Shown here: positions 1-64,000 of the stretch, in pieces | How positions within the stretch are numbered: position 1 is the first letter of the stretch | How the letters are laid out: every line of letters begins with the position of its first letter | NCBI GenBank assembly: GCA_964484505.1 | Contig: CAZAFB010000004.1 | Span: forward strand, 23,265 to 87,264 | DNA from: an uncultured Bdellovibrionales bacterium | GTDB taxonomy: Bacteria > Patescibacteriota > Minisyncoccia > Moranbacterales > GWC2-37-73 | Reading direction: 5' to 3' | Length of the DNA: 64,000 bases | Position numbers and translations under genes: made by a program | Notes under the pieces: model-generated | What the model was told of the DNA's origin: nothing | Databases searched by the model: none | Seen by the model: the letters and a program-made list of their open reading frames with translations, nothing else

Positions 1-10
1 TCTGGTTGGG

Positions 11-598
11 TTGCAAGTGAGCCACACTGCGGTCATGGGTGAAAATGGTGTTGTCAGGCAAGAGGTGATGAACACGATTGCCAGACAAGTAAAAATGCTT
101 CGTGATGAAAGATGTGATGTATTCCTTTTTGTTTCACGGGTTGCCGAGTATTGTTGCAGCGAAACGTGGACAGGAGATTTGCGGACAATATTCGGAAAGA
201 TCTGCGTGCTGCGGCAATACGCAAATGCTCTAGCGAGGCGCCATATGCAAATATGTCCTCTCGATAGCAATATCAAAACCATCAGAAAGGTGCTCGAGGA
301 GGCTTTTTACCATGAGATGGTGCCGGTAATTTCCAGTGACATTCACAACTTACATGCAAACAGGTCGAATTACTCATGCTTTATTTCCGACGATATTTAT
401 TTCGCGTCTCTTTGCTCGATGTTGAAAGCCGATGTTGCCGTGATTGTTGCGGACAAGGCGGAAGTAAACATGAAGGCAGATGAGCTTGAAAATGTTTTTC
501 CCTCCGACATGACTGTCAAAATGACCGTCTATTATCAGCCTGACTTCTTGTTGAATGCTGTTAATCCCGTGTCTGATCCCAAGCATCGCGTGGCCTGA
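11..598 (+). CDS. hypothetical protein (possibly 5'-truncated by the window edge)
   Basis: Long ORF with no recognisable motifs; followed by an intrinsic terminator. Confidence 0.3.
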   Translation: MQVSHTAVMGENGVVRQEVMNTIARQVKMLRDERCDVFLFVSRVAEYCCSETWTGDLRTIFGKICVLRQYANALARRHMQICPLDSNIKTIRKVLEEAFYHEMVPVISSDIHNLHANRSNYSCFISDDIYFASLCSMLKADVAVIVADKAEVNMKADELENVFPSDMTVKMTVYYQPDFLLNAVNPVSDPKHRVA

Positions 599-630
599 AT
601 TTCCAACTTTACCTTTCAAACTGTTTTTTG

Positions 631-666
631 GGGCGCAGCCAACGCGCTGCGCCCGCCTATTTTTTG
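631..666 (+). terminator. rho-independent terminator
   Basis: GGGCGCAGC-caacg-GCTGCGCCC hairpin followed by a T-run. Confidence 0.7.
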
Positions 667-746
667 CATAAAAACAGGCATTTGCTATACTTTAGAAGCG
701 CGTTAAAAACGTTATAAATCTTATAAGTAATATAACTTATACATAT

Positions 747-1973
747 ATGAAACAATCGAAACTGTTTACCAAAACTCAAAAAGAAATTTCCAAGGATGAA
801 ATAAGTGTTAATGCGCAACTTTTGATTCGCGCTGGTTTTATCGATAAATTGATGGCGGGTGTATATACGATTTTACCTTTAGGACTTCGTGTGATGAAAA
901 AGATCGAAAACATTATTCGTGAAGAAATGAATGCTATTGATGGGCAGGAAATATTTATGCCAACACTGCAACCCAAAGATAATTGGATTAAGACGGGACG
1001 TTGGAGCACGATGGATGATTTATATAAGGTAAAAGATTCAAGTGATCGTGAAATGGCAATGGGCCCAACACATGAAGAAGTTGTCGTTCCTCTTATGAAG
1101 CGCTTCGTTAATTCATATAAGGATTTGCCTTTTGCTGCTTATCAATTTCAGAATAAGTTTCGCATGGAGTTGCGTTCCAAGTCTGGAATTTTGCGCGGAC
1201 GCGAATTTATTATGAAAGACCTGTATTCATTCCATATTGATGAAGAGAGCCTAGACGCATATTATGAGCGTGCCAAACAAGCTTACTTCAACATATTTGA
1301 ACGTTTTGGTCTTAAAGATCAAACATATCTCACATATGCTTCAGGTGGAAGTTTTTCCAAATATTCTCACGAATATCAAACAGTTACATCTGCAGGCGAA
1401 GATATTATTCACATATGTACAAAATGCAAATTAGCAGTGAATAAGGAAATCAAGGATGAGGTAGTTGAATGCATTGAATGTGGAAACAGGGAATTTACTG
1501 AGGAAAAATCTATAGAAGTTGGAAATATTTTTAAACTGAAAAATAAATATACAAAACCATTTGATTTGAGGGTGAAGGATAAAAAAGGTGAAGATGTGGA
1601 AGTTGTGATGGGTTGTTATGGTATCGGTCTGGGAAGATCAATGGGAACAATCGTGGAAGTTCATCATGATGACAAGGGAATTATTTGGCCAGAAAGCGTG
1701 GCGCCGTTTGCAGTGCACTTGATTAGCCTTGGTCAAAACCACGAGGCGGAGAAAATATATACGATGTTAAATAATGCAGGAATCGAAGTGCTCTATGACG
1801 ATCGTGAGGCGAGTGCGGGAGAAAAATTTGCGGACAGTGATTTGATCGGCATCCCGAACCGCATCGTCGTTTCCAAAAAATCTTTGGAAAATGGCGGCGT
1901 CGAATTCAAGCGCCGCGGTTCACAGGAAAGTGAGATTGTGAAAATCGGGGATTTGGTTGCAAAAATAAAATAA
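747..1973 (+). CDS. proS: prolyl-tRNA synthetase, compact bacterial-type lacking the INS editing domain
   Basis: Class II aaRS motifs (PLGLRV..., MGPTHEE, QFQNKFRME..SGILRGREFIMKDLYSFH); 408 aa; CxxC...CxxC insert. Confidence 0.85.
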   Translation: MKQSKLFTKTQKEISKDEISVNAQLLIRAGFIDKLMAGVYTILPLGLRVMKKIENIIREEMNAIDGQEIFMPTLQPKDNWIKTGRWSTMDDLYKVKDSSDREMAMGPTHEEVVVPLMKRFVNSYKDLPFAAYQFQNKFRMELRSKSGILRGREFIMKDLYSFHIDEESLDAYYERAKQAYFNIFERFGLKDQTYLTYASGGSFSKYSHEYQTVTSAGEDIIHICTKCKLAVNKEIKDEVVECIECGNREFTEEKSIEVGNIFKLKNKYTKPFDLRVKDKKGEDVEVVMGCYGIGLGRSMGTIVEVHHDDKGIIWPESVAPFAVHLISLGQNHEAEKIYTMLNNAGIEVLYDDREASAGEKFADSDLIGIPNRIVVSKKSLENGGVEFKRRGSQESEIVKIGDLVAKIK

Positions 1974-1988
1974 TTTGAAAAATAGTAG

Positions 1989-2972
1989 ATGAAAAATGTT
2001 ATCGAAGTAAAAAATTTAAGCAAGACTTTTTCACACATACAGAAAAAGCCAGGGATTGGGAATTCTTTGCGCAATCTTTTTGCTGCTGAAAAGAGAGAAA
2101 CTCACGCTGTGAAAGACGTTAGCTTCTCGATTAGAGAAGGTGAATTAGTGGGATTTTTGGGACCAAATGGCGCAGGAAAAACGACAACCTTAAAAATGCT
2201 TTCTGGAATACTTACGCCGACAAACGGTGAGTTGAGTGTGCTTGGTTTCGAACCGATCAAGAGACAAAAAGATTATCAAATGCAGTTCGCTTTTGTAATG
2301 GGTCAAAAAAGCCAACTTTGGTGGGATCTTCCGCCGATGGAAAGTTTTTTGTTGAATCAAAAAATATATGAAGTCGATGATGAAAAATTTCAAAAAACAT
2401 TGGATGAATTGGTTGAGCTTTTAGATGTTGGTCATATTTTGGACAAGCAAGTGAGGCAATTGTCATTGGGTGAGAGGATGAAGTGTGAATTGATTGCAGC
2501 GCTCTTGCATGAACCAAAAGTGTTGCTACTTGATGAACCGACGATCGGTTTGGATGTGGTTGCGCAAAAAAATATCCGTGATTTCATTAAAAAATACAAC
2601 GAGCAAAGAAAAACCACGATCATGCTTACTTCGCATTATATGGAAGATATCGCCCAGCTTTGCGAGAGGATTATTATTATCGATCATGGTGCGGTGATTT
2701 ATGATGGATCAATTGATCAGTTTATTAATAAATATGCTGGCACTAAGAAGATCACGGTATATTTTGAAAAGGAAGTGGAGAGATCAGACGTGGAAAGATT
2801 CGGCAAATTGAAATCATTAAATCCATTGGAAGCGGTTTTTGATGTCGAACGTCAAAAAATGAAAGAAATAGCCAGCGCCATAATCACTTCAGATCTTCCG
2901 GTTAAAGATATCGACATTACCGAAGAAGACATCGAGTCGATCATTAGAAATATCTTCACAAAGAAACAGTGA
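1989..2972 (+). CDS. ABC transporter ATP-binding protein (ABC-2 type)
   Basis: Walker A GPNGAGKTT, signature LSLGERMK, Walker B LLLDEP. Confidence 0.85.
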   Translation: MKNVIEVKNLSKTFSHIQKKPGIGNSLRNLFAAEKRETHAVKDVSFSIREGELVGFLGPNGAGKTTTLKMLSGILTPTNGELSVLGFEPIKRQKDYQMQFAFVMGQKSQLWWDLPPMESFLLNQKIYEVDDEKFQKTLDELVELLDVGHILDKQVRQLSLGERMKCELIAALLHEPKVLLLDEPTIGLDVVAQKNIRDFIKKYNEQRKTTIMLTSHYMEDIAQLCERIIIIDHGAVIYDGSIDQFINKYAGTKKITVYFEKEVERSDVERFGKLKSLNPLEAVFDVERQKMKEIASAIITSDLPVKDIDITEEDIESIIRNIFTKKQ

Positions 2973-3763
2973 TGGGTAAATATATCCAAGTGATCAAAAA
3001 CAGCTTTGCGCGCAATATCGTGTATCGTACAAACGTGTTCGCGATGCTTTTTTCCGACCTGATAGTATTCGGCGTCTTCTTTTATTTTTGGAGCAGTATT
3101 TATCGCGAAGGCCATCAAGTCGGCACGTATACGTTGGCATCCATCGTTTCTTATTATTTGGCAGTTAATCTTTTCGGATTGCTTATCAAGGGTGATGATA
3201 TCGCGTGGAGAGTTGGCGACGAAATAAGATTTGGTCAAATCACTTCCTCTTTGCTCAAGCCGATTCACTATGTTTTGTATAAGTTTTCGCAGTCGATCGG
3301 CGGCTTGATTTTACGTTTGGTAGTTGTATTTTTTTCCATCACTGCGATATCGCTGTTGTTTGGTCAATATATCGATTTGCCCGATGATCCTTTGCGCGTT
3401 GTGTATTTTTTGATTTCACTTTCATTGGGATGGCTTATTTATTTTTTTCTGTTTCTTTGCGTCGGGATTGCGACTTTTTGGATTGGCATGGCTAAGGGGC
3501 TCAATTTTTCATTAAGCGTAGTTGCAGGTTTTTTGGAAGGAAGTGTGATTCCGCTTGATTTGCTCGGATCCGGATTTTTGAAAATTTCAAATTTTCTTCC
3601 TTTTAAATATATTATTTTTATGCCCGTGAGCATCTATTTGGGACGTGTACCGCTGTCAATTTCTCAACTGCTGATCCCTTTATGCTGGGCGACATTTTTT
3701 ATTTTGCTGTCGTTTATATTATTTAAATCAGGGTTAAAACGTTATGAAGCTTTTGGCGCGTAA
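2969..3763 (+). CDS. ABC-2 family transporter permease
   Basis: Multi-TM hydrophobic protein overlapping the ATPase stop by 4 nt (operon). Confidence 0.6.
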   Translation: MMGKYIQVIKNSFARNIVYRTNVFAMLFSDLIVFGVFFYFWSSIYREGHQVGTYTLASIVSYYLAVNLFGLLIKGDDIAWRVGDEIRFGQITSSLLKPIHYVLYKFSQSIGGLILRLVVVFFSITAISLLFGQYIDLPDDPLRVVYFLISLSLGWLIYFFLFLCVGIATFWIGMAKGLNFSLSVVAGFLEGSVIPLDLLGSGFLKISNFLPFKYIIFMPVSIYLGRVPLSISQLLIPLCWATFFILLSFILFKSGLKRYEAFGA

Positions 3764-4559
3764 TCTTAGAAAATATTTCTCCATCTTTTTGCAGATGCAA
3801 AAAATAGGACTTATGAATCGCATGGCATATCGCTGGAGCTTTTTATTTATGGTGGTTTCGGTTTTTTTGCAAATGGTTCTAAGTGTAATTTTCATCAACG
3901 TTACCTTTGAATATATCCCTTCGGTTGCTGGCTGGAATTATCACTCAGTATTGATCGTGGTTGCTTCCTATATGATTATTGAAGGAGTTATGTGGGCTTG
4001 TTTTGCCCAATTGGGTGCTGTTTATAATCATATTTACGAGGGAACATTAGACGGTCTTTTGCTGAAGCCGATCGATGCACAATTTTTTGTGAGTGTTTGG
4101 AGAGGTGATACGGAGGATATTACGCGAATTGTAACTGGTCTTATGTTGCTTTTATATTCTTTGACGTCATTTAATTTTAATGGGTGGCATTTAATTGGTG
4201 TTTTAACTATGTATCTCCTGTTGATTTTCAATGGTGCTGTGGTTATTTACAGTATAAATCTGTTAGTGCGGACATTGAACTTTTTTATTATTGATGCCAA
4301 GAGCGTGTGGACGATTATCGAGTCGATTACTAGGATGTCGCAATATCCAACCGATATCTTTTTCCACAAAGCCGTGCGAATTGCCGCTATGACAGTCCTG
4401 CCCTTAGCTTTCATTGCGACAGTGCCGGCAAAAATTGTCGCCTTCGGTTTTGATTGGAAATTGATCCTCGGTTCTTTCGCGGTGACCTTGGTTTTTTTCT
4501 CGCTTTCACGCGCAATGTGGAAATTCTCTTTGAAACATTATTCAAGCGCCAGCAGTTGA
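3744..4559 (+). CDS. ABC-2 family transporter permease
   Basis: Multi-TM hydrophobic protein, paralogous architecture to the upstream permease. Confidence 0.6.
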   Translation: MKLLARNLRKYFSIFLQMQKIGLMNRMAYRWSFLFMVVSVFLQMVLSVIFINVTFEYIPSVAGWNYHSVLIVVASYMIIEGVMWACFAQLGAVYNHIYEGTLDGLLLKPIDAQFFVSVWRGDTEDITRIVTGLMLLLYSLTSFNFNGWHLIGVLTMYLLLIFNGAVVIYSINLLVRTLNFFIIDAKSVWTIIESITRMSQYPTDIFFHKAVRIAAMTVLPLAFIATVPAKIVAFGFDWKLILGSFAVTLVFFSLSRAMWKFSLKHYSSASS

Positions 4560-4588
4560 TCAGAAGAGTTTATTGAGAAATGAAGAAA

Positions 4589-4618
4589 GGCGGGCTCAAG
4601 TTTGAGTCCGCCTTTTTG
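4589..4618. terminator. bidirectional intrinsic terminator between convergent genes
   Basis: GGCGGGCTCA-agtt-TGAGTCCGCC hairpin with T-runs on both strands. Confidence 0.7.
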
Positions 4619-4629
4619 GCAGGTATTTT

Positions 4630-5127
4630 TTATAATTTTTTTATGGCTTTTTCAATAAACTCCCTGGTGAGGCATCCATCACAGATTATCTTTCCATTGA
4701 GAAATTCTTGTAGTGCTCTCTCTGCGCAAAAAGCCATCATTGAATCGGAAATGTTGATTTCCGAGTGCTTCTTGTACATCTCGATTACAGCCACGTCGGT
4801 TATCAAGGAAACATGGGTGGCGCTAAATACGGAGGTGTTTCCAAAGACCTTTTCTGCTTCAGAAAGAACATCCACGTTAAGATCATCTTCAGGAAGCAAT
4901 ATTCCAAGCGCCCCCAAGATGTCTCGCGTACTTTTTTTGCAGCAGTTGCATTTTATTGACGCCAATGCAGGCTGCACATAAATTTCCACTTCAAGGCGGA
5001 ATTCGCCACCCCTGTTTGACAAGCTAATGCTCAAGGGTATAGTGATTACCAATTCGCCGCCAACCGTGATTTTTTCTGCAAGCATCTTAAGCCCTCCAAT
5101 GGAATTTTTTGTGGTCATTGACCGCAA
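4630..5127 (-). CDS. hypothetical Cys-rich protein
   Basis: ORF with CNCC and CDGC motifs; only minus-strand gene in this region, ends at the bidirectional terminator. Confidence 0.4.
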   Translation of the reverse strand: MRSMTTKNSIGGLKMLAEKITVGGELVITIPLSISLSNRGGEFRLEVEIYVQPALASIKCNCCKKSTRDILGALGILLPEDDLNVDVLSEAEKVFGNTSVFSATHVSLITDVAVIEMYKKHSEINISDSMMAFCAERALQEFLNGKIICDGCLTREFIEKAIKKL

Positions 5128-5184
5128 AAATGATAGCGTAAAAAGGCATTTCTGTCAACCCTTTTGTTTTACTTGAAATTAAAG

Positions 5185-5190
5185 TATAAT
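5185..5190 (+). promoter_or_regulatory. consensus -10 element (TATAAT) 7 nt upstream of the ispH ATG; implies a leaderless transcript
   Basis: Perfect TATAAT at 5185-5190, ATG at 5198, no SD. Confidence 0.4.
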
Positions 5191-5197
5191 TGTGCCT

Positions 5198-6088
5198 ATG
5201 ACAAAGATAACACTTTCAAAATATGCCGGGTTTTGCGAGGGGGTGGCGCGGGCATATGAAATGGTCGAAAAATTGGCGGCTGATCCAAATGTAAGGCGGC
5301 CGATTGCCGTGCTTGGTTCACTGGTTCACAACAGTGATGTTGTTGCACGTGTGGAAGCGATGGGCATCAAAAAGATAAATATCGATCGGCCAATTGATGA
5401 AATAATTTCTTCTTTGAAGGGAAAGATCGGGACACTGGTGATCACAGCCCATGGTATGGGGCCTAAGATTTATGACATGATTCAAGGAGCCGGAATCGAT
5501 ATCGTGGACACGACTTGTCCAAGAGTGATCAAGGTGCAACGTTTGGCGAAGGCTTTTTATGAACGCAACACCCAGATCGTTATTGTGGGTGATTGCAAAC
5601 ACAGCGAAGTGCGCGGTATCAATGAGTGGGGTGGTGAAAGCGCTGTGCTTATTGAAGATCAAAAGGGCTTGGACAATTTGGCGCTTGATGAAAAGCGACC
5701 GGTGGTTGTGCTTTCGCAGACGACTCAAAATGAAGACTTTGTGCGCTATGCGGAAGAAGAAATCGCCAAAAAATATCCTGACACGACGATCATGAATTCG
5801 ATCTGCATGACTACGCATGACCGTCAAAAAGAAATCCGTGATCTGGCTGCCCAAAAAGATGTGATGATCGTTATTGGATCGTTGGAAAGCGCCAACTCGA
5901 ACAGACTTTTCCAAATCGCTAAATCAGTGAACCCGCGTTCATATTTCGTGCAACATTCGGAGGAACTGAAAAAAGAATGGTTCAATGGCTGCAGCACTAT
6001 TGGCATCAGCGCCGGTGCTTCAACTCCGCAGTGGATTATAGAAGAAGTGATCAAAGATGTGGAATCAATAGCGATCAGTGAGCAATGA
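5198..6088 (+). CDS. ispH: 4-hydroxy-3-methylbut-2-enyl diphosphate reductase IspH/LytB
   Basis: GFCEGV, HN..VV, TTCP, SQTT, conserved Cys, GISAGASTP motifs. The ORF track starts at GTG 5192; ATG 5198 preferred. Confidence 0.85.
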   Translation: MTKITLSKYAGFCEGVARAYEMVEKLAADPNVRRPIAVLGSLVHNSDVVARVEAMGIKKINIDRPIDEIISSLKGKIGTLVITAHGMGPKIYDMIQGAGIDIVDTTCPRVIKVQRLAKAFYERNTQIVIVGDCKHSEVRGINEWGGESAVLIEDQKGLDNLALDEKRPVVVLSQTTQNEDFVRYAEEEIAKKYPDTTIMNSICMTTHDRQKEIRDLAAQKDVMIVIGSLESANSNRLFQIAKSVNPRSYFVQHSEELKKEWFNGCSTIGISAGASTPQWIIEEVIKDVESIAISEQ

Positions 6089-6196
6089 TCAAAAAATGCA
6101 AAACAAAAAACCAGATGCATATAACCGGGCTTATAATTTACTTTTAAAGAGCTTTTTGCTATAATTGAAGCATAAATAATCTTTTTATTTAAATAC

Positions 6197-7009
6197 ATGG
6201 CTAAGATCATGTTAGTGGAGGATGATCCGATGATTGCGGAAATTTACATGAAGAAATTTTCCGCTGCCGGTTTTGAAATGACCAATGCAACAACCGGGAA
6301 AGAAGTTTTGAAATTGGCCGGGGAAAATAAATTTGACCTGATCCTTTTGGATATGGTCATCCCTGAACTTACCGGTCTGGAGGTGCTCAAAGAGCTCAAA
6401 CATAGCGGCAACTATGTTCCGGTACCGCGAGTGGTTGTGTTCAGTAATCTCAACGAGACCGATACGCAAACCGAGGCCTTAAAACTTGGCGCGGATGGTT
6501 TTATTGGTAAATCGGAACACAGTCCTTCGGAAATTGTGGAGGAAGTGAAAAGGTTACTTGTGGAATTTTCTGAAAAAGAAAAACATCAAGTTGGAAGTTT
6601 AGCTTCTGTCGCCCCACAGCAAACAAGTCCGGCAAAAAGGGTACTGCTAATCGAAGACGAAGAAATATTTTTGGAAATGTTCGGCAAAAAATTGGAAGAC
6701 GTCGGCTTTGAAGTCGGCTATGCCAGCAATGGAGCTTGGGGTCTGAAAGAGGCTTTGGAAAACAAATATGACATTGTTGTCACTGATATCGTGATGCCGG
6801 CATTGAGCGGAGAAGAAATAATCCAAAAACTTCATGAGGATGAGAAAACTGCGAAGATTCCGGTAATTGTGCTTTCTGCATCCGTGGACCAGGATGTTCA
6901 AAAGAGAGTGGAGGATATGGGGATTGCTGATTTTTTCGTTAAAACCAAAATCGTGCCTAGTGATCTTTCACGTCGTATTGAGGAACTGATCGGCCCGGCA
7001 CGAAGTTAA
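6197..7009 (+). CDS. response regulator with two tandem receiver (REC) domains and no output domain
   Basis: Two CheY-like modules, each with an acidic pocket and phospho-acceptor Asp (DLILLDM; DIVVTDI). Confidence 0.75.
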   Translation: MAKIMLVEDDPMIAEIYMKKFSAAGFEMTNATTGKEVLKLAGENKFDLILLDMVIPELTGLEVLKELKHSGNYVPVPRVVVFSNLNETDTQTEALKLGADGFIGKSEHSPSEIVEEVKRLLVEFSEKEKHQVGSLASVAPQQTSPAKRVLLIEDEEIFLEMFGKKLEDVGFEVGYASNGAWGLKEALENKYDIVVTDIVMPALSGEEIIQKLHEDEKTAKIPVIVLSASVDQDVQKRVEDMGIADFFVKTKIVPSDLSRRIEELIGPARS

Positions 7010-7027
7010 AGCCACACACATTTTTTT

Positions 7028-8347
7028 ATGAGTAGAATTCTCATTAGTCAGACTCCCGAGCATATCGGAGAGAAAGTTTCGCTTGCCGGTTGGGTGCACG
7101 TGCGCCGCGATCATGGCAAGCTTGTTTTCATTGATCTGCGTGACCGCAGTGGTATCATTCAGACAGTGATTATTCCGGATGGCGTGAAAGCGTATGAAAT
7201 TGCCAAAGACATTCGTAGCGGTGCGGTCGTGCGTATGGAAGGCATAGTCAAAGAACGTCCGGCCAGTGCTTGCAACAATGAAACACCGATTGGTTGTGTT
7301 GAGCTGGAAGTTTCCGATATTTTCGTGCTCTCACGATCGGAAGGCGATTTGCCAATCGATATTTCTCAAGAAAAGATGGATCTTCAGTTGGAAACACTGC
7401 TTAATAATCGCATGCTTGCCATTCGCAATCCTCGGGTTGCTGCAATTTTCAGGATATATGCCGAACTTTTGCATGCATATGCTGATATCATGCGAGCGGA
7501 TGGATTTTTGGAAATAAAAACGCCTAAAATCGTGGAAGCGGCAACCGAAGGTGGTGCGAACGTTTTCAAGATCAAATATTTCGAGCGTGATGCTTTTTTG
7601 GCGCAAAGTCCGCAATTCTACAAACAAGCAGGTGCAGGCGCTTTTGAGCGCGTTTTTGAAATCGGACCGGTCTTTCGAGCAGAGCCGCATTACACGACAA
7701 GGCATGTTAATGAATATATCTCTCTGGATGCGGAAATGGCTTTTATTGAGGGAATTGAAGATCTCATGAAGCAAATAGAAAAAATGCTCTCTTTTGTGAT
7801 GGCTTCAATAGAACAACTATGTGTAGGGGAATTGGCGGCATATGGCGCAAGAGTGCCAAAAGTTGGTGTTATTCCACGGATGAAATTGACTGAAGCTTTG
7901 GATATTTTGGACAAACAATATGGCAAAAAGATGGAAGAAGTGGACATTGATCCGGAAGGCGAGAGGCTTATTTGCGAATGGGTCAAAAAGACTTATGATA
8001 GCGATTTTGTTTTCTTAACCCACTATCCCAAAAGTATTCGACCTTTTTATGCAATGCCTGGACCCGATCCTCAATATACGGAAAGTTTTGATCTTCTTTT
8101 TCGTGGGGTGGAAATTGCAACCGGCGGACAGAGGATTCATGACTACAAACAATTGGTAGCCAGTATCAAAAGTTTCGGTTTGGAGCCGGAGGCGTTTTCC
8201 GGATATTTGGAAATGTTTCGAAATGGTATGCCGCCACATGGCGGTTGGGGTATGGGCAGTGAAAGAATTGTGCAGCGCCTTTTGGAATTGGGCAGCATTA
8301 AAGAAGCCGTGCTGTTTCCAAGGGACGTGAAGCGTTTAAGTCCATAG
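7028..8347 (+). CDS. aspS: aspartyl-tRNA synthetase, archaeal/eukaryal type (possibly non-discriminating)
   Basis: 439 aa; FLAQSPQFYKQ, FEIGPVFRAE, GGWGMGSERIVQ, C-terminal VLFPRDVKRLSP closely resembles archaeal AspRS. Confidence 0.8.
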   Translation: MSRILISQTPEHIGEKVSLAGWVHVRRDHGKLVFIDLRDRSGIIQTVIIPDGVKAYEIAKDIRSGAVVRMEGIVKERPASACNNETPIGCVELEVSDIFVLSRSEGDLPIDISQEKMDLQLETLLNNRMLAIRNPRVAAIFRIYAELLHAYADIMRADGFLEIKTPKIVEAATEGGANVFKIKYFERDAFLAQSPQFYKQAGAGAFERVFEIGPVFRAEPHYTTRHVNEYISLDAEMAFIEGIEDLMKQIEKMLSFVMASIEQLCVGELAAYGARVPKVGVIPRMKLTEALDILDKQYGKKMEEVDIDPEGERLICEWVKKTYDSDFVFLTHYPKSIRPFYAMPGPDPQYTESFDLLFRGVEIATGGQRIHDYKQLVASIKSFGLEPEAFSGYLEMFRNGMPPHGGWGMGSERIVQRLLELGSIKEAVLFPRDVKRLSP

Positions 8348-8437
8348 GCGACTCTAATACTCGAATTTGCCACCCTAATGACTCTAATATTTGGGTCAGT
8401 AGATTGCTTATTGGTAAATTAGAGTCGCGCAAAAATT

Positions 8438-9613
8438 ATGCAAAAACACAAAGAACATATAGATCACGGAAAAATTCATTTGATCAGCGGTATATCTTTA
8501 GCGCTGGGATTTTCACAGGCGCTGATCCTCTATGTCGTGTCCTCGTTTTATCGAGAGGCTTCCGGCACGGAAAATGTCGGTGTTTTCTATTTCATTTCCA
8601 ATTTGATCGTACTGGTTGGGCTGCTCAACATGCACAAGTTCATCAGAAGAATGGGCAAGGCCACAGTATTTCTGTTTTTCTTTTTTGTGCAGATATGCCT
8701 GGGTGCTTTTTTGGTTATTTCCGGGCCGACATGGTTGGGCGTGCTGATTTTGATGGCGCACTTGATTGCGGTGGATATGGTTTGGGTGTCGCTGGATATT
8801 ATTTTGGAATCATATTCGACTGATCAACAATCTGGCAGAATCAGGGGGTTGCACCTGATGATTATGAACATCGGATTTTTGGCCGGACCTTTTCTTTCCA
8901 CTAGCATTCTTGAGCGCTATGGTTATTCGGAACTTTTTTTCGTCGCCATGCTCATCAACATGCTGATTTTTGTGGTTGCAATGGTGTGGCTTCGCAGAAC
9001 AAGCTATGTTTTTCGGGAACAGCTTACGGTCAAGGATTTGGCGCGCAAGATTTTCGTGAACAAGGAGTTGATGAATATTTATTACGTTTCTTTTCTTCTG
9101 GAATTCTTTTATGCTCTGATGACCATCTACATGCCGCTATATCTTGTCGATCGAGGTTTGGGTTGGGATAAGATCGGTATTATTTTCACAATCATGCTCA
9201 TCCCTTTTGTTTTGGTGGAATATCCGGCTGGGATTTTGGCGGACAAAAAAAGCGGGCATGAAAAAAAGATGATCATCATATCTTTGGTAATTATTGCGCT
9301 TTCGACACTGAGCATCTTTTTTATCAAAGGATCGCACGTTTGGATTTGGGCGGCGGTTTTGTTTGTTACGCGTATCGGCGCGGCGCTTTTGGAAGTATTG
9401 CGCGATTCCTATTTTTACAAGAAAATAGACGGGCGTGATGTCGATATAATCGGTTTTTTCAGGACCGCCAGACCAATATCATATATTATTGCGGCGACTA
9501 TTTCGGCAATGTCCGTGGCTTTATTCGGAGTGAGCGCCGTGTTTGTGGTCATTGCGATTGCGGCTTTGCTGACACTGTTTCCTGCTTTGCGACTAATTGA
9601 TAATAAATGCTGA
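8438..9613 (+). CDS. MFS-type transporter
   Basis: About 12 predicted TM helices, 391 aa. Confidence 0.55.
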   Translation: MQKHKEHIDHGKIHLISGISLALGFSQALILYVVSSFYREASGTENVGVFYFISNLIVLVGLLNMHKFIRRMGKATVFLFFFFVQICLGAFLVISGPTWLGVLILMAHLIAVDMVWVSLDIILESYSTDQQSGRIRGLHLMIMNIGFLAGPFLSTSILERYGYSELFFVAMLINMLIFVVAMVWLRRTSYVFREQLTVKDLARKIFVNKELMNIYYVSFLLEFFYALMTIYMPLYLVDRGLGWDKIGIIFTIMLIPFVLVEYPAGILADKKSGHEKKMIIISLVIIALSTLSIFFIKGSHVWIWAAVLFVTRIGAALLEVLRDSYFYKKIDGRDVDIIGFFRTARPISYIIAATISAMSVALFGVSAVFVVIAIAALLTLFPALRLIDNKC

Positions 9614-10323
9614 TGTATAAGATAAGACTGGAACAATTTGAAGGACCGCTTGATTTGCTTTTACAGTTGATTGAAAACGAGAAATTGGATATCACTCGCG
9701 TTTCCTTGGCGCAGGTAACGGATCAATATTTGGAATATATTGATCAGGCGCATGATGTGTCTTTGGCGCATATGGCCGATTTTTTGACAGTTGCTTCGCG
9801 TTTAATTCTGATCAAATCCAAGGCTCTTTTGCCACTTTTGGAATTCACGGAAGAAGAGGAGCAGGAAATACGCGACCTTGAATATTCCTTGGCGCAGTAT
9901 AAGAAATATAAAGAAGCGGCACTTGTCTTGGGCGAGATGTTTTTGAAAGCGATCGGCTTGGTGACTCGTCCGGAGGCCAAATTGGTAAAACCCGTGTTTT
10001 GTCCGCCGGAAGATATCACAGCGGCTGATTTGGAAGCATCATTTTTGCATGTGATTGATGAAATTCCCCAAGCTGAAAAGCTGGAAGAAGAAGCGATTCG
10101 CGAGGTGATTACTTTGGAAGAAAAAATTACGCACCTGCAAGATACTTTGCGCGAAAAAGTACAGGCGTCGTTTGCGGAATTGGTGGCGCACGCGACTGAC
10201 AAAGTTGAAATAGTAGTTTCTTTTTTGGCGATGCTGGAGTTGGTGAAACAAAAACTTATTCATGTGGAGCAAGGTGAACTTTTTTCCGAAATAAAACTCA
10301 AGCATCATGAAAGCACAAAATAA
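9607..10323 (+). CDS. scpA: segregation and condensation protein A
   Basis: N-terminal FEGPLDLLLQLIENEKLDITRVSLAQVTDQYLEY signature. Confidence 0.8.
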   Translation: MLMYKIRLEQFEGPLDLLLQLIENEKLDITRVSLAQVTDQYLEYIDQAHDVSLAHMADFLTVASRLILIKSKALLPLLEFTEEEEQEIRDLEYSLAQYKKYKEAALVLGEMFLKAIGLVTRPEAKLVKPVFCPPEDITAADLEASFLHVIDEIPQAEKLEEEAIREVITLEEKITHLQDTLREKVQASFAELVAHATDKVEIVVSFLAMLELVKQKLIHVEQGELFSEIKLKHHESTK

Positions 10324-10367
10324 TTGCAGTTAAAAACAAGTATAAATTAGTAATTCATGAATCATAT

Positions 10368-10946
10368 ATGGAGAAGGAAAAGCTAAAATCAATCATCGAA
10401 AGTCTGCTTTTTGCCAGTGGAGATCCGGTTTTAATTGGAAAATTGGCCAAGATTGCGGGCGTAAAAAACGAAGAAGTCGCGGCTGTTTTGGATGCCTTGG
10501 TTGAAAAATATGCCAAACCGGAAAGCGGTCTTGTCTTGCTTCGTCACGGCGAAAAAGCCCAATTGGCTACCAGAGCTGATAATTCCGAATTCATTGAACA
10601 ACTAAGGACGGTAGAACTTTCCGAAACGCTTTCGCCGGCGGCTCTGGAAGTACTTTCCATTGTTGCTTATCGCGGACCGATTTCTAAGTCGGAAATCGAA
10701 GCGATTCGCGGAGTGAATTGCAGTTATACTGTGCGAAACTTGTTACTCAGAGGTCTGATTGAGCGCAATGATAATCCGCATGACGCGCGTGGATATATAT
10801 ATTCAATCACCTTTGATTTTCTCAAAAAATTGGGGGTGGAGAAAGTAGAAAAATTGCCGCAATATGGTATACTTTCCAAGGATGAGAGAATAACGGCCAT
10901 GATGGAGGAGAACTCGGAAATTGCTGATGTTGCTCAGGCAGAATAG
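10368..10946 (+). CDS. scpB: segregation and condensation protein B
   Basis: Tandem winged-helix ScpB architecture (LEVLSIVAYRGPISKSEIEAIRGV). Confidence 0.8.
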   Translation: MEKEKLKSIIESLLFASGDPVLIGKLAKIAGVKNEEVAAVLDALVEKYAKPESGLVLLRHGEKAQLATRADNSEFIEQLRTVELSETLSPAALEVLSIVAYRGPISKSEIEAIRGVNCSYTVRNLLLRGLIERNDNPHDARGYIYSITFDFLKKLGVEKVEKLPQYGILSKDERITAMMEENSEIADVAQAE

Positions 10947-10975
10947 GGCAGTAAAAAAATAAGATTTTTAGTCTA

Positions 10976-12019
10976 ATGCAATTGATTTTATCATCATTAA
11001 TGCTGCTTGTTTTCCCGCTTAATTCATTACTTTTTTTTGACGGAAGTTGGGTGCAGGGTCGGGAAATGAAACTGGAACAAGCGAGCATAGAAAAATTGGC
11101 GGAAAAAGGAAATGAAGCCGTGGCGGGAGTGACTGATCAGAAAAAAGAGCCGCCCAAAAAAGAGGAAGAAATATTCTCTCTTTCGGGGTATGTTCCCTAT
11201 CGCAAAGAAGGAGTTCCTGATCTTGTTTTACCTAATGCACATTCCTCATTAATTATTGATGCGCAATCCGGTACCATATTGCACTATTCTAATGGCAAAG
11301 AAAGAAGGCAAATTGCCTCACTCACAAAAATGATGACGGCTGTTTTGACCATGGAAAACATCAAAGATTTGAATGCGCCGGTTATTATCGGAGAGGAAGA
11401 AGTCTATATTGAAGGCACAAAGATAGGTTGCCCGCGTAGCGGTTATTGCATCAGTCAAAGACTAAAGGTTGGCGAGAAGATATCAGCGGAAAATTTGCTC
11501 AAGGCGATGCTTATGAATAGCGCCAATGATGCGGCATTGGCTTTGGGAAAGCACATGGGCGGAGGTAGTGAAGAAAAATTTGTTGACATGATGAATGAAA
11601 AAGCCAGGAATCTAGGTCTTAGCGATACTCATTTTTGCACTCCTTCCGGTTTGGAAATAGATGGCCGAGAATCGGAATGCTACTCTTCCGCATATGATAT
11701 AGCGCGTATTGCCGCCTATGCTCTGCGCTATGACCATATTTGGAAAATTTTTCGCCTGCCAAGCAATACGGAAGTCACATCTTCGGACGGCACATTGACG
11801 CATACTATTTTAAATACGGATCTCATTTTGGATCAGGTGCCAAACTGTTTGGGAGGAAAAACCGGTTTTACGCCGCTTGCCGGACATTCTTTGCTTATGG
11901 CAGCAACCGATCCGGAAAAGAAACACACTATTGTGGCGGTACTTCTGGATGACCCTTATCGCTGGCAGGATATCAGAACTATGATTGATTGGTCATTTAA
12001 GTCATATGATTGGCGATAA
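10976..12019 (+). CDS. D-alanyl-D-alanine carboxypeptidase (PBP5/DacA-like serine peptidase)
   Basis: SxxK (SLTK), SxN (SAND), KTG motifs; N-terminal hydrophobic segment. Confidence 0.75.
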   Translation: MQLILSSLMLLVFPLNSLLFFDGSWVQGREMKLEQASIEKLAEKGNEAVAGVTDQKKEPPKKEEEIFSLSGYVPYRKEGVPDLVLPNAHSSLIIDAQSGTILHYSNGKERRQIASLTKMMTAVLTMENIKDLNAPVIIGEEEVYIEGTKIGCPRSGYCISQRLKVGEKISAENLLKAMLMNSANDAALALGKHMGGGSEEKFVDMMNEKARNLGLSDTHFCTPSGLEIDGRESECYSSAYDIARIAAYALRYDHIWKIFRLPSNTEVTSSDGTLTHTILNTDLILDQVPNCLGGKTGFTPLAGHSLLMAATDPEKKHTIVAVLLDDPYRWQDIRTMIDWSFKSYDWR

Positions 12020-12115
12020 AATAGCGAATAATCACGAATAAAAAAGCTCGCAAATTGACACGAATTAATTAGTGAATATCAGTGATAAATTAGTGTTGAT
12101 TAGCGATTTAATTAA
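12020..12115 (+). repeat. intergenic phased-repeat element (CGAAT-type array plus TTAG(N)GAT-type array)
   Basis: Same two-module element as in the ribosomal cluster, ending at the mraY ATG. Confidence 0.6.
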
Positions 12116-13216
12116 ATGCAATTTGCTCAAATCCAAACAATCCCAGAAGTAGTTAATGTGCTAAAGGTGCTGGTCACCGGTGTGTTGGCTTTTGGCTTGG
12201 CTTTTGCGCTGACGCCGATCTGGACGCATTTTCTCTACAAATATAAAATAGGCATCAAGATAAAATCTTGTGATGTTACCGGAAAAAAACTTTCCTTCGT
12301 CAGCAAACTGCACTCGCATAAAGCCGGTACTCCTACCATGGGAGGTGTTATTGTCTGGGCGAGTGTGCTTATTTTGGTATATGGTATCCACTATGTTTTT
12401 CCTTATTTGGCGTCGCTTTTTGATATTAATTTTTTGGCGCGCTTGGATTTTCTCAAACGCTCACAGGTTTGGTTGCCGCTTTTTGTGTTGGTGACCGCAG
12501 GCATCCTTGGACTTTTCGATGATGTGATGAGCGTTCGTGGTTGGGGCAAAAACAAAGGTGGTGGGATGCGTTTCGCTATGCGTTTTTGGTGGCTTTTTGC
12601 TATAGCCGCCGCCGGTTCTTGGTGGTTTTACTATAAACTGGGATGGGATATGTTCCATATTCCGGGAATCGGAGATTTCTCGATCGGACTTTGGTATATT
12701 CCTCTTTTCATCTTCATCATTCTTTTTGCGGCTGTTTCCTCCAACGAGACAGATGGTTTGGATGGTTTGGATGGCGGAGTGTTGATGATGGCTTTTTTCT
12801 CTTTTGCGATAATTTCTTTTTTGCAAAACAAAGTGGATCTGGCTTCTTTTTGCGCAGCAGTTTCCGGCGCCTTGTTGGCGTTTCTTTGGTTTAATGTTTA
12901 TCCGGCACGCTTTTTTATGGGAGATACTGGAGCAATCTCTTTGGGAACTACTTTGGGAGTGGTTGCTATGTTAACCAATTCCGCACTGGCACTTTTTGTT
13001 ATCGTGGCCGTCTATGTTTTGGAGTCGGGAAGTGTTATAATACAATTGACCAGCAAAAAATTTTTTGGTAAGAAAGTTTTTCTTGCCGCCCCGCTGCACC
13101 ATCATTTTGAAGCGAAAGGTTGGCCGGAACCGAAAGTGGTTATGCGGGCATGGATTATCACGATGATGACATGTCTTTTGGGTGTAATTATCGGGATAAT
13201 AGGAATGGGGAAGTAG
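12116..13216 (+). CDS. mraY: phospho-N-acetylmuramoyl-pentapeptide transferase
   Basis: NETDGLDGLDGG, MGDTGA, HHHFE motifs; polytopic membrane protein. Confidence 0.85.
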   Translation: MQFAQIQTIPEVVNVLKVLVTGVLAFGLAFALTPIWTHFLYKYKIGIKIKSCDVTGKKLSFVSKLHSHKAGTPTMGGVIVWASVLILVYGIHYVFPYLASLFDINFLARLDFLKRSQVWLPLFVLVTAGILGLFDDVMSVRGWGKNKGGGMRFAMRFWWLFAIAAAGSWWFYYKLGWDMFHIPGIGDFSIGLWYIPLFIFIILFAAVSSNETDGLDGLDGGVLMMAFFSFAIISFLQNKVDLASFCAAVSGALLAFLWFNVYPARFFMGDTGAISLGTTLGVVAMLTNSALALFVIVAVYVLESGSVIIQLTSKKFFGKKVFLAAPLHHHFEAKGWPEPKVVMRAWIITMMTCLLGVIIGIIGMGK

Positions 13217-13338
13217 TCTACGAATTACGAACATATACGAAAGTACAAAAAGATTCAAAAGATGTTGCTCGGACACAAATTAGTACATTTGTAAAATTCG
13301 TAGTTCGAAGAGATTAATAAATCAAAAATCAAAAAGCT

Positions 13339-14373
13339 ATGAGGAGGATTCAGGATGTCGATGTAAAAGACAAGAGAGTTTTAGTGAGAACGGATTTTAA
13401 TGTCGAGGTCGATAATGGCATAGTCAAAGAAAAATTTAAGATAGCTGCTGCTAAGGAAACTATCGATAAGCTGATAGCGGATGGTGCGGCAAGGGTTGCA
13501 ATGATGTCGCATTTGGGGCGTCCGGAAGGAAAGCGCGATGAAAAATATTCTTTGGCGCAAATAGCTGATGATGTTGCTGATATTCTTGGCAGGAAGGTTG
13601 TTTTTTGCAGTGAATGTATCGGTGCGGCAGTAGAGAAATCTTTTGAAGGAATCGAGGAAGGCGCAGTGGTTCTTTTGGAGAACACGAGGTTTTATCCCGG
13701 AGAGGAAAGTAATGATGCCGAATTTGCAAAACAATTGGCTGCAGGTTTTGATATTTTTGTTAATGAAGCATTCAGTGTTTGTCATCGTGATCAGGCTTCA
13801 GTAACGGGAATAACCAAATTCTTGTCAAGTTATGGCGGTCTTTGGTTGCAAAAAGAAATTGAAAACCTTAATCGTGTCTTGCATGAACCTGAACATCCAG
13901 CCACGGCAATCATAGGTGGTGCCAAAATTGAGACAAAACTGCCTCTAATTAAGAGATTTGAGCAGAATTATGACCATGTTTTAGTAGGAGGTAAGGTGGC
14001 TAACGAAGCTATTGATCAGAAAATAGAATTTTCGCACAAAGTTATGTTGCCGGTAGATTTCGGCGGTGACCGTTTCGATATTGGACCGAAGACGATCAAA
14101 ATGTATAAGGAGATTGTTTCCGCTTCCAAATTGGTTGTGTGGAATGGTCCGATGGGTAGATTTGAAGAACCTCCTTATGATCAGGGTACGCGGCAAATTC
14201 TGGATATAATTTCCGATGGTGACATGTTTACGCTTACCGGTGGCGGGGAGTCGATTCAGATTTTGGAAGAGCGTGGTTTGATGGGTGCGATATCCTTTGT
14301 TTCAACTGGAGGCGGAGCAATGCTTGAATATCTCAGTGGCAACAAGATGCCTGGAATAGAAAGCTTGAAATAA
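13339..14373 (+). CDS. pgk: phosphoglycerate kinase (short form)
   Basis: RTDFNV, SHLGRP, LENTRF, STGGGA motifs. Confidence 0.85.
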   Translation: MRRIQDVDVKDKRVLVRTDFNVEVDNGIVKEKFKIAAAKETIDKLIADGAARVAMMSHLGRPEGKRDEKYSLAQIADDVADILGRKVVFCSECIGAAVEKSFEGIEEGAVVLLENTRFYPGEESNDAEFAKQLAAGFDIFVNEAFSVCHRDQASVTGITKFLSSYGGLWLQKEIENLNRVLHEPEHPATAIIGGAKIETKLPLIKRFEQNYDHVLVGGKVANEAIDQKIEFSHKVMLPVDFGGDRFDIGPKTIKMYKEIVSASKLVVWNGPMGRFEEPPYDQGTRQILDIISDGDMFTLTGGGESIQILEERGLMGAISFVSTGGGAMLEYLSGNKMPGIESLK

Positions 14374-14394
14374 AAAATTGTAAAAACAAAAAGC

Positions 14395-14973
14395 ATGAAA
14401 TCCGGACAGGCGATTTTAAACAGACATGGAAAAACGGAGCAGACGGGTTCGGTTAATTATTTTGCCAGGGCTGGTCTTTATGTTTCTCAAGCCATTTTGA
14501 TTCTTGGATCCCTGCTTGTTTTCTTTGATTATTTCGGGATGTTTTCCCAAGAAGCGCTTCTTTGGTCCTATAGGATCATTGATATATGGATAATATGCGT
14601 GGGGCTTTTGATTGTTTTTGGCTGTGTTCCCTATTTGTATTTTTCCAGCTTGGTTAAATTCAAGAAGAATGACATGTTTTGGGATGTGGAAACTTTTTGG
14701 ATCTTTATTCTTTTCATGGCCGGCATGTTTTTCCAATATGGAAGTGGCAGGGAATATGCCCTACACTTGGTTGTTTTTTCCACTGCTTCCATCATGGTGT
14801 TGCACATATATTTCATGATTATCTCTTCAAATATTCACAGCGGATCCTTGGACCGTCGGCGTGCACATGTTTATTTTGAAAGCTTGAAATATTTGATCGC
14901 TTATTATGCCATAACATTGACATTGCTGACCCTGTTTAATCCTTTTGATTCGGTATATGCCATGTTTTCATGA
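14395..14973 (+). CDS. hypothetical membrane protein
   Basis: Several hydrophobic helices. Confidence 0.4.
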   Translation: MKSGQAILNRHGKTEQTGSVNYFARAGLYVSQAILILGSLLVFFDYFGMFSQEALLWSYRIIDIWIICVGLLIVFGCVPYLYFSSLVKFKKNDMFWDVETFWIFILFMAGMFFQYGSGREYALHLVVFSTASIMVLHIYFMIISSNIHSGSLDRRRAHVYFESLKYLIAYYAITLTLLTLFNPFDSVYAMFS

Positions 14974-15013
14974 GATAAAATGATTTACTTCTAATTTTTA
15001 AACAAAAATCAAA

Positions 15014-16324
15014 ATGTCAACTATAAAGAAAATTTCAGCCAGAGAAATATTGGATTCAAGAGGAAATCCCACAGTGGAAGTTGCGGTTACTCTTTCCAGC
15101 GGAGCAACAGCAAGTGCGGCAGTGCCATCTGGTGCATCCACGGGAACATATGAAGCTCTGGAATTGCGAGATGGAGACAAAAATCGTTACGGCGGCTTGG
15201 GTGTGAAGAAGGCGGTCGAACATGTTAATACGGAAATTGCCGAGGCTCTTTTCGGTCATGACGTTGATGATCAGTTCGGCATTGACAGACTTCTTTGCTC
15301 GCTTGATGGAACGGAAAATAAGTCCAGGCTCGGAGCCAATGCTATTTTGGGCGTATCGCTTGCGGTTTGTCGAGTTGCGGCAATCGAGAAAGGAGAAGCC
15401 CTGTACAAACGCATAAATTGTTTGATGGGAAAACTGGAAAAAAAAAGCGTGACCAAAATGCGCTTGCCGATTCCTATGTTTAATGTGCTCAATGGAGGAC
15501 AACACAGTGATAGTGGTCTCAGTATTCAGGAGTTCAAAGTCGTGCCAACCGGTTTTTCCGATATTGAGGATCAAGTAAGAGCTGGAAGCGAGATTTTCCA
15601 TGCGCTTAAGAAATTATTAGCAGCTGATGGACATAGTGTGGGAGTTGGTGACGAGGGAGGATTTGCGCCAAAATTGGAAAGCAATACTCAGGCGCTGGAA
15701 TATATCAAGAAAGCGATCGAAACTGCAGGTTACGAGTTTGGCAAGCAAATTCACATTGGTATTGATGCGGCAGCAAGCTCATTCTTTGATGAGCAAGAAA
15801 ACAAATATATACTCAAGCCGGAGAATGTCATGTTGGAAAAAGAGAGGTTGATCGCTTTTTATCGCGAATGGATGGATAAATTTGCGGTGATATCCATAGA
15901 AGATGGTCTTGAAGAAAATGATTGGGATGGTTGGGCCATGATGTTGGAAAAAGTTCGTAGGTACAATATCGACGGCGTGAAATCATCAATCATGAAAGAA
16001 GCGATGGTTATAGGTGATGACTTGTTGGTGACGAATGTAAAACGTCTGCAAGAGGCGATTAAACATAAATCATGTAACAGTGTCTTGATCAAAGTTAATC
16101 AAATCGGAACGCTGACAGAGACTCTGGAATGTATTTTGCTTGCCCGTAAAAACAAGATGAAGTCTGTTATTTCGCATCGCAGCGGAGAGACGACGGATGA
16201 TTTCATTTCCGACCTTGCTGTAGGAGCGGGAGCTGAATTTATGAAATCAGGATCGCTTTCCCGCGGTGAGAGACTTTGTAAATATAACAGATTGATGGAG
16301 ATAGCGGGGGAAATGAATTGCTGA
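15014..16324 (+). CDS. eno: enolase
   Basis: ILDSRGNPTVEV and SHRSGETTD motifs. Confidence 0.9.
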   Translation: MSTIKKISAREILDSRGNPTVEVAVTLSSGATASAAVPSGASTGTYEALELRDGDKNRYGGLGVKKAVEHVNTEIAEALFGHDVDDQFGIDRLLCSLDGTENKSRLGANAILGVSLAVCRVAAIEKGEALYKRINCLMGKLEKKSVTKMRLPIPMFNVLNGGQHSDSGLSIQEFKVVPTGFSDIEDQVRAGSEIFHALKKLLAADGHSVGVGDEGGFAPKLESNTQALEYIKKAIETAGYEFGKQIHIGIDAAASSFFDEQENKYILKPENVMLEKERLIAFYREWMDKFAVISIEDGLEENDWDGWAMMLEKVRRYNIDGVKSSIMKEAMVIGDDLLVTNVKRLQEAIKHKSCNSVLIKVNQIGTLTETLECILLARKNKMKSVISHRSGETTDDFISDLAVGAGAEFMKSGSLSRGERLCKYNRLMEIAGEMNC

Positions 16325-16341
16325 ATATTGAGTGTTGAATT

Positions 16342-17370
16342 TTGAATATAGAATTTTTTATGGCCCACGTATTAGTTATCGGATCGGCATGTAAGGACAT
16401 CTTTTTCCCAACAAATGAAGGAGATATTTTTGATACGCCTCAAGACGCTACTTCTCAGCGCAAAATCGCTTTTGAGCTTGGAGCTAAATATCATATTGAA
16501 AGGAGATTTGAAACTCTGGGAGGATGTGCGGTGAATGTGGGAGTCGGTTTGGTTAAGCTCGGGCATGATGTTTGTTGTCATGCTCCCATAGGGCATGATG
16601 CTACTGGGGAATGGATCGTCAAAAATATGGCGGATTTGGGCGTTGATGTTTCTCGTGTGGTGCATGAAAGCAAGGAACAAAGTGATCTTTCAGCTATAGT
16701 TGTTGATAAGAAAAGCGGGGAGCGCACCATTTTTTCAAGTCATGGAGCTAGCAGGACGTTCAGTTTTGACGCTGGAGCAACTCATGGCGCCGATTGGCTT
16801 TTTATTGGTGATTTGAGTGGCAAATGGAAGGAAAATCTTGAAGAAATTGGGAATTGTGCCAAACGCGATGATATTAAGATAGCATTCAATCCCAGGCAAC
16901 AAATGATTCATGAAGATGCTCGCTTCGTGAAAGATATGTTGGGAATCAGTGATGTGGGGATATTAAACAAAGATGAAGCTTTGGAAATTGCCATGCGTTG
17001 CGGCAGGGCAAATGTGGATTTTGAAATTGAAGACGAAATTAGCATCTTGCGTTTTTTGCAAGAGGAGGGAGCGGAGATTTTGGTGATTACGGATGGTGTC
17101 CGTGGTGCTTGGGCCTCGGACGGAATTTCTTTTTTGCATGCGGAGGCTCTTTGTCATGATGAAGTCATTGATACTACTGGGGCTGGGGATGCTTTTGCCA
17201 GTGGTTTTTTAGGAGCGATAATCGCGGGCTTGGATATTTCAAAAGCTTTATCCTGGGGAATAGTCAACAGTAGTGAATCTTTGCGGTATTATGGTGGCCA
17301 GGAAGGCTTGCTCAATAGTGCGGAAATTGTCGAAAAAAGTTCCAAAGTTAGAATAAAAAAACTAAAATAA
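16342..17370 (+). CDS. PfkB-family carbohydrate/nucleoside kinase
   Basis: DTTGAGDAF signature. True start may be the downstream ATG (MAHVLVIG). Confidence 0.7.
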   Translation: MNIEFFMAHVLVIGSACKDIFFPTNEGDIFDTPQDATSQRKIAFELGAKYHIERRFETLGGCAVNVGVGLVKLGHDVCCHAPIGHDATGEWIVKNMADLGVDVSRVVHESKEQSDLSAIVVDKKSGERTIFSSHGASRTFSFDAGATHGADWLFIGDLSGKWKENLEEIGNCAKRDDIKIAFNPRQQMIHEDARFVKDMLGISDVGILNKDEALEIAMRCGRANVDFEIEDEISILRFLQEEGAEILVITDGVRGAWASDGISFLHAEALCHDEVIDTTGAGDAFASGFLGAIIAGLDISKALSWGIVNSSESLRYYGGQEGLLNSAEIVEKSSKVRIKKLK

Positions 17371-17386
17371 CAAAAAATAAATTATC

Positions 17387-18649
17387 ATGGGTTTGTTCTC
17401 GAAAATATTCAAGGGCGGAAAAGGGGAAGTTTTCTTAGCTCTGGACATAGGTACCGAAGTTGCCAAGGCTTTGATATTTTCCGTTGGCTCGGAAGATCGC
17501 AGCGCTACAATTTTGGGCGTTGCAAAGGAAAGACAAAAGAGGGGTAATATGCAAAGTGGCGCCGTTTCAGACATCGGAGGAGTAATTGAAACTTGTCAGA
17601 GAGCAATCGCTTCGTCGCAGGAGGCTGCCGGTGTGAAAAAAGTTAAAAAAGCCATTGTGGGTATCGCTGGAGAATTGGTTAAGGGGACAACGACCACGGT
17701 GCATTATCAGAGGACTAATCCCGAGTCTAGAATAGATTTTTCCGAATTGAAAGTGATTATAAAAAAAGTCCAGGAAAAAGCTTTTGAAAGAATCAAAGAC
17801 CAAATTTCTTGGGATACGGGACAAAGTGATATTGATATAAAGCTGATCAATGCGGCTATTGTTGATGTGCGCATAGATGGTTACCAGGTGAATAACCCGA
17901 TAGGTTTTCAGGGCAAGGACGTTTCAGTGAGCGTTTTCAATGCCTATGCCCCCATGATTCACTTGGGCGCCTTGGAAGCAATTGCCGACGAATTGCACAT
18001 AGATTTGGTCAGCATAGCTGCTGAGCCATATGCGGTAGCCAGGGCGATTGATTATGAAGATATTTTGGATTTTAGCGCCATTTTCATTGATATTGGTGGT
18101 GGAACTACCGATATAGCAGTAGTGCGTAACGGGGGGCTTGAAGGAACGAGGATGTTTGCTTTTGGTGGCAGGGCTTTTACTAAAAAATTGGCACAGGAAT
18201 TGCGTATCGGTTTTGATGAAGCGGAGGACTTGAAATTGCAATATGCCTATGGAAAATTAAGTCCGGATATCAACGATAAGATCGAACAGATACTGCAAAG
18301 CGATTGTGACGTTTGGCTAAGTGGGGTGGAATTGTCCCTGTCCGAATTTGCTCAAGCCGATGTCCTTCCTTCCAAGATATTGCTTTGCGGAGGTGGTAGT
18401 GGTTTACCTGGAATTCGCAAGGCACTTCTTTCCCCTCAGTGGTTGAAGGACCTGCCTTTTGCAAAGGTTCCCACAGTCGGCTATTTGCAACCTAAAGATG
18501 TGACCAGAGTTGTGGACACTACCGGTCAGTTGAAAAATCCTCAAGATGTGACGCCAATGGGGCTTGCCAATCTTGTTCTGGACATTTCTTCCGAGGAAAA
18601 AGTAATGGCAGGAATATTACGTCGTGTGGTACAATCAATGCAGGACTAA
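17387..18649 (+). CDS. ftsA: actin-like ATPase, cell division protein FtsA family
   Basis: DIGTE...KALI, IDIGGGTTDIAV, GGGSGLPG motifs; C-terminal amphipathic tail. No ftsZ adjacent. Confidence 0.6.
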   Translation: MGLFSKIFKGGKGEVFLALDIGTEVAKALIFSVGSEDRSATILGVAKERQKRGNMQSGAVSDIGGVIETCQRAIASSQEAAGVKKVKKAIVGIAGELVKGTTTTVHYQRTNPESRIDFSELKVIIKKVQEKAFERIKDQISWDTGQSDIDIKLINAAIVDVRIDGYQVNNPIGFQGKDVSVSVFNAYAPMIHLGALEAIADELHIDLVSIAAEPYAVARAIDYEDILDFSAIFIDIGGGTTDIAVVRNGGLEGTRMFAFGGRAFTKKLAQELRIGFDEAEDLKLQYAYGKLSPDINDKIEQILQSDCDVWLSGVELSLSEFAQADVLPSKILLCGGGSGLPGIRKALLSPQWLKDLPFAKVPTVGYLQPKDVTRVVDTTGQLKNPQDVTPMGLANLVLDISSEEKVMAGILRRVVQSMQD

Positions 18650-18754
18650 TGGTATAACTCGCGAATCAACGCGAATTATATCTCGAATAATCACGAATGA
18701 ATTCATTAGGGATAATTAGTGATAAATTAGTGTTGATTAGAGATCTATATAATT
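18650..18754 (+). repeat. intergenic phased-repeat element (CGAAT x4 then TTAGNGAT x4)
   Basis: Same two-module element as in the ribosomal cluster, ending at the downstream ATG. Confidence 0.6.
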
Positions 18755-20641
18755 ATGCATCAGACATTCTACATAAGTGGTGATGAAGAAATATCCTCGA
18801 TAGTAGATAGATTGCGTAAATCCGTGTCGCAGGAGAATTATTTTGTCGTGCCTCCGCGAGCACTTGTTTTTCAAAGTGTGGTTAATTTAAAGCTGTTAGC
18901 CAAAGAAGCCGAGAAAATTGGAAGGAAGGCAATCTTGGTCACACAGGATGAAATGGGCGCATCATTGGCTCAACGTGCCGGTTTGAATGTGCGTTCTTCC
19001 ATGGAGGGTATTGGTAATAACCAGCCGAAGATCAAAGATTTTTCTACCAAGGAAGAAATATCCTCCAAAAAGATGGAATTTGGTGGTGATACGCTTGCCA
19101 GCGGAAATGAAATCGGCGAAGTGCTGGAAAAAAAGCAACGATTATCCAGCATTGGTTCAGCTGATTTTTATGGAGAGCAAAAGGCTACTAGTCAAAATGT
19201 TAAGATTGAGACAACTGCGGCGCCAGCTTCTTTGCAAGGAAAACGCGATGTGATTTATGTTGGCAAGCAGGGCTTGGCTGGCGATATAAAAAGCAACAGA
19301 CAAACTGTGCCAACTTCTTCTATTGTCCCAAAAGTTGTCGCCAGCAATGAAAGTGCAAGGAGGCCTTATCCTGGTACAGAACAGCGTATCGAAAAAATGT
19401 TTCTAAACAAAGAACATCCCAAAGTGGAAAAGCCAAAAATTTCCCATAGCGAGAGTGTTCCGGTGGGCGGGAGGACCAAGATGTTTATCGGAATATTTCT
19501 TTTATTGGGATTGTTTGTTCTTGGCGCCGTGGCTATATTTGTTATTTTGCCTAGCGCTAAAATAAAAGTTGTCGTCAATGATGAAAGACAAAAGGCGGAT
19601 ATAGCGATAGCTGGAAGTGAACAAATTGTTTCCGCTGATGAATCAACAAAAAACATTCCGGTAAAATTTATAGAAAAAGATGAAGTCGTAACTCTTTCCT
19701 ATGAAGCGACGGGAATTGCCTCTGGCTCGGGATCCAAAGCAAAGGGTGCGGTAATCATAAATAATGAATACAGCGATCAGCCGCAAACATTGATAGCAAC
19801 GACTCGCCTGAAAAACAGTGAGGGAAAAATATATCGTATAACCAAAGACGTAACTGTTCCGGGCATGCGTTCCGTTGGCTCCGACAAGGAGCCTGGTAAG
19901 GTGGAAGTGGAGGTAGTGGCGGATGACTTTGGAGAAGAATTTGATATGAGTGAAGGTAAATTTACTATTCCCGGTTTTGAAGGCGGCCCTAAATATGAAA
20001 AATTCTCTGCAGAGGTAAAAGAAAAGATTTCGGGTGGTAATATGAGCGACAATCCAATTAAAGCGGTTTCAGAGCAGGATATCATTAAGGCCAAAAAGGA
20101 AACGGAGACTGCTCTGAAAAATAAAGTAAAAGATATCATAAACGCAGACCTGGAGGAAGGATATGCTGTCATGGATGAAACCATGGATTCAATCATTGTT
20201 CAATCCAGTGCTTCGGTGAAGGCCGGTGCGGAAAAAGACAGTTTTGATTATGCAGTCAAAGCTCACATAAAGGCCTTGGCCTTTTCTGCAGAAGATGCGA
20301 AAAAGATATTGGTCTCAAGCTTTGAAAAAACAACAATTGAAAAGGCAAGTGCTAACGAAATGAAAATTGAATATACGGGCATTTCACCTGATTTCACAGG
20401 AAAAAAACTAAGCTTGCGTGCTCATGGAGAAATAGTAAAACCTTCCGATTTTGATGCGGAGACATTCAAAAAAGATATTTTAGGTAAAAATGAACAAGAA
20501 ATAGGGAAGGTTGTGGATAAATTTGAAAATATCGACAATGTAGAAATGGAATTCAATTTCAAGTTTGTTTCCAGAGTTCCAAATTATCCGCAAAGAGTGT
20601 CGGTGGAAGTTATTCATCAGGAAAAAAGCTTGGCAAAGTAG
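18755..20641 (+). CDS. hypothetical single-pass membrane protein (about 240 aa cytoplasmic N-domain, one TM, about 370 aa extracytoplasmic domain)
   Basis: 628-aa ORF with one strongly hydrophobic segment; no recognisable family. Confidence 0.5.
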   Translation: MHQTFYISGDEEISSIVDRLRKSVSQENYFVVPPRALVFQSVVNLKLLAKEAEKIGRKAILVTQDEMGASLAQRAGLNVRSSMEGIGNNQPKIKDFSTKEEISSKKMEFGGDTLASGNEIGEVLEKKQRLSSIGSADFYGEQKATSQNVKIETTAAPASLQGKRDVIYVGKQGLAGDIKSNRQTVPTSSIVPKVVASNESARRPYPGTEQRIEKMFLNKEHPKVEKPKISHSESVPVGGRTKMFIGIFLLLGLFVLGAVAIFVILPSAKIKVVVNDERQKADIAIAGSEQIVSADESTKNIPVKFIEKDEVVTLSYEATGIASGSGSKAKGAVIINNEYSDQPQTLIATTRLKNSEGKIYRITKDVTVPGMRSVGSDKEPGKVEVEVVADDFGEEFDMSEGKFTIPGFEGGPKYEKFSAEVKEKISGGNMSDNPIKAVSEQDIIKAKKETETALKNKVKDIINADLEEGYAVMDETMDSIIVQSSASVKAGAEKDSFDYAVKAHIKALAFSAEDAKKILVSSFEKTTIEKASANEMKIEYTGISPDFTGKKLSLRAHGEIVKPSDFDAETFKKDILGKNEQEIGKVVDKFENIDNVEMEFNFKFVSRVPNYPQRVSVEVIHQEKSLAK

Positions 20642-20674
20642 TAAACTTTTTGTTTAAATTTGAGGGAGTTTGGA

Positions 20675-20708
20675 AAGGGGATTCAATAGGGGTCCCTTTT
20701 GTGTTTTT
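20675..20708 (+). terminator. candidate intrinsic terminator
   Basis: AAGGGG...CCCTTT stem followed by a T-rich tract. Confidence 0.45.
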
Positions 20709-20788
20709 CGGAGTTTAAAAATAATTTTCAGTTGTGGATAAGTCCCAAAAATGGCTTAGGAAAAGGAGCTTGGCAGATATTTGACTTG

Positions 20789-20797
20789 TGGTATAAT
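20789..20797 (+). promoter_or_regulatory. extended -10 promoter (TGgTATAAT) upstream of nrdR
   Basis: TG-n-TATAAT. Confidence 0.5.
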
Positions 20798-20808
20798 GTA
20801 TCTAACGT

Positions 20809-20853
20809 ACACTATATCTTGTGGTTTTGATAATAAAACACAAAAATCGTGAG
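20809..20853 (+). promoter_or_regulatory. two candidate NrdR boxes
   Basis: ACACTATATCTTGTGG matches 13/16 of the ACACwAtATaTwGTGT consensus; second weaker box ACACAAAAATCGTGAG about 29 bp downstream. Confidence 0.45.
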
Positions 20854-20892
20854 TACGGAAATCGTAAACTTGTCAAGTTGTTATATGAGTTC

Positions 20893-20945
20893 ATAACGTT
20901 TATAACGTTCGTAACGTTATAACGTTAAAAACGTTTAAGCGTTAA
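20893..20945 (+). repeat. 9-bp tandem repeat (xTAACGTTx) x6 immediately upstream of nrdR
   Basis: AACGTT hexamers at 20895, 20904, 20913, 20921, 20930, and AGCGTT at 20938. Confidence 0.8.
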
Positions 20946-20959
20946 AACGAAAAAATACT

Positions 20960-21412
20960 ATGGTTTGTCCATTTTGCGGGCACGATGACACGAAAGTTGT
21001 CGACTCGCGTGATACGAATGACGGCCGGGCGATCCGGCGACGCAGAGAATGCGAACAATGCCAAGCACGTTTCTCAACGTACGAGGAGATGGAAATAATG
21101 AAGCTGACGGTGATTAAGCGCGACGGTTCCAAGCAGGAATATCGCAAAGAGAAAATAGAAAACGGTCTGCGTAAAGCTCTGGAAAAATGTCCAGTTAGTG
21201 AAGATAGAATCAGTAAAGCGCTCGGTGATATCGAATATGAAATCCAATCCAAGGATTCACCTGAAATCACCAGCAAGGAAATAGGTAAAATAGTTTTGGC
21301 GAAGCTGAAAGAATTGGACGACGTAGCGTATCTGCGATTTGCCAGCGTGTACAAGTCTTTCAAGAATGCCGAGAGTTTTGTGAAGGAGATGGAAAAGCTT
21401 GAATCATCGTGA
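20960..21412 (+). CDS. nrdR: transcriptional repressor NrdR
   Basis: N-terminal Zn ribbon (CPFCG...CEQC) plus ATP-cone. Confidence 0.9.
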   Translation: MVCPFCGHDDTKVVDSRDTNDGRAIRRRRECEQCQARFSTYEEMEIMKLTVIKRDGSKQEYRKEKIENGLRKALEKCPVSEDRISKALGDIEYEIQSKDSPEITSKEIGKIVLAKLKELDDVAYLRFASVYKSFKNAESFVKEMEKLESS

Positions 21413-21523
21413 TGGCGACTCGAATGATACGAATCTGCACTCGAATGACTCGAATGTCAAAGTAATCTATTCGCAAATGGGCATTTATTCGTAGGTTAGA
21501 ATTATATTATTTATTAAATACTT

Positions 21524-23806
21524 TTGGGGGAAAACGAGAGTATGAAAAAACAAAAAGGAAAATCAGCAAAGGCCGCAAAGAAGGTTGCAACCGTAACCAA
21601 GAAAACGGCAGTGAAGAAAGTAAATGTTATCAAGCAAGTTGTAAAGCGTAGTGGACGCACGGTGCCTTTTGATGCCAAAAAAATCACAGTTGCTGTTACC
21701 AAGGCATTGGCTTCTACGGGAGAAGGGACAAAAGCGGAAGCACAGAAAGTTACTGACAAGGTTGTTAAAATGCTCAACAAAAATCATGGCAAAGGATATG
21801 TGCCACAAATCGAGGAAATCCAAGACATGGTGGAGCGTGTGCTCATGGTGCTTGATTTCGAGGAAACTGCAAAAGCATATATTCTTTATCGTGAACAACA
21901 CCGAAAGATTCGTGAAACCGAAGAAGCATTGGATGAAGCAGTCTCTTTGGTTGATAAATATATCCAAGAGATTGATTGGAAAGTGAAGGAAAACGCAAAC
22001 ATGGCATATTCCTTGCAGGGACTCAACAATTACATTTCTTCGATCGTTAGCAGTAAATATTGGATGAATCGCGTGTATACCAAAGACATTCGCAGCGCAC
22101 ACGAAGAAGGTGATTTTCATATTCACGATTTGCAATTGGTGGCGGCGTATTGCTGCGGATGGGACTTGCAAGACCTACTTCGTCGCGGATTTACCGGTGT
22201 TCCAGGCAAAGTGGAATGCAAACCGGCTAAACATTTCGGCAGCGCTTTGGGTCAGATGGTGAATTTTATCTATACTCTGCAAGGTGAGGTTGCTGGTGCA
22301 CAAGCTTTCTCTAATTTCGATACGCTGCTTGCGCCGTTTGTCAGAAACGATAAACTTTCCTACGCACAAGTAAAGCAGGAGATCCAGTCTTTTGTGTTTA
22401 ACATGAACGTTTCCACGCGCGTGGGATTCCAGACGCCGTTTTCCAACATTACACTTGACATCGTTCCTCCTAAGACTTTAGCAAATGAGGCTGTGGTTAT
22501 CGGCGGTGTGCCCCAGAAAGAAACTTACGCGGAATTCCAAGATGAAATGAACATGATCAATCGTGCGTTTGCGGAAGTGATGAGTGAAGGAGATGCGAAT
22601 GGACGTATTTTTACCTTCCCGATCCCGACTTACAATATCGATAAAAATTTCAACTGGGAAGATGACCGCTTCGATGCAATTTGGGAAATGACCGCCAAAT
22701 ATGGCATTCCGTATTTTGCGAACTTTGTGAACTCCGATATGGATCCTGATGACGCACGTTCGATGTGTTGTCGCTTGCGTTTGGATAATCGCGAACTGCA
22801 TAAACGCGGCGGCGGTCTATTTGGAGCAAACCCGCTCACCGGTTCAATCGGCGTGGTAACGATCAATATGCCACGCGTGGGCTATTTGGCCAAAAACAAG
22901 AAAGATTTTTACAAACGCTTGAACGCACTGATGGATTTGGCGAAGCAAAGCTTGGAAACCAAACGCGAATTAGTGGAAGGGCTTACCGAAAAAGGACTTT
23001 ATCCATATACTAAATTCTATCTTGATTCGATCAAGGGGCGTCGCGGGCAATATTGGGCGAATCATTTTTCGACGATCGGTTTGGTGGGCATGAACGAAGC
23101 TTTGTTAAATCTGATTGGTAAAGATATTACGACCAAAGAAGGCCAGGAATTGGCTCAGGAAGTTTTGGAACATATGCGTGAATATATTACCAAATTCCAG
23201 GAGGAAACAGGTAATCTGTATAATCTCGAAGCGACACCTGCCGAAGGAACAGCCTATCGCCTGGCTCGCGCTGACCGCGAAAGATATCCGGATATTGTTT
23301 TTGCTAATAATGAAGCTGTTGTTAATGTTGGTGCGGAACCTTATTACACAAATTCCTCACAGCTCCCCGTGTCGTTTACGGAAGATATTTTCGAGGCCTT
23401 GGATTTGCAAGACGGTTTGCAGACTAAATATACCGGCGGTACGGTACTGCATGGATTTTTGGGAGAAAGACTTTGGGATATTGTCACGGTGAAGAATTTG
23501 GTGCGCCGCATTGCTGAAACCTATGAGTTGCCATATTTCACCCTAACTCCGACATTCTCGATTTGTCCGGTACATGGCTACATTGCCGGCGAACATCATC
23601 AATGTCCGAAATGTGTGATCGAGCAGCCAACGGAAGTATATTCTCGCGTGGTTGGCTACATCCGTCCTGTGCAGCAATGGAACAAAGGCAAGCGCACTGA
23701 ATTTGGCGACCGCAAGGAATTCGTAGTGGCAGGTGAAGTATGTGAACCTGTTAAGAAGGCTAAAGTTGCTAAGAAAAAAGCAAAGAAAAAGGCGAAGAAA
23801 AAGTAG
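21524..23806 (+). CDS. nrdD: anaerobic ribonucleoside-triphosphate reductase (class III)
   Basis: N-terminal ATP-cone, C-terminal Zn ribbon CPVHGY...CPKC, glycyl-radical motif SRVVGYIRP, Lys-rich tail. Confidence 0.85.
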   Translation: MGENESMKKQKGKSAKAAKKVATVTKKTAVKKVNVIKQVVKRSGRTVPFDAKKITVAVTKALASTGEGTKAEAQKVTDKVVKMLNKNHGKGYVPQIEEIQDMVERVLMVLDFEETAKAYILYREQHRKIRETEEALDEAVSLVDKYIQEIDWKVKENANMAYSLQGLNNYISSIVSSKYWMNRVYTKDIRSAHEEGDFHIHDLQLVAAYCCGWDLQDLLRRGFTGVPGKVECKPAKHFGSALGQMVNFIYTLQGEVAGAQAFSNFDTLLAPFVRNDKLSYAQVKQEIQSFVFNMNVSTRVGFQTPFSNITLDIVPPKTLANEAVVIGGVPQKETYAEFQDEMNMINRAFAEVMSEGDANGRIFTFPIPTYNIDKNFNWEDDRFDAIWEMTAKYGIPYFANFVNSDMDPDDARSMCCRLRLDNRELHKRGGGLFGANPLTGSIGVVTINMPRVGYLAKNKKDFYKRLNALMDLAKQSLETKRELVEGLTEKGLYPYTKFYLDSIKGRRGQYWANHFSTIGLVGMNEALLNLIGKDITTKEGQELAQEVLEHMREYITKFQEETGNLYNLEATPAEGTAYRLARADRERYPDIVFANNEAVVNVGAEPYYTNSSQLPVSFTEDIFEALDLQDGLQTKYTGGTVLHGFLGERLWDIVTVKNLVRRIAETYELPYFTLTPTFSICPVHGYIAGEHHQCPKCVIEQPTEVYSRVVGYIRPVQQWNKGKRTEFGDRKEFVVAGEVCEPVKKAKVAKKKAKKKAKKK

Positions 23807-24004
23807 CATTTGTCATGCTGAATTTATTTCAGCATCCCTAGGAGTACAGCGCAGATCCTGAAACAAGTTCAGGATGACAGCAATAAAACGTTTCTATCGA
23901 TAAGCTAGCGATCAATAGAAATAATTAGATATAAAATAAAAAGATAAATACAAAGGTTGCGAATTTTTTCGTACATTCGTAAAAATTCGTAATTCGTAGG
24001 GAAT

Positions 24005-24271
24005 ATGGAAAAATACATCTGCCATGATTGTGGCAAAACATTGGAAAACAATGAAGAATATATGCCCTATCAAGTAGGGGAAGAAATATATGTGAAATGT
24101 AAAGCATGTCACCAAGCCGATCCGGTGCTGCGCAATTTCCGCGCCACGGAAGTTTATTCTCGCGTGGTTGGCTATATCCGCCCGGTTAAACAATGGAACA
24201 AGGGAAAAAGGACTGAATTTGGAGATAGGAAAGAGTTTGTGGTTGAGAATGCTGGGTGTTGTGCAGCGTAG
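24005..24271 (+). CDS. free-standing NrdD C-terminal module: Zn ribbon plus glycyl-radical domain (GrcA-like spare part candidate)
   Basis: CHDCG...CKACH Zn ribbon, then EVYSRVVGYIRPVKQWNKGKRTEFGDRKEFVV, near-identical to the NrdD C-terminus at protein level but diverged at synonymous sites. Confidence 0.7.
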   Translation: MEKYICHDCGKTLENNEEYMPYQVGEEIYVKCKACHQADPVLRNFRATEVYSRVVGYIRPVKQWNKGKRTEFGDRKEFVVENAGCCAA

Positions 24272-24292
24272 ATTGGGTAGGAGACAGGAATT

Positions 24293-24320
24293 ATAGATTA
24301 TAGATTATAGATTATAGATT
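24293..24320 (+). repeat. 7-bp tandem repeat TATAGAT x4
   Basis: Direct reading of the sequence. Confidence 0.9.
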
Positions 24321-24493
24321 ATTGCGTGGTATTGGTAAAACCCAGCCTTCGCTCGCTTTGGGGCGAGCTACGGCGGGCGAGGAAAAAGATGGCGGGGCGA
24401 TATTTTCTCAGGGGAATATCGCCCTGTGTTTCCTTCGAGAGAAAATTGGGATTTGTTTAGAAATTAGATATTAGGAATTAGAAATTTACGCGT

Positions 24494-25195
24494 ATGCGTA
24501 TCGGTGGCTTCCAAAAACTCACATTGATAGATTACCCTGGCAAGATTGCGACGACGGTTTTTACGATTGGTTGCAGTTTTAAATGCCCGTTTTGTCATAA
24601 TCCGGAATTGGTTATCAAATCCGAGTTTTTGCCCTGGGAAGGCGTCGAAGAAGAATTTTTCCAGCATTTGGAAAAAAGAAAAGGGAAATTGGATGGCGTG
24701 TGTATTACTGGCGGCGAACCGACAATCCAGCCAGACATCATTGAATTTATCAAAAAGATAAAAGACATGGGTTATTTGGTGAAGCTTGATACGAATGGCA
24801 CGCAGCCGGATGTTTTGAAAAAGTTGTATGATTTGAAGCTTTTGGATTTTGTGGCGACGGACATCAAAAACGCGCCGGATAGATATGATGACACGGTCGG
24901 TCTCAAAGCAAACATAGAAAACGTGAAAAAAAGCGTGGCGATGATCATGAAAAGCGGCTTGCCCTATGAATTTCGCACCACCGTGGTTCCTGGTATCCAC
25001 ACGGAAAAAGATTTTGACGCGGTTGCTGACTGGATCGACGGTGCGGATGCCTATTATCTTCAAGAATATCGCAGCGGCAAAACGATTGATAAGAATATGG
25101 ACAAAATTACGAAAGGAAAAACAATCGATTTGGAAAAGATTGGCGAGAAAATCGGGAAGAGATTTAAAAAATTTGGGATAAGAAAAAATTTATAA
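24494..25195 (+). CDS. nrdG: anaerobic ribonucleotide reductase activating protein (radical SAM)
   Basis: CSFKCPFCHN cluster, GGEP. Confidence 0.85.
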   Translation: MRIGGFQKLTLIDYPGKIATTVFTIGCSFKCPFCHNPELVIKSEFLPWEGVEEEFFQHLEKRKGKLDGVCITGGEPTIQPDIIEFIKKIKDMGYLVKLDTNGTQPDVLKKLYDLKLLDFVATDIKNAPDRYDDTVGLKANIENVKKSVAMIMKSGLPYEFRTTVVPGIHTEKDFDAVADWIDGADAYYLQEYRSGKTIDKNMDKITKGKTIDLEKIGEKIGKRFKKFGIRKNL

Positions 25196-25400
25196 GAAAA
25201 TAGGAGTTACGCATTTGAATGAATTTCAGTAGATACTATTTTTTGCTTGTCTTTCCCTCTCGGGTCGGCCGACAGTGCGCAAAAAATAATATTTGCTGAA
25301 ATTTTTAAAAATTAAAACACGTAAGTCCAAAGAAATATATTTTTGTGGCATACGTAAAAATAAAGGCATAGGGTGAAAATAAATCGCTAAAAACCTTTAT

Positions 25401-25766
25401 ATGTGGGAAAAAATAAAGAAACATAGTGCAAAAATAATCAGCGCTTTTGTGAGTATTCTTTTGGTGATTGGCGGCGTTGCTGTTATAAAAAACAGAGAAG
25501 AAAGCAAAAATAACGCAGAAGAAAACCTGGCAGGCGAGGCAAATAGTGAAGAAAATCAGACAGCCCCAACTGAGGAAGCCGCTCAAGTAAGTCAGCCCCA
25601 GCAAGAAAACAGTGCAACTGCTGAGAATGATGTTACTTCAATAAAAAATACCGCTCCAACAGCAGCTCCAGCAACAACTGCGCCAACCGTGACCAAAAAC
25701 ACTTCCACTTCTTCCACTACAACCACAACAACCCCAAAGGCGAAGACTAAAACGAAGTCTTCTTGA
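25401..25766 (+). CDS. membrane-anchored low-complexity (Thr/Ala/Pro-rich) protein
   Basis: N-terminal TM helix then disordered T/A/P-rich region; ends 22 nt before apbE. Confidence 0.4.
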   Translation: MWEKIKKHSAKIISAFVSILLVIGGVAVIKNREESKNNAEENLAGEANSEENQTAPTEEAAQVSQPQQENSATAENDVTSIKNTAPTAAPATTAPTVTKNTSTSSTTTTTTPKAKTKTKSS

Positions 25767-25788
25767 CAAAAGCTTCGTACAACCGCAT

Positions 25789-26730
25789 ATGAAAAATAAA
25801 ACTACCGAAGTGAAAGATTTCTTCCCTGCTTTAGGGACGGATATTGAAATTAGTATTATTTTAGGCGGCAAAACACAAGAAGATAAGGCTAGAGCAGATC
25901 TTAAAAGTGTGCGAGAAGAATATGCTCGCCTCGAAAAAATGCTGAGCCGATTTTCTCCCGATAGTGAGTTGTCACATCTTAACAGCAATCTTCATTTCTC
26001 CCATGAAGCGCCGCATGATATACTAGAAATATCGCGGCGTTGTTTGGATTATTATAAGAAAACAAAAGGCGTTTTTGACCCGCGTATCATCGACGATCTT
26101 GAAAGAATCGGCTATAGGGATGATTTTAAGAAAGGAAATTTAGCTGTTTCAAAACGCAAAAATGGCAAGGAAATATATGCGCGTCATTTGACTTCCGATA
26201 TTTCTTTGGACTTTGAGAAAAAACAAATCACGTTTCATGCCAGAATGGATTTTGGCGGCATCGCCAAAGGTTATATAACGGACAAAATTGCGAAATTCTT
26301 GCGTGAAAAAGGATGGCAGAATTTCTTTGTTAATTCTGGTGGAGATATTTATTTTTCCGGAAAGGACAAAAAAGAACCATGGTATTTCGGTGTTGAAGGA
26401 ATTGAAGATGAGCAAGTGTTGCTCATGGCGTCAAACTGCGGTGTGGCAACCTCGGGAATCGTCAGGAGAAAATGGGAAGTGGGAGACAAAAAATTCCATC
26501 ATTTGATAAATCCGCATAGTCCTGAAAGCTTTTCTTTTGATCTTAAGACGGTTACGGTGATTGCCGATACCACCGAAGAAGCGGATGTGTGGGCGAAAGT
26601 TTTATTTTTAATGGGCAAGTACGAAGGCATAAAACATGCCACGGATAAAAAACTGAAATGCATTCTTTTGGATTATCGTGGCAATGTGATAATTTCTCCA
26701 GAAATGAAGAGTCATATATATAGAAAATAA
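25789..26730 (+). CDS. apbE: FAD:protein FMN transferase ApbE
   Basis: ALGT, RFSPDSELSHLN, FGGIAKGYITD, NSGGDIY motifs; no signal peptide. Confidence 0.8.
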   Translation: MKNKTTEVKDFFPALGTDIEISIILGGKTQEDKARADLKSVREEYARLEKMLSRFSPDSELSHLNSNLHFSHEAPHDILEISRRCLDYYKKTKGVFDPRIIDDLERIGYRDDFKKGNLAVSKRKNGKEIYARHLTSDISLDFEKKQITFHARMDFGGIAKGYITDKIAKFLREKGWQNFFVNSGGDIYFSGKDKKEPWYFGVEGIEDEQVLLMASNCGVATSGIVRRKWEVGDKKFHHLINPHSPESFSFDLKTVTVIADTTEEADVWAKVLFLMGKYEGIKHATDKKLKCILLDYRGNVIISPEMKSHIYRK

Positions 26731-26735
26731 AACTT

Positions 26736-27326
26736 ATGTTAGATTCATCACAAACTATCCCTTGGGCTTGGTATGTAACCCGTTCGAGCGGTTTGGTCGG
26801 CTTTTTGCTGCTTTATATTTCCGTTCTTTTGGGGCTTCTGATTCGCGTACCATATTTGCGAAAGCTTGTGCCGGGATGGTTTTCGTTGCAGATGCATTGT
26901 TGGCTATCTTTGCTGGCATTGATGTTTGCCTTGGTGCACGGCACAGCACTGCTTTTCGACAAGATGTTCGATTTCTCCTTTGGCGACATATTCATTCCTT
27001 TTTACACTTCATACGAAAAAGATCTCATGGCGCTTGGTATCATTGGGTTTTATCTGATGCTTTTGTTGGTCGCCACTTCGTATTTGAAAAATGGTATTTC
27101 TCAGAATTTTTGGCGGGCAGCGCACTTTTTGAATATTGGCATGTATTTTATTTTGATTATCCACGCGCTGTACTTGGGAACGGATATGAAGATTGCTTGG
27201 GTGAGGGATATTTTTTTAGGAATGCAAGGAGTTTTAATATTTTTCATAATCTTGCATATTTTTTCACGTATCATCTGTCGTCGAAAAACAGTTGCTAACT
27301 CAGAATGTGAAATTCCACAGCAATGA
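26736..27326 (+). CDS. ferric-reductase-like transmembrane heme-binding protein (MsrQ/YedZ-like)
   Basis: Six TM helices; two His-x13-His pairs (HCWLSLLALMFALVH; HFLNIGMYFILIIH). Confidence 0.6.
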   Translation: MLDSSQTIPWAWYVTRSSGLVGFLLLYISVLLGLLIRVPYLRKLVPGWFSLQMHCWLSLLALMFALVHGTALLFDKMFDFSFGDIFIPFYTSYEKDLMALGIIGFYLMLLLVATSYLKNGISQNFWRAAHFLNIGMYFILIIHALYLGTDMKIAWVRDIFLGMQGVLIFFIILHIFSRIICRRKTVANSECEIPQQ

Positions 27327-27544
27327 AAAGAATATACGTCAAAGTCAGCCCAAAGTCATCACGCAACGAAGTTGTGCAGGTTTCGGATGGGGAATACAAG
27401 GTGAAACTCACGGCTGCGCCGGTTGATGGCAAAGCCAATGAAGCATTGATTGCAATTTTAGCCAAACATTTCAAGGTTGCTAAAATTTGCATCAAGATCG
27501 TTGGTGGCAAAACCGCAAAGACGAAGATTGTGGATATTGGATAA
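27323..27544 (+). CDS. DUF167/YggU family protein
   Basis: VSPKSSRNEV, AAPVDGKANEALI, GGKTAKTKIV; close match to the YggU pattern. Confidence 0.75.
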   Translation: MKRIYVKVSPKSSRNEVVQVSDGEYKVKLTAAPVDGKANEALIAILAKHFKVAKICIKIVGGKTAKTKIVDIG

Positions 27545-27619
27545 TGTTTTTTCAAAACGTCCTCAGGTTGCAGTTTATTTCTGAAAGACAATACAAGCTC
27601 CCTCATAGGTTCGGAACAC

Positions 27620-27648
27620 TTGACAAATAGTGCCTTGTGGATTATTCT
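27620..27648 (+). promoter_or_regulatory. sigma70-type promoter (TTGACA, 17-nt spacer, TATTCT)
   Basis: Perfect -35 with 17-nt spacer; SD AAGGAG 6 nt upstream of the ATG at 27718. Confidence 0.5.
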
Positions 27649-27717
27649 TGTTTATCGAGATATATTCTCGCGGCTATATGTAAATATGGCATAGCTATTT
27701 CAAAAAAGGAGTCGCCA

Positions 27718-28020
27718 ATGGAAAATCAAATTGAGTACAATGATTTTAAGGAAAGGTTCAAAAAAAGATTTTCTCGATATTCCTATCTGTGCAAGCTTCT
27801 TGATGAGGATAAAATGGAGGAATTTGAAAAGCAATTCAAGCATTTTTTCCTTACGAAGCTAGGATCATTTGCAAACATCATAGAGAACGTTACGGCACAT
27901 AAGGCAGACAAGGAAGATTTGAATTTTATTTCTTCCGACGCTGTTGCAGCAGCAGTGCTTTTCATGGAATGGTGTAAAATTTCTGGAAAAACATTAGAAC
28001 AGATATTTAGCACCCCCTAA
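27718..28020 (+). CDS. hypothetical protein with canonical promoter and SD
   Basis: In-frame ATG preceded by AAGGAG; hairpin plus T-tract follows. Confidence 0.45.
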   Translation: MENQIEYNDFKERFKKRFSRYSYLCKLLDEDKMEEFEKQFKHFFLTKLGSFANIIENVTAHKADKEDLNFISSDAVAAAVLFMEWCKISGKTLEQIFSTP

Positions 28021-28346
28021 ACAACCCGCCAGCAATAAACAGTAAGCTCACTGTATTGCCAGGTGGGTTTTCTGTTTTTATAGCAAAGTTTTAATATTGT
28101 CCAAGCTCATATTTTCTGTATTTATAAAAGAAGCTCAATCTTTCTCCATAGCTCGGAGTTTCTTTATGAAATGGTTTTTTGTTACTATGTGCTTGAAATA
28201 TAAGGGAAATGGGAATATTATTTAGACATATCAATGATATTTTGTTACTTAGCATGCTACGTAACAAAGTCGATATGTAGGCTGGTACGTTTTGGAAATT
28301 TAATGTTTCATCAGTTCCCAGTTTTTTGTGGTAAGTTGTTAGTTGT

Positions 28347-29825
28347 TTGTTAATCCGTATGCATAAATCGCAAGTATTTTTCTTGTTGGTCTTGAGTTTT
28401 CTGGGGGGAGTTTTTGTGCGGTCATTTTTTGAGATTGGCTTGGTGACATATTTTTTGCTGATAATATTTGCGCTCATTATTCTCGCGGTATTCTATAAAA
28501 ACAGCAAAGCGGCTCTGGTCGCTTTTTTATTTTTGTCTTTTGCCTTCGGGCTTTGGCGCACTAGTATTTCTCTTGGAAATGTAGGGCAATATGACAAGCC
28601 CGGAATTATAAAAAATGTCGAGGCGGTGGTTGTTCAGGAGCCTGATGAGAAAGATACATACAAGAATGTAACTTTAGAATTTGAATATAATGGTGAATTA
28701 GCAAAAGCGTTGGCCATGGTTGATAGAAATTTTGATATTGTATACGGCGACAGGGTTAATGTTTCTTGCAATTTGGAAATTCCACAAAATAAAGATTCCA
28801 AGTTTGATTATCGAATGTATTTGGCTAAGGATGGCGTCGGTTATGTTTGCAAAAAAGCGCAAATCGAAAAAATATCCGGTGGCAGAAGCGGCGTGTATAA
28901 ATACCTGTTGTCGCTGAAAAGTGTTTTGCAAAAAAATATTTTTGAAGCGATGCCTGTGCCGGAATCAGCCTTGGCAAGCGGCATGTTGTTTGGTGGTACA
29001 AGCGGTCTTTCAGAAAAGGTGAAAAACAATTTTTCTAAAACAGGACTTACGCATATCGTAGCTGTTTCAGGTTTCAATGTGACGATCATTGCGGAATATC
29101 TTTTGACGCTGGGAATATTTTTGGGGCTGTGGCGAAAACAAGCACTTTGGGCTGCACTAATCGGCATACTTCTGTTTATTGCCATGATTGGTTTCCCTTC
29201 GTCGGCGGTGCGCGCCGGCATCATGGGCGGCATGCTGATTTGGGCGATGAAACATGGACGCATCGCCGAGAGTACAAATGCAATTTTGTTTTCGGCGGCA
29301 ATTATGTTGCTTCTCAATCCACTGCTGCTTCGCTATGATGTTGGTTTTCAACTTTCCTTTCTGGCAACGCTTGGTATTGTTATGCTTTCGCCGCTTTGGG
29401 AAAAAGGATTTGTGAAAAAACATAAAGCTCTCGGTATCACGGAAATGATCATGCTGACAATTAGCGCTTCAGTTTTCGTGCTGCCGATCATTATGTATAA
29501 TTTCGGCACCCTGTCGCTAATTTCCATTTTGGCGAATGTTGCAGTTTTGCCTTTTGTACCACTGGCGATGCTTTTGATCTTCATTGTTTCTTTAATGGGA
29601 GTATTGTCGCCATATTTGGCAATGCTGTTTGCTTGGTTGGTTTACATAATTAATCATTATATTATTACGATAGTAAGCATGTTGGCAGATCTCAGTTGGT
29701 CTTCCAAGAATGTTGCCATGTCTGTTTGGATGGTTCTAATATATTATATTATTCTCTTTGGTGTTTTGTGGTTATTAAAAAATGTTAAAATAAAAAAACA
29801 AAGCATTTTATCATCATATGTATAA
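28347..29825 (+). CDS. comEC: ComEC/Rec2 competence protein, membrane channel (competence) domain
   Basis: Polytopic; GLTHIVAVSGFNVTII motif. Confidence 0.75.
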   Translation: MLIRMHKSQVFFLLVLSFLGGVFVRSFFEIGLVTYFLLIIFALIILAVFYKNSKAALVAFLFLSFAFGLWRTSISLGNVGQYDKPGIIKNVEAVVVQEPDEKDTYKNVTLEFEYNGELAKALAMVDRNFDIVYGDRVNVSCNLEIPQNKDSKFDYRMYLAKDGVGYVCKKAQIEKISGGRSGVYKYLLSLKSVLQKNIFEAMPVPESALASGMLFGGTSGLSEKVKNNFSKTGLTHIVAVSGFNVTIIAEYLLTLGIFLGLWRKQALWAALIGILLFIAMIGFPSSAVRAGIMGGMLIWAMKHGRIAESTNAILFSAAIMLLLNPLLLRYDVGFQLSFLATLGIVMLSPLWEKGFVKKHKALGITEMIMLTISASVFVLPIIMYNFGTLSLISILANVAVLPFVPLAMLLIFIVSLMGVLSPYLAMLFAWLVYIINHYIITIVSMLADLSWSSKNVAMSVWMVLIYYIILFGVLWLLKNVKIKKQSILSSYV

Positions 29826-30690
29826 TCGCAAAATTATCTTTAGTATCATCATGCTACTCGTCATTCTCGGCTGTGTTGTTTGGGCAGTGGTGCTTTTCGA
29901 GCACCGACAATTTGGGCTAAGTGTAACTTTTTTCGATGTGGGGCAGGGTGATGCAATTTTGATTTCACAAGGCTCGCAGCAGATTTTGATTGATGGTGGG
30001 CGCGACGGAAATCTTCTTTTGGAAAAGTTGGGCAAAGCAATTCCTTTTTGGGACCGCACAATTGAGACCGTGATCGCTACGCATCCTGATGCGGATCATA
30101 TTGCCGGGCTTGTTGATGTTGCAAAGGCATATAAAATTGGCTCAGTGATTGAGACGGACATGAAAAGCGACTCGCAAACATATAGGGCATGGGAAGACAT
30201 GATTGTTAAAGAGGGAAGTGAGCGCATCGAAGCTTTGGCTGGCGAAAAAATAATTTTGAAAGACGGCGCGGAGATGAGTATTCTATTTCCATTTAACAAC
30301 ATCTCCAATGCTGATGAAAAAAACAGCAATGCAACAAGTGTGGTCGCAAAGTTGTCATATGGCGAAAACAAATTTTTGTTTACGGGTGATCTGCCCAGCG
30401 AGCAAGAGGCGGAGTTGGTGGATAAAAAAATGGAGCTTAGCTCCGATGTGCTAAAAGTGGGACATCATGGTTCGAAATATTCCACGAGTGAAAAATTTCT
30501 TGATGTCGTAAGTCCCAAGAGTGCTGTCATTTCAGTCGGTGCGCATAATACTTACGGTCATCCCGGACAGGAAATAATCGACCGTCTTTTGCATCGCGGA
30601 GTTGATATTCTGCGTACGGATAAGTCTGGAGATATTGGATATAACTGTAAAAGTAAAGAATCAACTTGCGCGATGAGCGTGGAAAGATAA
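29818..30690 (+). CDS. ComEC metallo-beta-lactamase domain protein (separate ORF)
   Basis: FFDVGQGDAILI, HPDADH; N-terminal TM helix; overlaps the upstream ORF by 8 nt in another frame. Confidence 0.7.
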   Translation: MYNRKIIFSIIMLLVILGCVVWAVVLFEHRQFGLSVTFFDVGQGDAILISQGSQQILIDGGRDGNLLLEKLGKAIPFWDRTIETVIATHPDADHIAGLVDVAKAYKIGSVIETDMKSDSQTYRAWEDMIVKEGSERIEALAGEKIILKDGAEMSILFPFNNISNADEKNSNATSVVAKLSYGENKFLFTGDLPSEQEAELVDKKMELSSDVLKVGHHGSKYSTSEKFLDVVSPKSAVISVGAHNTYGHPGQEIIDRLLHRGVDILRTDKSGDIGYNCKSKESTCAMSVER

Positions 30691-30740
30691 AAAGAACCCA
30701 TGCGAAACGCAGTTCACATGGGTGCGGGTGAGTCGTCTCC

Positions 30741-31196
30741 TTAGGCGGCTGTTTTCTTTTCTGAATTGTTCTCTATGCGCGGAATGGGATTAGGAGTTTC
30801 ATCCAGAACAGGAGTTGCCGCAGAAAGTGGCTCCATGTATCTGCAATTTTTTCCTATAGGGCATTCTGCTTCCTTGAGGAAATTTATGGAGATTGCATTG
30901 AAAATGAATCTGCCGCTGTTGCCTAGCTCAAGGTGACCGGCCACCATTGCTTTTGCAATATGACCAAAATTTGTTTTCTTGCCGATTTTCTCCATGATTT
31001 CAGTGATTATTTTTTTGCCTTTGATGTGATCGCATTTCATGGAGCCGGAAAGCGGCAAACATTTAACTTTGGCATCAGCGGCTTTAAATTCAATGTATTT
31101 GCCTTTCTTGCCAAGGTCACTGATGAAAACCTCAAGTTCACCTGTGGTGCGGTAGCGCAACAGAAGTTCGCTGTGATTACAGGGCATCAGTTCCAT
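30741..31196 (-). CDS. hypothetical Cys/His-rich protein
   Basis: Minus-strand ORF with scattered Cys/His; no family recognised. Confidence 0.35.
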   Translation of the reverse strand: MELMPCNHSELLLRYRTTGELEVFISDLGKKGKYIEFKAADAKVKCLPLSGSMKCDHIKGKKIITEIMEKIGKKTNFGHIAKAMVAGHLELGNSGRFIFNAISINFLKEAECPIGKNCRYMEPLSAATPVLDETPNPIPRIENNSEKKTAA

Positions 31197-31378
31197 GTTG
31201 TTTTCCCCCTTTGTTTGAGTTTATTCCATTTGGAAAATGTTTTGCCATGTATTCCTCAAAAGTCATGCAATTCCCCTTTTTGCAACATGAAGATTTTTTT
31301 ACAATGATATTGTGTTTTATAGCAAAATCTTTAAATTCAGGACAAGGCATGCATGGTCTCCAAAAAGTTAAATTGGTC

Positions 31379-31774
31379 TTAGGGAAACAATCCATTAAGA
31401 ATTTTCATATTTTCGCGGAGTCTTTTTTCAGAAGGAATTTCTTCTCTCAATTGCTCTGTGGTGCAGCTGAATTTGAGCAGAGAAGCATAGAGTGTGAGAG
31501 GTTTCCTATCGCGATACTCCAGCTCTCCGTTCAGACTGACATCTGCGAAGGGAACCCGGTTCGTCTCTCTTGCGATGTGACTGAGCATGAAAGAAATACG
31601 GTCCTTATTTTCAAAAAAAGAAATTGGACCAAACAGCACGCCATCGAGGATATATTCCACTGTCGCTTCGTTTAAATCGATAGCAACATGTCCTATGCCG
31701 CTGATGTATGCCGTCTCCGGGTAGCCACCTCTTAGTTTTACCGATGTCCGCATGTTCCTGCAAGTATATCCCAT
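31379..31774 (-). CDS. hypothetical protein
   Basis: Minus-strand ORF; no family recognised. Confidence 0.35.
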   Translation of the reverse strand: MGYTCRNMRTSVKLRGGYPETAYISGIGHVAIDLNEATVEYILDGVLFGPISFFENKDRISFMLSHIARETNRVPFADVSLNGELEYRDRKPLTLYASLLKFSCTTEQLREEIPSEKRLRENMKILNGLFP

Positions 31775-31926
31775 GGTTCACTCCTTTCCCTTTTTTGTTG
31801 GTAAATGACTGCTTTTTATATATCATTCACCGAGAAAAAAAGCAAACTGTTGCCTAATTAATAACATATGTTACAATAATCCCAGCGGACAGTCCGCTTT
31901 TATTATAATCATATAAATTCAACAAA

Positions 31927-32529
31927 ATGGAACATCCAAGAAAGGAACAAACATTCATAATCTTGAAACCTGATGCGATTCAGCGTGGCTTCATGGGAGA
32001 GATTATTTCACGTATTGAAAGAACGGGACTTAAATTCACTGCAATGAAATTTTTCGTGCCCAAAGAAGATCAATGTTGGCAGCATTATAACAAAGATGAT
32101 GCCTGGTTTGAATCCAAAGGAGCTCGTATCGTAGCCGACCGCGAAGCAGCAGGACTTCCGATTGAAAAGGAAGCTAAGGAATACGGTAAGGATATCATTC
32201 GCCAATTGGCGGTGTTTATGACTTCCGGGCCGGTGCTTGCGGCGGTGATCGAAGGTAATCAGGCAGTGAATATTGTAACTAAACTTGTGGGAGGAACGGA
32301 ACCGACAACTTCGGACGTCGGAACAATTCGTGGTGATTTGACTATCGATTCATATGCGATGGCAGGAGTTGATGGGCGCGCGGTGCGTAATTTGATCCAC
32401 TGCTCAGACAAACCAGAAGAAGCGCAAAGAGAGATTAAGATTTGGTTTGCGGAAGAAGAAATTGTAAAATATCGTCTGATCAATGAACAGATGCTCTACG
32501 ATGTGAATTTGGATGGGATACTGGAATAG
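31927..32529 (+). CDS. ndk: nucleoside diphosphate kinase with insertions
   Basis: FIILKPDAIQRG, FMTSGP, NLIHCSD (catalytic His); 200 aa against the usual ~140. Confidence 0.8.
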   Translation: MEHPRKEQTFIILKPDAIQRGFMGEIISRIERTGLKFTAMKFFVPKEDQCWQHYNKDDAWFESKGARIVADREAAGLPIEKEAKEYGKDIIRQLAVFMTSGPVLAAVIEGNQAVNIVTKLVGGTEPTTSDVGTIRGDLTIDSYAMAGVDGRAVRNLIHCSDKPEEAQREIKIWFAEEEIVKYRLINEQMLYDVNLDGILE

Positions 32530-32799
32530 TTGAATAGGTATTAGGCTTTTAGGCATTAATTACTTAGGAAATATTAGGGAATACAAATGTAAAAATATGA
32601 AAAGTCGGCTGTGATGGTCGGCTTTTATTTTATCCACAGAGCATGATTTGACAGCAGTTAAATAAGGTATAAAATGAATTCATGCAATATAACTCTGTAA
32701 AAATGATGCTCGTGCTCTTTGTGAGCCTCCTATTTGGGAGCCATTTTTCGCCGGGTTATTGCAAAGCATAAAGTTTGGAAAATAGTTCGAAGCAAGCAA

Positions 32800-32824
32800 C
32801 CCGGCAAGATCGCCGGGATTTTTG
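32800..32824 (+). terminator. intrinsic terminator with an upstream alternative (anti-terminator) pairing
   Basis: CCCGGC-aagatc-GCCGGG plus T-run; GCCGGGTT (32750-57) can pair instead with AACCCGGC (32798-805). Confidence 0.55.
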
Positions 32825-32921
32825 TTGGTCATCGAAATTTCAATTTCGCAATGAACAACAATCCTGTCGGATGACGGGATTAGTTCTTAAATAACTAAAT
32901 AAAAAAGGGAGGGATCTGGCC

Positions 32922-33119
32922 ATGAATAATGATGTTGCGGTGGTAAATGAGAATCTTCGTGGTTTCCCGGCGGCTGATGCTGAAAATTGGCGCGAGCTCA
33001 ATGAATTGGAATATGTAATAAATAATGCGAAAGGAGGATTCGTGGGGGATTTTACAAAGATTGTCGCGAGGTTTATTTGCTTGAAGAGGAAGTTGGGTTT
33101 GCCGTTAGATATCTGGTAA
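32922..33119 (+). CDS. small hypothetical protein (65 aa), SD-led
   Basis: GGGAGGG SD 8 nt upstream of the ATG. Confidence 0.35.
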   Translation: MNNDVAVVNENLRGFPAADAENWRELNELEYVINNAKGGFVGDFTKIVARFICLKRKLGLPLDIW

Positions 33120-33136
33120 AAAAAGGAGGAGATATC

Positions 33137-33346
33137 ATGGAAATAAGCATGGCTGGGGACAAACGTTTCGAAGTTTATGCTGAGTTATGCCGTGAGACAG
33201 TTCAGATCAGACTTAAATTGGATAGGAATGATATTTCGGCAGACAAGAGAATAAGACTTTCTAACCGCTTAGGGGATCTGGTGAATAGGATCATACCGAG
33301 GCATGTTGAAAGGATCAACTTTTCCGACTACAAACGTTTCAAATAG
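33137..33346 (+). CDS. small hypothetical protein (69 aa), SD-led
   Basis: AAGGAGGA SD; in-frame ATG inside the track ORF 33077..33346. Confidence 0.4.
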   Translation: MEISMAGDKRFEVYAELCRETVQIRLKLDRNDISADKRIRLSNRLGDLVNRIIPRHVERINFSDYKRFK

Positions 33347-33481
33347 CGTTTGATAAAGCGGTTTTTTCGAAAGTTAAAACTGACAAAAAGTCGGCCGAAA
33401 ACATCGGTCGCATACATGGGGAGTGTAAGTCCTTTGACCAAGGCAGCTCCCCGCGCAATTTTTTAAAGAAGGAGAAAAGAT

Positions 33482-33622
33482 ATGAACAAAAGTGATGAAA
33501 AAAAATTGAAGACCATTGAATCCGAACTGAAAAAGCGCAACTTTATTGACACCGGTCATCTTGATGGTTTACTGGCACAACGTGCCTTGATTTTACTGCT
33601 TAATCGTCCTCGCCTTTTGTGA
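33482..33622 (+). CDS. small hypothetical protein (46 aa), SD-led
   Basis: AAGGAG 7 nt upstream; followed by a hairpin plus T-run terminator. Below the ORF-track cutoff. Confidence 0.3.
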   Translation: MNKSDEKKLKTIESELKKRNFIDTGHLDGLLAQRALILLLNRPRLL

Positions 33623-33751
33623 TAACATTATCCATCGCGATAATTGTAATAGTTGTGGAGCGTTCTTTTTGAATGCTCCTTTTGATTTTTCTTTTGCGTA
33701 TGATAAGCTATAAAAAACGGGGCGTGGGGCAGTGGTAGCCCGCGAGCATGG

Positions 33752-33865
33752 CCCTGAAGTAAATTTTTCGGGCTGTAGTATACCGGTAGTACGCGTCCAT
33801 GGGGTGGATGTAGACCGGGTTCAATTCCCGGCAGCCCGACAATTATCCGAAAAATTACTTCAGGG
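33752..33865 (+). repeat. 19/20-bp inverted repeat (CCCTGAAGTAAATTTTTCGG / CCGAAAAATTACTTCAGGG) bracketing tRNA-Pro
   Basis: Near-perfect reverse complements at 33752-33771 and 33847-33865. Confidence 0.85.
33769..33839 (+). tRNA. tRNA-Pro (anticodon GGG)
   Basis: Acceptor CGGGCTG/CAGCCCG (C1-G72 typical of bacterial tRNA-Pro, A73), D arm, anticodon stem CGTCC/GGATG, loop ATGGGGT (U33, G37), T arm CCGGG-TTCAATT-CCCGG; CCA not encoded. Confidence 0.8.
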
Positions 33866-34024
33866 TAGAGGTGTTTGCTTGCCCCGCACTAAGCTTGCTT
33901 TGGTGCTGAGGTAGCGGCGGTTCGATTCCGCCTGTCCCGACCACGTAAAATTGTTACGCAATCACGTGGCATAGCCAGAAAAATTGCTGTGCAATAGCGC
34001 ATAGCCTTGGAATTGTTACGTAGC

Positions 34025-34038
34025 TAGTTACGTAACTA
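34025..34038 (+). promoter_or_regulatory. perfect 14-bp palindrome TAGTTACGTAACTA 6 nt upstream of the NUDIX gene start (operator-like)
   Basis: Self-complementary; related GTTACG / TTACGTAA motifs recur at 33950-34023 and 34610-34630. Confidence 0.5.
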
Positions 34039-34044
34039 AAAAAT

Positions 34045-34506
34045 ATGACTGAAAACCAAAACATAATCAGCGAGAGGGCGGCGGCGATCATCATTAAAGA
34101 CGATGATATTTTGCTGATGCATCGAAGAAAGCACGGCAGGGAATATTTTGCAGTTCCCGGTGGGCAAGTTGAAAAGGGGGAAACGCCGCAGATTGCCGCC
34201 CAGCGCGAGGTGAAAGAGGAAACAAATTTGGACGTAGAAATAGGCGAGATGCTACTTTCTTTTGAGCGGGATATCTATGAAGAAAATGGTATTGCTGAAT
34301 ATCATGAAAAAAGTGGTGGCAGGGTAAAAGAATATTTTTTTCTGGCGAAAAGCATTTTCGGTGAAACTAAACTTGGCGGCCCGGAACTAGAAAGACAGAG
34401 TGAAGAAAATTTCCATGAACTCCAGTGGGTTAAGCTTTGTGAGATAAAAAATATACCGCTCCTGCCGGAGAGAGTTAAGGAATTATTGGTTGAGAATTTC
34501 GGATAA
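34045..34506 (+). CDS. NUDIX hydrolase
   Basis: Nudix box GGQVEKGETPQIAAQREVKEETN. Confidence 0.85.
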   Translation: MTENQNIISERAAAIIIKDDDILLMHRRKHGREYFAVPGGQVEKGETPQIAAQREVKEETNLDVEIGEMLLSFERDIYEENGIAEYHEKSGGRVKEYFFLAKSIFGETKLGGPELERQSEENFHELQWVKLCEIKNIPLLPERVKELLVENFG

Positions 34507-34631
34507 TAGCCCAAAGTAATACGAATCTTGTACGAATATACAAATGACTTAAAACGTCTTTCGGTTAAGGTTATGATGCCCGTTTGGTTTAATGGTTAGG
34601 GTTACGGCTTAATGCCGAATTACGTAACCAC

Positions 34632-34654
34632 TAAACGACCCGGGCTTCGTAACC
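34632..34654 (+). repeat. 23-nt dispersed repeat TAAACGAcccGGGCTTCGTAACC (copy 1)
   Basis: 19/23 identical to 37746-37768. Confidence 0.7.
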
Positions 34655-34677
34655 GATAAACATAAAACGAGCGCTTA

Positions 34678-35865
34678 ATGTACAGACTCAGAAAAATACT
34701 CCTAGTCATCTTTCAAATCCTGCTGCTCGGAGGTGTTTTGTGGTATCTTGCTGATTCGCCGATAGTCAAGAAAAAAGTCGAGACAACACTTACTGATATT
34801 CAACAAAATGCGGCAGAAACAAACATAACCTTTCCTGCGCCGTCCGGTTCTTTCGAGCAAACTTTTGAATGGTCGTATGCGGGCAAAAAATATTCAGTCT
34901 CGCAAACTTTCTATAATTCCTACACCCAATATTATCAGACACTTCCACGGGAATATTCTTATGCTGGCGCATTGCCTGCCGATTGGCAAGAAAAATATTA
35001 TGGTATTTTTCTTGATACGAGCGCCAAGGACCAAACCATCAAAGCATTGGCGGATAAGATAACTACAACGGGGAAAAAACAAAATCTTTCAGATGATCAA
35101 ATAGTAGATCTTGTTATCGCTTTTGTACAAACCATTACCTATGATGACGCCAAAGCGGCAAACATAACCAGTCAGACCGGCAATACGGATATTCGTTATC
35201 CGTATGAAGTTTTGCTGGAAAGAGCGGGAGTGTGTAGTGAAAAGAGTATCCTCGCTGCCGCACTCTTGCGTCATTTGGGATATGGTAATGTCTTGTTGGC
35301 TTTTGAACAAGCCAATCACATGGCCGTCGGCATCAAATGTCCGTCGCAATATGCCAATTATCCCAGTGGCTATTGCTATGCAGAGACCACGACCGAGGGC
35401 AATCGTGTCGGCATCATCCCACAAGTGGATACAAACAAGGGAAAGGCAGTGGGAATGAGCGAGGCGCAGTATTTTGGTTCTTCTGATGGACAACAAACAA
35501 ACTTGGCCGAACTTGCTAGTCCGGATTTCTATCAAAAACAAGATGGCAAAGAATATCGTGGCATCATTGCGACGATCAAGACAAATGAAGAGATTCAATC
35601 GCTTTCCAAACAGATCGCTTCCATGCGTAGCCAACTCAAAGAGCTTAGTAGCTCAATTGCAGAGAAAATTGATGAATTGCAAAGTATGAAGAAAAAAATG
35701 GATAAGTATGAAAAGGCAGGTGATGTTGATGAATATAATGAGATGGTCAAACCATACAATAAGCTTGCAGATTCCTATAGTAAAGATGTTTCTTCCTATA
35801 ACACGCTGGTGGATTCTTTAAATCAGAAAGTGAAGAGATATAACTCGCTAGTGTCAGTGCAGTAG
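34678..35865 (+). CDS. membrane-anchored transglutaminase-like cysteine protease domain protein with C-terminal coiled coil
   Basis: N-terminal TM; GVCSEKSILAAALLRHLGY (Cys) and NHMAVGI (His). Confidence 0.5.
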   Translation: MYRLRKILLVIFQILLLGGVLWYLADSPIVKKKVETTLTDIQQNAAETNITFPAPSGSFEQTFEWSYAGKKYSVSQTFYNSYTQYYQTLPREYSYAGALPADWQEKYYGIFLDTSAKDQTIKALADKITTTGKKQNLSDDQIVDLVIAFVQTITYDDAKAANITSQTGNTDIRYPYEVLLERAGVCSEKSILAAALLRHLGYGNVLLAFEQANHMAVGIKCPSQYANYPSGYCYAETTTEGNRVGIIPQVDTNKGKAVGMSEAQYFGSSDGQQTNLAELASPDFYQKQDGKEYRGIIATIKTNEEIQSLSKQIASMRSQLKELSSSIAEKIDELQSMKKKMDKYEKAGDVDEYNEMVKPYNKLADSYSKDVSSYNTLVDSLNQKVKRYNSLVSVQ

Positions 35866-35893
35866 GGAATAAATTAGAACACAAAATTTTTAT

Positions 35894-36544
35894 ATGTCAA
35901 ATATACCTTTCGACGTGACAAATCATTTCAAGCGTGCTATCATGGTCAGTCGTATTAATCATGCTGATTATTTTGAAGAAATGGCCATCATAAAGCGCGC
36001 AACGCTCTGCAGCAAAAAAGTCGAATATACCGTGAAAAAACATCGCAAAGCCAAGCGTCTGAAATTGGCGATTTATTGCGATGGTTCTTGCGTTGTGACG
36101 GCGCCTTGGTGGATCAGCATGGAAAAAGTGGACAAGTTTGTCCGCCAGAATGCCGAGTGGGTGATTGAGAAGATGCGCAAGATGAAAAGGATCGGTCGTC
36201 AGAGCATGTTTGCCACTTCCAATCGGGAGGAATATCTCAAGCTGCGCGAAACAGCTCGCAATTTGGTGAAAAAGCGTTTGGAGATATATAACGAATACTA
36301 TGGATTCAAATATAGCCGCATTGCGATCCGTGACACCAAGACTCGCTGGGCCAGTTGCAGTTCGAAGGGTAATCTGAATTTCAATTACAAAATTCTGTTT
36401 TTGCCGCTGCGCTATGCTGATTACATCATTGTGCACGAACTGTGCCATCTGAAAGAATTCAACCATGGCAAACGTTTTTGGAATCTCGTCGCCGAAACAA
36501 TTCCGGAACATGAGAGGATCAGAGAAAAGTTGAAGGCGATGTAG
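35894..36544 (+). CDS. YgjP-like (DUF45) zinc metallohydrolase
   Basis: VHELCHLKEFNHGKRFW (HExxH). Confidence 0.7.
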   Translation: MSNIPFDVTNHFKRAIMVSRINHADYFEEMAIIKRATLCSKKVEYTVKKHRKAKRLKLAIYCDGSCVVTAPWWISMEKVDKFVRQNAEWVIEKMRKMKRIGRQSMFATSNREEYLKLRETARNLVKKRLEIYNEYYGFKYSRIAIRDTKTRWASCSSKGNLNFNYKILFLPLRYADYIIVHELCHLKEFNHGKRFWNLVAETIPEHERIREKLKAM

Positions 36545-36596
36545 TTTTTTTTGTAAAACGGGTAATATTCCAAAAATAAAATCCAAGGAGGAAGGA

Positions 36597-36815
36597 ATGG
36601 AAATCAGAGAAAAAAATGGCTCTTGTCATGTGATAAAATTACATGAAGGTGATGTGGTCCAGCTTCTAGTTCCTGCAAGTGTCGAAAGAACATGTGTCTA
36701 TCTATCGGTGATTTGTGGCAAGTTATGTATAGGGGGAGGTGCGTCTGTTATTGACGAGATTGTTGGCGAAGGAATGACCTCAAAAGTACGAGAAGGACTT
36801 TTTGATCCTTCTTGA
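36597..36815 (+). CDS. small hypothetical protein (72 aa), SD-led
   Basis: AAGGAGGAAGG SD; strong terminator downstream. Confidence 0.4.
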   Translation: MEIREKNGSCHVIKLHEGDVVQLLVPASVERTCVYLSVICGKLCIGGGASVIDEIVGEGMTSKVREGLFDPS

Positions 36816-36827
36816 ACAGACAATAAA

Positions 36828-36869
36828 TGGGCAGTTTTCAATCTTGAGAACTGCCCACTTATTTTTTTT
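36828..36869 (+). terminator. rho-independent terminator
   Basis: TGGGCAGTTTTC / GAGAACTGCCCA stem plus T8. Confidence 0.75.
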
Positions 36870-36912
36870 ATGCTATACTAATAATATAAGATTTTATTAA
36901 AAATGTTGTTTT

Positions 36913-37530
36913 ATGCAGAAATTATTTTTGGACATTGAGACGATTCCAGCAGGCGAAGAGTCGCATGAAACTTTGAAAGCTCTGTTTGATAAAAAAAGAA
37001 AAGATGACGATAAGTTTGAGGACTTTGTGGCGCGCACCTCTTTCGATGGAGCATTCGGGCAGATTTTATGTATTGGTTATGCTTTGGATAATGAGCCTGT
37101 GCAGGCTTTGTATAACAAAGACAATGAAAGAGAAACACTGAGACAATTTTGGGAACTGGCGCGTAACGCTTCGCTGTTCATTGGTCACAACGTGATGGAT
37201 TTCGATTTGCGTTTCATTTACCAACGCTCGATTGTTTTGGGTGTGCGTCCGAGCTTGGACCTTAACTTTGCCCGCTATCGCAGTAATCCGATTTACGACA
37301 CCATGAAAGAATGGGTCAAGTGGAACAATAGCAATGTCGGTCTGGAAACTTTGGCATTGGCGCTTGGCATCCCATCACCCAAAGACGGTATCGATGGTTC
37401 GCAAGTCGCCGCATTTCACGCTGCAGGAAAGGATGACGAAATTGTCGAATATTGCAAAAGAGATGTGGAAACGACTAGGGATGTTTATAAGAGGATGATA
37501 TTTGAAACGAGCAGGAATACATTGTTTTAG
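36913..37530 (+). CDS. 3'-5' exonuclease, PolB-exonuclease-like (RNase H fold)
   Basis: LFLDIETIP and FIGHNVMDFDLRF DEDD-type motifs. Confidence 0.6.
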   Translation: MQKLFLDIETIPAGEESHETLKALFDKKRKDDDKFEDFVARTSFDGAFGQILCIGYALDNEPVQALYNKDNERETLRQFWELARNASLFIGHNVMDFDLRFIYQRSIVLGVRPSLDLNFARYRSNPIYDTMKEWVKWNNSNVGLETLALALGIPSPKDGIDGSQVAAFHAAGKDDEIVEYCKRDVETTRDVYKRMIFETSRNTLF

Positions 37531-37745
37531 GTTCAGTGGTAAAGGTTAAGAAACCGGTTTCATAGAGAGGTTATGCTTTTGTTTTTAAGAGAGTAGTTAC
37601 ATAGAAAGAGGAGAATGGTACAAGAGACAGGAAAATGGAAAAAGGAGACACGGATCATTTATCTATTTTCATTTTTCCTGAACAACTTTCTTTTTTCTAT
37701 TAAACTGATTTCTTGGAGAATGGTTTAAGTTTTAACTTTTAACAT

Positions 37746-37768
37746 TAAACGATACAGGCTTCGTAACC
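37746..37768 (+). repeat. 23-nt dispersed repeat TAAACGAtacaGGCTTCGTAACC (copy 2)
   Basis: 19/23 identical to 34632-34654. Confidence 0.7.
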
Positions 37769-37822
37769 CTGACCGTTATGAAATTTGAAAGAATTGGCAA
37801 TTTAGACACGTAAACGTTAACC

Positions 37823-38143
37823 ATGACACCAATGGCGAAAATCAGGGAAAAAGTAAGATCTATTAAGCAGACAAGCGCGCAAATAGAGAAAGAAATCAGG
37901 GAAAAGACCGTGGGTTATATTGTGGCGGGTTTTTCGGTGGTTGCCGGTTTTGCTTGGAATGATGCTATCAAGGCCTTCATTGAAGAATATTTTCCGCTTT
38001 CACGTGATACCATGAAGGCGAAATTTGTCTATGCTGTATTAATAACGGCAGGGGTAGTTATTGTTTCAGTTTATTTGATGAAAATATTTAGGGTGGGAAA
38101 GAAGGAAAAAGAAAAGGATAAAGTTGAAGGAGGGGAGAAATAA
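37823..38143 (+). CDS. small membrane protein
   Basis: Two hydrophobic helices, Lys/Glu-rich tail. Confidence 0.4.
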   Translation: MTPMAKIREKVRSIKQTSAQIEKEIREKTVGYIVAGFSVVAGFAWNDAIKAFIEEYFPLSRDTMKAKFVYAVLITAGVVIVSVYLMKIFRVGKKEKEKDKVEGGEK

Positions 38144-38377
38144 AAAAGGTTGATATAATTGAGATAAGACCCGTATGTTTTTGTAAAACAGTCGAAATAA
38201 AAAAAATAAACGGGGGGATGTGTTTTTATATCAAAAAATCAACAAAATTTGATATAATCCCGTTTTTTTTGTAAATTAAATACAGTTCATTAACAACACG
38301 AAAGGAGGGCAAAAGCAACAAATCGTACCCGTGATTCAAGACATCAACCCTAATCGAAAAAGAAAAAGGAGAGTGTC

Positions 38378-39331
38378 ATGAGAAAAAGTATTTTATTGTT
38401 TACGGTTGTCGGTTTATTTTTTCTGCTTCTGATTTCAAGCGTATTTGCGTATGACGCGTGCAACGATTCTGCCCAATTTGTGCCTTGCGCAAGAGGCGGA
38501 TACAATTTTGATACGTACATATATGGAACCGGCTGGGGTAATGTGACTATATACTATCGCGCTGATTGTGCTCACGTTGGACATGAAGTAAACAATGATC
38601 CCAATATATATGACGTTGTCGTAAATAATGGAACGTGTCAACTGCAATGCGGTGTTTATGGTTGGGGCGGTTGCCAAGGAGGAGCTTCATTGGCTGGTCC
38701 TATTGTTGCGTGGGTTGGTCCTGGAGCGCCTCATCAACTTACGGTTACCCTTAATCCTGCCACAGGAGGGAGCGTAACAAGCAGTCCGGCGGGAATCGAT
38801 TGTGGAACGGATTGCCAGGAGAATCTTTCCGGGAGTGTGACGCTTGATGCTTCAGCTGCACAAAATTGGGCGTTTGGATTTTGGGACGACGGATCAACAA
38901 GTTATACCGAGAAACCAAAAACTTTCACCGTAGATTCAAACAAAACAATCACGGCGAAGTTCTTTAAAACATTTACAAACAGAGTCGGAAACTTTCAGGC
39001 CAGCACAGGCTCGACAATCGACACTGGAGAATGTGTTCCTTATGTTCGCTACGAAACCGGCGTTCCGATATATGGAGATGCCTACACATGGTATGGTCAA
39101 GCAGCTTCTGCAAATTACGCAACAAGCGCAACCGTTCCCAGGGTTGGCTCCATAATTGTGTTTGCCGTTCAAGGCGGCATGACTTCTGGACATGTTGGAA
39201 TCGTAACCTCAATTAGCGGAACTAGCTTAGGTATACGAAGCCAAAATTGGCATAATGACGGAAAAGTAAGTGACGACACTGTTGATGTGAACGGCTACAC
39301 AATTACCGGGTATATTTACTATACACCTTAG
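38378..39331 (+). CDS. secreted Cys-rich protein with C-terminal CHAP domain (cell-wall amidase/peptidase)
   Basis: Signal peptide; SD AAGGAGAG; CHAP Cys (GECVPYVRY) and His (GHVGIV); N-domain with 10 Cys. Confidence 0.65.
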   Translation: MRKSILLFTVVGLFFLLLISSVFAYDACNDSAQFVPCARGGYNFDTYIYGTGWGNVTIYYRADCAHVGHEVNNDPNIYDVVVNNGTCQLQCGVYGWGGCQGGASLAGPIVAWVGPGAPHQLTVTLNPATGGSVTSSPAGIDCGTDCQENLSGSVTLDASAAQNWAFGFWDDGSTSYTEKPKTFTVDSNKTITAKFFKTFTNRVGNFQASTGSTIDTGECVPYVRYETGVPIYGDAYTWYGQAASANYATSATVPRVGSIIVFAVQGGMTSGHVGIVTSISGTSLGIRSQNWHNDGKVSDDTVDVNGYTITGYIYYTP

Positions 39332-39357
39332 AAAAACATCCAGTACGTGATATTTCA

Positions 39358-39394
39358 AAGGGCGGAACCTAATTTGGTTTCGCCCTTCTTTTTA
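39358..39394 (+). terminator. intrinsic terminator between convergent genes
   Basis: AAGGGCGGA / TTTCGCCCTT stem plus T5. Confidence 0.65.
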
Positions 39395-39415
39395 TAAAAA
39401 GTCTTTTGAGTCAAA

Positions 39416-40102
39416 CTATTTTATAAATTTAAAAGAAGAAAGTAGTTTTATAAAGTTAGTCTTGTTGGAAGGCGTGGAATCATCACCATATATAGTTATA
39501 ATATTTTTTTCATAAATTACAACTGATACAGAATTTCCACTATCGGTAGGATTTTGAATCGAATATTTTTTTGCCTGCTCGCCACCAATATTTATGTTTG
39601 TAACAATAATTTTTTTATCTGTGTTTTTATATCTCTCCAAGGCACTGTCAAAAGCTTGATCTAGCGATATATTGTTCACATTTGCAGTAACGGTAACATT
39701 GTATGCCCAATGTCCGTCTGGCTTATCGCTTAGTCCAAAAACGCTGTCGGTTGAGTTCTGAGTAATTACTAGATCACTCGGGAATTCAAACTCGAAACCA
39801 AATGTTTTGTTGATATATTTTTTCATTTCATCATTACTGCCTTTAGCTGCTTGGAGTTGCTGTGCTTGATCTCGCTGATTAGCTGTTGGTTTTTGCAATT
39901 TTTTGATTCCAACCACATTTTGTGATTGCCCCACGCCTTTCTGATTTTTCTCAATCTTCCACACAAACACCCCCACCGTAATTGCAATTACGATAATTAT
40001 GAACGTTCCAACAATGGTTGGGATTTTTTTGTTATCCATTTTTTTGTCTTTTAAATCCGTTTTGATTACGTTTGTATTATACCACAAAAAAAATCCCGCC
40101 AA
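39416..40102 (-). CDS. membrane-anchored hypothetical protein (true start probably the internal Met near 40039)
   Basis: Single N-terminal TM; the ORF start overlaps the rpmB terminator. Confidence 0.4.
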   Translation of the reverse strand: MAGFFLWYNTNVIKTDLKDKKMDNKKIPTIVGTFIIIVIAITVGVFVWKIEKNQKGVGQSQNVVGIKKLQKPTANQRDQAQQLQAAKGSNDEMKKYINKTFGFEFEFPSDLVITQNSTDSVFGLSDKPDGHWAYNVTVTANVNNISLDQAFDSALERYKNTDKKIIVTNINIGGEQAKKYSIQNPTDSGNSVSVVIYEKNIITIYGDDSTPSNKTNFIKLLSSFKFIK

Positions 40103-40110
40103 AGCGGGAT
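40083..40110 (-). terminator. rho-independent terminator of rpmB
   Basis: ATCCCGC-caaa-GCGGGAT hairpin; on the minus strand it is followed by T8. Confidence 0.75.
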
Positions 40111-40141
40111 GTTTTCAAAAGGCTGCTAAATTTCGTGTCGA

Positions 40142-40309
40142 TTATTTATTGCTGGTTTTGAGACATTTGCTGCAAGCTTTCACTTTCTTGCCGTCGATCT
40201 TCTTGCTTTGCAGATTGATCTTGAAAGTCCTCTTGGTCGCAATATTGGAGTGGCTGCGCGAATTTCCAGTCTTAGTCCCGCGCCCACAGATTTGGCAGGT
40301 CTTACTCAT
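40142..40309 (-). CDS. rpmB: 50S ribosomal protein L28 (absent from the ORF track, 55 aa)
   Basis: Reverse translation MSKTCQICGRGTKTGNSRSHSNIATKRTFKINLQSKKIDGKKVKACSKCLKTSNK matches the L28 signature. Confidence 0.85.
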   Translation of the reverse strand: MSKTCQICGRGTKTGNSRSHSNIATKRTFKINLQSKKIDGKKVKACSKCLKTSNK

Positions 40310-40465
40310 TTCATTTAAAGCGCTAAATTGATTCGAGTCATTCAGGAAAATATTCCAATGCCCCTAATAAAAATAACGCGAATGTGCTGTTGATTTATTA
40401 CAGAAAGCATTGTAGCATTGATTAAGTGATTTGGCAAGAGAAACAGATAAACTTGTAATAACATT

Positions 40466-41155
40466 ATGTCTCAAGAAATTATCCTTATTGCATTCTATAT
40501 TGTAATTTTTCTTTATTCGGTCATCGTCCATGAGGTGATGCATGGCTTTGTAGCTCTTAAATTTGGCGATAGTACTGCTAAATATGCGGGTCGTCTGAAT
40601 TTGAATCCTGTAAAACACATCGATCCTTGGGGCTCTGTCGTGGTGCCGCTTCTGATGTATCTTACTTTCGGTTTTCCTTTCGGTTGGGCGAAGCCAGTGC
40701 CGTACAATCCATATAATCTTCGTGACCAAAAATGGGGGCCAGCATTAGTTGCTTTGGGCGGACCACTTTCCAACATAATTCTTGCTTTGGTGGCTGTGCT
40801 TGTAGCTAGAATAATTTCAATCCCCACACCTCTCAAGATTGAGATTGTACGCAATCTTAATGATTTTTCCAATCTCTCCACGGTTATTGCCGGCTCGGTA
40901 GGTTCAATCTTCTTTGCGTTGTTGATCATGATTGTTTTTTGGAACGTACTTTTGGCATTTTTTAATTTGATTCCTTTTCCTCCTCTGGATGGTTCTAAAA
41001 TTATTTTGGCAATTTTTCCAATCAAAACAGAGACCATGATTCTTCTTGAGAATCTAGGTTTTCTGCTTCTTTTGGTTTTTATCTTCGTTTTTTCCGGCCC
41101 CTTGGGCACTTTCCTCAACTTCATGCTCAACCTTTTCTTTTCTTTGGCACTGTAA
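40466..41155 (+). CDS. site-2 protease family (peptidase M50) membrane metalloprotease
   Basis: HEVMHG within a TM helix; polytopic. Confidence 0.6.
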   Translation: MSQEIILIAFYIVIFLYSVIVHEVMHGFVALKFGDSTAKYAGRLNLNPVKHIDPWGSVVVPLLMYLTFGFPFGWAKPVPYNPYNLRDQKWGPALVALGGPLSNIILALVAVLVARIISIPTPLKIEIVRNLNDFSNLSTVIAGSVGSIFFALLIMIVFWNVLLAFFNLIPFPPLDGSKIILAIFPIKTETMILLENLGFLLLLVFIFVFSGPLGTFLNFMLNLFFSLAL

Positions 41156-41360
41156 TTATCTCAAAGCTTTGTTTTAGAATTTTGGCGTTGTTGACATATT
41201 TCTTCAAATCGTTTATTATATTTTTGCTGGGTTTCCAGCTTAATTTAAGCCAATTTTTTGGCGGACCGCTCGTATTTTTTCGCCGAGTGCAGGCAAAAAG
41301 ATACGAAAGACAGAGCTGTTGCGGTTCGTACGTTTTTGTTATTCATAATTTAAAAGAGAC

Positions 41361-41783
41361 ATGCCAACAATAAATCAGTTAGTGAAGAGAAAAAGAAAGA
41401 CGGCTGCCAAGAAATCAAAATCTCCGGCAATGACCATGATTTTCAATTCACTCAAAAATCGTCCGAAAAAAACTACCAGCCCATATAAGCGCGGTGTTTG
41501 TATTAAGGTGGGAACAACAACTCCAAAAAAGCCTAACTCGGCGCTTCGCAAAATCGCTCGTGTGAGACTTACCAACGGAATGGAAGTAACAGCATATATC
41601 CCGGGTGTGGGACACAATTTGCAGGAACACTCCATTGTGATGATTCGCGGAGGACGCGTGAAAGATCTTCCGGGTGTACGCTATCACATCGTGCGCGGTG
41701 TTTTGGACAGCGCAGGAGTCGAAGGCAGAAACCGCGGACGCTCCAAATATGGTGCCAAGAGACCGAAAGCAAAGACGGAATAA
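41361..41783 (+). CDS. rpsL: 30S ribosomal protein S12 (with an N-terminal insertion of about 15 aa)
   Basis: PTINQLV...KRGVC...[10 protein letters not shown]...GHNLQEHS signature. Confidence 0.9.
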
Positions 41784-41882
41784 TATAAATCCCGAATCGA
41801 CACGAATTGTATCGCGAATAATCGCTAATACATTCGGGAATATTCGTGAAATAATTAGAGTAAATTAGCGATTCATAACATT
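41784..41882 (+). repeat. intergenic phased-repeat element
   Basis: CGAAT-type and TTAGNG-type repeats ending at the rpsG ATG. Confidence 0.6.
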
Positions 41883-42350
41883 ATGGCTAGAAGAAAAAGG
41901 ATATATGTAAAAAAATGGCAGGCGGATTCTCGTTATGGCAATCTGCTGGTCGGTCGTTTTATCGGGCAGCTTATGCGCGATGGCAAAAGAAGCACTGCCG
42001 AGAAAGTTATTTATGATGCTTTCGATGTAATTCACCAGCGCACCAAAAAAGGCGGACTTAATGTTTTTGAGCAAGCTATCAAGAACGTATCGCCGCTTTT
42101 GGAACTCAAATCAAAGCGCGTCGGTGGTGCCAACTATCAGGTGCCGATCCAGGTTAATGGCGAACGACGTCAGACTTTGGCGATCCGTTGGATTATGGCC
42201 GCTTGCAAATCCAAAAAAGGAAAGCGTATGGCTGAAAAACTTGCCGATGAACTGATTGATGCTTCAAATAAAGTTGGCTCCGCAATGAAAAAGCGTGAAG
42301 ACGTGCATCGCATGGCAGATGCCAACAAGGCATTCGCGCACTTCGCGTAG
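41883..42350 (+). CDS. rpsG: 30S ribosomal protein S7
   Basis: S7 family sequence. Confidence 0.9.
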   Translation: MARRKRIYVKKWQADSRYGNLLVGRFIGQLMRDGKRSTAEKVIYDAFDVIHQRTKKGGLNVFEQAIKNVSPLLELKSKRVGGANYQVPIQVNGERRQTLAIRWIMAACKSKKGKRMAEKLADELIDASNKVGSAMKKREDVHRMADANKAFAHFA

Positions 42351-42590
42351 TTTCTACGAAGTACGAACATTTACGAATGTACGAAAACAGAGAATAGCAA
42401 TTTAAAAGGCTGAATTTGAAGTTTCAATTCAATTATAAATGTCTAAATTTTAAAACATTTAGCATTTAGTAAATTAAAATTCATTTCAAATTTAAAATTT
42501 TAAACTTAAAATTATTCTAGCTGTTGTATCTTGGTTATTTGCAAAATATTTTTTAGTTTCAATCAATAAGAAAATATATTAAACAAACTT

Positions 42591-44669
42591 ATGGCATCTG
42601 ATATTTCCAAACTACGCAATATCGGTATTATCGCCCATATCGATGGAGGGAAGACTACTACGACGGAACGCATTTTGTTCTACACCGGAATCACTCACAA
42701 GATTGGTGAAGTGCATGAAGGTGAGGCGACCATGGACTGGATGGAACAGGAACGCGAGCGCGGTATTACCATCACTTCCGCTGCAACCAAATGTGAGTGG
42801 AAAGGTCATCCGATCAACATCATTGACACCCCGGGACACGTGGACTTCACTGTGGAAGTGGAGCGCTCTTTGCGTGTGCTTGATGGTGCGGTGGTTATTT
42901 TCGACGGCAAAGAAGGTGTGGAGCCGCAGTCTGAAACCGTGTGGCGCCAAGCTGATAAATACAATGTGCCTCGTATCTGCTTTGTAAACAAAATCGACAA
43001 GGAAGGTGCGGATTTCAACTTCGTGCTCGGTTCTATTTGGAATCGTTTAACTCCAAACGCTTTGGCGTTGCAAATGCCAATCGGTGAGCGCGGTGATTTT
43101 TCCGGTGTGGTCGATTTGATCAAAATGAAAGCCTACAAATTTGAAGGCGCGATGGGTGAAAATGTTATTGAATATGAAATCCCTGCTGAGCTTTTGGATC
43201 AAGCAAAAGAATGGCGTGAAAAAATGGTGGAAAGAATTTCCGAAACGGATGACGCGCTGACAGAAAAATTTTTGAATGGCGAAGAAATTTCCGAAGCGGA
43301 ACTCAAAACCGCGCTTCGCAATGCTGTGATTGCAGTTAAGCTGGTTCCTGTATTCACTGGAACAGCTCTTCGCAACAAGGGTGTGCAGTTGGTACTTGAT
43401 GCGGTTGTTGATTATTTGCCAAGCCCGATTGACATTCCGGCTGTTAAAGGAACAAATCCGAAAAACAACGAAGAGGTGGAAAGAAAAGCTGATGACACCG
43501 AACCATTTTCCGCACTTGCTTTCAAAGTGGCAACCGATCCTTTTGTGGGTCAACTTACATTCTTTCGCGTATATTCAGGAACGCTGAAAGCTGGTTCATA
43601 TGTAATGAATTCAACCAAAGGTGAAAAGGAACGCATCGGACGTATTTTGCAGATGCATGCCAATCATCGTGAAGAAATCGATGAAATCACTGCTGGTGGA
43701 ATCGGCGCGTTGGTAGGAATGAAAAATACCACGACTGGTGATACGCTTTGTGATGAACAAAAACAAGTGGTTTTGGAAAACATCGTGTTTCCGGAACCTG
43801 TTATTGATATCGCGGTGGAACCAAAGACGAAAGCTGATCAGGAAAAGATGGGCATGGCTCTTCGCAAATTGGCTCAAGAAGATCCGACACTCAGGCTGCG
43901 CACTGATGAAGAGAGCGGTCAGACAATCATTTCCGGAATGGGCGAGCTTCATTTGGATATCATTATCGACCGCATGAAACGTGAGTTCAAGGTTGAAGCA
44001 AACATTGGTCAGCCGCAAGTGGCATATCGTGAAACGATCAAGACTGCTGCGCAAGCCGAAGGAAAATATGTTCGTCAATCCGGAGGACGCGGACAATATG
44101 GTCATTGCTGGCTCAAAGTTGAACCTCAGGAAGAAGCTGGCAAGGGATTTGAATTCGTTGATGAAATCAAAGGTGGTGTTATTCCGCAAGAATATATTCC
44201 TGCTGTGCAAAAGGGTGCCAAGGAAGCTTTGGAAAACGGTGTCATTGCCGGTTATCCGATGGTTGACGTGAAAGTAACACTTTATGATGGTTCCTTCCAT
44301 GAAGTGGACTCTTCGGAAGCTGCTTTCAAAATTGCCGGATCTTTGGCGATCCAGGAAGCAACCAAACGCGCCAATCCTGTTTTGCTTGAACCGATGATGA
44401 GCGTGCAGGTGATCACCCCGGAACAATTCATGGGTGATGTGGTGGGTGATGTAAATTCCCGTCGCGGTATGATCAAGGAAATCAATGATCGCGGAGAAGG
44501 CAATGCGCGCGTGAAAGAAATCAACGCGGAAGTGCCGTTGGCTTCGATGTTCGGCTATGCGACGCAGCTTCGCTCCATGACGCAAGGACGCGCCAGCTAT
44601 TCCATGGAATTCGGACACTACAGCGAAGTGCCGAAGTCGATTGCGGAGACGATCGCTTCTAAAAAATAG
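42591..44669 (+). CDS. fusA: elongation factor G
   Basis: [23 protein letters not shown], full EF-G domain series. Confidence 0.95.
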
Positions 44670-44740
44670 AACTCGCGAATTTGCACGAATAAAATTCAAC
44701 GAATAATCGCGAATAGGATTCATTCGATACTATAGGGAAG

Positions 44741-44765
44741 GCGGCCTCGAGAGAGGCCGCTTTTT
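44741..44765 (+). terminator. rho-independent terminator (GCGGCCTC-gaga-GAGGCCGC plus T5)
   Basis: Perfect 8-bp stem; twin of the hairpin at 45584. Confidence 0.8.
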
Positions 44766-44766
44766 C

Positions 44767-45555
44767 TTGTCCGAATTGATAGATGGGTTTAGACTTGGGG
44801 GAGATGGGTATAGGTATGATGAGTGGAGGAATTTTGAAGTAGTTATTGAGAAGGCAAGGATTGCCCGTGAGAGAGCCAGGCAAAAGGCCTTGGACCATTT
44901 TGTTGGCGCCAACAAAATGGTTGATCTGGGGTCAGGAAGCAAGCGGGAGGTGAATGATATTATGCTCACCCGTTACGCTTGCTATCTCATTGCCCAAAAT
45001 GGAGATCCGCGAAAGAATGAAATTGCTTTCGCTATGACCTATTTTGCAGTGCAGACCAGAAAGCAAGAAATAGTCGAGCAGCGATTGGCAGAGTGGGAGC
45101 GCGTGCAAGCGCGGGAAAAATTATTGCTTTCAGAAAAAGAACTTTCGGGAGTTTTGTTTGAGCGCGGGGTTGATAGTCAGGGATTCGCTCGCATTCGCAG
45201 CAAAGGCGATGCGGCATTATTTGGTGGTTATACCACACAAGATATGAAAAACCGTTTGGGTGTGCCGGACAAAAGACCATTAGCTGATTTCTTGCCATCG
45301 GTGACGATTAAAGCCAAAGACTTGGCAAATGAAATTACCAATCATAATGTCAAAACCAACAAGGCACTTCAGGGAGAAGTCATCATCACGGGTGAACATG
45401 TGAAAAACAATCGCAATATGCGTGAAATGTTGGGCAAGAGCGGAATTGAACCGGAAAACTTACCACCAGAAGAAGATGTAAAAAAGCTTGGGAGAAAATT
45501 GAAATCAGAGGATAGAAAATTACCAAGGAATGCGAGCAAAATAAAACAAAGTTAA
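44767..45555 (+). CDS. DinD-like DNA-damage-inducible / phage-associated protein, apparently lacking the usual N-terminal region
   Basis: WRNF, DHFVGANKMVDLGSGSKRE, LTRYACYLIAQNGDPRK, TYFAVQTRKQE, FGGYTTQD resemble E. coli DinD; only a TTG start sits directly after the terminator. Confidence 0.5.
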   Translation: MSELIDGFRLGGDGYRYDEWRNFEVVIEKARIARERARQKALDHFVGANKMVDLGSGSKREVNDIMLTRYACYLIAQNGDPRKNEIAFAMTYFAVQTRKQEIVEQRLAEWERVQAREKLLLSEKELSGVLFERGVDSQGFARIRSKGDAALFGGYTTQDMKNRLGVPDKRPLADFLPSVTIKAKDLANEITNHNVKTNKALQGEVIITGEHVKNNRNMREMLGKSGIEPENLPPEEDVKKLGRKLKSEDRKLPRNASKIKQS

Positions 45556-45583
45556 CTTCAAATTGGAATATAAGTGAGTTACG

Positions 45584-45609
45584 GCAGCCTCGAGAGAGGC
45601 TGCTTTTTT
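45584..45609 (+). terminator. rho-independent terminator (GCAGCCTC-gaga-GAGGCTGC plus T6)
   Basis: Differs from the 44741 hairpin by one compensatory base-pair change. Confidence 0.8.
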
Positions 45610-45865
45610 AGTGAAAGAAAATGGGGTATTGACCGGTATATAATAATGGGTATATATTCATAATATATTCCACATTAAGAATTTATATGTAGTCCGCCAT
45701 TTTTCCGAATCAATTTCTGTGAAGGATAAAGTTTGATTCGCGGGTTTCGACTTCGTCTTGCACTTGGTTAACATGGAATCAATGCGAGAAAAATCGGCGG
45801 ACGCTCAAATTTGTAGCAAAATTTTTTAAAAATTTTGACAAATTTGGCGAAGGGAGGTGATATTT

Positions 45866-46120
45866 ATGCCAAAACAAGACGGAACAGGACCAAGAGGAAT
45901 GGGTCCGATGACCGGTCGGGGAATGGGTCCATGCGCAGGAGCATATGGTCCGGGACTCGGCTTGGGTCGCGGATATGGTCGCGCGATGTGCGGCTGGTTC
46001 TATCGCCAATATCGGGAAATGCCCAAAGAAGAACGCGCGCAAATTCTGAAAGAAGAAATTGAAGATCTCAAAGGAGAATTGGAAATGGCGGAAAAAGAAC
46101 TGGCCGAATTGGAGAAATAG
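45866..46120 (+). CDS. DUF5320-like small protein (Gly/Pro-rich N-terminus, C-terminal coiled coil)
   Basis: MPKQDGTGPRGMGPMTGRGMGPCAG; SD AGGGAGG 9 nt upstream. Confidence 0.5.
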   Translation: MPKQDGTGPRGMGPMTGRGMGPCAGAYGPGLGLGRGYGRAMCGWFYRQYREMPKEERAQILKEEIEDLKGELEMAEKELAELEK

Positions 46121-46272
46121 CGGAAACGACCTTTCTCCTTCTTCATCCCAAGAGGAAGGAGGAGGTTGTTTCTGGCAGTGGTGATATAATGGAAATATGG
46201 CGGGATGATGGCATGCTGCGGATTATATTGCTATGCATTGTGTTAATGCAATAATATTTTAATGAAAAATGA

Positions 46273-46794
46273 ATGGAGAGATGTAGCGCCAAATTTATTA
46301 CTGTTTCCTTAATTGCCACACCCATGGTTTTGCTATGGGTGGAATCTGCGCAAGCGGTTTGTCCGGTTTGCACTATTGCTGTTGGGGCAGGGGTTGGTCT
46401 TTCCCGTTGGCTAGGAATTGACGATACAATAACCGGATTGTGGATAGGCGGACTTACGGTTTCGATGATAATGTGGACGTTGAATTGGTTGCAAAAGAAA
46501 AAGTATATTTTCAGGGGAAAAGAAATTTTGGTAAGTCTGGCATATTATGTATTCATAGTTGTTCCTTTATATCGAATGGAAATCATGGGCCATCCTTATA
46601 ATACGCTTTGGGGAGTGGATAAATTATTGCTCGGCATAATTATTGGCAGCACCTTTTTCTTTGTTGGTGGCGTTTGGTATTATTATCTCAAGAAGAAAAA
46701 TGACGGTCATACCTATTTTCCGTTTCAAAAAGTTGTGATGCCCGTGGCGCCGTTAGTGGTTCTAAGTGTTGTTTTTTATTTATTAACAAAATAA
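46273..46794 (+). CDS. hypothetical membrane protein
   Basis: Several TM helices. Confidence 0.4.
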   Translation: MERCSAKFITVSLIATPMVLLWVESAQAVCPVCTIAVGAGVGLSRWLGIDDTITGLWIGGLTVSMIMWTLNWLQKKKYIFRGKEILVSLAYYVFIVVPLYRMEIMGHPYNTLWGVDKLLLGIIIGSTFFFVGGVWYYYLKKKNDGHTYFPFQKVVMPVAPLVVLSVVFYLLTK

Positions 46795-46798
46795 GATA

Positions 46799-47365
46799 AT
46801 GGAAAACAAAATAAAAAATCTCAGTGAATTCGTGGAAAAAATCGATCAGATGAAAAAACAGGACAAGATGGACCTTTCTTCCGATCAAGATCTGAGCATT
46901 GCGATTATGAATCTTGTCAGTATTGAAGAACATTTTTTCTTTACGGCGGAAAAGACAGGCAAGGATGAATATCTCGACTTGCTTCAAGAAGTGCGAAAAA
47001 TGAGAGGGGAATTGCTTCGTAAGATAATTAAGGAATATGAGGGGGAGGTATGGTGTATTTCCAAACATCTTTTGGCAGCCTCGATGCGCTTGATGGAAGT
47101 GGGTACGAAGCAGCAGGGAATGGGTAATAAGGAACAGGCGAAAGAAATGTTTCAAAAGTCCTATGATTTGTATGGAATGTTTTGGGCGCTCAACATGAAA
47201 CTCATAAATTCCAATGATGTGAAAAAGGCAGGCGGGATTGAAATCGGGGAGGGGATCAAAAAGATTGATGAAAACGCACTCAACAGACATGATAAAAATC
47301 CGGAAGGGTTTACGGGGAAATTAAGAGATTTGGTTAGGAGGGCGATTGATTGTTGCATAGAGTAA
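46799..47365 (+). CDS. hypothetical protein
   Basis: ORF tightly following the previous gene. Confidence 0.4.
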   Translation: MENKIKNLSEFVEKIDQMKKQDKMDLSSDQDLSIAIMNLVSIEEHFFFTAEKTGKDEYLDLLQEVRKMRGELLRKIIKEYEGEVWCISKHLLAASMRLMEVGTKQQGMGNKEQAKEMFQKSYDLYGMFWALNMKLINSNDVKKAGGIEIGEGIKKIDENALNRHDKNPEGFTGKLRDLVRRAIDCCIE

Positions 47366-47393
47366 GGTTGAATTTTTCTTAAGTATTTTTTCT

Positions 47394-48482
47394 TTGGCTG
47401 TAGCGATATATTTTAAAAATAGCAATAATGAGATGAAAGAAAAAGTTGCCATATTATCATTGATTGTGAATGCCTTGCTTGCCGGAGGAAAGATTGCCGT
47501 CGGGTTGTTTTCCGGTTCCGCGGCTGTTTTGGCTGAAGGAGTCCATTCTTTTACAGATATATTTTCTTCAGCTATCGGTTATGTTGGTATCAGGACTTCC
47601 CAAAAGCCTGCCGATCGGCAGCATCCGTATGGTCACTATAAGTTTGAAGTTTTGTCCGGTGTTGTTATTACTATTATTCTTTTAGCGACGGGCCTTGGAA
47701 TTATCTACGATGCTTATCAAGAATTTCTGGATCCGAAGAAAATCAACGTAGGTTATCTGGCTTTCGGGGTAATGCTGTTTTCAGCGGTTATAAATGAAAT
47801 TATGGCCAGAATTAAAATTAGCATCGGCAAGGAGGAAAATTCAATAAGTCTTCTCTCGGACGGATTTCATTCCAGAATTGACGTGTTTTCTTCGCTGGCG
47901 GTTTTGGGAGGATTGTTTTTAGTCAGTTATTGGATTTATGCCGATTCGATTCTAGCATTGTTGGTTGGGATTTATATTATCAAAGAGTCATTTTCGTTGG
48001 GTAAAGAAGCAGTTGATTCCTTGCTTGATGTTTCAGCAGGAGATGAAATAGAAGAAGAAATAAAAAAGATTGCCAAAAGGGAAAATGTCGAATTGGCATC
48101 ACTCAAGACGCAGAAAAAAGGTTCGATAGTTACTGCGAATCTGGAAATACGTCTTCCAAGTGTTCTCAAGCTGGAAGAGGCTACCAAGATAGCCGACGCT
48201 TTGAAAGACAGGCTTGTTGGTGGCATAGAAAATTTGCAGTATGTGGTTATTCAGATAGTCAGCCATGATGTGGAAAGGAGTTTTTACAAGCCGACTTTCG
48301 GCAGAAGTTTTGGTTGGCAAAGAAGGGGAAGATTTGCAAAAGTAGATAAGAGTGCTGCTGGCTTGGGGCCTGACGGACATTGCGTTTGTCCTCAATGTGG
48401 TTATTCCATTAAACACAAGAGAGGTGTTCCCTGTTCGTCAATCAAGTGCTCCCATTGCAATATAAATTTAGAAAGAAAATAA
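47394..48482 (+). CDS. cation diffusion facilitator (CDF) transporter with a C-terminal Cys-rich Zn-ribbon tail
   Basis: HSFTDIFSS...HPYGHYKFE motifs; tail CVCPQCG...CSHC. Confidence 0.75.
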   Translation: MAVAIYFKNSNNEMKEKVAILSLIVNALLAGGKIAVGLFSGSAAVLAEGVHSFTDIFSSAIGYVGIRTSQKPADRQHPYGHYKFEVLSGVVITIILLATGLGIIYDAYQEFLDPKKINVGYLAFGVMLFSAVINEIMARIKISIGKEENSISLLSDGFHSRIDVFSSLAVLGGLFLVSYWIYADSILALLVGIYIIKESFSLGKEAVDSLLDVSAGDEIEEEIKKIAKRENVELASLKTQKKGSIVTANLEIRLPSVLKLEEATKIADALKDRLVGGIENLQYVVIQIVSHDVERSFYKPTFGRSFGWQRRGRFAKVDKSAAGLGPDGHCVCPQCGYSIKHKRGVPCSSIKCSHCNINLERK

Positions 48483-48483
48483 T

Positions 48484-48759
48484 ATGACCAGACCAAGAAT
48501 GTGCCGAAGATTAAGATTTCGACCGAAAGCCCACTATTTCAAACCGCAAGGAATTCCCATGAGTTTTCTGGAAGAAGTCTCACTTTCGCGCGAGGAACTG
48601 GAGGCGATCAAGCTCAAAGATTTTGACGGTCTCGAGCAAACAGAGGCGGCGGAAAAAATGCAAACTTCCCAAAGCACGTTTCAACGCATCCTATCTTCCG
48701 CGCACAAAAAAGTTGCGGAAGCAATCGTGAAAGGCAAGGCTCTTAGGATTGAGAATTAA
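48484..48759 (+). CDS. DUF134 (UPF0251) predicted DNA-binding protein
   Basis: MTRPRMCRRL...FKPQGIP...LEEVSLSREELEAIKLKDFDGLEQTEAAEKM matches the family pattern. Confidence 0.75.
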   Translation: MTRPRMCRRLRFRPKAHYFKPQGIPMSFLEEVSLSREELEAIKLKDFDGLEQTEAAEKMQTSQSTFQRILSSAHKKVAEAIVKGKALRIEN

Positions 48760-48768
48760 TCTAAATTT

Positions 48769-49278
48769 ATGGACATCTTTTCACATGGGCTGTGGGGTGG
48801 GGTGGCTTTTGGTCGCAAGAGTAAAAAGAATTTTTGGACTGCTTTTGCAATCGGCATGATGCCGGATCTTTTGGCTTTTGCTTTGCCTTTTGTTGGTCGC
48901 ATCTCAGGCGCTGCCGAGGGCCCGGCATATTCCAACGGTCATCCCGATGCCGCTTCGATTCCGCAATATGTCTATCACATCTATAATTTTTCCCATAGTC
49001 TAATAATATTCTTGGCCGTGTTTTTGATTGTTTGGGCAGTGCGCAAACAATCCCAGTGGCTTTTGGGCGCGTGGGGTCTGCATATCCTTGTCGACATTCC
49101 AACGCACAGCTCCAACTTTTTCCCCACGCCATTTCTTTGGCCGCTTTCCAGCTATCACGTCAACGGCATCCAATGGGGCACTCCGATCATTTTCATCCCC
49201 AACCTCATTCTCCTGGCCACGGCCTATTTAATCTGGGGCATATCCTACTGGCGCAAAAAAAGATTGAAAAATAAATAG
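48769..49278 (+). CDS. membrane-bound metal-dependent hydrolase-like protein (DUF457/YdjM-like)
   Basis: N-terminal SHGLWGG...MMPDLL, polytopic. Confidence 0.45.
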   Translation: MDIFSHGLWGGVAFGRKSKKNFWTAFAIGMMPDLLAFALPFVGRISGAAEGPAYSNGHPDAASIPQYVYHIYNFSHSLIIFLAVFLIVWAVRKQSQWLLGAWGLHILVDIPTHSSNFFPTPFLWPLSSYHVNGIQWGTPIIFIPNLILLATAYLIWGISYWRKKRLKNK

Positions 49279-49301
49279 TTTAATTTTTTTAATTTATCCA
49301 T

Positions 49302-49469
49302 ATGGAAAAAATTAAGGTTGAGCAACATGGGTTCACTATGTTTTCGTGGTTTGCGGGCTGGTTGTTTACGGTTGGGTTTTTGCATTTGTCACTGGGCACA
49401 GGAATTTTGGCGATTGTGCTTTGGCCGTATTATTTGGGCGTGGCTGTCAGTGCCATGATTGGACGCTAA
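49302..49469 (+). CDS. small membrane protein (55 aa; absent from the ORF track)
   Basis: ATG, two hydrophobic helices, terminator downstream at 49585. Confidence 0.3.
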   Translation: MEKIKVEQHGFTMFSWFAGWLFTVGFLHLSLGTGILAIVLWPYYLGVAVSAMIGR

Positions 49470-49584
49470 TTACTGACAACTTACTAAAAATCACTAACTA
49501 CTAACTGCTAACTACAAAATACACGAGTCTGTAGTTGATTAAGAGTAAGTAATATAAGTAATAGTTATACAAGATTTTATAAGC

Positions 49585-49616
49585 CAGCTAGGAATTTTTC
49601 CTTAGCTGGTTTTTGT
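49585..49616 (+). terminator. intrinsic terminator
   Basis: CCAGCTAGG / CCTTAGCTGG stem plus T5. Confidence 0.6.
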
Positions 49617-49753
49617 TTGGAAAAGTTATCCACAGGGGAGGGGGTTGCAGTGATAATGGGGAAGTGATAAAATATCATCAAGAACGCGCAGAGCGTTCAA
49701 TAACTAATAATTTGACCCAGGTGTTAACCCGATGACTTGGGTCACTAAAAAAG

Positions 49754-49981
49754 ATGGAAAGTGCAAACCAGGAGAAAGTATTCTCCAAAATGCTTCGCGC
49801 CGGAGGCAAAAATTATTTTTTCGACGTGAAGCGCGCCATTAATGGCAAGAACTATCTGACAATTGCTGAATCGTACAAAAATCAAAAAGGCGAACAAGTG
49901 AGCAACCGCATCATGATCTTCAAAGATCATGCTGACAGCTTCGCTGAAACATTGAAAGAAGTGGAAGGATATCTGAAATAG
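49754..49981 (+). CDS. PUR-alpha-like nucleic-acid-binding protein (DUF3276)
   Basis: SKMLRAGGKNYFFDVKRA..GKNYLTIAES PUR repeat signature. Confidence 0.6.
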   Translation: MESANQEKVFSKMLRAGGKNYFFDVKRAINGKNYLTIAESYKNQKGEQVSNRIMIFKDHADSFAETLKEVEGYLK

Positions 49982-50050
49982 GGCGATATATCCGCGGGCA
50001 GCTGGCCAGCACTTATTGACGCAGCTGCCCGGTAGATATAAAATACTCAT

Positions 50051-50398
50051 ATGAAAAATACTATGAAAAATTCAACAAAAAAATCAGGAGAAAAAACTTT
50101 TGGCTTCAATGAAGTGATGTCATTGCTTGAATCCATGAATGATGGGATTAAAGTAATTTCCGAACAATATGGGGGAGTTGTTGCGCGTTTGGATAAAATT
50201 GATGATAGATTGGATAGAATGGAGACAAGAATGGATGGGGTAGAAACTAGATTGGACAACGTGGAAGTTAAGCTGGATAAGCTGCAAGATGACATGGTGG
50301 AAGTCAAATATGAACTCAAAAATAAAGTTGACAGGGATGAGTTCAAAAAACTGGAAAAACGCGTCGTGAAATTGGAACGACTCTCTTACTCGCACTGA
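50051..50398 (+). CDS. coiled-coil hypothetical protein with internal RLD/VET repeats
   Basis: RLDKIDDRLDRMETRMDGVETRLDNVEVKLDKL. Confidence 0.45.
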   Translation: MKNTMKNSTKKSGEKTFGFNEVMSLLESMNDGIKVISEQYGGVVARLDKIDDRLDRMETRMDGVETRLDNVEVKLDKLQDDMVEVKYELKNKVDRDEFKKLEKRVVKLERLSYSH

Positions 50399-50413
50399 TC
50401 TGAAAATATCTCA

Positions 50414-50445
50414 AACACCGACTGAGTAGTCGGTGTTTGTTTAAG
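50414..50445 (+). terminator. rho-independent terminator
   Basis: AACACCGACT-gagt-AGTCGGTGTT perfect 10-bp stem plus T-rich tract. Confidence 0.75.
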
Positions 50446-50468
50446 ACAAAAAATAATCGTTAAATCTG

Positions 50469-52094
50469 ATGCCAAAAACATATTTGCAAAAACATTTTAA
50501 TTTTGCAGACTTTCGTCCCGGTCAGAGGGAAATTGTGGAAGCTATCGTCGCCGGAAAAGATGTGGTGGCTCTGATGCCGACAGGAGGCGGCAAATCTTTG
50601 TGCTACCAACTTCCTGCGATCATGAGCGGGAAACTTTCAATCGTGATTTCACCGCTCATTGCGCTCATGAAAGATCAGGTGGATGCCCTCAATGCGCGCG
50701 GAATCGGTGCGACATATGTGAACAGCACGCTTACAAACGAAGAAAGTGCCAGACGGATGGATGATATTCGCAGTGGTAAAACAAAAATTTTGTATATAGC
50801 TCCCGAGCGTTTTGGTAGTAATGAATTCAGAAAAGAATTTTCTCAAATGGATGTGCATATGGTGGCTGTCGATGAAGCGCATTGTGTGTCGCAATGGGGA
50901 CATGACTTTCGTCCGGATTATTTGAAAATAAAACAATATATAAATCTGTTGAAAAATCGCCCGCTTGTTGCTGCGTTTACCGCTACGGCGACGCCGGAAG
51001 TTAAAGATGATATTATCGAACGTTTGGGGTTAGAAAATCCGCAAGTTTTTATCAGAGGATTTGACCGTCCCAATCTCAAGTTTTTCGTGCAAAAAGATCT
51101 CAAACCCAGAGAAAGACAAGCTGAACTGCTACGCGTTATCAAATCTTTGGAAGGAAGCGGCGTGGTATATGTGCTAACCAGAAAGTATACCGAGGAAATC
51201 GCTGCCGCACTGAACCAGTCCGGAATTTCTGCAGTGGCATATCATGCAGGAATCGACGGAGAAAAACGCAACAAAATCCAAAATGATTTTATGGAAAATC
51301 GCTACAAAGTTATTGTGGCGACGATTGCGTTCGGTATGGGTGTGGACAAAGCCGACATCCGCTATGTCATCCATTCGGGCATGCCGGCAAGTCTGGAAGG
51401 GTATTATCAAGAAGCGGGAAGAGCTGGGCGCGACGGAGAAACGGCATATTGTATTTTGCTGCACAGTAAACGCGACAACGCAACCCACAACTTTCTGATC
51501 CAATCGACGCGTCGAGACATGCTTGCGCAAGGAAAGAGTTGGGATGAAGCGACAAAGATTATCGACATAAAATATGACAGACTGGATAAAATAAAGGAAT
51601 ATGTGCATGGCGGGAGATGCCGGCGCAAAATTATTCTCAAATATTTTGATGATCCGGCGCACAAAACAAGTAAAGAAAACTGCAGTGGCTGCGATGTGTG
51701 CATGGGATGGAAAAGAAAAAATGAAGGAGAGTCTGGCGATTATGAAAACAAAAGCAGAAGGCGCAGGGAAGGATTGAGCGGAACTGTTTTGGAAACAGCC
51801 GGATATTATCAGAAAGGATATGACGTTGCCAAAATTGCCAAAATTCGCGGCTTGGGACTCTCGACTATTTTCGGGCACCTGATCGATTGGTATGAAAATG
51901 GCGGCGATTTCGATATTGGGGCGCATTTTTCGCCGCAAGAAGAAAAAATTATTTTAGCCGCAATTCAAAAAGCAGACAATGCAAAATTTCTCAGCTCCAT
52001 TAAGCAGCAGTTGCCCGAGAATATCGGTTACGAAAAAATAAGGATGGTGGTGGCAAAAAAGAAAAGAGATATTAAACAAAAAATTGTCAATTAA
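50469..52094 (+). CDS. recQ: RecQ-family ATP-dependent DNA helicase
   Basis: FRPGQREIVEA, PTGGGKSLCYQLPA, DEAH, Zn-binding Cys cluster. Confidence 0.85.
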   Translation: MPKTYLQKHFNFADFRPGQREIVEAIVAGKDVVALMPTGGGKSLCYQLPAIMSGKLSIVISPLIALMKDQVDALNARGIGATYVNSTLTNEESARRMDDIRSGKTKILYIAPERFGSNEFRKEFSQMDVHMVAVDEAHCVSQWGHDFRPDYLKIKQYINLLKNRPLVAAFTATATPEVKDDIIERLGLENPQVFIRGFDRPNLKFFVQKDLKPRERQAELLRVIKSLEGSGVVYVLTRKYTEEIAAALNQSGISAVAYHAGIDGEKRNKIQNDFMENRYKVIVATIAFGMGVDKADIRYVIHSGMPASLEGYYQEAGRAGRDGETAYCILLHSKRDNATHNFLIQSTRRDMLAQGKSWDEATKIIDIKYDRLDKIKEYVHGGRCRRKIILKYFDDPAHKTSKENCSGCDVCMGWKRKNEGESGDYENKSRRRREGLSGTVLETAGYYQKGYDVAKIAKIRGLGLSTIFGHLIDWYENGGDFDIGAHFSPQEEKIILAAIQKADNAKFLSSIKQQLPENIGYEKIRMVVAKKKRDIKQKIVN

Positions 52095-52211
52095 AAAACA
52101 TACCTCAAATCGACGGCCGTGAGTTCGTGTATAGTTTTGGTTATGATGTGATGGTTTGGACCTTGTGATGAACATAAAGGGAAAATTAATAATATGGATG
52201 AGGCGCAGGCA

Positions 52212-52240
52212 TTGACTAAACGGGGCGGGTTTGCTAAATT
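52212..52240 (+). promoter_or_regulatory. sigma70 promoter module copy 1 (TTGACT, 17-nt spacer, TAAATT, then conserved leader GCCGTGTTGGTTCTTATACAAT)
   Basis: About 50 bp nearly identical to 53721-53786. Confidence 0.6.
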
Positions 52241-52284
52241 GCCGTGTTGGTTCTTATACAATTTGACAAGGAGGAATGCAAAAA

Positions 52285-52878
52285 ATGAGCGAGAAAATAG
52301 TCCAGCTTGAAGGGGAAATCAAGGGCCTCCACTACAATCCGGTAATGGAACGTCATAGTTTCTCGAATTCCAGGACGGAGGAATTCTACAAACAGTTCTG
52401 GGAAATTCACGTGAAACAGGTCATCGAATTCAGTAGGCAGATGGCTGTGAAATACGGCGCCGATCTGGAAGTTGTGTGGCTTGCGGCTATTCTGCATGAT
52501 ATCGCACGTCTTGATGATTATGAACCTCATGATGTAATTGGATCGGAAACAGCCTACATGTTGCTGATTGAAAAAGGTTTCAAATATTCTTTGGCTGAGA
52601 AAGCCAAGGTTGCCATCTTGAGACATCGTTGCAAAGAATATGTTCCTGAAACACTGGAACAGAAAATCATTGCCACGGCTGATGCGATGGCTCACTTCAT
52701 CCCGCCGTTCTATTTCTGGATAGCCAAATATTCAAACAAAAGCTTTGAGGAAGTTCTGGAAAAGAACAAGGGGAAAATCGAGCGCGATTACAATGATAAG
52801 ATCTTTTTCGAAGATGAGAGGGTGTTGGTTTCGGGGCAGTATGAAATGTTGAAAAGCTGGTTTGGATATAAAATTTAG
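52285..52878 (+). CDS. HD-domain phosphohydrolase
   Basis: H...AILHDIARLDD; SD AAGGAGG. Start taken at the second ATG for correct SD spacing. Confidence 0.6.
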   Translation: MSEKIVQLEGEIKGLHYNPVMERHSFSNSRTEEFYKQFWEIHVKQVIEFSRQMAVKYGADLEVVWLAAILHDIARLDDYEPHDVIGSETAYMLLIEKGFKYSLAEKAKVAILRHRCKEYVPETLEQKIIATADAMAHFIPPFYFWIAKYSNKSFEEVLEKNKGKIERDYNDKIFFEDERVLVSGQYEMLKSWFGYKI

Positions 52879-52899
52879 CAAAGAAAAAGGAGACAAATC

Positions 52900-53532
52900 A
52901 TGCCAGATACTCCGAATGTGTTAGCTGCCAGAAATGCTGTTTTTGAAGTGGGAAAGGCGCGTATGAATTTGCGTATAGCCCTTGCCAATCTTTCGCTTGG
53001 AGAACTTGCCGAAGTTATCACTGAAGTGCATGCTTACAGTCCCGTCGTTATCAATATCGATTCCCAAATCTATAAAAAGAAAGGCGGGCTGGCTATTTTA
53101 AAGCCATGCGAAGATCTTAACCTGGGTATCGTTCTATGGTCAGCTCCGAAATTAACAATGATGGCTTCTTGGGAAACAGTTCCTGATTCTATTTGCGTGG
53201 ACTTCATGAGAAACAAAGTTTTTTTTGAGGTCTTTTCCGGAGGCAAAGGCAAGAGTATGGATAAGAAATTCGCCTGCATAGCAGAAGCTTGCAAAAGAAA
53301 CGGAATAAGGAACATATTTCTTTTAAATCCGGGAAATATGTGTCAGTTTTTTCGAAATACGGGAAACTGTGATATTGAAGTCACGGGAGTGGATGATTTT
53401 TTGGATATACTGAGCATGCATGTTGACCTGGGAGATCTTAAGCTTTCCTTTCTTGATTTTCAAAAAAGTACAGCATTGGAATTCCATGAATATATGCGCA
53501 AATGTGGGATACGAGACGATCTGGGGGTGTAA
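52900..53532 (+). CDS. hypothetical protein (210 aa), SD-led
   Basis: AAAGGAGACAAATC-ATG; no family recognised. Confidence 0.45.
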   Translation: MPDTPNVLAARNAVFEVGKARMNLRIALANLSLGELAEVITEVHAYSPVVINIDSQIYKKKGGLAILKPCEDLNLGIVLWSAPKLTMMASWETVPDSICVDFMRNKVFFEVFSGGKGKSMDKKFACIAEACKRNGIRNIFLLNPGNMCQFFRNTGNCDIEVTGVDDFLDILSMHVDLGDLKLSFLDFQKSTALEFHEYMRKCGIRDDLGV

Positions 53533-53576
53533 AGCTTAATTTATCCTTTTGATAATGTCTGGACTTACTTGAACAA

Positions 53577-53611
53577 CGACCTGTTGCTTAAATAGCACGG
53601 GTCGTTTTTTT
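53577..53611 (+). terminator. intrinsic terminator module copy 1 (part of a ~75-bp repeated unit)
   Basis: CGACCT / GGGTCG stem, 16-nt loop, T7; downstream GTTTGGATTTTTGGCTGGCGAAAAATGGCTTGAATAA repeated at 55240. Confidence 0.7.
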
Positions 53612-53723
53612 GTTTGGATTTTTGGCTGGCGAAAAATGGCTTGAATAAAGGGAAGAATATGGTTATATTTAACTCGCGATCCCGTTAAATGTGGTCCATT
53701 AAGTAGTTAAATTTAACAGGGCA

Positions 53724-53752
53724 TTGACTAAGTGCGGCAAGTTTGCTAAATT
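53724..53752 (+). promoter_or_regulatory. sigma70 promoter module copy 2
   Basis: TTGACT, 17-nt spacer, TAAATT and identical leader. Confidence 0.6.
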
Positions 53753-53817
53753 GCCGTGTTGGTTCTTATACAATTAAACATATTGATGCTGTGGATTTTG
53801 AGAGGAGGTGATAAAAG

Positions 53818-55179
53818 GTGATCAAGGGCATAAAAGCCGTAGTCGAAAGGGTTGTTTTAGATGGCCCGCATGGTCCATTTGTCATTACAACCTCAAAGGC
53901 GTTCACTGGCTCCGTGACGTTCTCCCTTGAACGTAACGTGTGGCAGGAACATGGGCACCCTGAACCTGGAGAAGTAGTTTTTCTTTACGAGCTTCGGGAA
54001 AAAAGACAGGGATGGAGAGCAAAAAAAGGACGGTACTGGAAACCGTCTGACGAGCAAACAGCACAGGAGGAAGAAATCATGGAAAGACTGATGTTTTCAC
54101 TCAAGAGACTTAGAAGCAAGTGGTTCCCCACGGAAGAAGACATGAAATGGAAAAGCTGGGTAGACTTCAAGTCCAGAGAAACAAGGGACTTGGTTAATCT
54201 TCTTTCCCAGAAGGTAAACGACATTTTCAAGAAACGAGCGCTATTTCTGCTGTTTGTACCTTCGGCAACAGTTAATCCTCTCTATTGGAAAGGAGACATC
54301 GGTAAGTTCTATCACGGGTTGGACATTCTCGACAAACTGACTCCTGATCTGCTGAGCTATGCAGCTGAGCTTGTCATGCAGTTTGTCACCGCTCTGAGTC
54401 CGGTGCACTGCGATCGGCCGAGGAACGTTGCCGAAGGCGGTGGTGGTATCATGATATATATGTCGATACCTGACAAATATCATGACGCGCTGTCGTTCTA
54501 CAACCGCTGTATACTGAAACTGTTGGCAAAGCTCCCTGCTGAGCAAGCAGAAAAGATCTTTCCGCTGTATTCCCTCAATGACATCTCAACATTCTGGAAT
54601 ATGGATACCGCCTCAGGATACAACCCTTTTCAGAACCTCATGTACTCCGATGACATCAACGAGAAATGGAAGAGGTTGGCTGACGGGAAGATGCGAGATA
54701 TAGTGCGCGCGGAAATTGAAGGAAAAGTAAAACCCAGAGAAGAGCATGAAGACGCTCTGCGCTGCTACTCCAGTTTTATTCAGAGGCAGTTCTATGGGTC
54801 CCATTACCCGAAGAAGTTGCTTGTCGAACAGGTGCAATTCCTCGTGGAAAACCTTCAACCGAATACACACCTCATCAACTGCTTCAATGTCATCAATTTC
54901 TTCGACCTTTTGTATGCAGATTCCCAAAAGGAACTTCGGCACAAAATCGCCAGATATACCGTCATGGAAAACATGGAGAAATACGGAAGGTTTCATGTTT
55001 ACGACACGGGAACGAGGCGGGCTGCAGAACAGATGCTCGAAGAGTTCGCTGATGATCAGGAACTTGCTGAAAAAGTTCGCGAACTTATAGCAGAAGGCGA
55101 AAGAAGACAGGCTGAAAACGCAGCTCATTATGCAGAAGAGAAAGAAGCGGAGAAAAGCATCCTTGCTGCAATGCAGTAA
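53818..55179 (+). CDS. hypothetical protein (453 aa), GTG start, SD-led, elevated GC
   Basis: GAGGAGGTGA SD; no family recognised; local GC visibly higher than the surroundings. Confidence 0.5.
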   Translation: MIKGIKAVVERVVLDGPHGPFVITTSKAFTGSVTFSLERNVWQEHGHPEPGEVVFLYELREKRQGWRAKKGRYWKPSDEQTAQEEEIMERLMFSLKRLRSKWFPTEEDMKWKSWVDFKSRETRDLVNLLSQKVNDIFKKRALFLLFVPSATVNPLYWKGDIGKFYHGLDILDKLTPDLLSYAAELVMQFVTALSPVHCDRPRNVAEGGGGIMIYMSIPDKYHDALSFYNRCILKLLAKLPAEQAEKIFPLYSLNDISTFWNMDTASGYNPFQNLMYSDDINEKWKRLADGKMRDIVRAEIEGKVKPREEHEDALRCYSSFIQRQFYGSHYPKKLLVEQVQFLVENLQPNTHLINCFNVINFFDLLYADSQKELRHKIARYTVMENMEKYGRFHVYDTGTRRAAEQMLEEFADDQELAEKVRELIAEGERRQAENAAHYAEEKEAEKSILAAMQ

Positions 55180-55204
55180 GGCGTGAAATCTCAAGCAGCA
55201 AGAG

Positions 55205-55239
55205 CGACCCGTTGCTTAAATAGCGTGGGTCGTTTTTTT
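55205..55239 (+). terminator. intrinsic terminator module copy 2
   Basis: CGACCC / GGGTCG perfect stem plus T7; same flanking sequence as copy 1. Confidence 0.75.
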
Positions 55240-55302
55240 GTTTGGATTTTTGGCTGGCGAAAAATGGCTTGAATAATGGGAAAATAGGTGTCGGGGCGAC
55301 TC

Positions 55303-55330
55303 TTGACATATTTTTTTATTCGTGTAAAAT
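55303..55330 (+). promoter_or_regulatory. sigma70 promoter for tuf (TTGACA, 16-nt spacer, TAAAAT)
   Basis: Direct reading of the sequence. Confidence 0.55.
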
Positions 55331-55484
55331 GGCTTATGTATCTTAATTTCCTGCAAAGGAATTTTTGAATTTGCGAAAAAAAGCAGATTCGAATATAATA
55401 AAAAGAAGCTGTTTTTGTAATCAATTATCTTAAATGTTCGCAAGTCGCAGACAAAAGGTTTGTGCGGCAGGCGAAAAAACAACT

Positions 55485-56678
55485 ATGGCAGCAGAACAAT
55501 TCGTACGCAGCAAACCACACGTCAATGTGGGAACCATCGGACATGTTGACCACGGAAAGACCACTCTTACCGCGGCTATTTTGCATGGTCTGAGTCTCAA
55601 AGGTTTGGCCAAGGAAAAGAATGTCAATGAAATCGACAACGCACCGGAAGAAAGAGAGCGCGGAATCACCATTGCTACTTCCCACTGCGAATACGAATCA
55701 GACACTCGTCACTATGCACACGTAGACTGTCCAGGTCATGCTGACTATATCAAAAACATGATCACTGGTGCTGCTCAGATGGATGGTGCTATCCTCGTGG
55801 TTAGCGCAACTGACGGTCCTATGCCTCAGACTCGCGAGCACATCTTGCTTGCAAAGCAGGTCGGTGTTCCTTCAATCGTTGTTTTCATCAACAAAGTTGA
55901 CATGGTTGATGATCCTGAACTTATCGACTTGGTTGAAGCTGAAGTTCGCGAACTGCTTTCCAAATATGAATTCGACGGTGACAATGCCAAGGTTGTTCGC
56001 GGATCTGCCGTGAAAGCTTTGGAAGCTGGCAGCGCTGATGATGAAAGCGTAAAGTGTATCTATGAACTTATCGCAGGGTTGGATGAACAAATTCCTGAAC
56101 CTGTTCGTGAAGTTGACAAGCCGTTTTTGATGCCTATTGAAGATATTTTCTCAATCGAAGGTCGCGGAACCGTGGTTACTGGACGCATTGAACGCGGAAT
56201 AATCAACATCAACGAAGAGGTGGAAATCGTGGGACTTAAACCTACCACCAAAACCGTAGTTACCGGAATTGAAATGTTCAACAAGTCTCTTGACAAAGGA
56301 CAAGCTGGTGACAACGCAGGACTTTTGCTTCGCGGTGTTAAGAAAGAAGATGTTGAACGCGGTCAGGTTCTTGCTAAACCGGGTTCAATCACTCCTCATA
56401 CTGAATTTGAAGGGCAGATCTATATTTTGACCAAAGAGGAAGGTGGACGTCACACCCCATTCTTCAAAGGATACAAACCACAGTTCTACATCCGTACAAC
56501 CGATGTTACCGGTGAGGTTTTTCTTCCGGAAGGAACTGAAATGGTTATGCCTGGAGACACCATTAATTTGAACATCAAATTGATTGCTCCGGTTGCTATG
56601 GAAGATGGAATGCGCTTCGCTATCCGCGAAGGAGGACGTACAGTTGGTGCAGGTGCCGTAACTAAGATTATCAAATAG
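55485..56678 (+). CDS. tuf: elongation factor Tu
   Basis: [26 protein letters not shown]. Start set at [16 protein letters not shown] rather than the track's 55434. Confidence 0.95.
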
Positions 56679-56775
56679 TTTCAGTTTACTATGCAAGCAT
56701 GCTCCAAGCGTGCTTGCTTGTGTTCACTGAATCACTAGATAAGTTAATTAAATTTCATTTATAATTTAGACAGCG

Positions 56776-57105
56776 ATGGCAGCTAAAAAACCAGAAACAA
56801 CATCGACGAGAATCAGGATTAAGATCAAAGCATATGACAATAAAGTCATTGATCAATCCGCAAGAAAGATCGTTGAAACTGCGGAACGCAGCGGAGCGAA
56901 AATAACCGGTCCGGTGCCGCTTCCTACGGAAATTCATAAAGTGACGGTGAACAAGTCAACTTTTGTGCATAAGGATGCTCGTGAGCAATATGAGATGCGC
57001 GTACACAAGCGTTTGATCGATATCACTGATCCTAGCGCAAAGACGATTGAAAACCTGACTAGCTTGGATTTGCCAGCAGGTGTTGACGTGGAAATCAAGA
57101 TGTGA
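56776..57105 (+). CDS. rpsJ: 30S ribosomal protein S10
   Basis: IRIKIKAYD...GPVPLPT signature. Confidence 0.9.
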
Positions 57106-57283
57106 TAATATTAATCACGGATCGACGCGAATTAAGTCCCGAATATTCTCGAATGGCATGTATGGGTTTATTAGAGATTGTTAGAGATAAATTTGTGTAG
57201 ATTAGAGATTTATATCACTGGTTAAAGTCCTGTCGCTTGCGAGTAACGGGATACTCAACTAGCCAAACGCGAAATTTTTCGCG

Positions 57284-57309
57284 GGTCTGGCTGCAGGGCC
57301 AGATTTTTT
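57284..57309 (+). terminator. intrinsic terminator between rpsJ and rplC
   Basis: TCTGGC-tgcagg-GCCAGA plus T6; preceded by the palindrome CGCGAAATTTTTCGCG (57268-57283). Confidence 0.6.
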
Positions 57310-57370
57310 ATACCCTACGAATTACGAATCAGTTACGAATTTACAAATTACGAATAATTGAAATAAGACG

Positions 57371-57934
57371 ATGAGCAAATTTATTTTAGGTAAGAAAATA
57401 GGAATGACTACCATCTATGATGGGGAGAAAGGAGCTTTGAATGTGACTCTCATTTCATGCGAGCCCAACAAAGTATCTTGCGTCCGTAGCACTGAAAAAG
57501 ATGGTTATGCGGCGATGCAGTTGGAGCTTTCTAAGACTAAAAATAAAACTCATCGCAAAGAGTTCCGTATTGAGGAATCTGAAGCGAAGAATGCTGGTGA
57601 TTTGGTAACGATTGAAGCGTTTGCGATTGGAGATAAAGTAAAGGTTTCAGGAATAACCAAAGCTAAAGGTTTCCAAGGTGTTGTGAAAAGACATGGTTTC
57701 AAGGGAGCTCCCAAAACACATGGTCACAAACATGACCTTCGTGCTCCTGGTTCGATCGGAGCCCAGCAGCCTCAGCATGTTATCAAAGGAAAGAGAATGG
57801 CCGGAAGAATGGGAGGAACTCGCAGCTCAGTAAAGAATCTCAAGATTGCATATTTGGATATTGAAAAGAATATTATCGGAGTGCAAGGTGCGGTTCCGGG
57901 AGTAGCAGGGAGAATCGTAGAGATCTGTGGATAG
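57371..57934 (+). CDS. rplC: 50S ribosomal protein L3
   Basis: L3 family sequence. Confidence 0.9.
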   Translation: MSKFILGKKIGMTTIYDGEKGALNVTLISCEPNKVSCVRSTEKDGYAAMQLELSKTKNKTHRKEFRIEESEAKNAGDLVTIEAFAIGDKVKVSGITKAKGFQGVVKRHGFKGAPKTHGHKHDLRAPGSIGAQQPQHVIKGKRMAGRMGGTRSSVKNLKIAYLDIEKNIIGVQGAVPGVAGRIVEICG

Positions 57935-57937
57935 AAA

Positions 57938-58040
57938 TCGCGAATCGACACGAATATAGTCTCGAATAATCGCGAATGAAATGCGTCATTAGAGATTATT
58001 AGTGATAAATTAGAGTAAATTAGAGATTTATACCATCATT
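57938..58040 (+). repeat. intergenic phased-repeat element: CGAAT x4 (57941, 57951, 57963, 57973) then TTAG(A/T)G(A/T)T x4 (57989, 57999, 58010, 58020), ending TTTATACCATCATT-ATG
   Basis: Unit spacing 10-12 bp; same architecture recurs in at least 10 other spacers. Confidence 0.85.
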
Positions 58041-58670
58041 ATGGCTAAGGTAACCGTCTACAATACAACAGGAAAGAAAGTGGAGGATATGGAATTGTCC
58101 GATAATGTTTTTGGACAAAAATCCAACAACGATCTGCTTCATCAAGTATATGTTGCTATTTCAGCAAATCGTCGCCAAGTGCTTGCGCACACCAAAGGAG
58201 TTGGCGAGCGCGCCGGATCGGGCAAAAAGCCTTGGAGACAGAAAGGAACTGGCAATGCCCGCGTAGGACAAAAAAGAAATCCGATTTGGCGTGGAGGTGG
58301 AATTTCCATGGGACCGACAAGTGACAGGAATTTCAGCAAGGATGTAAACAAAAAAATGCGTCAAAAGGCTGTCATGGTTGCGCTTAGTGAAAAAGTGCGC
58401 AGTGGTAATCTGATTGTGGTAGATAAGCTGATACTGAATGAGAAGAAGACCAAGGAATTTGCGCAGGTTCTCAAGAATCTTAAAGTTTCTGGAAAAGTTT
58501 TGGTTGCTTTCGAAGAAACTGAAAGAGAACTCATGAAGGCATCACGTAATATTGAAACGGTAAAGAATATCAGTACGAAAAATTTGAATGTTTTCGATAT
58601 GCTTAATTCCAAGAATATCTTGGTAAGCCTTGCGTCAGTAAAGTTATTAGAAGAGAAGTTTGCTAAATAA
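58041..58670 (+). CDS. rplD: 50S ribosomal protein L4
   Basis: L4 family sequence. Confidence 0.9.
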   Translation: MAKVTVYNTTGKKVEDMELSDNVFGQKSNNDLLHQVYVAISANRRQVLAHTKGVGERAGSGKKPWRQKGTGNARVGQKRNPIWRGGGISMGPTSDRNFSKDVNKKMRQKAVMVALSEKVRSGNLIVVDKLILNEKKTKEFAQVLKNLKVSGKVLVAFEETERELMKASRNIETVKNISTKNLNVFDMLNSKNILVSLASVKLLEEKFAK

Positions 58671-58702
58671 AGATTTCCTGATAATTTCAAGATATAATAG
58701 TT

Positions 58703-59050
58703 ATGGCTCCAAAAGTTGAAAAATCCAAAAAGAAGAAAGATGCCGCGGAGGCTTTTCAGAGCGCTGAGGTTGCGTATCGTGTTCTTGTTGAACCGTGGAT
58801 AACCGAAAAAACTCATGCTGGATCGGCAATAGGCAAATATTCTTTCAAGGTAACTTCCAAAGCTACCAAGAAAGAAGTTGCCGAGGCTATTGCAGGAATG
58901 TATGGAATTACCGTTACGGGAGTAAATATGATTACGGTAAAGAAGAAAAAGAAAAGCTATGGCAGATATGAAGGAGCTAAGGCTGGATATAAAAAGGCTA
59001 CAGTGACTCTGAAGGAAGGAGAATCAATAACATTTTTTGAAGGAGTGTAG
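58703..59050 (+). CDS. rplW: 50S ribosomal protein L23
   Basis: L23 family sequence. Confidence 0.85.
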   Translation: MAPKVEKSKKKKDAAEAFQSAEVAYRVLVEPWITEKTHAGSAIGKYSFKVTSKATKKEVAEAIAGMYGITVTGVNMITVKKKKKSYGRYEGAKAGYKKATVTLKEGESITFFEGV

Positions 59051-59158
59051 GGATTTAAATCGCGAATCGACACGAATTAGTCTCGAATAATCGCGAATAG
59101 AATGCAAAATTAGAGATTATTAGAGATAAATTAGCGTAAATTAGAGATTTATACCATT
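59051..59158 (+). repeat. intergenic phased-repeat element
   Basis: AATCGCGAATCGACACGAATTAGTCTCGAATAATCGCGAAT then ATTAGAGATTATTAGAGATAAATTAGCGTAAATTAGAGATTTATACC. Confidence 0.85.
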
Positions 59159-59992
59159 ATGGCGATTAAAGTATACAAACGAAATACTGCTGGACGAAGG
59201 AACATGTCCATTGTAAAAGCTGATGAGCTTACGGATAAGAAGCCTGAGAAAGCTTTGCTTTCCAAGCTCACCAAAAAATCCGGTCGCAGCAACGGAAAGA
59301 TTTCCGTGCGTCATCATGGAGGTGGGCATAAGCGTCGTTATCGTGCGGTTGATTTTCGCCAGGACAAATTTGATATACCGGGCAAGATTGAGGCTATCGA
59401 AAGAGATCCGAATCGCAGCTCGTTGATTGCTTTGGTTGTTTACCGCGATGGAGAGAAAAGATATGTTTTGGCGTCGGCAGGAATGAAAGCTGGCGTGGAA
59501 ATAATTGCTGGACCGAATGTACCAATCAAAGAAGGAAACAGGACTGAGCTTAAGAATATTCCTGTAGGAACGATTGTTTCCAATGTCGAAGTTACCTTTG
59601 GCAAGGGTGGACAGATCGTACGTAGTGCCGGAAGCGGAGCAATGCTTATGGCTGTTGATGAAAAGATGGCACAGCTAAAAATGCCATCCGGAGAAATTAG
59701 GCTAGTGAAATGCATTTGTTATGCTACAATTGGACAGGTGAGCAATTTTGAACATAACGCAGAAAAGCTCGGAAAGGCTGGTAGAAACAGATGGAAAGGT
59801 GTACGCCCGGGAGTGAGGGGAAGTGCGATGAATCCGGTTGATCATCCACATGGAGGAGGAGAAGGACGTCAGCCGATTGGTTTGAAATATCCAAAAACTC
59901 CTTGGGGCAAACCTGCCCTTGGCAAGAAAACCCGCAAGAAGTCGAAATATAGTGATAAATTTATTGTTAAGAGGAGAACTAAAAAGAAATAA
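59159..59992 (+). CDS. rplB: 50S ribosomal protein L2
   Basis: L2 family sequence. Confidence 0.95.
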   Translation: MAIKVYKRNTAGRRNMSIVKADELTDKKPEKALLSKLTKKSGRSNGKISVRHHGGGHKRRYRAVDFRQDKFDIPGKIEAIERDPNRSSLIALVVYRDGEKRYVLASAGMKAGVEIIAGPNVPIKEGNRTELKNIPVGTIVSNVEVTFGKGGQIVRSAGSGAMLMAVDEKMAQLKMPSGEIRLVKCICYATIGQVSNFEHNAEKLGKAGRNRWKGVRPGVRGSAMNPVDHPHGGGEGRQPIGLKYPKTPWGKPALGKKTRKKSKYSDKFIVKRRTKKK

Positions 59993-60085
59993 CAGAATTA
60001 ACATAGAAGAAAACAGAATAGCACAGATACACAGAATTTTTCTGTGTCGTTCCGTAAATTTCTGTGTAGTTCTGTGATAGTAATT
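59992..60085 (+). repeat. dyad repeat array: ACAGAAT direct repeats followed by TTCTGTG inverted copies, with a perfect 8-bp palindrome ACACAGAA-ttt-TTCTGTGT at 60029-60047
   Basis: Direct reading; differs from the common spacer element. Confidence 0.8.
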
Positions 60086-60430
60086 ATGGCTAGGAGTCTG
60101 AAAAAAGGACCATACGTGGACGAAAGAGTTATCAAGAAGGTTGTTGATAGCAAGCCGGGTGAAAAGACCATCAAAACATGGTCACGCGCCTGTACTATCA
60201 CTCCGGAAATGATCGGCTTTACTTTCGGTGTGCATAATGGGAAAGAATTTATTTCTGTATATGTCACTGAAGAAATGGTCGGTCATCGTTTGGGAGAATT
60301 TTCTCCTACGCGCAAATTCTTGAGACACGGAGGTAAGATGCAGAAAGAAATTGAACAGGCAGCCAAGCAAAAATCTTTGGATGCAGCGAAAGCAGCCAAA
60401 GCTGACACAGGAAAGGGAAAAAAGAAATAA
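60086..60430 (+). CDS. rpsS: 30S ribosomal protein S19 with a Lys/Ala-rich C-terminal extension
   Basis: [12 protein letters not shown]...GHRLGEF signature. Start at 60086, not the track's 60044. Confidence 0.9.
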
Positions 60431-60508
60431 GGATTTAAATCGCGAATCGAATGCAAGAATTAGAGATTATTAGGGATAAATTAGCGTAAATTAGAGATTT
60501 ATACCATT
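60431..60508 (+). repeat. intergenic phased-repeat element (shortened module A)
   Basis: AATCGCGAATCGAATGC then TTAGAGAT-type array. Confidence 0.8.
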
Positions 60509-61084
60509 ATGAAAGTTAACGCAACACTGAAAAATTTGAGAATATCTCCGCGCAAAGTGCGCTTAGTGGCTGATTCTATCAAGGGAATGAATGCTTCTGC
60601 TGCTATTGCTCATGTCCACAAGACAATAAAGCGTTCAAGCGATGACATTGAAAAACTCATCCGCAGCGCGGTGGCTAATGCGGAAAATAATTTTGGTTTG
60701 GATGGTGACAACATGTACATCTCGGATATTCAGGTTGGCGAAGGGCCAAGCATGAAACGTTGGTTGCCCAGAGCTCACGGAAGAGCAACTTCGCTCATTA
60801 AGCGTACCTCGCATGTGTATCTGGAGCTTGATGAAAGGGAAGAAGGTAAAAACCGCAAGTCGTCTGAGCAACTCCAGAAAGAGAAAGAAGAAAGAGCAAA
60901 AGCCAAGGCTGAAGCCATCAAGGAATTGGAAGAGGAAATGAAAGCCGCGGAGGAATCCGAAGATGAAGTGCATGATGAAAAGGAATTGAAAGAGCAGAAA
61001 GTGAAAAAGGAAACTGCAAAGACAGAACAGAAGGGTCAAGACAAAGGATGGAAGGGCAAGATATTTCAGCGCAAATCCGTGTAA
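60509..61084 (+). CDS. rplV: 50S ribosomal protein L22 with an ~80-aa Lys/Glu-rich C-terminal extension
   Basis: L22 core followed by a low-complexity K/E tail. Confidence 0.9.
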   Translation: MKVNATLKNLRISPRKVRLVADSIKGMNASAAIAHVHKTIKRSSDDIEKLIRSAVANAENNFGLDGDNMYISDIQVGEGPSMKRWLPRAHGRATSLIKRTSHVYLELDEREEGKNRKSSEQLQKEKEERAKAKAEAIKELEEEMKAAEESEDEVHDEKELKEQKVKKETAKTEQKGQDKGWKGKIFQRKSV

Positions 61085-61181
61085 ATAATTCACGAATCGA
61101 CACGAATTTGTTCTCGAATAATCACGAATTTATTAGAGATAATTAGCGATAAATTAGTGTAAATTAGCGATTTATAAAATT
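61085..61181 (+). repeat. intergenic phased-repeat element
   Basis: CACGAATCGACACGAAT...CTCGAATAATCACGAAT then TTAGAGAT/TTAGCGAT/TTAGTGTA/TTAGCGAT. Confidence 0.8.
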
Positions 61182-61835
61182 ATGGGACATAAGGTAAATC
61201 CAACAGGACTCAGAATTGGAATCACGACGACTTGGAAGTCGCGCTGGTTTTCCGATAAGGATTATGCAAAAAAGTTGCGCGAAGACACGCTAATCCGCCA
61301 AGCTATAGCGAAGAAGTGGAAAAATGCAGCGATTGCTGATGTGGAAGTGGAACGTAGTGCCAATACGATTAAATTGATCATCAAGACATCCCGTCCAGGC
61401 GTACTCATAGGTCGCGGAGGAACGGGAATTGAAGATATTTCCGCTTTCGTCAAGAAGAATTTTTTCGCCAATCGAAAAGTTGATCTGAAAATTGAAGCGC
61501 AGGAAGTGAAACAATTCGAAGAAAATGCCTCGTTGGTAGCCCAAAATGTTGCCGAGCAGTTGGAAAAGCGTATGCCTTTCCGCAGAGTGCTCAAATCAAC
61601 CCTGGACCAAGTGGAAAAAAATAGGAATGTGAAAGGTGTGAAGATTGAGGTTTCTGGACGTTTGGGAGGAGCGGAAATGTCTCGAAGAGAATGGTTATCT
61701 CGCGGCACGGTGCCTCTGCACACATTGCGTGCCGACATTGATTTCTCGAAAGCGACCGCGTTTACCACATATGGAGCTATCGGAGTGAAAGTTTGGATAT
61801 ATAAAGGAGAAGTATTTGATGATAAAAATCTCTAA
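61182..61835 (+). CDS. rpsC: 30S ribosomal protein S3
   Basis: MGHKVNPTGLRIG signature. Confidence 0.95.
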   Translation: MGHKVNPTGLRIGITTTWKSRWFSDKDYAKKLREDTLIRQAIAKKWKNAAIADVEVERSANTIKLIIKTSRPGVLIGRGGTGIEDISAFVKKNFFANRKVDLKIEAQEVKQFEENASLVAQNVAEQLEKRMPFRRVLKSTLDQVEKNRNVKGVKIEVSGRLGGAEMSRREWLSRGTVPLHTLRADIDFSKATAFTTYGAIGVKVWIYKGEVFDDKNL

Positions 61836-61922
61836 TCATCTCGAATTGAATCACGAATGATCACAAATATATTAGAGATAATTAGCGATAAATTAGTGTA
61901 GATTAGTGATTTATACAATAAT
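61836..61922 (+). repeat. intergenic phased-repeat element
   Basis: CGAAT-type then TTAGNGAT-type arrays. Confidence 0.8.
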
Positions 61923-62336
61923 ATGTTGATGCCAAAGAAAGTAAAACATAGAAAGATCCATCGCGGTGGAGCTATCCGCGGGGTTGCAACCAAGGGTACC
62001 GAGGTAAGTTTTGGAAGCTTCGGTCTCAAAGCAACTTCCTCCGGGCTTATTTCCGCGAGGCAGATCGAAGCCGCTAGACGCGCGATGACTAGATATATCA
62101 AGCGTGGTGGCAAAATCTGGATCCGTATTTTCCCAGACAAGCCGATGACTAAGAAGGGTGATGATGTGCCTATGGGTAAAGGAAAAGGAAGTGTGGATCA
62201 TTATGTGGCCAAAACTAAGCAAGGAAGAATGCTTTTTGAAATGGATGGTGTGGCTGAAGACGTAGCGCGTGAAGCGATGAGATTGGCAGCATATAAATTG
62301 AGCGTAAAGACTAAGTTTGTGGTAAGAGAGAAATAG
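61923..62336 (+). CDS. rplP: 50S ribosomal protein L16
   Basis: L16 family sequence. Confidence 0.9.
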
Positions 62337-62445
62337 CTGACATAAATCGCGAATCGGCACTAATAAAGTCTCGAATAGTCGCGAATAAAATTCATTAGAG
62401 ATTATTAGTGATAAATTAGTGTTGATTAGTGATTTATATAATTAT
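62337..62445 (+). repeat. intergenic phased-repeat element
   Basis: AATCGCGAATCGGCAC...CTCGAATAGTCGCGAAT then TTAGAGAT/TTAGTGAT/TTAGTGTT/TTAGTGAT. Confidence 0.8.
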
Positions 62446-62634
62446 ATGAAAGTAGGACAACTTAGAGATATGACAGTGGACGAACTTAAGAAGTTTGTCG
62501 ACGAGCAGAGATCCGGCGCAGTGAAAATGCGTTTTGCGATCGCTTCCCGTCAGGAGAAGGATCACAGGCAATATCGTCGTACTCGCAGGACGATCGCTCG
62601 TGCACTTACCATACTTAAAGAAAAGGATAAATAA
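62446..62634 (+). CDS. rpmC: 50S ribosomal protein L29
   Basis: MKVGQLRDMTVDELKK signature. Start at 62446, not the track's 62419. Confidence 0.85.
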   Translation: MKVGQLRDMTVDELKKFVDEQRSGAVKMRFAIASRQEKDHRQYRRTRRTIARALTILKEKDK

Positions 62635-62635
62635 T

Positions 62636-62866
62636 ATGGAGAAAAAAGTAGCGAAAATGAAGGGGATTGTGGTTAGCGATGCGATGGATAAAACCATTAT
62701 AGTAGCTGTCCAAACTCTTAAAACCCATCCGAAATACTTGAAAAAATATCGCTCGACCAAGAAATACAAGGTTCATGACGAGGATAATAAATTCAAGAAG
62801 GGGGATGCAGTTGAATTCATTCAATGCCGCCCAATTAGCAAGGATAAGAGGTTTAAAATAGCGTAG
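62636..62866 (+). CDS. rpsQ: 30S ribosomal protein S17
   Basis: KGIVVSDAMDKTIIVAV...KYKVHDE signature; starts 1 nt after the rpmC stop. Confidence 0.85.
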   Translation: MEKKVAKMKGIVVSDAMDKTIIVAVQTLKTHPKYLKKYRSTKKYKVHDEDNKFKKGDAVEFIQCRPISKDKRFKIA

Positions 62867-62979
62867 TATAGAAATCGCGAATCGACACGAATAAAGTCTC
62901 GAATAATCGCGAATGGCGCGAGTGAATTTATTAGAGATTATTAGTGATAAATTAGTGTAGATTAGAGATTTAAATCATT
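62867..62979 (+). repeat. intergenic phased-repeat element
   Basis: AATCGCGAATCGACACGAATAAAGTCTCGAATAATCGCGAAT then TTAGAGAT-type array. Confidence 0.85.
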
Positions 62980-63345
62980 ATGATTCAAGCAGAGACAAAA
63001 TTGAAAGTTGCCGATAATTCCGGAGCGAAAGTAATCGAGTGTTTTAAGGTGCTCGGAGGAACACGTAGGAGATATGCATCGATCGGTGATATTATTGTCG
63101 CATCAGTAAAATCAGCCGAACCTCGCGGAATGGTGAAAAAAGGCGATAAAGTGAAAGCGGTGATTGTTCGCCAAGCCAAAGCGCTTCGCAGAAAGGATGG
63201 TTCGCTGATCAGATTTGATGAAAATGCTGCTGTGATTGTGGATGGCAAAGAGCCGAAAGGAACACGTATTTTCGGACCAGTAGCCAGAGAATTGCGTGAA
63301 AAAGGTTTTAATAAGATTGTTTCATTGGCCCCGGAAGTTTTGTAA
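62980..63345 (+). CDS. rplN: 50S ribosomal protein L14
   Basis: [17 protein letters not shown] signature. Confidence 0.95.
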
Positions 63346-63475
63346 GACGCGAATTTTTACGAATTAAGAACGAATTTGCACGAATGTGTAATAAATAGCA
63401 AGTGAATATTTTTTAAGGAAACAACTGAATACGGGTTCGTACATTCGTACCAATTCGTAATTCGTAGAGAAAGTC
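63346..63475 (+). repeat. variant intergenic repeat element (ACGAAT direct copies then ATTCGTA inverted copies)
   Basis: GACGCGAATTTTTACGAATTAAGAACGAATTTGCACGAAT ... GTTCGTACATTCGTACCAATTCGTAATTCGTAG. Confidence 0.75.
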
Positions 63476-63781
63476 ATGAGGATTAAAAAAGGAGATCAGG
63501 TACAAATAATCGCCGGAAAGGACAAGGGCAAAAAAGGCAAAGTGCTGCGCACCCTGCCTAGCGTTGAGAAGATAGTCGTGGAAGGTTTGAATATGATGAA
63601 AAAGCACGTTCGCCCGAGGCGTGAGCGCGAACAAGGGCAGAGAGTGGAGATCGCCGCTCCGATGCCTGTTTCCAACGTGATGTTGATTTGCCCAAGTTGC
63701 GGCAAAATGACCCGTGTTGGTTATGCGGTGACCAAGCAGCGCAAATCCCGCGTGTGCAAGAAATGCAATAAGGAATTTTAA
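63476..63781 (+). CDS. rplX: 50S ribosomal protein L24 with a C-terminal CxxC...CxxC Zn-ribbon extension
   Basis: KKGDQVQIIAGKDKGK KOW motif; tail CPSCGKMTRVGYAVTKQRKSRVCKKC. Confidence 0.9.
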   Translation: MRIKKGDQVQIIAGKDKGKKGKVLRTLPSVEKIVVEGLNMMKKHVRPRREREQGQRVEIAAPMPVSNVMLICPSCGKMTRVGYAVTKQRKSRVCKKCNKEF

Positions 63782-63798
63782 TTCGATTTGATCGTTTA

Positions 63799-64000
63799 AT
63801 GAGTATGAACGTAGTTTCAACAAAAGAGAAATATGCCAAGTCAGTTGTGAGTCACATGATGGAGACTTTCAAATATGACAGCGTGATGTCTGTTCCGAAA
63901 ATCGAGAAAGTTGTTGTTAATGTAGGAATTGGCAAGATCCTCAAGGAAGGCGATCGTATCGACGAAATCGTTGAGGGACTTCGCGCCATCACCGGACAAC
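63799..64000 (+). CDS. rplE: 50S ribosomal protein L5 (3'-truncated by the window end)
   Basis: MSMNVVSTKEKYAKSVVSHMMETFKYDSVMSVPKIEKVVVNVGIG. Confidence 0.85.
   Translation, partial: MSMNVVSTKEKYAKSVVSHMMETFKYDSVMSVPKIEKVVVNVGIGKILKEGDRIDEIVEGLRAITGQ

Follow-up and report, generated by a model that had tools for sequence, protein, structure and literature searches.

A 5′-truncated dinD gene and a second fusA-type terminator at the left edge of a strain-variable fusA-tuf island in an uncultivated Moranbacteria genome

Two nearly identical terminator-like hairpins bracket a DinD-type gene in the genome of an uncultivated bacterium of the Moranbacteria (Patescibacteria), which raises the question of whether this gene arrived as a mobile cassette that duplicated its target or whether the gene and the two hairpins have a more ordinary history. 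We addressed this question using the window, i.e. the whole stretch of 64,000 nucleotides (64 kb) that was analysed. A sequence-only reading of this DNA had described twin hairpins differing by one compensatory base pair around a gene apparently without its N-terminal region, and had proposed that this is either a cassette whose insertion left a signature resembling a target duplication or a 5′-truncated prophage remnant. Both hairpins are present exactly as described. The first one (hp1), GCGGCCTC-gaga-GAGGCCGC, lies at 44741-44760 and is followed by T5, and the second one (hp2), GCAGCCTC-gaga-GAGGCTGC, lies at 45584-45603 and is followed by T6. With the preceding G, they read GGCGGCCTCgagaGAGGCCGC plus T5 (44740-44765) and GGCAGCCTCgagaGAGGCTGC plus T6 (45583-45609). 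The two copies differ by a single compensatory G:C to A:T pair and by one T of the tail, and are spaced by 843 bp (start to start) in an otherwise AT-rich region of the genome.

Both hairpins exhibit the architecture of intrinsic terminators, a GC-rich stem-loop followed by a T-tract at the 3′ end of a gene on its coding strand, with folding energies of −27.3 kcal/mol (z = −4.5) for hp1 and −17.8 kcal/mol (z = −3.6) for hp2. A terminator scan listed hp2 and omitted hp1, probably because the stem of hp1 is able to extend into the T-tract, as in its fold. Searching for the 20-nt core with up to 3 mismatches returned hp1 and hp2 as the sole sites in the window, where shuffled sequences are expected to yield none. 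For the complete 27-mer (GGCRGCCTCGAGAGAGGCYGCTTTTT), the two copies stand at 1 and 2 mismatches from the ancestral form and the next-best site of the window at 9, while the terminator-like hairpins found elsewhere in the region are unrelated in sequence to hp1 and hp2. The 27-mer, which occurs twice in the 64 kb of the window and once at each locus of the relatives, is thus not a common terminator within the window. Nor is the hairpin a widespread element: the 20-nt core gave 86 scattered matches in 596 Gb of species-representative genomes, most of them from unrelated taxa rich in GC, often inside coding sequences and with none from relatives, the scan of metagenome contigs gave no match, and viral contigs contained one chance match within unrelated sequence. 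All variants pair fully across five hairpin sequences, with GC, GU and AU at one pair and UA and UG at another; some assemblies of the same strain carry A44754G, which converts a U-A pair into U·G. Only pairing-preserving substitutions were observed among these five sequences, yet the covariation statistic did not exceed the shuffle control. Pairing in all variants is therefore consistent with selection on the stem, short of proof. Rfam models returned nothing meaningful over positions 44000-50500.

The gene that precedes hp1 is fusA (42591-44669, + strand), which codes for the 692-aa elongation factor EF-G, as judged from the open reading frame and from the EF-G Pfam domains of the identical gene in L095. 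Homologues of its product are EF-G proteins of Moranbacteria, 85-100% identical, and place the organism in this group. Within fusA, five substitutions in 22 nt (44417-44438) separate the window from L096, L113 and L001 in otherwise identical surroundings, and look like a short gene-conversion or recombination patch. hp1 (44740-44765, + strand) consists of a G, an 8-bp stem, a GAGA loop and T5, and lies 71 nt past the fusA stop codon. The related contig L001 has the same gene order as the window, namely an M50 peptidase gene, rpsL, rpsG, fusA, a hairpin, then a dinD gene of 282 codons, and in L113, from a sister sample, dinD likewise occupies this site behind the same terminator of fusA; both contigs contain one hairpin. 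The third relative, L111, has a fusA gene about 80% identical at the nucleotide level and no dinD. In all three relatives, the fusA terminator is a G·U form, GCGGCCTC..GAGGCTGC / GGCGGCCTCGAGAGAGGCTGCTTTTT, one base away from hp1; at this wobble site, which is pair 3 of the 8-bp stem (pair 4 when nine pairs are numbered), hp1 carries G-C and hp2 carries A-U. The DNA around hp1 is 97-99% identical to L001 and L113, and about 35 nt on its 3′ side are conserved with L111 (p = 0.001). This ancestral fusA 3′ flank, CTTGT..AAATTGAT..ATGGG, common to the dinD-less L111, adjoins hp1 and not hp2. Given that all three relatives have the hairpin behind fusA and that L111 also shares its 3′ flank, hp1 is the orthologous fusA terminator, and it is predicted to be an ordinary Rho-independent one. 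The second hairpin is absent downstream of dinD in L001 and L113.

The open reading frame between the hairpins (44767-45555) begins with a TTG start and codes for 262 aa. Its product matches the DinD profile NF008573 with 294.8 bits (E = 6.7e-88; cutoff 242), over profile positions 38-286 of 288 only, and its match to Bro-N is confined to profile positions 44-88 of 96 with 17.9 bits, below the Pfam cutoff of 25.6 bits. By comparison, the full-length protein P0002 of L001 (282 aa), the nearest full-length relative among the matches listed, covers NF008573 positions 1-286 and reaches 41.7 bits with Bro-N. Because the profile match begins at position 38 of NF008573 and the Bro-N match is partial and sub-cutoff, the N-terminal region is truly missing, as had been suspected. 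The segment derived from dinD (44815-45555, + strand), delimited by NF008573 and by alignment with L001, comprises codons 37-282 and the stop codon in an intact frame, devoid of the native start, ribosome-binding site (RBS) and promoter. It shares 87.9% nucleotide and 93% amino acid identity with dinD/P0002 of L001, from which it differs in the alignment by 36 missing residues. The database search yielded at least 8000 homologues. Among the 119 non-self matches listed, 112 are 280-288 aa long, 4 are shorter and 5 are longer; every one of the non-self matches listed covers just 88-94% of the query and leaves its first ~16 residues unaligned, and homologues of the 262-aa type with the same start came, among the matches listed, from the same strain only. 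A frameshift hiding the N-terminus was rejected: translation of all three upstream frames revealed no trace of the missing region, and the gap between fusA and the open reading frame measures only 97 nt. On sequence grounds, we thus classify this open reading frame as a 5′-truncated gene of the DinD family.

Comparison with L001 reveals how the 5′ end was lost. By blastn, window positions 40143-44800 correspond to L001 1257-5915 (97.2% identity) and positions 44815-45558 to L001 6109-6852 (87.9%), placing the breakpoints at 44800/44815 in the window and 5915/6109 in L001. Between them, the 193 bp of L001 5916-6108 are replaced by 14 unrelated bases (44801-44814, + strand), a junction filler also delimited by a three-way alignment. 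In L001 and L113, these 193 bp contain a palindromic promoter region including TATAAT, the RBS, the ATG and codons 1-36, and the net deletion of 179 bp removes about half of the Bro-N domain. The gene is therefore a 5′-truncated remnant, as one of the two earlier proposals had it. Upstream of the junction, positions 44767-44800 (+ strand), which hold the TTG start and the first 11 codons, are homologous to non-coding DNA in L001 (5882-5915), in L113 and in the dinD-less L111, and the N-terminus encoded by the open reading frame therefore corresponds to translated intergenic DNA. A single nucleotide separates the T5 tail of hp1 from the TTG, the sole GAGG-like sequence near the TTG lies inside the 3′ arm of the hairpin, and hp1 is preceded by the one promoter-like site in the vicinity (44680-44707). 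With the promoter-bearing 193 bp gone, the remnant has no promoter of its own.

The −10 region of dinD is covered by a palindrome, TAGTGATA..TATCACTA (e.g. GGTGATATAATATCA...GGTATCACT), in three unrelated Patescibacteria contexts: L001 (5940-5975), L105 (about 5950-5985) and L107 (about 5955-5990). It is deleted in the window (at 44801-44814), where no copy of the motif was found with up to 3 mismatches. As a candidate operator, this palindrome could mediate LexA-type control or autoregulation by the Bro-N protein.

At least 8 independent assemblies, obtained from different samples and 99.7-100% identical, show the same structure, which is therefore not an assembly artefact. Compared to the full-length gene of L001, dN/dS is 0.046 (dS about 0.7), and the frame of the remnant remains open over 247 codons without polymorphism seen across assemblies. 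For the most part, the low dN/dS stems from the period preceding the deletion; together with the intact frame, it indicates that the deletion is recent relative to the age of the allele. The remnant is most likely a promoterless pseudogene that was recently silenced. Alternatively, it may continue to function through read-through of the terminator, which stays conceivable because of the intact frame, the low dN/dS and the uniformity across assemblies. L113 carries a distinct lesion in dinD, an internal deletion of 512 bp (L113 3588-3598 corresponds to L001 6216-6727), independent of that of the window, and dinD therefore appears dispensable in the population. Inactivation of dinD by independent deletions in co-occurring strains suggests an ongoing loss of the gene from this population.

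Across Moran-, Gribaldo-, Falkow-, Azam- and Magasanikbacteria and one Omnitrophica metagenome-assembled genome, DinD homologues share 72-84% amino acid identity among the matches listed, whereas EF-G proteins within Moranbacteria alone are just 81-97% identical. Such conservation across distant classes of Patescibacteria suggests either horizontal spread or unusually strong constraint. The dinD loci of L105 and L107 lie in unrelated contexts and lack such hairpins, and the notion that dinD travels elsewhere as a hairpin-bounded unit was thus rejected. The Moranbacteria contig L105 contains two genes of the Bro-N/DinD type (1759-2583 and 6001-6852), 3.4 kb apart. One of them sits between DUF3276 and RecQ genes, a pair also found in the island of the window at about 49.8-52.1 kb.

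The remnant belongs to a larger unit. Since tuf (55434-56678), rpsJ (56776-57105) and rplC only follow from position 55434 onwards, 10.7 kb of accessory genes split fusA from tuf in the str operon. This accessory island (44670-55433, unstranded), delimited by the flanking open reading frames and by the gene content of relatives, is strain-variable and contains genes for a DUF5320 protein, two hypothetical proteins, a cation efflux protein, DUF134, YdjM, DUF3276, RecQ, an HD protein and further hypothetical proteins, several of the hypotheticals having no Pfam match. In L001 and L113, fusA is followed by dinD and by genes for a 123-aa protein, His_Phos and YdjM; in L111 by five accessory genes including those for a 618-aa protein, His_Phos, NUDIX and YdjM, then by tuf, rpsJ and rplC; in L109 by genes for 173-aa and 188-aa proteins, then Fur and FeoAB; and in L110 by the defence genes Fic, RhuM and MmeI. 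The content of the fusA-tuf gap differs in every relative examined, and the gap resembles a hot spot of integration in Moranbacteria. None of the genes called in the island codes for an integrase, transposase or recombinase, and the segment bracketed by hp1 and hp2 contains no gene besides the dinD remnant. The island likewise has no phage genes, its sole phage link being PHROG 8036, to which no function is assigned. With chromosomal accessory genes between fusA and tuf as its neighbours, the reading of the dinD fragment as a prophage remnant finds no support.

A part of this island differs sharply from its surroundings. Relative to L113, which shares 99.4% identity with the window on the left side, there is no difference over 44439-44757, then 4 differences within 44758-44781, including the 3′ arm and T-run of hp1, and then a breakpoint. 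Past this breakpoint, the window is 80-88% identical to L113 or has no homology with it up to about 49925, from where no differences remain. As delimited by these differences and by blastn, the divergent tract (44758-49925, unstranded; about 5.2 kb) comprises the dinD remnant, hp2 and the genes for DUF5320, the 173-aa and 188-aa proteins, cation efflux, DUF134 and YdjM. Because a tract of 80-88% identity sits in DNA that is 99-100% identical to L113, we infer that it was exchanged as an island variant by recombination.

Within this tract, hp2 (45583-45609, + strand), the A-U form with a T6 tail, lies 27 nt past the dinD stop codon. It is identical at 26 of 27 positions to the G·U-form fusA terminator of L001, and this identity extends to the G before the stem and to the T6 tail. 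Such identity far exceeds that of any other site in the window, and hp2 is therefore a homologous copy rather than a convergent lookalike, in agreement with the earlier view of the hairpins as duplicated copies. It thus represents a paralogue of the fusA-type terminator and is confined to this island variant. Duplication extending beyond the hairpin was rejected, as the flanks of hp1 and hp2 are otherwise unrelated: in shuffle tests, upstream similarity gave p = 0.64, and the marginal downstream signal (p = 0.036) is due to one 9-mer. There are just two copies of this 9-mer, ATGGGTATA, in the window, one at 44804-44812 in the junction filler and one at 45646-45654, 43 nt past hp2, and a 10-mer, ATGGGTATAT, also begins the 123-aa gene that follows dinD in L001. 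The repeated 9-mer may represent templated filler, junction microhomology or chance.

Homology between the window and L001 stops 3 nt past the dinD stop codon, and directly 3′ of hp2 lies a promoter-like TTGACC-18-TATATT (45629-45658). hp2 is thus placed exactly between the end of dinD and the promoter-like site of the next block. This site and the conserved motif GGGTATATATTCATAATAT of the DUF5320/cation-efflux block (together 45629-45667, + strand) were identified by scanning and by a match to the distant relative L116, in which a 32-nt segment (94% identity) lies upstream of the DUF5320 gene and a similar motif precedes the 173-aa gene. GGGTATATATTCATAATAT is found beside a TTGAC −35-like box at 45636-45667 in the window and at about 545-580 and 1934-1965 in L116, and may be an operator of a metal-homeostasis block comprising DUF5320, cation efflux and DUF134. 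Exact look-up of the DUF5320 protein returned the same strain only, and in a homologue search for a donor the 173-aa protein gave a best non-self match of 76% identity, located on L116, a contig that stops short of fusA. No lineage carrying a full-length form of this dinD allele or the same island variant was found in these look-up and homologue searches. P0255, a paralogue of the 173-aa membrane protein encoded at 46273-46794 in the window, is 72% identical to it and is probably located on the window's own contig.

How, then, did a second fusA-type terminator come to lie behind dinD? Integration of dinD at the fusA terminator, duplicating the 27 nt of the hairpin in the manner of an att or target site and followed later by 5′ truncation, would account for the close bracketing of dinD by the two copies and for the end of the L001 homology just past the dinD stop codon. 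It would also suit a gene that moves, as indicated by homologues of 75-84% amino acid identity in unrelated Patescibacteria contexts, and an insertion hot spot located 3′ of fusA. Nevertheless, we hold this scenario to be unlikely. L001 and L113 hold dinD at the same site with one hairpin, and a simple target duplication misfits the locus because the ~35 nt of ancestral fusA flank sit between hp1 and dinD instead of following hp2. Moreover, the called island genes include no integrase or transposase, the dinD genes of L105 and L107 have no such hairpins, and a precise empty site was not found, L111 having one hairpin and no dinD but other genes downstream. The target-duplication-like signature put forward at the outset thus finds no support. 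A quite improbable alternative is that the DUF5320/cation-efflux block once lay directly 3′ of fusA in a different lineage and that an illegitimate joining placed it behind dinD, together with hp2 as the fusA terminator of that lineage. The homologous 173-aa and 188-aa genes directly follow fusA in L109, hp2 stands at the exact boundary between the dinD homology and the DUF5320 promoter module, and it is one step away from the G·U form of the fusA terminator. Yet the 27 nt upstream of hp2 are unlike the 3′ flanks of fusA (p = 0.64-0.84), the fusA terminator of L109 is different, and no donor emerged from the homologue searches. In addition, the divergence of dinD equals that of the remaining tract (88% identity, compared to 97-99% in the surroundings), suggesting that dinD and the block arrived together.

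That hp1 and hp2 are independent terminators on which chance or selection conferred the same stable stem and GNRA loop seems to us extremely improbable. C-GAGA-G tetraloops on GC stems are intrinsically favoured, and the 20-nt core does occur sporadically in unrelated GC-rich genomes, as the 86 stretches in 596 Gb attest. Convergence would nonetheless have to produce 26 of 27 identical positions, the G before the stem and the T6 tail among them, in two copies 843 bp apart in an AT-rich region; no other terminator of the window comes closer than 9 mismatches. It is also very doubtful that the fusA terminator hairpin serves as a hot spot or recognition site for recombination, through which modules such as dinD, the DUF5320/metal block and others are swapped into the fusA-tuf gap of Moranbacteria. 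If it did, hairpin copies would mark module boundaries and would point to a recombinase-independent or as yet unrecognised cassette exchange in CPR bacteria.

The locus is probably best explained by a decayed dinD, a strain-variable island and a displaced copy of the fusA terminator rather than by a mobile cassette. The locus represents the left edge of the strain-variable fusA-tuf island of a member of the Moranbacteria, at which the replacement of 193 bp by 14 bp stripped dinD of its promoter/operator, RBS, start and first 36 codons, and the residual frame happens to stay open through former intergenic DNA up to the TTG that follows T5. Lacking its own promoter and preceded by a terminator of −27 kcal/mol, the remnant would be silent, and hp2 would end any dinD transcript and insulate the DUF5320/cation-efflux block. 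The divergent tract, with the dinD remnant, hp2 and the next ~4 kb, would have arrived by recombination, and the deletion may have occurred before or after this arrival. The terminator could have been copied either by local unequal or illegitimate recombination or through a module bringing the fusA terminator of another lineage. The biology of the locus is ordinary: a dinD that has most likely become a pseudogene borders an accessory island subject to recombination, and lies between the fusA terminator and its displaced copy. This result corrects the annotation of a public ‘protein’ of 259-262 aa, which is a promoterless fragment with an N-terminus drawn from intergenic DNA, and provides a worked example, base by base, of gene decay and island exchange in the str operon of an uncultivated CPR bacterium. 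The copied terminator further illustrates that short regulatory hairpins can duplicate during island rearrangement.

Each component of the locus both resembles and departs from known systems. E. coli DinD is described as regulating RecA filaments (Uranga et al. 2011, as cited in PMC4457935). Like members of the DinD family (NF008573), the remnant scores above the curated cutoff, and it shares 93% amino acid identity with a full-length Moranbacteria DinD encoded at the same site. It differs from them by the loss of the first ~37 profile positions, which correspond to the N-terminal half of Bro-N, of the palindromic promoter and of the native start, and thus does not have the full-length architecture of ~280 aa with a complete Bro-N domain. 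The two near-identical 27-nt direct repeats that bracket one gene recall att or target-site repeats; unlike in such systems, no recombinase and no empty/occupied pair were found, relatives carry a single repeat, and the ancestral flank adjoins the left copy. With their GC-rich stems of 8-9 bp, GAGA tetraloops, T5-T6 tails and strain variants that preserve pairing, hp1 and hp2 resemble intrinsic terminators, and termination at both is predicted, although near-identical copies on two neighbouring genes are unusual. Finally, like recombining accessory islands, the locus combines variable gene content with flanks of 99-100% identity around 5 kb of DNA that either is 80-88% identical or lacks homology; it is distinguished from them by the lack of mobility genes among those seen and by its site between fusA and tuf, within a str operon that is otherwise conserved.

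Follow-up and report, generated by a model that had tools for sequence, protein, structure and literature searches.

Two accessory gene units with apparently copied promoter and terminator blocks in a strain-variable recQ-tuf interval of a Parcubacteria genome

The recQ-tuf interval of this Parcubacteria (CPR) genome holds two small accessory units that share a copied promoter and a copied terminator. The first unit consists of an HD hydrolase gene and a 210-aa gene and the second of a 453-aa gene, and repeat blocks bracket both (Table 1). In our reading, which we consider fairly probable, a strain-variable recQ-tuf slot carries a small accessory islet of two independent units whose promoter and terminator were copied locally, and recombination in the flanks swaps the segment between strains. 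All coordinates refer to the window, i.e., the whole 64-kb stretch of DNA that was analyzed.

Gene content of the recQ-tuf interval

The original prediction, made earlier for this DNA, had placed the three genes inside a conserved fusA-tuf junction. They do lie between recQ and tuf, but the "junction" of the source organism already spans ~10.8 kb with ~14 genes, and the fusA-ydjM interval forms a second variable stretch. No integrase, transposase or other recombinase was among the genes called between fusA and tuf. The sole tRNA of the window is located at 33769 and none is found at the islet border, and an Rfam search over 51900-55600 returned no RNA element. The zone of divergence and recombination already takes in the last ~500 nt of recQ. 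On the opposite side, the most likely start of tuf is at 55485, and a second candidate tuf promoter was found by the promoter scan at 55371-55399. The most likely start of the HD gene is 52285 rather than 52276, and the 210-aa gene is predicted to be co-transcribed with it.

Table 1. Features of the recQ-tuf interval in window coordinates.
Feature	Position	Strand	Details
recQ	50469..52094	+	541 aa; left core flank; Pfam DEAD, Helicase_C, RecQ_Zn_bind, HTH_40
P1 promoter/leader block (predicted)	52208..52268	+	-35 TTGACT 52212-52217; TG-extended -10 TAAATT 52235-52240; leader GCCGTGTTGGTTCTTATACAAT
SD of HD gene (predicted)	52268..52275	+	AAGGAGGA, 10 nt before ATG 52285; duplex -11.4 kcal/mol
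HD-domain phosphohydrolase gene	52285..52878	+	197 aa; ATG 52276 would give 200 aa
SD of 210-aa gene (predicted)	52886..52893	+	AAAGGAGA; SD:anti-SD duplex -8.7 kcal/mol
210-aa near-orphan gene	52900..53532	+	21-nt gap after HD gene
T1 terminator block (predicted)	53572..53654	+	hairpin ~53577-53604; T-run 53605-53611; then 42-nt tail
Decayed palindromic element	53681..53721	+	CCCGTTAAAT...ATTTAACAGGG; directly 5' of P2 -35; single copy in window
P2 promoter/leader block (predicted)	53720..53780	+	-35 53724-53729; -10 53747-53752; precedes 453-aa gene
Extended SD of 453-aa gene (predicted)	53803..53812	+	AGGAGGTGAT; duplex -19.3 kcal/mol, strongest in window, computed against the canonical 16S tail, which may not be that of the source organism
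453-aa protein gene	53818..55179	+	unannotated Parcubacteria-type family
T2 terminator block (predicted)	55200..55282	+	hairpin ~55205-55232, then T-run
tuf promoter (promoter scan)	55303..55330	+	TTGACA, 16 nt, TAAAAT; right core flank

Promoter and terminator blocks

Both of the predicted duplications were recovered. The promoter/leader blocks P1 and P2 are 89% identical over 61 nt; in the 32 nt that span the -10 and the leader, they are 100% identical. As had been proposed, TTGACT, a 17-nt spacer and TAAATT precede two genes, and the promoter scan found in both copies a TG ahead of the -10. With near-consensus hexamers, a spacing within 16-18 nt and a position 5' of a gene, P1 and P2 are predicted to be sigma-70-type promoters. 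Such promoters had been called atypical for the surroundings, which does not hold, as tuf itself has one. The P leaders did not fold better than shuffled sequences.

The terminator blocks T1 and T2 are 93% identical over 83 nt. The 42-nt tail is identical in both, and 5 positions differ in the hairpin part (CGAYCYGTTGCTTAAATAG...GGGTCG). The RNA of T1 folds with -19.7 kcal/mol (z -3.84 vs shuffles) and that of T2 with -28.3 kcal/mol (z -5.3 vs shuffles). Both are predicted intrinsic terminators in which a stable GC-rich hairpin is followed directly by 7 T, 3' of a stop codon. Across the four homologous T copies, 94% of the stem cells are paired. The stem differences had been interpreted as compensatory; none of them is two-sided, and all are one-sided, wobble-preserving changes with pairing kept throughout. 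The sequences after T1 and after T2 have strongly different spacers, and the palindrome is present only after T1. Two further candidate copies were rejected. A third, degenerate T copy after recQ (52095-52207) was not significant, as 36 and 74 of 500 shuffles scored as high, and the resemblance of the tuf promoter to the T tail (24 nt, 75% similarity) was treated as chance.

The P and T blocks occur in exactly two copies each in the 64-kb window, while shuffles gave none, and no block was found 5' or 3' of any other gene in it. Among 112 loci outside the source species there were no more copies, except a terminator in L006 and L018 and a variant leader in L010. The P leader had no match in genome_contigs or metagenome_contigs, but these evidently do not include the source organism, so P and T may have more copies in the rest of its genome. 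In L010, the HD homologue (77% aa identity) is preceded by the same -35, a 17-nt spacer, TAGATT, GTTCTTACACAA and TGACAAGGAGGAA, and both its SD and the SD spacing are the same as those of the HD gene. The alignment score of the leader/SD stretch between P1 and L010 was 39, which was reached in 0 of 500 shuffles. The promoters of 453-aa homologues in other genomes differ from P2. P is best taken as the HD gene's native promoter, and P2 appears to be a copy of it set before the 453-aa gene. For the terminator, the homologies point to the other unit. Over 36 nt, the T2 hairpin is 92% identical to positions 9892-9927 of L006 and 7928-7963 of L018, the closest relatives, where the matching terminator stands 3' of an operon of 453-aa and 174-aa genes, while the HD operon of L010 ends in a hairpin unlike T. 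It appears from these matches that T is the terminator native to the 453-aa family and was copied to the HD unit. Of the predicted cassette duplication, the local duplication of expression signals stands, but what was copied would be a promoter and a terminator, each native to a different gene.

Shine-Dalgarno sites

An SD duplex of -7 kcal/mol or stronger was computed for ~5 of the 69 window ORFs, with the first start codon taken for each, and three of these are the HD, 210-aa and 453-aa genes. Strong SD use is indeed locally atypical, as was originally proposed, since almost no other window gene has an SD. The 453-aa SD is shared by homologues: AAAGGAGGTGA is kept 5' of those in L006, L007, L019 and L021, and AAAGGAGGTGG in L008. 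Of the Parcubacteria 16S genes, only 48% are reported to have the anti-SD motif (PMC9297842).

Sister strain and proposed mechanism

The comparison with relatives at the recQ-tuf site, which the original prediction had called for, gave two different outcomes. Strains L002-L004 carry an arrangement identical to that of the window. In the sister strain L104, the site holds only a promoter, one terminator and, between them, the remnant of an HD gene and an unrelated ORF of 132 aa; the 210-aa and 453-aa genes are missing. The left flank of L104 is 99.6% identical to the window up to ~51590 and 93.4% over 51590-52089, the identity drops to 82-88% inside the variable segment, and the right flank from 55283 on is again 96-99% (~98%) identical. 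The breakpoints are at the 3' end of recQ and after T, i.e., outside P and T. Since the flanks are near-identical and the content between them differs, we regard the site as a strain-variable accessory slot; the presence of the segment in the window and in L002-L004 and its absence from L104 is the pattern of a genomic island. The 453-aa and HD homologues of the closest relatives are located at other sites. L104 also carries the palindrome that is decayed in the window; its intact 41-nt form there stands directly 5' of the tuf -35, with TTGAC repeats on its flanks (z -7.7).

In the mechanism that we propose, unit 1 would consist of the TG-extended sigma-70 promoter, the leader, the SD-led HD gene, the SD-led 210-aa gene and terminator T1. 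In unit 2, a promoter copy with the first ~25 nt of the leader would lead into the extended SD that belongs to the 453-aa family, followed by the 453-aa gene and T2. The HD promoter and the 453-aa terminator would each have reached the other unit through a local duplication or recombination, though the differences between T1 and T2 in the hairpin part, in the spacers and in the palindrome weigh against it. The T1-palindrome-P2 junction has the look of a novel joint left by a tandem duplication whose ends fell at the -35 TTGAC motifs. Both units would be driven by the same promoter, and could be co-regulated, likely without read-through into tuf, provided that the predicted signals are active. 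Translation of the three genes would depend on SD pairing, unlike that of nearly all their neighbors. Finally, strains would exchange the whole promoter-cargo-terminator segment by homologous recombination within the core DNA on either side.

The same repeats could also be explained if P and T were the standard portable expression modules of the lineage and cargo were swapped by recombination within them, as in a plug-in slot or cassette array. In one species, three cargo sets are indeed found between P and T (HD plus 210-aa and 453-aa in the window, HD remnant plus 132-aa in L104), and each cargo gene comes with an SD. Among the three P copies of the window and L104, the -35, the -10 and the leader are almost invariant and the 10-nt spacer core differs in all three. 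However, the breakpoints of L104 fall outside P and T, each block has two copies in 64 kb and none in the other loci compared, P is plainly the ancestral promoter of the HD gene, and a recombinase gene is absent between fusA and tuf. We therefore find the exchange of cargo within the blocks rather unlikely.

The encoded proteins

As originally suggested, Pfam, NCBIfam, PHROGs and PADLOC recognize the HD domain only, and assign no family to the 210-aa and 453-aa proteins. The HD protein was matched by PF01966 with 41.6 bits (cut-off 22, E 1.8e-10) and by the NCBIfam HDIG model TIGR00277 with 30.3 bits (cut-off 27.6), and its best PDB match was 2pq7, a "predicted HD superfamily hydrolase". It belongs to a conserved CPR family of ~198 aa with 111 homologues, which are 34-100% (most 49-79%) identical. 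In 34 members, H42, H71-D72, H82, H114, D133 and H137 are invariant. Across CPR, its gene lies next to housekeeping genes or those of small enzymes (NUDIX, a second HD, hydrolases). A conserved partner gene was ruled out, as 25 downstream neighbors fell into 21 unrelated groups. The HD protein probably acts as a nucleotide phosphohydrolase.

For the 210-aa protein, a search of 1.84 billion representatives gave a single real homologue, P0196, with 55% identity over the full length. Its AF2 model was unusable (pLDDT 43), and a PDB profile search gave nothing usable. A kinship with the genes that follow HD or 453-aa homologues elsewhere (257 aa, HD-like 200 aa, 174 aa and 132 aa) was rejected, as no similarity was found.

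In the 453-aa protein, an all-helical core of ~365 aa follows a beta-rich N-terminal module of ~81-87 aa (53818-54078) that is optional in the family. An internal SD and ATG at 54079 mark the start point of the short-form homologues. The family has ~80 members of patchy occurrence, and its N-terminal module is common to another family. A 98-aa ORF upstream of a short-form homologue in L017 was considered as a separate N-module; this was not supported by BLASTP, and the DNA resembles a truncated N-module. The Pfam scan of all 64 aligned family members gave sub-threshold noise only, the PDB sequence profile search gave nothing, and the structure model matched no fold significantly in PDB or BFVD. 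The protein would be helical and scaffold-like, and its beta-module is basic.

Two linked possibilities, which we judge doubtful, go beyond the mechanism above. The P and T blocks might be a reusable frame that runs SD-dependent accessory genes in an otherwise SD-less genome, with cargo exchanged between strains, and the 453-aa family might be a horizontally moving, strongly expressed protein of new fold with a role in, e.g., defense or host interaction. The idea of a moving new-fold protein is based on the family's own promoter, 10-nt SD and terminator, its GC-richness in 8 of 9 loci, its patchy occurrence and its shared N-module.

Composition and evidence for import or defense

The segment had also been predicted to be an island of higher GC content. 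This is true for the 453-aa gene (46.8%) but not for the HD (42.6%) or the 210-aa gene (41.1%), the window average being 41.8%, and tuf (46.3%) and fusA (47.1%) are as GC-rich as the 453-aa gene. Since the 453-aa family has a GC excess in 8 of 9 host loci, the excess probably comes with the family and is less likely to mark a local import. Codon usage deviates with z 7.8 for the 453-aa gene, and with z 2.4 for the HD and z 1.4 for the 210-aa gene, which are ordinary. The codon usage of the 453-aa gene correlates partly with that of tuf (r 0.51), and its atypical character would also fit a recent import. The proposed horizontal acquisition is retained insofar as the cargo seems acquired or variable, with a history that differs from that of its flanks as judged from L104, but GC content is a doubtful mark of it.

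Could the three genes instead be vertically inherited housekeeping genes and the repeats the usual promoter and terminator of the organism? The HD family is widespread in CPR, the HD and 210-aa genes have ordinary GC content and codon usage, and L002-L004 share the arrangement; however, this reading, which we find very unlikely, is already largely refuted by L104, which retains only the HD remnant, and is further opposed by the different location of the closest relatives' 453-aa and HD homologues, by the lack of P and T beside other window genes and by the lack of SDs in those genes.

The least probable reading, and by our judgment a far-fetched one, is the originally suggested defense/toxin-like module, horizontally acquired, with an HD nuclease effector acting with the 210-aa and 453-aa proteins: the segment varies between strains, no known family could be assigned to two of the three proteins, the 453-aa gene combines atypical codon usage with patchy occurrence, and PADLOC-DB v2 gave a weak Cas3-HD match for the HD protein (E 0.0026, 15.9 bits), but this match is sub-threshold and well below the trusted level, the same database gave nothing for the other two proteins and no cas or other partner genes were present at the locus, the two proteins have no relatives in phages or in IMG/VR and the 453-aa protein none on plasmids, the three genes were never neighbors in the other genomes examined, mobility genes were not seen at the locus, and across CPR the HD family shows high conservation, beside housekeeping genes and small enzymes. 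As far as the sequence can tell, the recQ-tuf segment is an ordinary swappable islet with no sign of a defense or toxin system.

Significance and comparison with known systems

The locus gives a base-pair view of accessory-gene rewiring in a reduced CPR genome, where a copied promoter and terminator would make two insulated units before a highly expressed core operon. It also presents an SD contrast: a handful of accessory genes have strong SDs among core genes that lack them, and about half of the lineages of the phylum are reported without the anti-SD motif. Two uncharacterized proteins are highlighted as well, the ~80-member 453-aa family and the 210-aa near-orphan. No new kind of system is demonstrated, and no long-standing question is opened.

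In having nearly all its genes without an SD, the window resembles SD-poor regimes, either Bacteroidetes-like or those of some Parcubacteria without the anti-SD motif (PMC9297842). Unlike in these, a few accessory genes here keep strong predicted SDs, one of them extended to 10 nt.

The HD protein has the H...HD...H...D metal-binding motif and the single ~200-aa domain in common with HD metal-dependent phosphohydrolases (PF01966/HDIG; 2pq7). It differs from them in reaching the generic HD/HDIG models but no NCBIfam equivalog, being far below the cut-off for RNase Y, YqeK, Cas3'' and other NCBIfam models, and its family has its own C-terminal KIFFEDEK...LKxWF segment.

Integron gene-cassette arrays are similar in that units with variable cargo follow each other, each with a similar imperfect palindrome after it. 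In contrast to such arrays, there is no IntI-type integrase nearby, each unit has its own predicted promoter, and the 3' repeat fits a terminator with a GC hairpin and a T-run.

In layout, the locus resembles strain-variable islets between core genes, which are replaced through homologous recombination of their flanks and with which it shares near-identical flanks (recQ and tuf), a replaced or divergent interior and an identity that falls at the edges. It differs from them in being very small (3.1 kb vs 0.6 kb), in having no integrase, tRNA or insertion-sequence hallmark, and in being made of two units with common copied expression signals.

Gene Order and Repeated Blocks

The gene order between recQ and tuf was taken from the ORF listing and a reading of positions 52000-55500. 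An HD-domain gene (HD) and a 210-aa gene form a first predicted unit and a 453-aa gene a second. The HD start as first read was corrected, with ATG 52285 now preferred over 52276. The most likely start of tuf is ATG 55485 rather than 55434 from the longest ORF; the gene lacks a Shine-Dalgarno (SD) sequence and has two promoter-like sites (55303-55330 and 55371-55399).

Main features of the region between recQ and tuf, in the window and in the sister strain L104 (L104 features in their order, with L104 coordinates)
Feature	Position	Remark
recQ	50469-52094	first gene in order
P1 (promoter block)	52208-52268	ahead of HD
HD	52276 or 52285 to 52878	
210-aa gene	52900-53532	
T1 (terminator block)	53572-53654	behind 210-aa gene
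Decayed palindrome copy	53681-53721	between T1 and P2, adjoining the -35 of P2
P2 (promoter block)	53720-53780	ahead of 453-aa gene
453-aa gene	53818-55179	start codon GTG
T2 (terminator block)	55200-55282	behind 453-aa gene
tuf		last in order, after 453-aa gene
L104 P block		87% identical to P1, HD-type SD included
L104 HD 3'-end remnant		~60 nt, 82% identity, start codons lost
L104 132-aa ORF		SD-led, unrelated, no Pfam family
L104 T block		single, about 88% identity
L104 spacer after T		same sequence as spacer after T2
L104 palindrome CCCGTTAAATATGGTCCGCCAGAAGGCGGAATTTAACGGGG	8485-8530	perfect, 41 nt, TTGAC repeats either side, DNA fold z -7.7
L104 tuf promoter		last element, palindrome within its region

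A repeat search bore out the original prediction of duplicated promoter (61 nt, 89% identity) and terminator blocks (83 nt, 93% identity). The copies are 100% identical over cores of 32 nt and 42 nt, respectively, and each core has precisely two matches across the 64 kb of the window, even with up to three mismatches tolerated, and none in shuffled sequences. Among 112 fetched CPR loci, neither block was found beyond the species itself, the terminator of loci L006 and L018, and a variant leader in locus L010. The promoter was predicted as before: TTGACT, 17 nt, TAAATT, with TG ahead of the -10, then the leader GCCGTGTTGGTTCTTATACAAT. The sigma70 type had been called atypical; it is not unusual here, as tuf carries TTGACA, 16 nt, TAAAAT.

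The terminator block opens with a GC-rich hairpin followed by a run of seven Ts (T1, -19.7 kcal/mol, z -3.8; T2, -28.3 kcal/mol, z -5.3, both against shuffles). When four homologous hairpins were aligned (two from the window, one each from L104 and L006), 5 of the 13 stem pairs varied, on one side only and with wobble pairing preserved, and none of the 13 showed a two-sided change. Therefore, "compensatory" was too strong a term for these changes.

The interval from fusA to tuf holds about 14 genes in ~10.8 kb, and its fusA-to-ydjM part depends on the strain (L004/L106 versus L002). This second strain-variable stretch (about 44700-48760; L002/L103 versus L004/L106) encodes in one strain group a 262-aa protein, DUF5320, 173-aa and 188-aa proteins, a cation-efflux protein and DUF134, and in the other 74-, 42- and 123-aa proteins, His_Phos_1 and a 46-aa protein. 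Exact-protein look-ups found the locus on JGI groundwater-type metagenome contigs and in Logan assemblies, and the homologues bear the names Parcubacteria, Moranbacteria and Pacebacteria.

Composition and Translation Signals

The GC content of the window is 41.8%, with a gene mean of 42.5 ± 3.2%. Of the proposed three-gene higher-GC island, the 453-aa gene stood (46.8%, GC3 52%; tuf 46.3%, fusA 47.1%) but HD (42.6%) and the 210-aa gene (41.1%) did not. Codon usage among 55 genes deviates most in tuf (z 11.1) and next in the 453-aa gene (z 7.8), whereas the z values of 2.4 for HD and 1.4 for the 210-aa gene are ordinary. The deviations of tuf and the 453-aa gene correlate (r 0.51), owing to CAG and to two-fold codons that end in C; in its Arg and Leu codons the 453-aa gene is unlike tuf. 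Since homologues of the 453-aa gene exceed the surrounding GC in eight of nine other loci, its GC excess is probably a family trait rather than a local sign of recent import.

The strong SDs are indeed atypical for the neighbourhood, as almost no window gene has one upstream. Ranked by SD:anti-SD duplex at the first start codon of each ORF, the 453-aa gene comes first (-19.3 kcal/mol, AGGAGGTGAT), followed by a CHAP-domain gene at 38378 (-11.1) and the minus-strand ORF 30741-31196 (-10.7); the 210-aa gene reaches -8.7, and HD -11.4 with ATG 52285. According to a survey, the anti-SD motif is present in just 48% of Parcubacteria 16S genes (PMC9297842); no host 16S gene lies within the 64-kb window.

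Clear SDs were otherwise seen at few ORFs: the CHAP-domain gene (38378-39331), the DUF5320 gene and two minus-strand ORFs, the listed SD-bearing ORFs being 45866-46120 and, on the minus strand, 30741-31196 and 31379-31774, the last without a Pfam family. Several window genes appear leaderless, e.g., one with a -10 TAAAAT ending 6 nt 5' of ATG 50051.

Encoded Proteins

The HD protein matched PF01966 and HDIG and no other families. It has 111 homologues (~198 aa, 34-100% identity, mostly 49-79%), and residues H42, H71-D72, H82, H114, D133 and H137 are invariant among 34 family members. The best match with a solved structure is PDB 2pq7, itself an HD hydrolase that is uncharacterised. Elsewhere the contexts are diverse and chiefly housekeeping. 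The genes that follow HD, 25 in all, sort into 21 groups with no relation to one another, among them NUDIX, a second HD, alpha/beta hydrolase, ASCH, SET and GDSL. Most homologues lack an SD and several appear leaderless. Family membership makes nucleotide phosphohydrolase the most likely role of the HD protein, and the small enzymes often encoded next to it, such as NUDIX, lend this weak support.

No family was found for the 210-aa protein across four libraries, and when 1.84 billion representatives were searched in full with HMMER, a single true homologue emerged (P0196; 55% identity, full length), on a 1.2-kb contig where the gene 5' of it is not HD. The gene is real, yet very rare. Its AF2 model was unusable (pLDDT 43).

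None of the 82 homologues of the 453-aa protein, solitary genes in diverse contexts elsewhere, carries a Pfam domain. The architecture is a ~365-aa helical core with an optional N-terminal beta-rich module (~81-87 aa) and basic linker; the module also opens the proteins of an unrelated ~490-aa family (hhalign probability 99.9%, confined to 81 columns). We infer a resemblance to a helical scaffold, whose basic beta-module could bind nucleic acid. In that ~490-aa family (P0074-P0082; e.g., P0075, 497 aa), the N-terminal ~81 aa are ~60% identical to the 453-aa family, and the C-terminal region is unrelated to it and without a Pfam domain. An internal SD, CAGGAGGAAGAAATC (54061-54081), and ATG 54079 lie precisely where module and core meet in the 453-aa gene. 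Homologues of the short form (364-367 aa) begin at the equivalent ATG, and full-length members keep the Met. The site may serve as an internal start or be a relic of gene fusion.

The idea of a defence or toxin module found no support. PADLOC gave no trusted match for the three proteins, the sole sub-threshold one being Cas3-HD for the HD protein. Relatives of the 210-aa and 453-aa proteins were absent from IMG/VR and INPHARED phages, and those of the 453-aa protein from PLSDB plasmids. Nor are the three genes conserved together as one system.

Other Repeats in the Window

A family of intergenic repeats, each ~65-110 nt with its 3' end at the start codon, lies directly upstream of many genes (sites 12023, 18654, 41785, 57108, 57933, 59078, 60414, 61085, 61824, 62342 and 62868). 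Almost all genes of the S10 ribosomal-protein operon, where tight packing is the norm, are preceded by one, and L104 shares the repeats. The 5' half consists of 4-5 copies of (N)CGAAT and the 3' half of about four of ATTAG(N)G, followed by GATTTATA(C/A)CATTATG. Their folding as RNA does not exceed that of shuffles (z 0 to -1.9), which makes a role at the DNA level, e.g., as a protein-binding array, seem more likely.

An 88-aa ORF (24005-24271, plus strand) lies between nrdD (21524-23806) and a radical-SAM activase gene (24494-25195). Its N-terminal half has Cys pairs reminiscent of a zinc ribbon; its C-terminal half repeats NrdD's C-terminal part (TEVYSRVVGYIRPV.QWNKGKRTEFGDRKEF), with a 98-nt DNA repeat at 80% identity (23630-23727 and 24146-24243). 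The ORF may represent the C-terminal region of NrdD copied as a free-standing gene; this region contains the glycyl-radical site.

History of the Segment and Origin of the Blocks

The sister strain L104 (JGI 3300015615) was obtained by looking up the S10 protein of the window. Its left flank (1-7777 against window 44314-52089) is 99.5% identical and its right flank (8386-17220 against 55202-64000) 98.6%, and the gap between recQ and tuf is only ~0.9 kb. Identity drops from 99.6% to 93.4% over the final 500 nt of recQ and is back at 96-99% directly beyond the T block. Judging by this fall and recovery, the promoter-cargo-terminator segment has a history unlike that of its flanks, with crossovers within the recQ 3' end and immediately past T. 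The remnant kept in L104 shows that HD is not new to the site, and the strain also shows HD to be dispensable and both the 210-aa and the 453-aa gene to be accessory.

The P block is, from its sequence, the promoter and leader native to HD, since the nearest HD homologue with context (L010; 77% amino acid and 78% nucleotide identity) has the layout of P1: CATTGACTAA, a 17-nt spacer, TG-n-TAGATT, GTTCTTACACAA, TGACAAGGAGGAA and a 10-nt distance to the ATG. None of 500 shuffles attained the score of 39 at which the leader/SD stretches align. The HD operon of L010 is closed by a hairpin unrelated to T. In L006, L007 and L019, the 453-aa homologues have promoters unlike P and a common, well-conserved 5' region ending in AAAGGAGGTGAGAAAAG. 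The window gene retains the SD region of the family and has a P copy instead of the sequence 5' of it, the match between P1 and P2 stopping directly 3' of TTATACAATT. In both L006 and L018, the 453+174-aa operon closes with a terminator that matches the T hairpin (36 nt, 92% identity); the 453-aa homologues there share 85-86% identity with the window protein. On the simplest reading, P2 would be a copied HD promoter and T1 a copied terminator of the 453-aa family.

In L104, the 3' copy of the TTGAC direct repeats is the tuf -35, and in the window the spacers behind T1 and T2 are unlike each other. A tandem duplication whose end points fell in the -35 elements (TTGAC) of HD and tuf would be expected to leave the T1-palindrome-TTGAC-P2 joint. 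Duplication intermediates were not found. The result would be two terminator-closed units driven from one promoter type with the same initial transcribed sequence, so that both would probably be regulated together and insulated from tuf. Unlike their neighbourhood, the three genes would all depend on SD pairing.

Of the original prediction of horizontally acquired defence or toxin cargo, the cargo part is retained: the segment is variable and probably cargo imported by recombination, equipped with duplicated expression signals. As such it is a fresh example of an already known type of feature.

What the first reader, a model, noticed from the sequence alone, without database searches (positions are those of the whole stretch)
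57938..63475. A two-module phased-repeat element precedes nearly every gene of the S10/spc ribosomal cluster
Instead of the tightly packed genes usual for this operon, almost every gene pair is separated by about 80-110 bp. This holds for rplC/rplD, rplW/rplB, rpsS/rplV, rplV/rpsC, rpsC/rplP, rplP/rpmC, rpsQ/rplN and also rpsL/rpsG. Each spacer is built from about four CGAAT-containing units at 10-11-bp spacing, then about four TTAG(A/T/C)G(A/T)T units at 10-11-bp spacing, ending in TTTATA(C/A)(C/A)ATT immediately before the ATG with no Shine-Dalgarno. The 10.5-bp phasing puts all motif copies on one helical face, as expected for cooperative binding of a protein array or intrinsic curvature of the UP-element type. 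This suggests a per-gene promoter or leaderless-start architecture, or a lineage-specific regulatory/nucleoid element.
Basis: seen in the sequence. Interest (0 to 1): 0.75.

Follow-up and report, generated by a model that had tools for sequence, protein, structure and literature searches.

The report
Nuclease-linked palindromic spacers in ribosomal operon
The repeats between nearly all ribosomal-protein genes of this uncultured Patescibacteria bacterium are copies of a ~100-bp quasi-palindromic element whose two arms, in related genomes, flank a small uncharacterised nuclease gene, so they look like gene-less copies of a possibly mobile cassette rather than per-gene promoters.

Summary
The window has 11 copies of one ~100-bp element (family A), eight of them in 57935-62979. 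Unit spacing is fixed at 10-12-10 and 10-11-10 bp, and each copy ends 5-9 nt before an SD-less ATG.

- The ATTAG module is the reverse complement of the CGAAT module, except that G faces A.
- Other spacers carry other unit families (B, C).
- Strains 99.3% identical carry family C where the window has family A, replaced exactly from stop codon to ATG.
- Families are shuffled among spacers in related species.
- In all 11 contexts examined, a 125-131-aa GxxExxY PD-(D/E)XK nuclease gene sits between a 5' and a 3' module. One case is the spacer orthologous to window 12020-12115.

No sigma-70 consensus, Rfam match, sense-strand G.U excess or complementarity at the variable unit position was found.

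Best reading (confidence about 0.5): these are ORF-less copies of a nuclease-associated inverted-repeat cassette acting at the DNA level. They are co-transcribed with the operon, and the better-conserved ATG-proximal arm serves as the start context. The phased units are probably protein (nuclease?) binding sites. The per-gene promoter reading is not supported. I found no published description.

The parts
57935..58040 (+). Family A element, rplC|rplD. 5' arm 57935-57977 (4 CNCGAAT units), centre 57978-57987, 3' arm 57988-58031 (4 ATTAGNG units, ends GATTTATA), then 9 nt to the ATG at 58041.
59051..59158 (+). Family A element, rplW|rplB (full 4+4 units).
60431..60508 (+). Family A element, rpsS|rplV, with a truncated 5' arm. 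Strain L005 has the full 4-unit arm (31-nt indel).
61085..61181 (+). Family A element, rplV|rpsC.
61836..61922 (+). Family A element, rpsC|rplP (3-unit 5' arm).
62337..62445 (+). Family A element, rplP|rpmC. It is replaced by a family C element in strains L002 and L004.
62867..62979 (+). Family A element, rpsQ|rplN (13-nt centre).
57106..57215 (+). Family A element directly after rpsJ. It is not followed by an ATG.
41784..41882 (+). Family A variant, rpsL|rpsG (inner 3' units are ATTCGGG/ATTCGTG).
12020..12115 (+). Family A element, Peptidase_S11|mraY. It is the empty counterpart of the GxxExxY-filled spacer in syntenic L115.
18650..18754 (+). Family A element before an unknown 628-aa gene.
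44670..44720 (+). Solo A-type 5' module after fusA, followed by a terminator hairpin and no 3' module.
59993..60085 (+). Family B element, rplB|rpsS: CACAGAA(T) units, then TTCTGTG units at 10-10-10.
63346..63475 (+). Family C element, rplN|rplX: ACGAAT x4, then ATTCGTA x4 at 8-10-7.
13217..13338 (+). C-like element (TACGAA ... TTCGTA), mraY|pgk.
23950..24004 (+). Family C 3' module (ATTCGTA x4, 8-10-7) before the 88-aa NrdD C-terminal ORF.
42351..42390 (+). Solo C-type 5' module (TACGAA x4) after rpsG. The orthologous rpsG|fusA spacer holds a GxxExxY gene in L032, L131 and L132.
57311..57370 (+). TACGAAT x4 module directly before the rplC ATG.

Best explanation
The 'two-module' spacer is one quasi-palindromic DNA element of about 100 bp. 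Each arm holds four CNCKAAT units (K = G or T) in three helical turns, and the two arms are in inverted orientation. It belongs to a class of inverted-repeat cassettes that occupy the space between the stop codon of one gene and the start codon of the next in Patescibacteria operons. In the full form, a 125-131-aa GxxExxY PD-(D/E)XK nuclease gene sits between the arms and is read through from the host operon. The copies in this S10/spc operon are the ORF-less form.

Shown: the arms are inverted copies of each other; the family is conserved across species; cassettes are exchanged or turned over at the DNA level (stop-to-ATG swap between near-identical strains, whole-unit indels, families shuffled among spacers between species); and the nuclease gene is nested between such arms in relatives, including at an orthologous site.

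Inferred: the nuclease, or another element-specific protein, binds the phased units as an array. Cleavage and repair from another copy (homing-like gene conversion) would spread and swap cassettes. ORF loss would leave the short form. The element is tolerated in essential operons because its mismatched stem is weak and has no U-tract. Its ATG-proximal arm, which is the better-conserved one, supplies the A/U-rich, SD-less start context at a fixed 5-9 nt from the ATG.
For: - Arm relation: the 5' arm aligns with the reverse complement of the 3' arm over about 45 nt, including TATAAATC/GATTTATA.
- Nuclease association: 11 of 11 GxxExxY genes examined lie between a stop-proximal module of forward units and an ATG-proximal module of inverted units. 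Nine have full modules and two (L121, L124) have short ones.
- Orthologous site: L115 (MraY 75% identical) has the nuclease in the Peptidase_S11|mraY spacer, where the window has an empty element with the same GATTTAATTnA-ATG end.
- Co-variation: the P0001 clade of the nuclease goes with A-type units, and the P0121 clade with TACGAAT/ATTCGTA units.
- Empty and filled copies from one sample share 88% column identity, including an unusual ATTCGGG unit.
- Active site: D69...E79xK81 is invariant or nearly so in alignment A2. The AF2 model has pLDDT 94 and its neighbours are PD-(D/E)XK nucleases.
- Turnover: family A is replaced by family C from about two codons before the rplP stop to exactly the rpmC ATG, with only about 10 SNPs in the other 7 kb. 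There is a 31-nt, three-unit indel. Families sit in different spacers in L098.
- Both polarities relative to transcription occur (L113, L091).
- DNA-level rather than RNA pairing: G.U 34 vs A.C 44 among arm mismatches. K differs 30 times and matches 21 times.
- Weak stem: mean MFE is -20.4 kcal/mol, against -38.6 if K is made complementary.
- Spacing 10-11-10 is conserved across genomes.
Against: - No GxxExxY gene or remnant lies in the roughly 83 kb of this organism's contig that I could read.
- No target-site duplication is apparent, and no transposase-like activity is known for this protein family.
- All 15 copies in this genome have the same orientation, and 13 of 15 sit in r-protein spacers (rough P = 2.5e-8). 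Local spread could explain this, but so could a host function.
- The 3' arm is clearly more constrained than the 5' arm. A purely selfish palindrome does not predict that.
- The nuclease could simply prefer pre-existing host hairpin spacers as a safe insertion site, which reverses the causal direction.
- No binding, cleavage or transcript data exist.
Confidence: 0.5

Rival explanations
1. Domesticated expression module. Whatever its origin, the element is now a host device. The ATG-proximal arm is a C-free, A/U/G leader that acts as an SD-independent translation start or standby region. The stop-proximal arm pairs weakly with it, so that translation of the upstream gene opens the start site of the next gene (translational coupling across a 100-nt spacer).
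For: - Fixed geometry: the 5' arm starts 0-12 nt after the stop and the 3' arm ends 5-9 nt before the ATG in every copy.
- The 3' arm has 91.7% identity with 27 invariant columns and is never truncated, against 81.4% and 7 for the 5' arm.
- No SD follows any element, while GGAGG sites occur elsewhere.
- Strong concentration in r-protein operons.
- The mismatches keep the 3' arm about 39% unpaired rather than 19%.
Against: - Element-free r-protein spacers also lack SD.
- Different families with different sequences replace each other at one site and are shuffled between species.
- Reversed-polarity copies exist.
- There is no G.U excess or compensatory change to indicate selected RNA pairing.
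- Solo 5' modules occur at operon ends (44670, 42351).
Confidence: 0.2
2. Intercistronic RNA hairpin for processing or stability. The arms fold in the polycistronic mRNA into a long imperfect stem that is cut by RNase III or blocks exonucleases, as at phage T7 intercistronic sites or REP elements.
For: - Families B and C and several other spacers fold well (z = -3.4 to -5.9).
- The centre is variable in length, like a loop.
- A gene in the loop recalls ORF-bearing 23S rRNA intervening sequences that RNase III excises (from my own knowledge).
Against: - Family A folds weakly (z = -0.6 to -2.4 for most r-protein copies, +0.8 for rplV).
- G faces A in 52 of 69 cases and C in only 5.
- There is no sense-strand wobble enrichment (34 vs 44).
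- K is not kept complementary.
- There is no Rfam match even at E <= 1.
Confidence: 0.13
3. One reading: a promoter or regulatory array for each gene. A host DNA-binding protein (transcription factor, alternative sigma factor or nucleoid protein) binds the phased units cooperatively, and each gene has its own promoter or leaderless start.
For: - Conserved 10-11-10 spacing over three helical turns in both arms and across genomes.
- Invariant C, A, A, T positions with free N and K positions, as expected for a protein site.
- The 3' arm is strongly conserved next to the ATG.
- One copy (57106-57215) precedes a non-coding structured stretch that ends in a terminator.
Against: - No consistent -35/-10 pair lies in the element, although canonical promoters exist in this genome.
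- The TTTATA box is the terminal inverted repeat and lacks the conserved -10 bases at the distance needed for a start at the ATG.
- No terminators separate the genes.
- Family C with 8-10-7 spacing substitutes at the same site in a 99.3% identical strain.
- The same arms flank a nuclease gene in relatives.
Confidence: 0.1

Closest known systems
REPINs and REP-associated tyrosine transposases (RAYTs) (PMC3116915, PMC3337134)
   Same: Short, multi-copy, extragenic elements made of two inverted arms around a short spacer. A single protein-coding gene is found flanked by the same arms in inverted orientation. The elements are mostly vertically inherited and non-autonomous.
   Different: The flanked gene is a PD-(D/E)XK nuclease, not an HUH Y1 transposase. 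Each arm is an array of four phased units rather than a single ~20-bp palindrome. The elements fill stop-to-start spacers inside operons, with a fixed distance to the ATG.
Free-standing homing endonuclease genes (e.g. phage T4 seg/mob genes; PD-(D/E)XK homing enzyme I-Ssp6803I) - from my own knowledge
   Same: A small nuclease gene lodged between conserved genes, with presence/absence at an orthologous site (L115 vs window). The catalytic motif is conserved. Localised sequence replacement around the site occurs between close strains.
   Different: The gene is bracketed by long inverted repeat-unit arms that also persist in many ORF-less copies. No cleavage site or activity is known. Structural matches to homing enzymes are weak (I-Bth0305I at E = 0.11).
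MITEs and transposon ends with several subterminal transposase-binding repeats (e.g. Tn7, whose TnsA is a PD-(D/E)XK nuclease) - from my own knowledge
   Same: About 100 bp, AT-rich and multi-copy, with imperfect terminal inverted repeats. Each end carries several repeated short motifs in inverted orientation, and longer relatives carry a protein gene.
   Different: No target-site duplication was seen, and no recognised transposase is present. Insertion is always exactly between stop and start codons.
Integron attC sites / Vibrio cholerae repeats - from my own knowledge
   Same: Conserved imperfect palindromes of about 60-140 bp separate consecutive co-oriented genes. Systematic mismatches distinguish the two strands.
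   Different: There are no GTTRRRY core sites at the ends (the ends are TATAAATC/GATTTATA). The flanking genes are essential, syntenic r-protein genes, not cassettes. No integrase was seen.
Cyanobacterial STRR (short tandemly repeated repetitive) heptamers, and ORF-bearing 23S rRNA intervening sequences - from my own knowledge
   Same: Like STRR, these are short intergenic unit repeats; the more distant Patescibacteria loci L013 and L026 have true 7-8-bp tandem units. Like the intervening sequences, they are inverted arms closing around a small ORF inside an essential transcription unit.
   Different: STRR are contiguous direct repeats with no paired inverted module or nested gene. The intervening sequences lie in rRNA and carry a four-helix-bundle protein, not a GxxExxY nuclease.

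Membership tests
Sigma-70 promoter / leaderless-mRNA promoter | -35 and -10 hexamers 16-18 bp apart at a conserved position in the element | tested here: not met
   The only + strand hits inside elements are 57932 and 61846, each in a different part of a single copy. Canonical sites are found before tuf (55303, 55371) and rpsJ (56736).
Sigma-70 promoter / leaderless-mRNA promoter | -10 hexamer with A at position 2 and T at position 6, ending about 6-7 nt before the ATG | tested here: not met
   Sequence GATTTATACCATT-ATG. Positions -12 to -7 read ATTTAT (3 of 6, no A2). TATACC sits too close to the ATG.
Sigma-70 promoter / leaderless-mRNA promoter | Primary transcript 5' end at or near each ATG | not testable with these tools
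   Needs dRNA-seq or Cappable-seq of the source community.
REPIN / RAYT system | Two inverted repeat arms separated by a short spacer, many copies, extragenic | tested here: met
   11 copies in 64 kb, arms of about 45 nt, centre of 0-13 nt.
REPIN / RAYT system | Associated gene flanked by the repeats is an HUH Y1 (IS200/IS605-like) transposase | tested here: not met
   The flanked gene is PF13366 PDDEXK_3 / TIGR04256 GxxExxY.
MITE (non-autonomous transposon) | Terminal inverted repeats, small size, multiple copies | tested here: met
MITE (non-autonomous transposon) | Target-site duplication flanking each copy | tested here: inconclusive
   None is evident by inspection of the copy boundaries. 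The ends abut stop and start codons.
MITE (non-autonomous transposon) | Autonomous partner with the same ends that encodes a transposase | tested here: inconclusive
   Partners with the same arms exist, but they encode a 125-aa nuclease of unknown activity, and none was found in 83 kb of this genome.
Free-standing homing endonuclease | Nuclease ORF present or absent at an orthologous intergenic site between conserved genes | tested here: met
   L115 is filled and window 12020-12115 is empty. Synteny is Peptidase_S11-mraY-pgk, with MraY 75% identical.
Free-standing homing endonuclease | Conserved catalytic residues | tested here: met
   D69 and K81 are invariant and E79 nearly so across 32 homologs. 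Fold model pLDDT is 94.2.
Free-standing homing endonuclease | Cleaves the ORF-less allele and is copied into it by repair | not testable with these tools
   Needs biochemistry or strain-resolved population data.
Integron attC site | R''/R' core sites (RYYYAAC ... GTTRRRY) at the ends | tested here: not met
   The ends are TATAAATC ... GATTTATA.
Integron attC site | Adjacent IntI integrase and attI | not tested
   No integrase appears among the Pfam-annotated neighbours seen, but not every ORF was scanned.
TIGR-Tas array (PMC12045711) | 36-nt units with conserved edge/loop repeats alternating with two variable 8-9-nt spacers, next to a Nop-domain Tas gene | tested here: not met
   The period is 10-11 nt with one variable base per unit. 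The modules are inverted. No Tas-like gene is adjacent.
Structured intercistronic RNA (RNase III site / REP-like stabiliser) | Stem maintained by compensatory and G.U-tolerant changes on the sense strand | tested here: not met
   G.U 34 vs A.C 44. K differs 30 times and matches 21 times. G faces A 52 of 69 times.
Structured intercistronic RNA (RNase III site / REP-like stabiliser) | Folding energy clearly below shuffled controls | tested here: inconclusive
   Family A z-scores run from +0.8 to -5.9, mostly -0.6 to -3. Families B and C give -5.97 and -2.64.
Any Rfam family | Covariance-model match | tested here: not met
   Only a tRNA at gathering threshold. Nothing at E <= 1 in 56600-64000.

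The most novel reading that the evidence does not exclude
GxxExxY (TIGR04256 / PF13366) nucleases, a large protein family with no known function, drive a previously unrecognised class of homing or mobile cassettes. Their phased-unit inverted arms are the landing pad for the nuclease oligomer. The ORF-less derivatives of these cassettes have colonised, and now make up, the intercistronic spacers of core operons, including the S10/spc/str ribosomal operons, across Patescibacteria. The ATG-proximal arm has been co-opted as the SD-less translation start region.
Probability: 0.3. Interest if true: 0.8.

Novelty: new variant of a known kind. Interest (0 to 1): 0.68.

Why it matters
Ribosomal-protein operons are among the most tightly packed and conserved gene arrays in bacteria. 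Here nearly every junction carries a rapidly exchanging 100-bp repeat cassette. If the link to the GxxExxY nuclease holds, three things follow. It gives a first testable function to a widespread uncharacterised protein family. It defines a new kind of selfish element that survives inside essential operons by fitting exactly between stop and start codons. And it explains a pervasive but undescribed feature of Patescibacteria genomes that will confuse gene callers, operon predictions and searches for promoters or RNA motifs. The swap between near-identical strains also makes these spacers useful strain markers.

Tried and rejected
- Sigma-70 promoter and terminator scan of 50000-64000: canonical promoters only before tuf and rpsJ, none conserved in the element.
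- Rfam at gathering threshold and at E <= 1: nothing but a tRNA.
- RNA hairpin as the selected feature: weak folding for family A, no wobble excess, K not complementary.
- TIGR-Tas arrays, considered because they occur in Parcubacteria: the defining 36-nt two-spacer unit and the Tas gene are absent.
- Shine-Dalgarno-like pairing of GUGAU/GAGAU units with the 16S 3' end: considered by eye and dropped, because the variable base and the 12-13 nt distance to the AUG do not fit.
- Search for a GxxExxY gene or decayed remnant in the window (tblastn at E <= 1e-3 and at E <= 50): none.
- Walking the source contig both ways: no nuclease gene. The only minus-strand genes lie in an SD-rich island without elements, so no orientation test was possible within this genome.
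- Viral contigs: no copy of the element.
- PDB sequence search for the nuclease: no relative. Foldseek gives only generic PD-(D/E)XK neighbours.
- Target-site duplications: none seen by inspection.
- Literature: seven searches found no description of these spacers or of a link between GxxExxY and inverted repeats.
- DNA curvature was not modelled.
- Two paper searches failed on term syntax.

Full report
**1. What is there**

The window is positions 23337-87336 of JGI metagenome contig Ga0248168_1000127 (L001 is identical over 15,960 bp). All real genes are on the + strand and G+C is 41.8%. The nearest reference genome is a Candidatus Moraniibacteriota MAG with only 55% L4 identity. The gene content fits Patescibacteria/CPR: S10-spc order with no L30 gene between S5 and L15.

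The finding's spacers are real. An unbiased detector of 5-mers repeated at least three times at 9-12 bp finds 36 arrays, against 0-6 in 20 Markov-1 shuffles. CGAAT units are spaced 10-12-10 (or 10-11-10) and ATTAG units 10-11-10. ATTAG[ACT]G occurs 43 times on the + strand and 11 on the - strand.

Aligning the spacers shows they are copies of one dispersed ~100-bp element, here called family A (alignment A1; 11 copies in the window, 70% mean column identity). Some pairs reach 88-96% identity. Four more copies follow in the spc operon just beyond the window (rplE|rpsN, rpsN|rpsH, rpsH|rplF, rplR|rpsE). Copies also precede mraY and an unknown 628-aa gene.

**2.

(a) The 3' module is the reverse complement of the 5' module over about 45 nt, spacers and termini included (TATAAATC...GATTTATA). 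The exception is that a G in the 5' arm faces A (52 cases), T (11) or C (only 5). The 'TTTATA' box is therefore the outer end of an inverted repeat.

(b) Other spacers carry the same two-module layout built from other units:
- rplB|rpsS has CACAGAA/TTCTGTG (family B).
- rplN|rplX and several others have (T)ACGAAT/ATTCGTA (family C).
- Further families include CTCTAAT/ATTAGAG, AACGTT, CACATGA/TCATGTG and GGTAAGG/CCTTACC-like units.

(c) More distant Patescibacteria (L007, L009, L013, L026) have 60-130-bp spacers in the same operon. They are made of unrelated short units plus their inverted copies, often with a 7-8-bp period. None of the 80 loci retrieved through L4, Patescibacteria or not, has an array of four or more units at 9-12 bp.

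**3. Turnover**

Strains L002 and L004 are about 99.3% identical to the window. At rplP|rpmC they carry a family C element where the window and L003 carry family A. The replaced tract runs from about two codons before the rplP stop to exactly the rpmC ATG, and only about 10 SNPs occur in the other 7 kb. Strain L005 has a full four-unit 5' arm before rplV, where the window lacks 31 nt (three units).

In a related species (L098/L112: rplB 77%, L4 59% identical), families sit in different spacers:
- Family B lies at rplV|rpsC instead of rplB|rpsS.
- rplB|rpsS and rplN|rplX hold family A.
- rplC|rplD holds a C-like element.
- rplX|rplE holds a 165-nt element where the window has none.

The cassettes are therefore interchangeable and mobile on short time scales. 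They are not gene-specific signals.

**4. Link to a nuclease**

A metagenome scan for the 3' arm pattern returned family-A elements from other organisms. In L105 the two arms are separated by a 129-aa ORF instead of a loop. That ORF is PF13366 PDDEXK_3 / TIGR04256 'GxxExxY protein' (E = 5e-31). A second case was already among the fetched loci: in L032 the gene lies between TACGAAT x3 and ATTCGTA x3 in rpsG|fusA.

I then took nine further homologs chosen only by protein similarity and read their contexts. In all 11 cases the gene lies between a stop-proximal module of forward units and an ATG-proximal module of inverted units. Nine have full modules; L121 and L124 have short ones.

Further points from these contexts:
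- L115 is syntenic with the window (ScpA-ScpB-Peptidase_S11-[nuclease]-MraY-PGK; MraY 75% identical). Its 3' arm ends GATTTAATTCA-ATG, and the window's empty element at 12020-12115 ends GATTTAATTAA-ATG.
- Nuclease clade and unit type co-vary. The P0001 clade (L105, L113, L115, L117) goes with A-type units. The P0121 clade (L032, L131, L132, L133) goes with TACGAAT/ATTCGTA units.
- Four of the 11 cassettes sit inside str or spc ribosomal operons (L032, L131, L132, L133).
- An empty element (L087) and the joined arms of a filled one (L105), both from the same sample, share 88% column identity, including an unusual ATTCGGG unit.
- The protein keeps a D...ExK motif: D69 and K81 are invariant and E79 nearly so. 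The AF2 model is confident (pLDDT 94.2). Its PDB neighbours are generic PD-(D/E)XK nucleases (Cas4 SSO0001, lambda exonuclease, MGME1, tRNA-splicing endonuclease, Hjc) at TM about 0.5.
- The family is listed as 'Unknown' in the PD-(D/E)XK survey PMC3424549. I found no paper linking it to inverted repeats.

**5. DNA-level or RNA-level?**

- Family A folds only weakly. MFE z-scores are mostly -0.6 to -3 and +0.8 for the rplV copy.
- Making the G:A positions complementary would roughly double stability (mean -20.4 to -38.6 kcal/mol) and halve the accessibility of the 3' arm (0.39 to 0.19).
- Among arm mismatches in 25 non-A spacers, G.U-compatible pairs (34) are not enriched over A.C (44). Selected sense-strand RNA stems normally show such enrichment.
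- In 20 independent elements, the base 5' of AAT (K) differs between paired units 30 times and matches 21 times. Within A-type the counts are 18 and 6. Meanwhile C, A, A, T are invariant in both arms.
- Elements occur in both polarities relative to transcription: L113 and L091 have the CTAAT-type arm first.
- The 10-11-10 spacing of A-type arms is kept in L105, L113 and L115 although the units differ. Family C 3' arms keep 8-10-7 and family B keeps 10-10-10.

Together these points favour a shared unit consensus read by a protein on duplex DNA over base pairing. Helical phasing is a real property of family A but not of the whole class.

**6. Promoter or leaderless reading**

The genome has ordinary promoters: TTGACA-16-TAAAAT and TTGCGA-17-TATAAT before tuf, and TAGATA-18-TATAAT before rpsJ. 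A terminator follows tuf. No consistently placed -35/-10 pair occurs in the element, and no terminator-like site separates the genes from rplC to rplX on the + strand.

The sequence before the ATG does not fit a -10 box placed for a start at the ATG. Absence of SD is general for this organism's core genes, since element-free spacers rplD|rplW, rplF|rplR and rplX|rplE lack it too. GGAGG sites are confined to a few genes and to an island upstream of the window that has no elements.

Against a purely selfish view, the ATG-proximal arm is distinctly better conserved (91.7% identity and 27 invariant columns, against 81.4% and 7). It is never truncated, whereas the 5' arm is shortened in several copies. 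In addition, 13 of 15 copies in this genome lie in r-protein spacers (rough P = 2.5e-8). Some use of the 3' arm as the downstream gene's start region is therefore likely.

**7. Verdict**

The per-gene promoter interpretation is not supported. The idea of a protein array on phased sites remains plausible, with the nested nuclease as the obvious candidate.

The best-supported explanation (about 0.5) is that these spacers are ORF-less copies of a GxxExxY-nuclease inverted-repeat cassette that spreads and is exchanged at the DNA level. It is co-transcribed with the operon, and its ATG-proximal arm serves as the SD-less start context.

Main uncertainties:
- No nuclease gene appears in the roughly 83 kb of this genome that I could read.
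- No target-site duplication is apparent.
- The causal direction is open: cassette-derived spacers, or a nuclease that nests in host spacers.
- There are no transcript or biochemical data.

The closest known systems are REPIN/RAYT, free-standing homing endonucleases, MITEs, attC sites and ORF-bearing rRNA intervening sequences. The element fails at least one defining feature of each one I could test (see the membership table), so I class it as a new variant of a known kind.

Noticed in passing
window 57216-57310 (and L098 about 540-650): Between the family-A copy after rpsJ and rplC lies a ~95-nt stretch: GGATACTCAACTAGCYAA flanked by two hairpins, ending in a terminator-like stem plus a T-run (57284-57300). 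It aligns with the related species L098 with compensatory stem changes, and seven of its positions vary between strains. It is a candidate ribosomal-protein leader or attenuator with no Rfam match. The family-A element lies before it in the window but after it in L098.
   Followed up: partly
window 21542-23806, 23807-24004, 24005-24271: nrdD appears split. A 754-aa body is followed by a 198-nt gap containing small hairpins and a family C 3' module. Then comes a separate 88-aa ORF that matches the C-terminal (glycyl-radical) end of NrdD (TIGR02487, E = 1.5e-9).
   Followed up: partly
window 44721-45640: After fusA, a DinD-like gene (PRK11525, E = 1e-74; 44917-45555, possibly starting at the TTG at 44767) is bracketed by two near-identical terminator hairpins (ggcggcctcgagagaggccgc / ggcagcctcgagagaggctgc). 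It looks like an inserted gene unit.
   Followed up: partly
window 33848-33943: ARAGORN calls a 96-nt tRNA-Ala(TGC) right after tRNA-Pro. Rfam's tRNA model does not report it at gathering threshold. The extra length suggests an insertion or intron.
   Followed up: no
window 53577-53663 and 55205-55289: An ~87-bp intergenic segment (terminator hairpin followed by ttgtttggatttttggctggcgaaaaatggcttgaataa) is duplicated at 93% identity after two different genes, the second copy just upstream of the tuf promoters.
   Followed up: no
window 24290-24320 and 24430-24490: A perfect 7-bp tandem (ATTATAG x4) follows the NrdD C-terminal ORF. TTAGAAAT-like units precede the radical-SAM (NrdG-like) gene, with a G+C-rich hairpin between them. 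L115 has TCTAA/TTAGA units in its ScpB|Peptidase_S11 spacer.
   Followed up: no
L126 1-9237 (contig 14083-23319, just upstream of the window): This island differs from the rest of the contig. It has four minus-strand genes (PP2C phosphatase, protein kinase and others), strong GGAGG Shine-Dalgarno sites, ordinary terminators and no unit-array spacers. It may be horizontally acquired.
   Followed up: partly
L133 904-1883: In a Giovannonibacteria contig, the GxxExxY gene in the spc operon is followed by a further 79-aa ORF before the 3' arm. The preceding rplE|rpsN spacer pairs TACGAAT-type units with ATTAGTA units, the same G-versus-A difference seen in family A.
   Followed up: partly
L132 1597-1779: Downstream of the nuclease cassette, the sequence right after the 3' arm encodes an EF-G N-terminus ([25 protein letters not shown]...) that then breaks off. 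The called fusA starts 135 nt later. This suggests a duplicated or disrupted fusA start next to the cassette.
   Followed up: no
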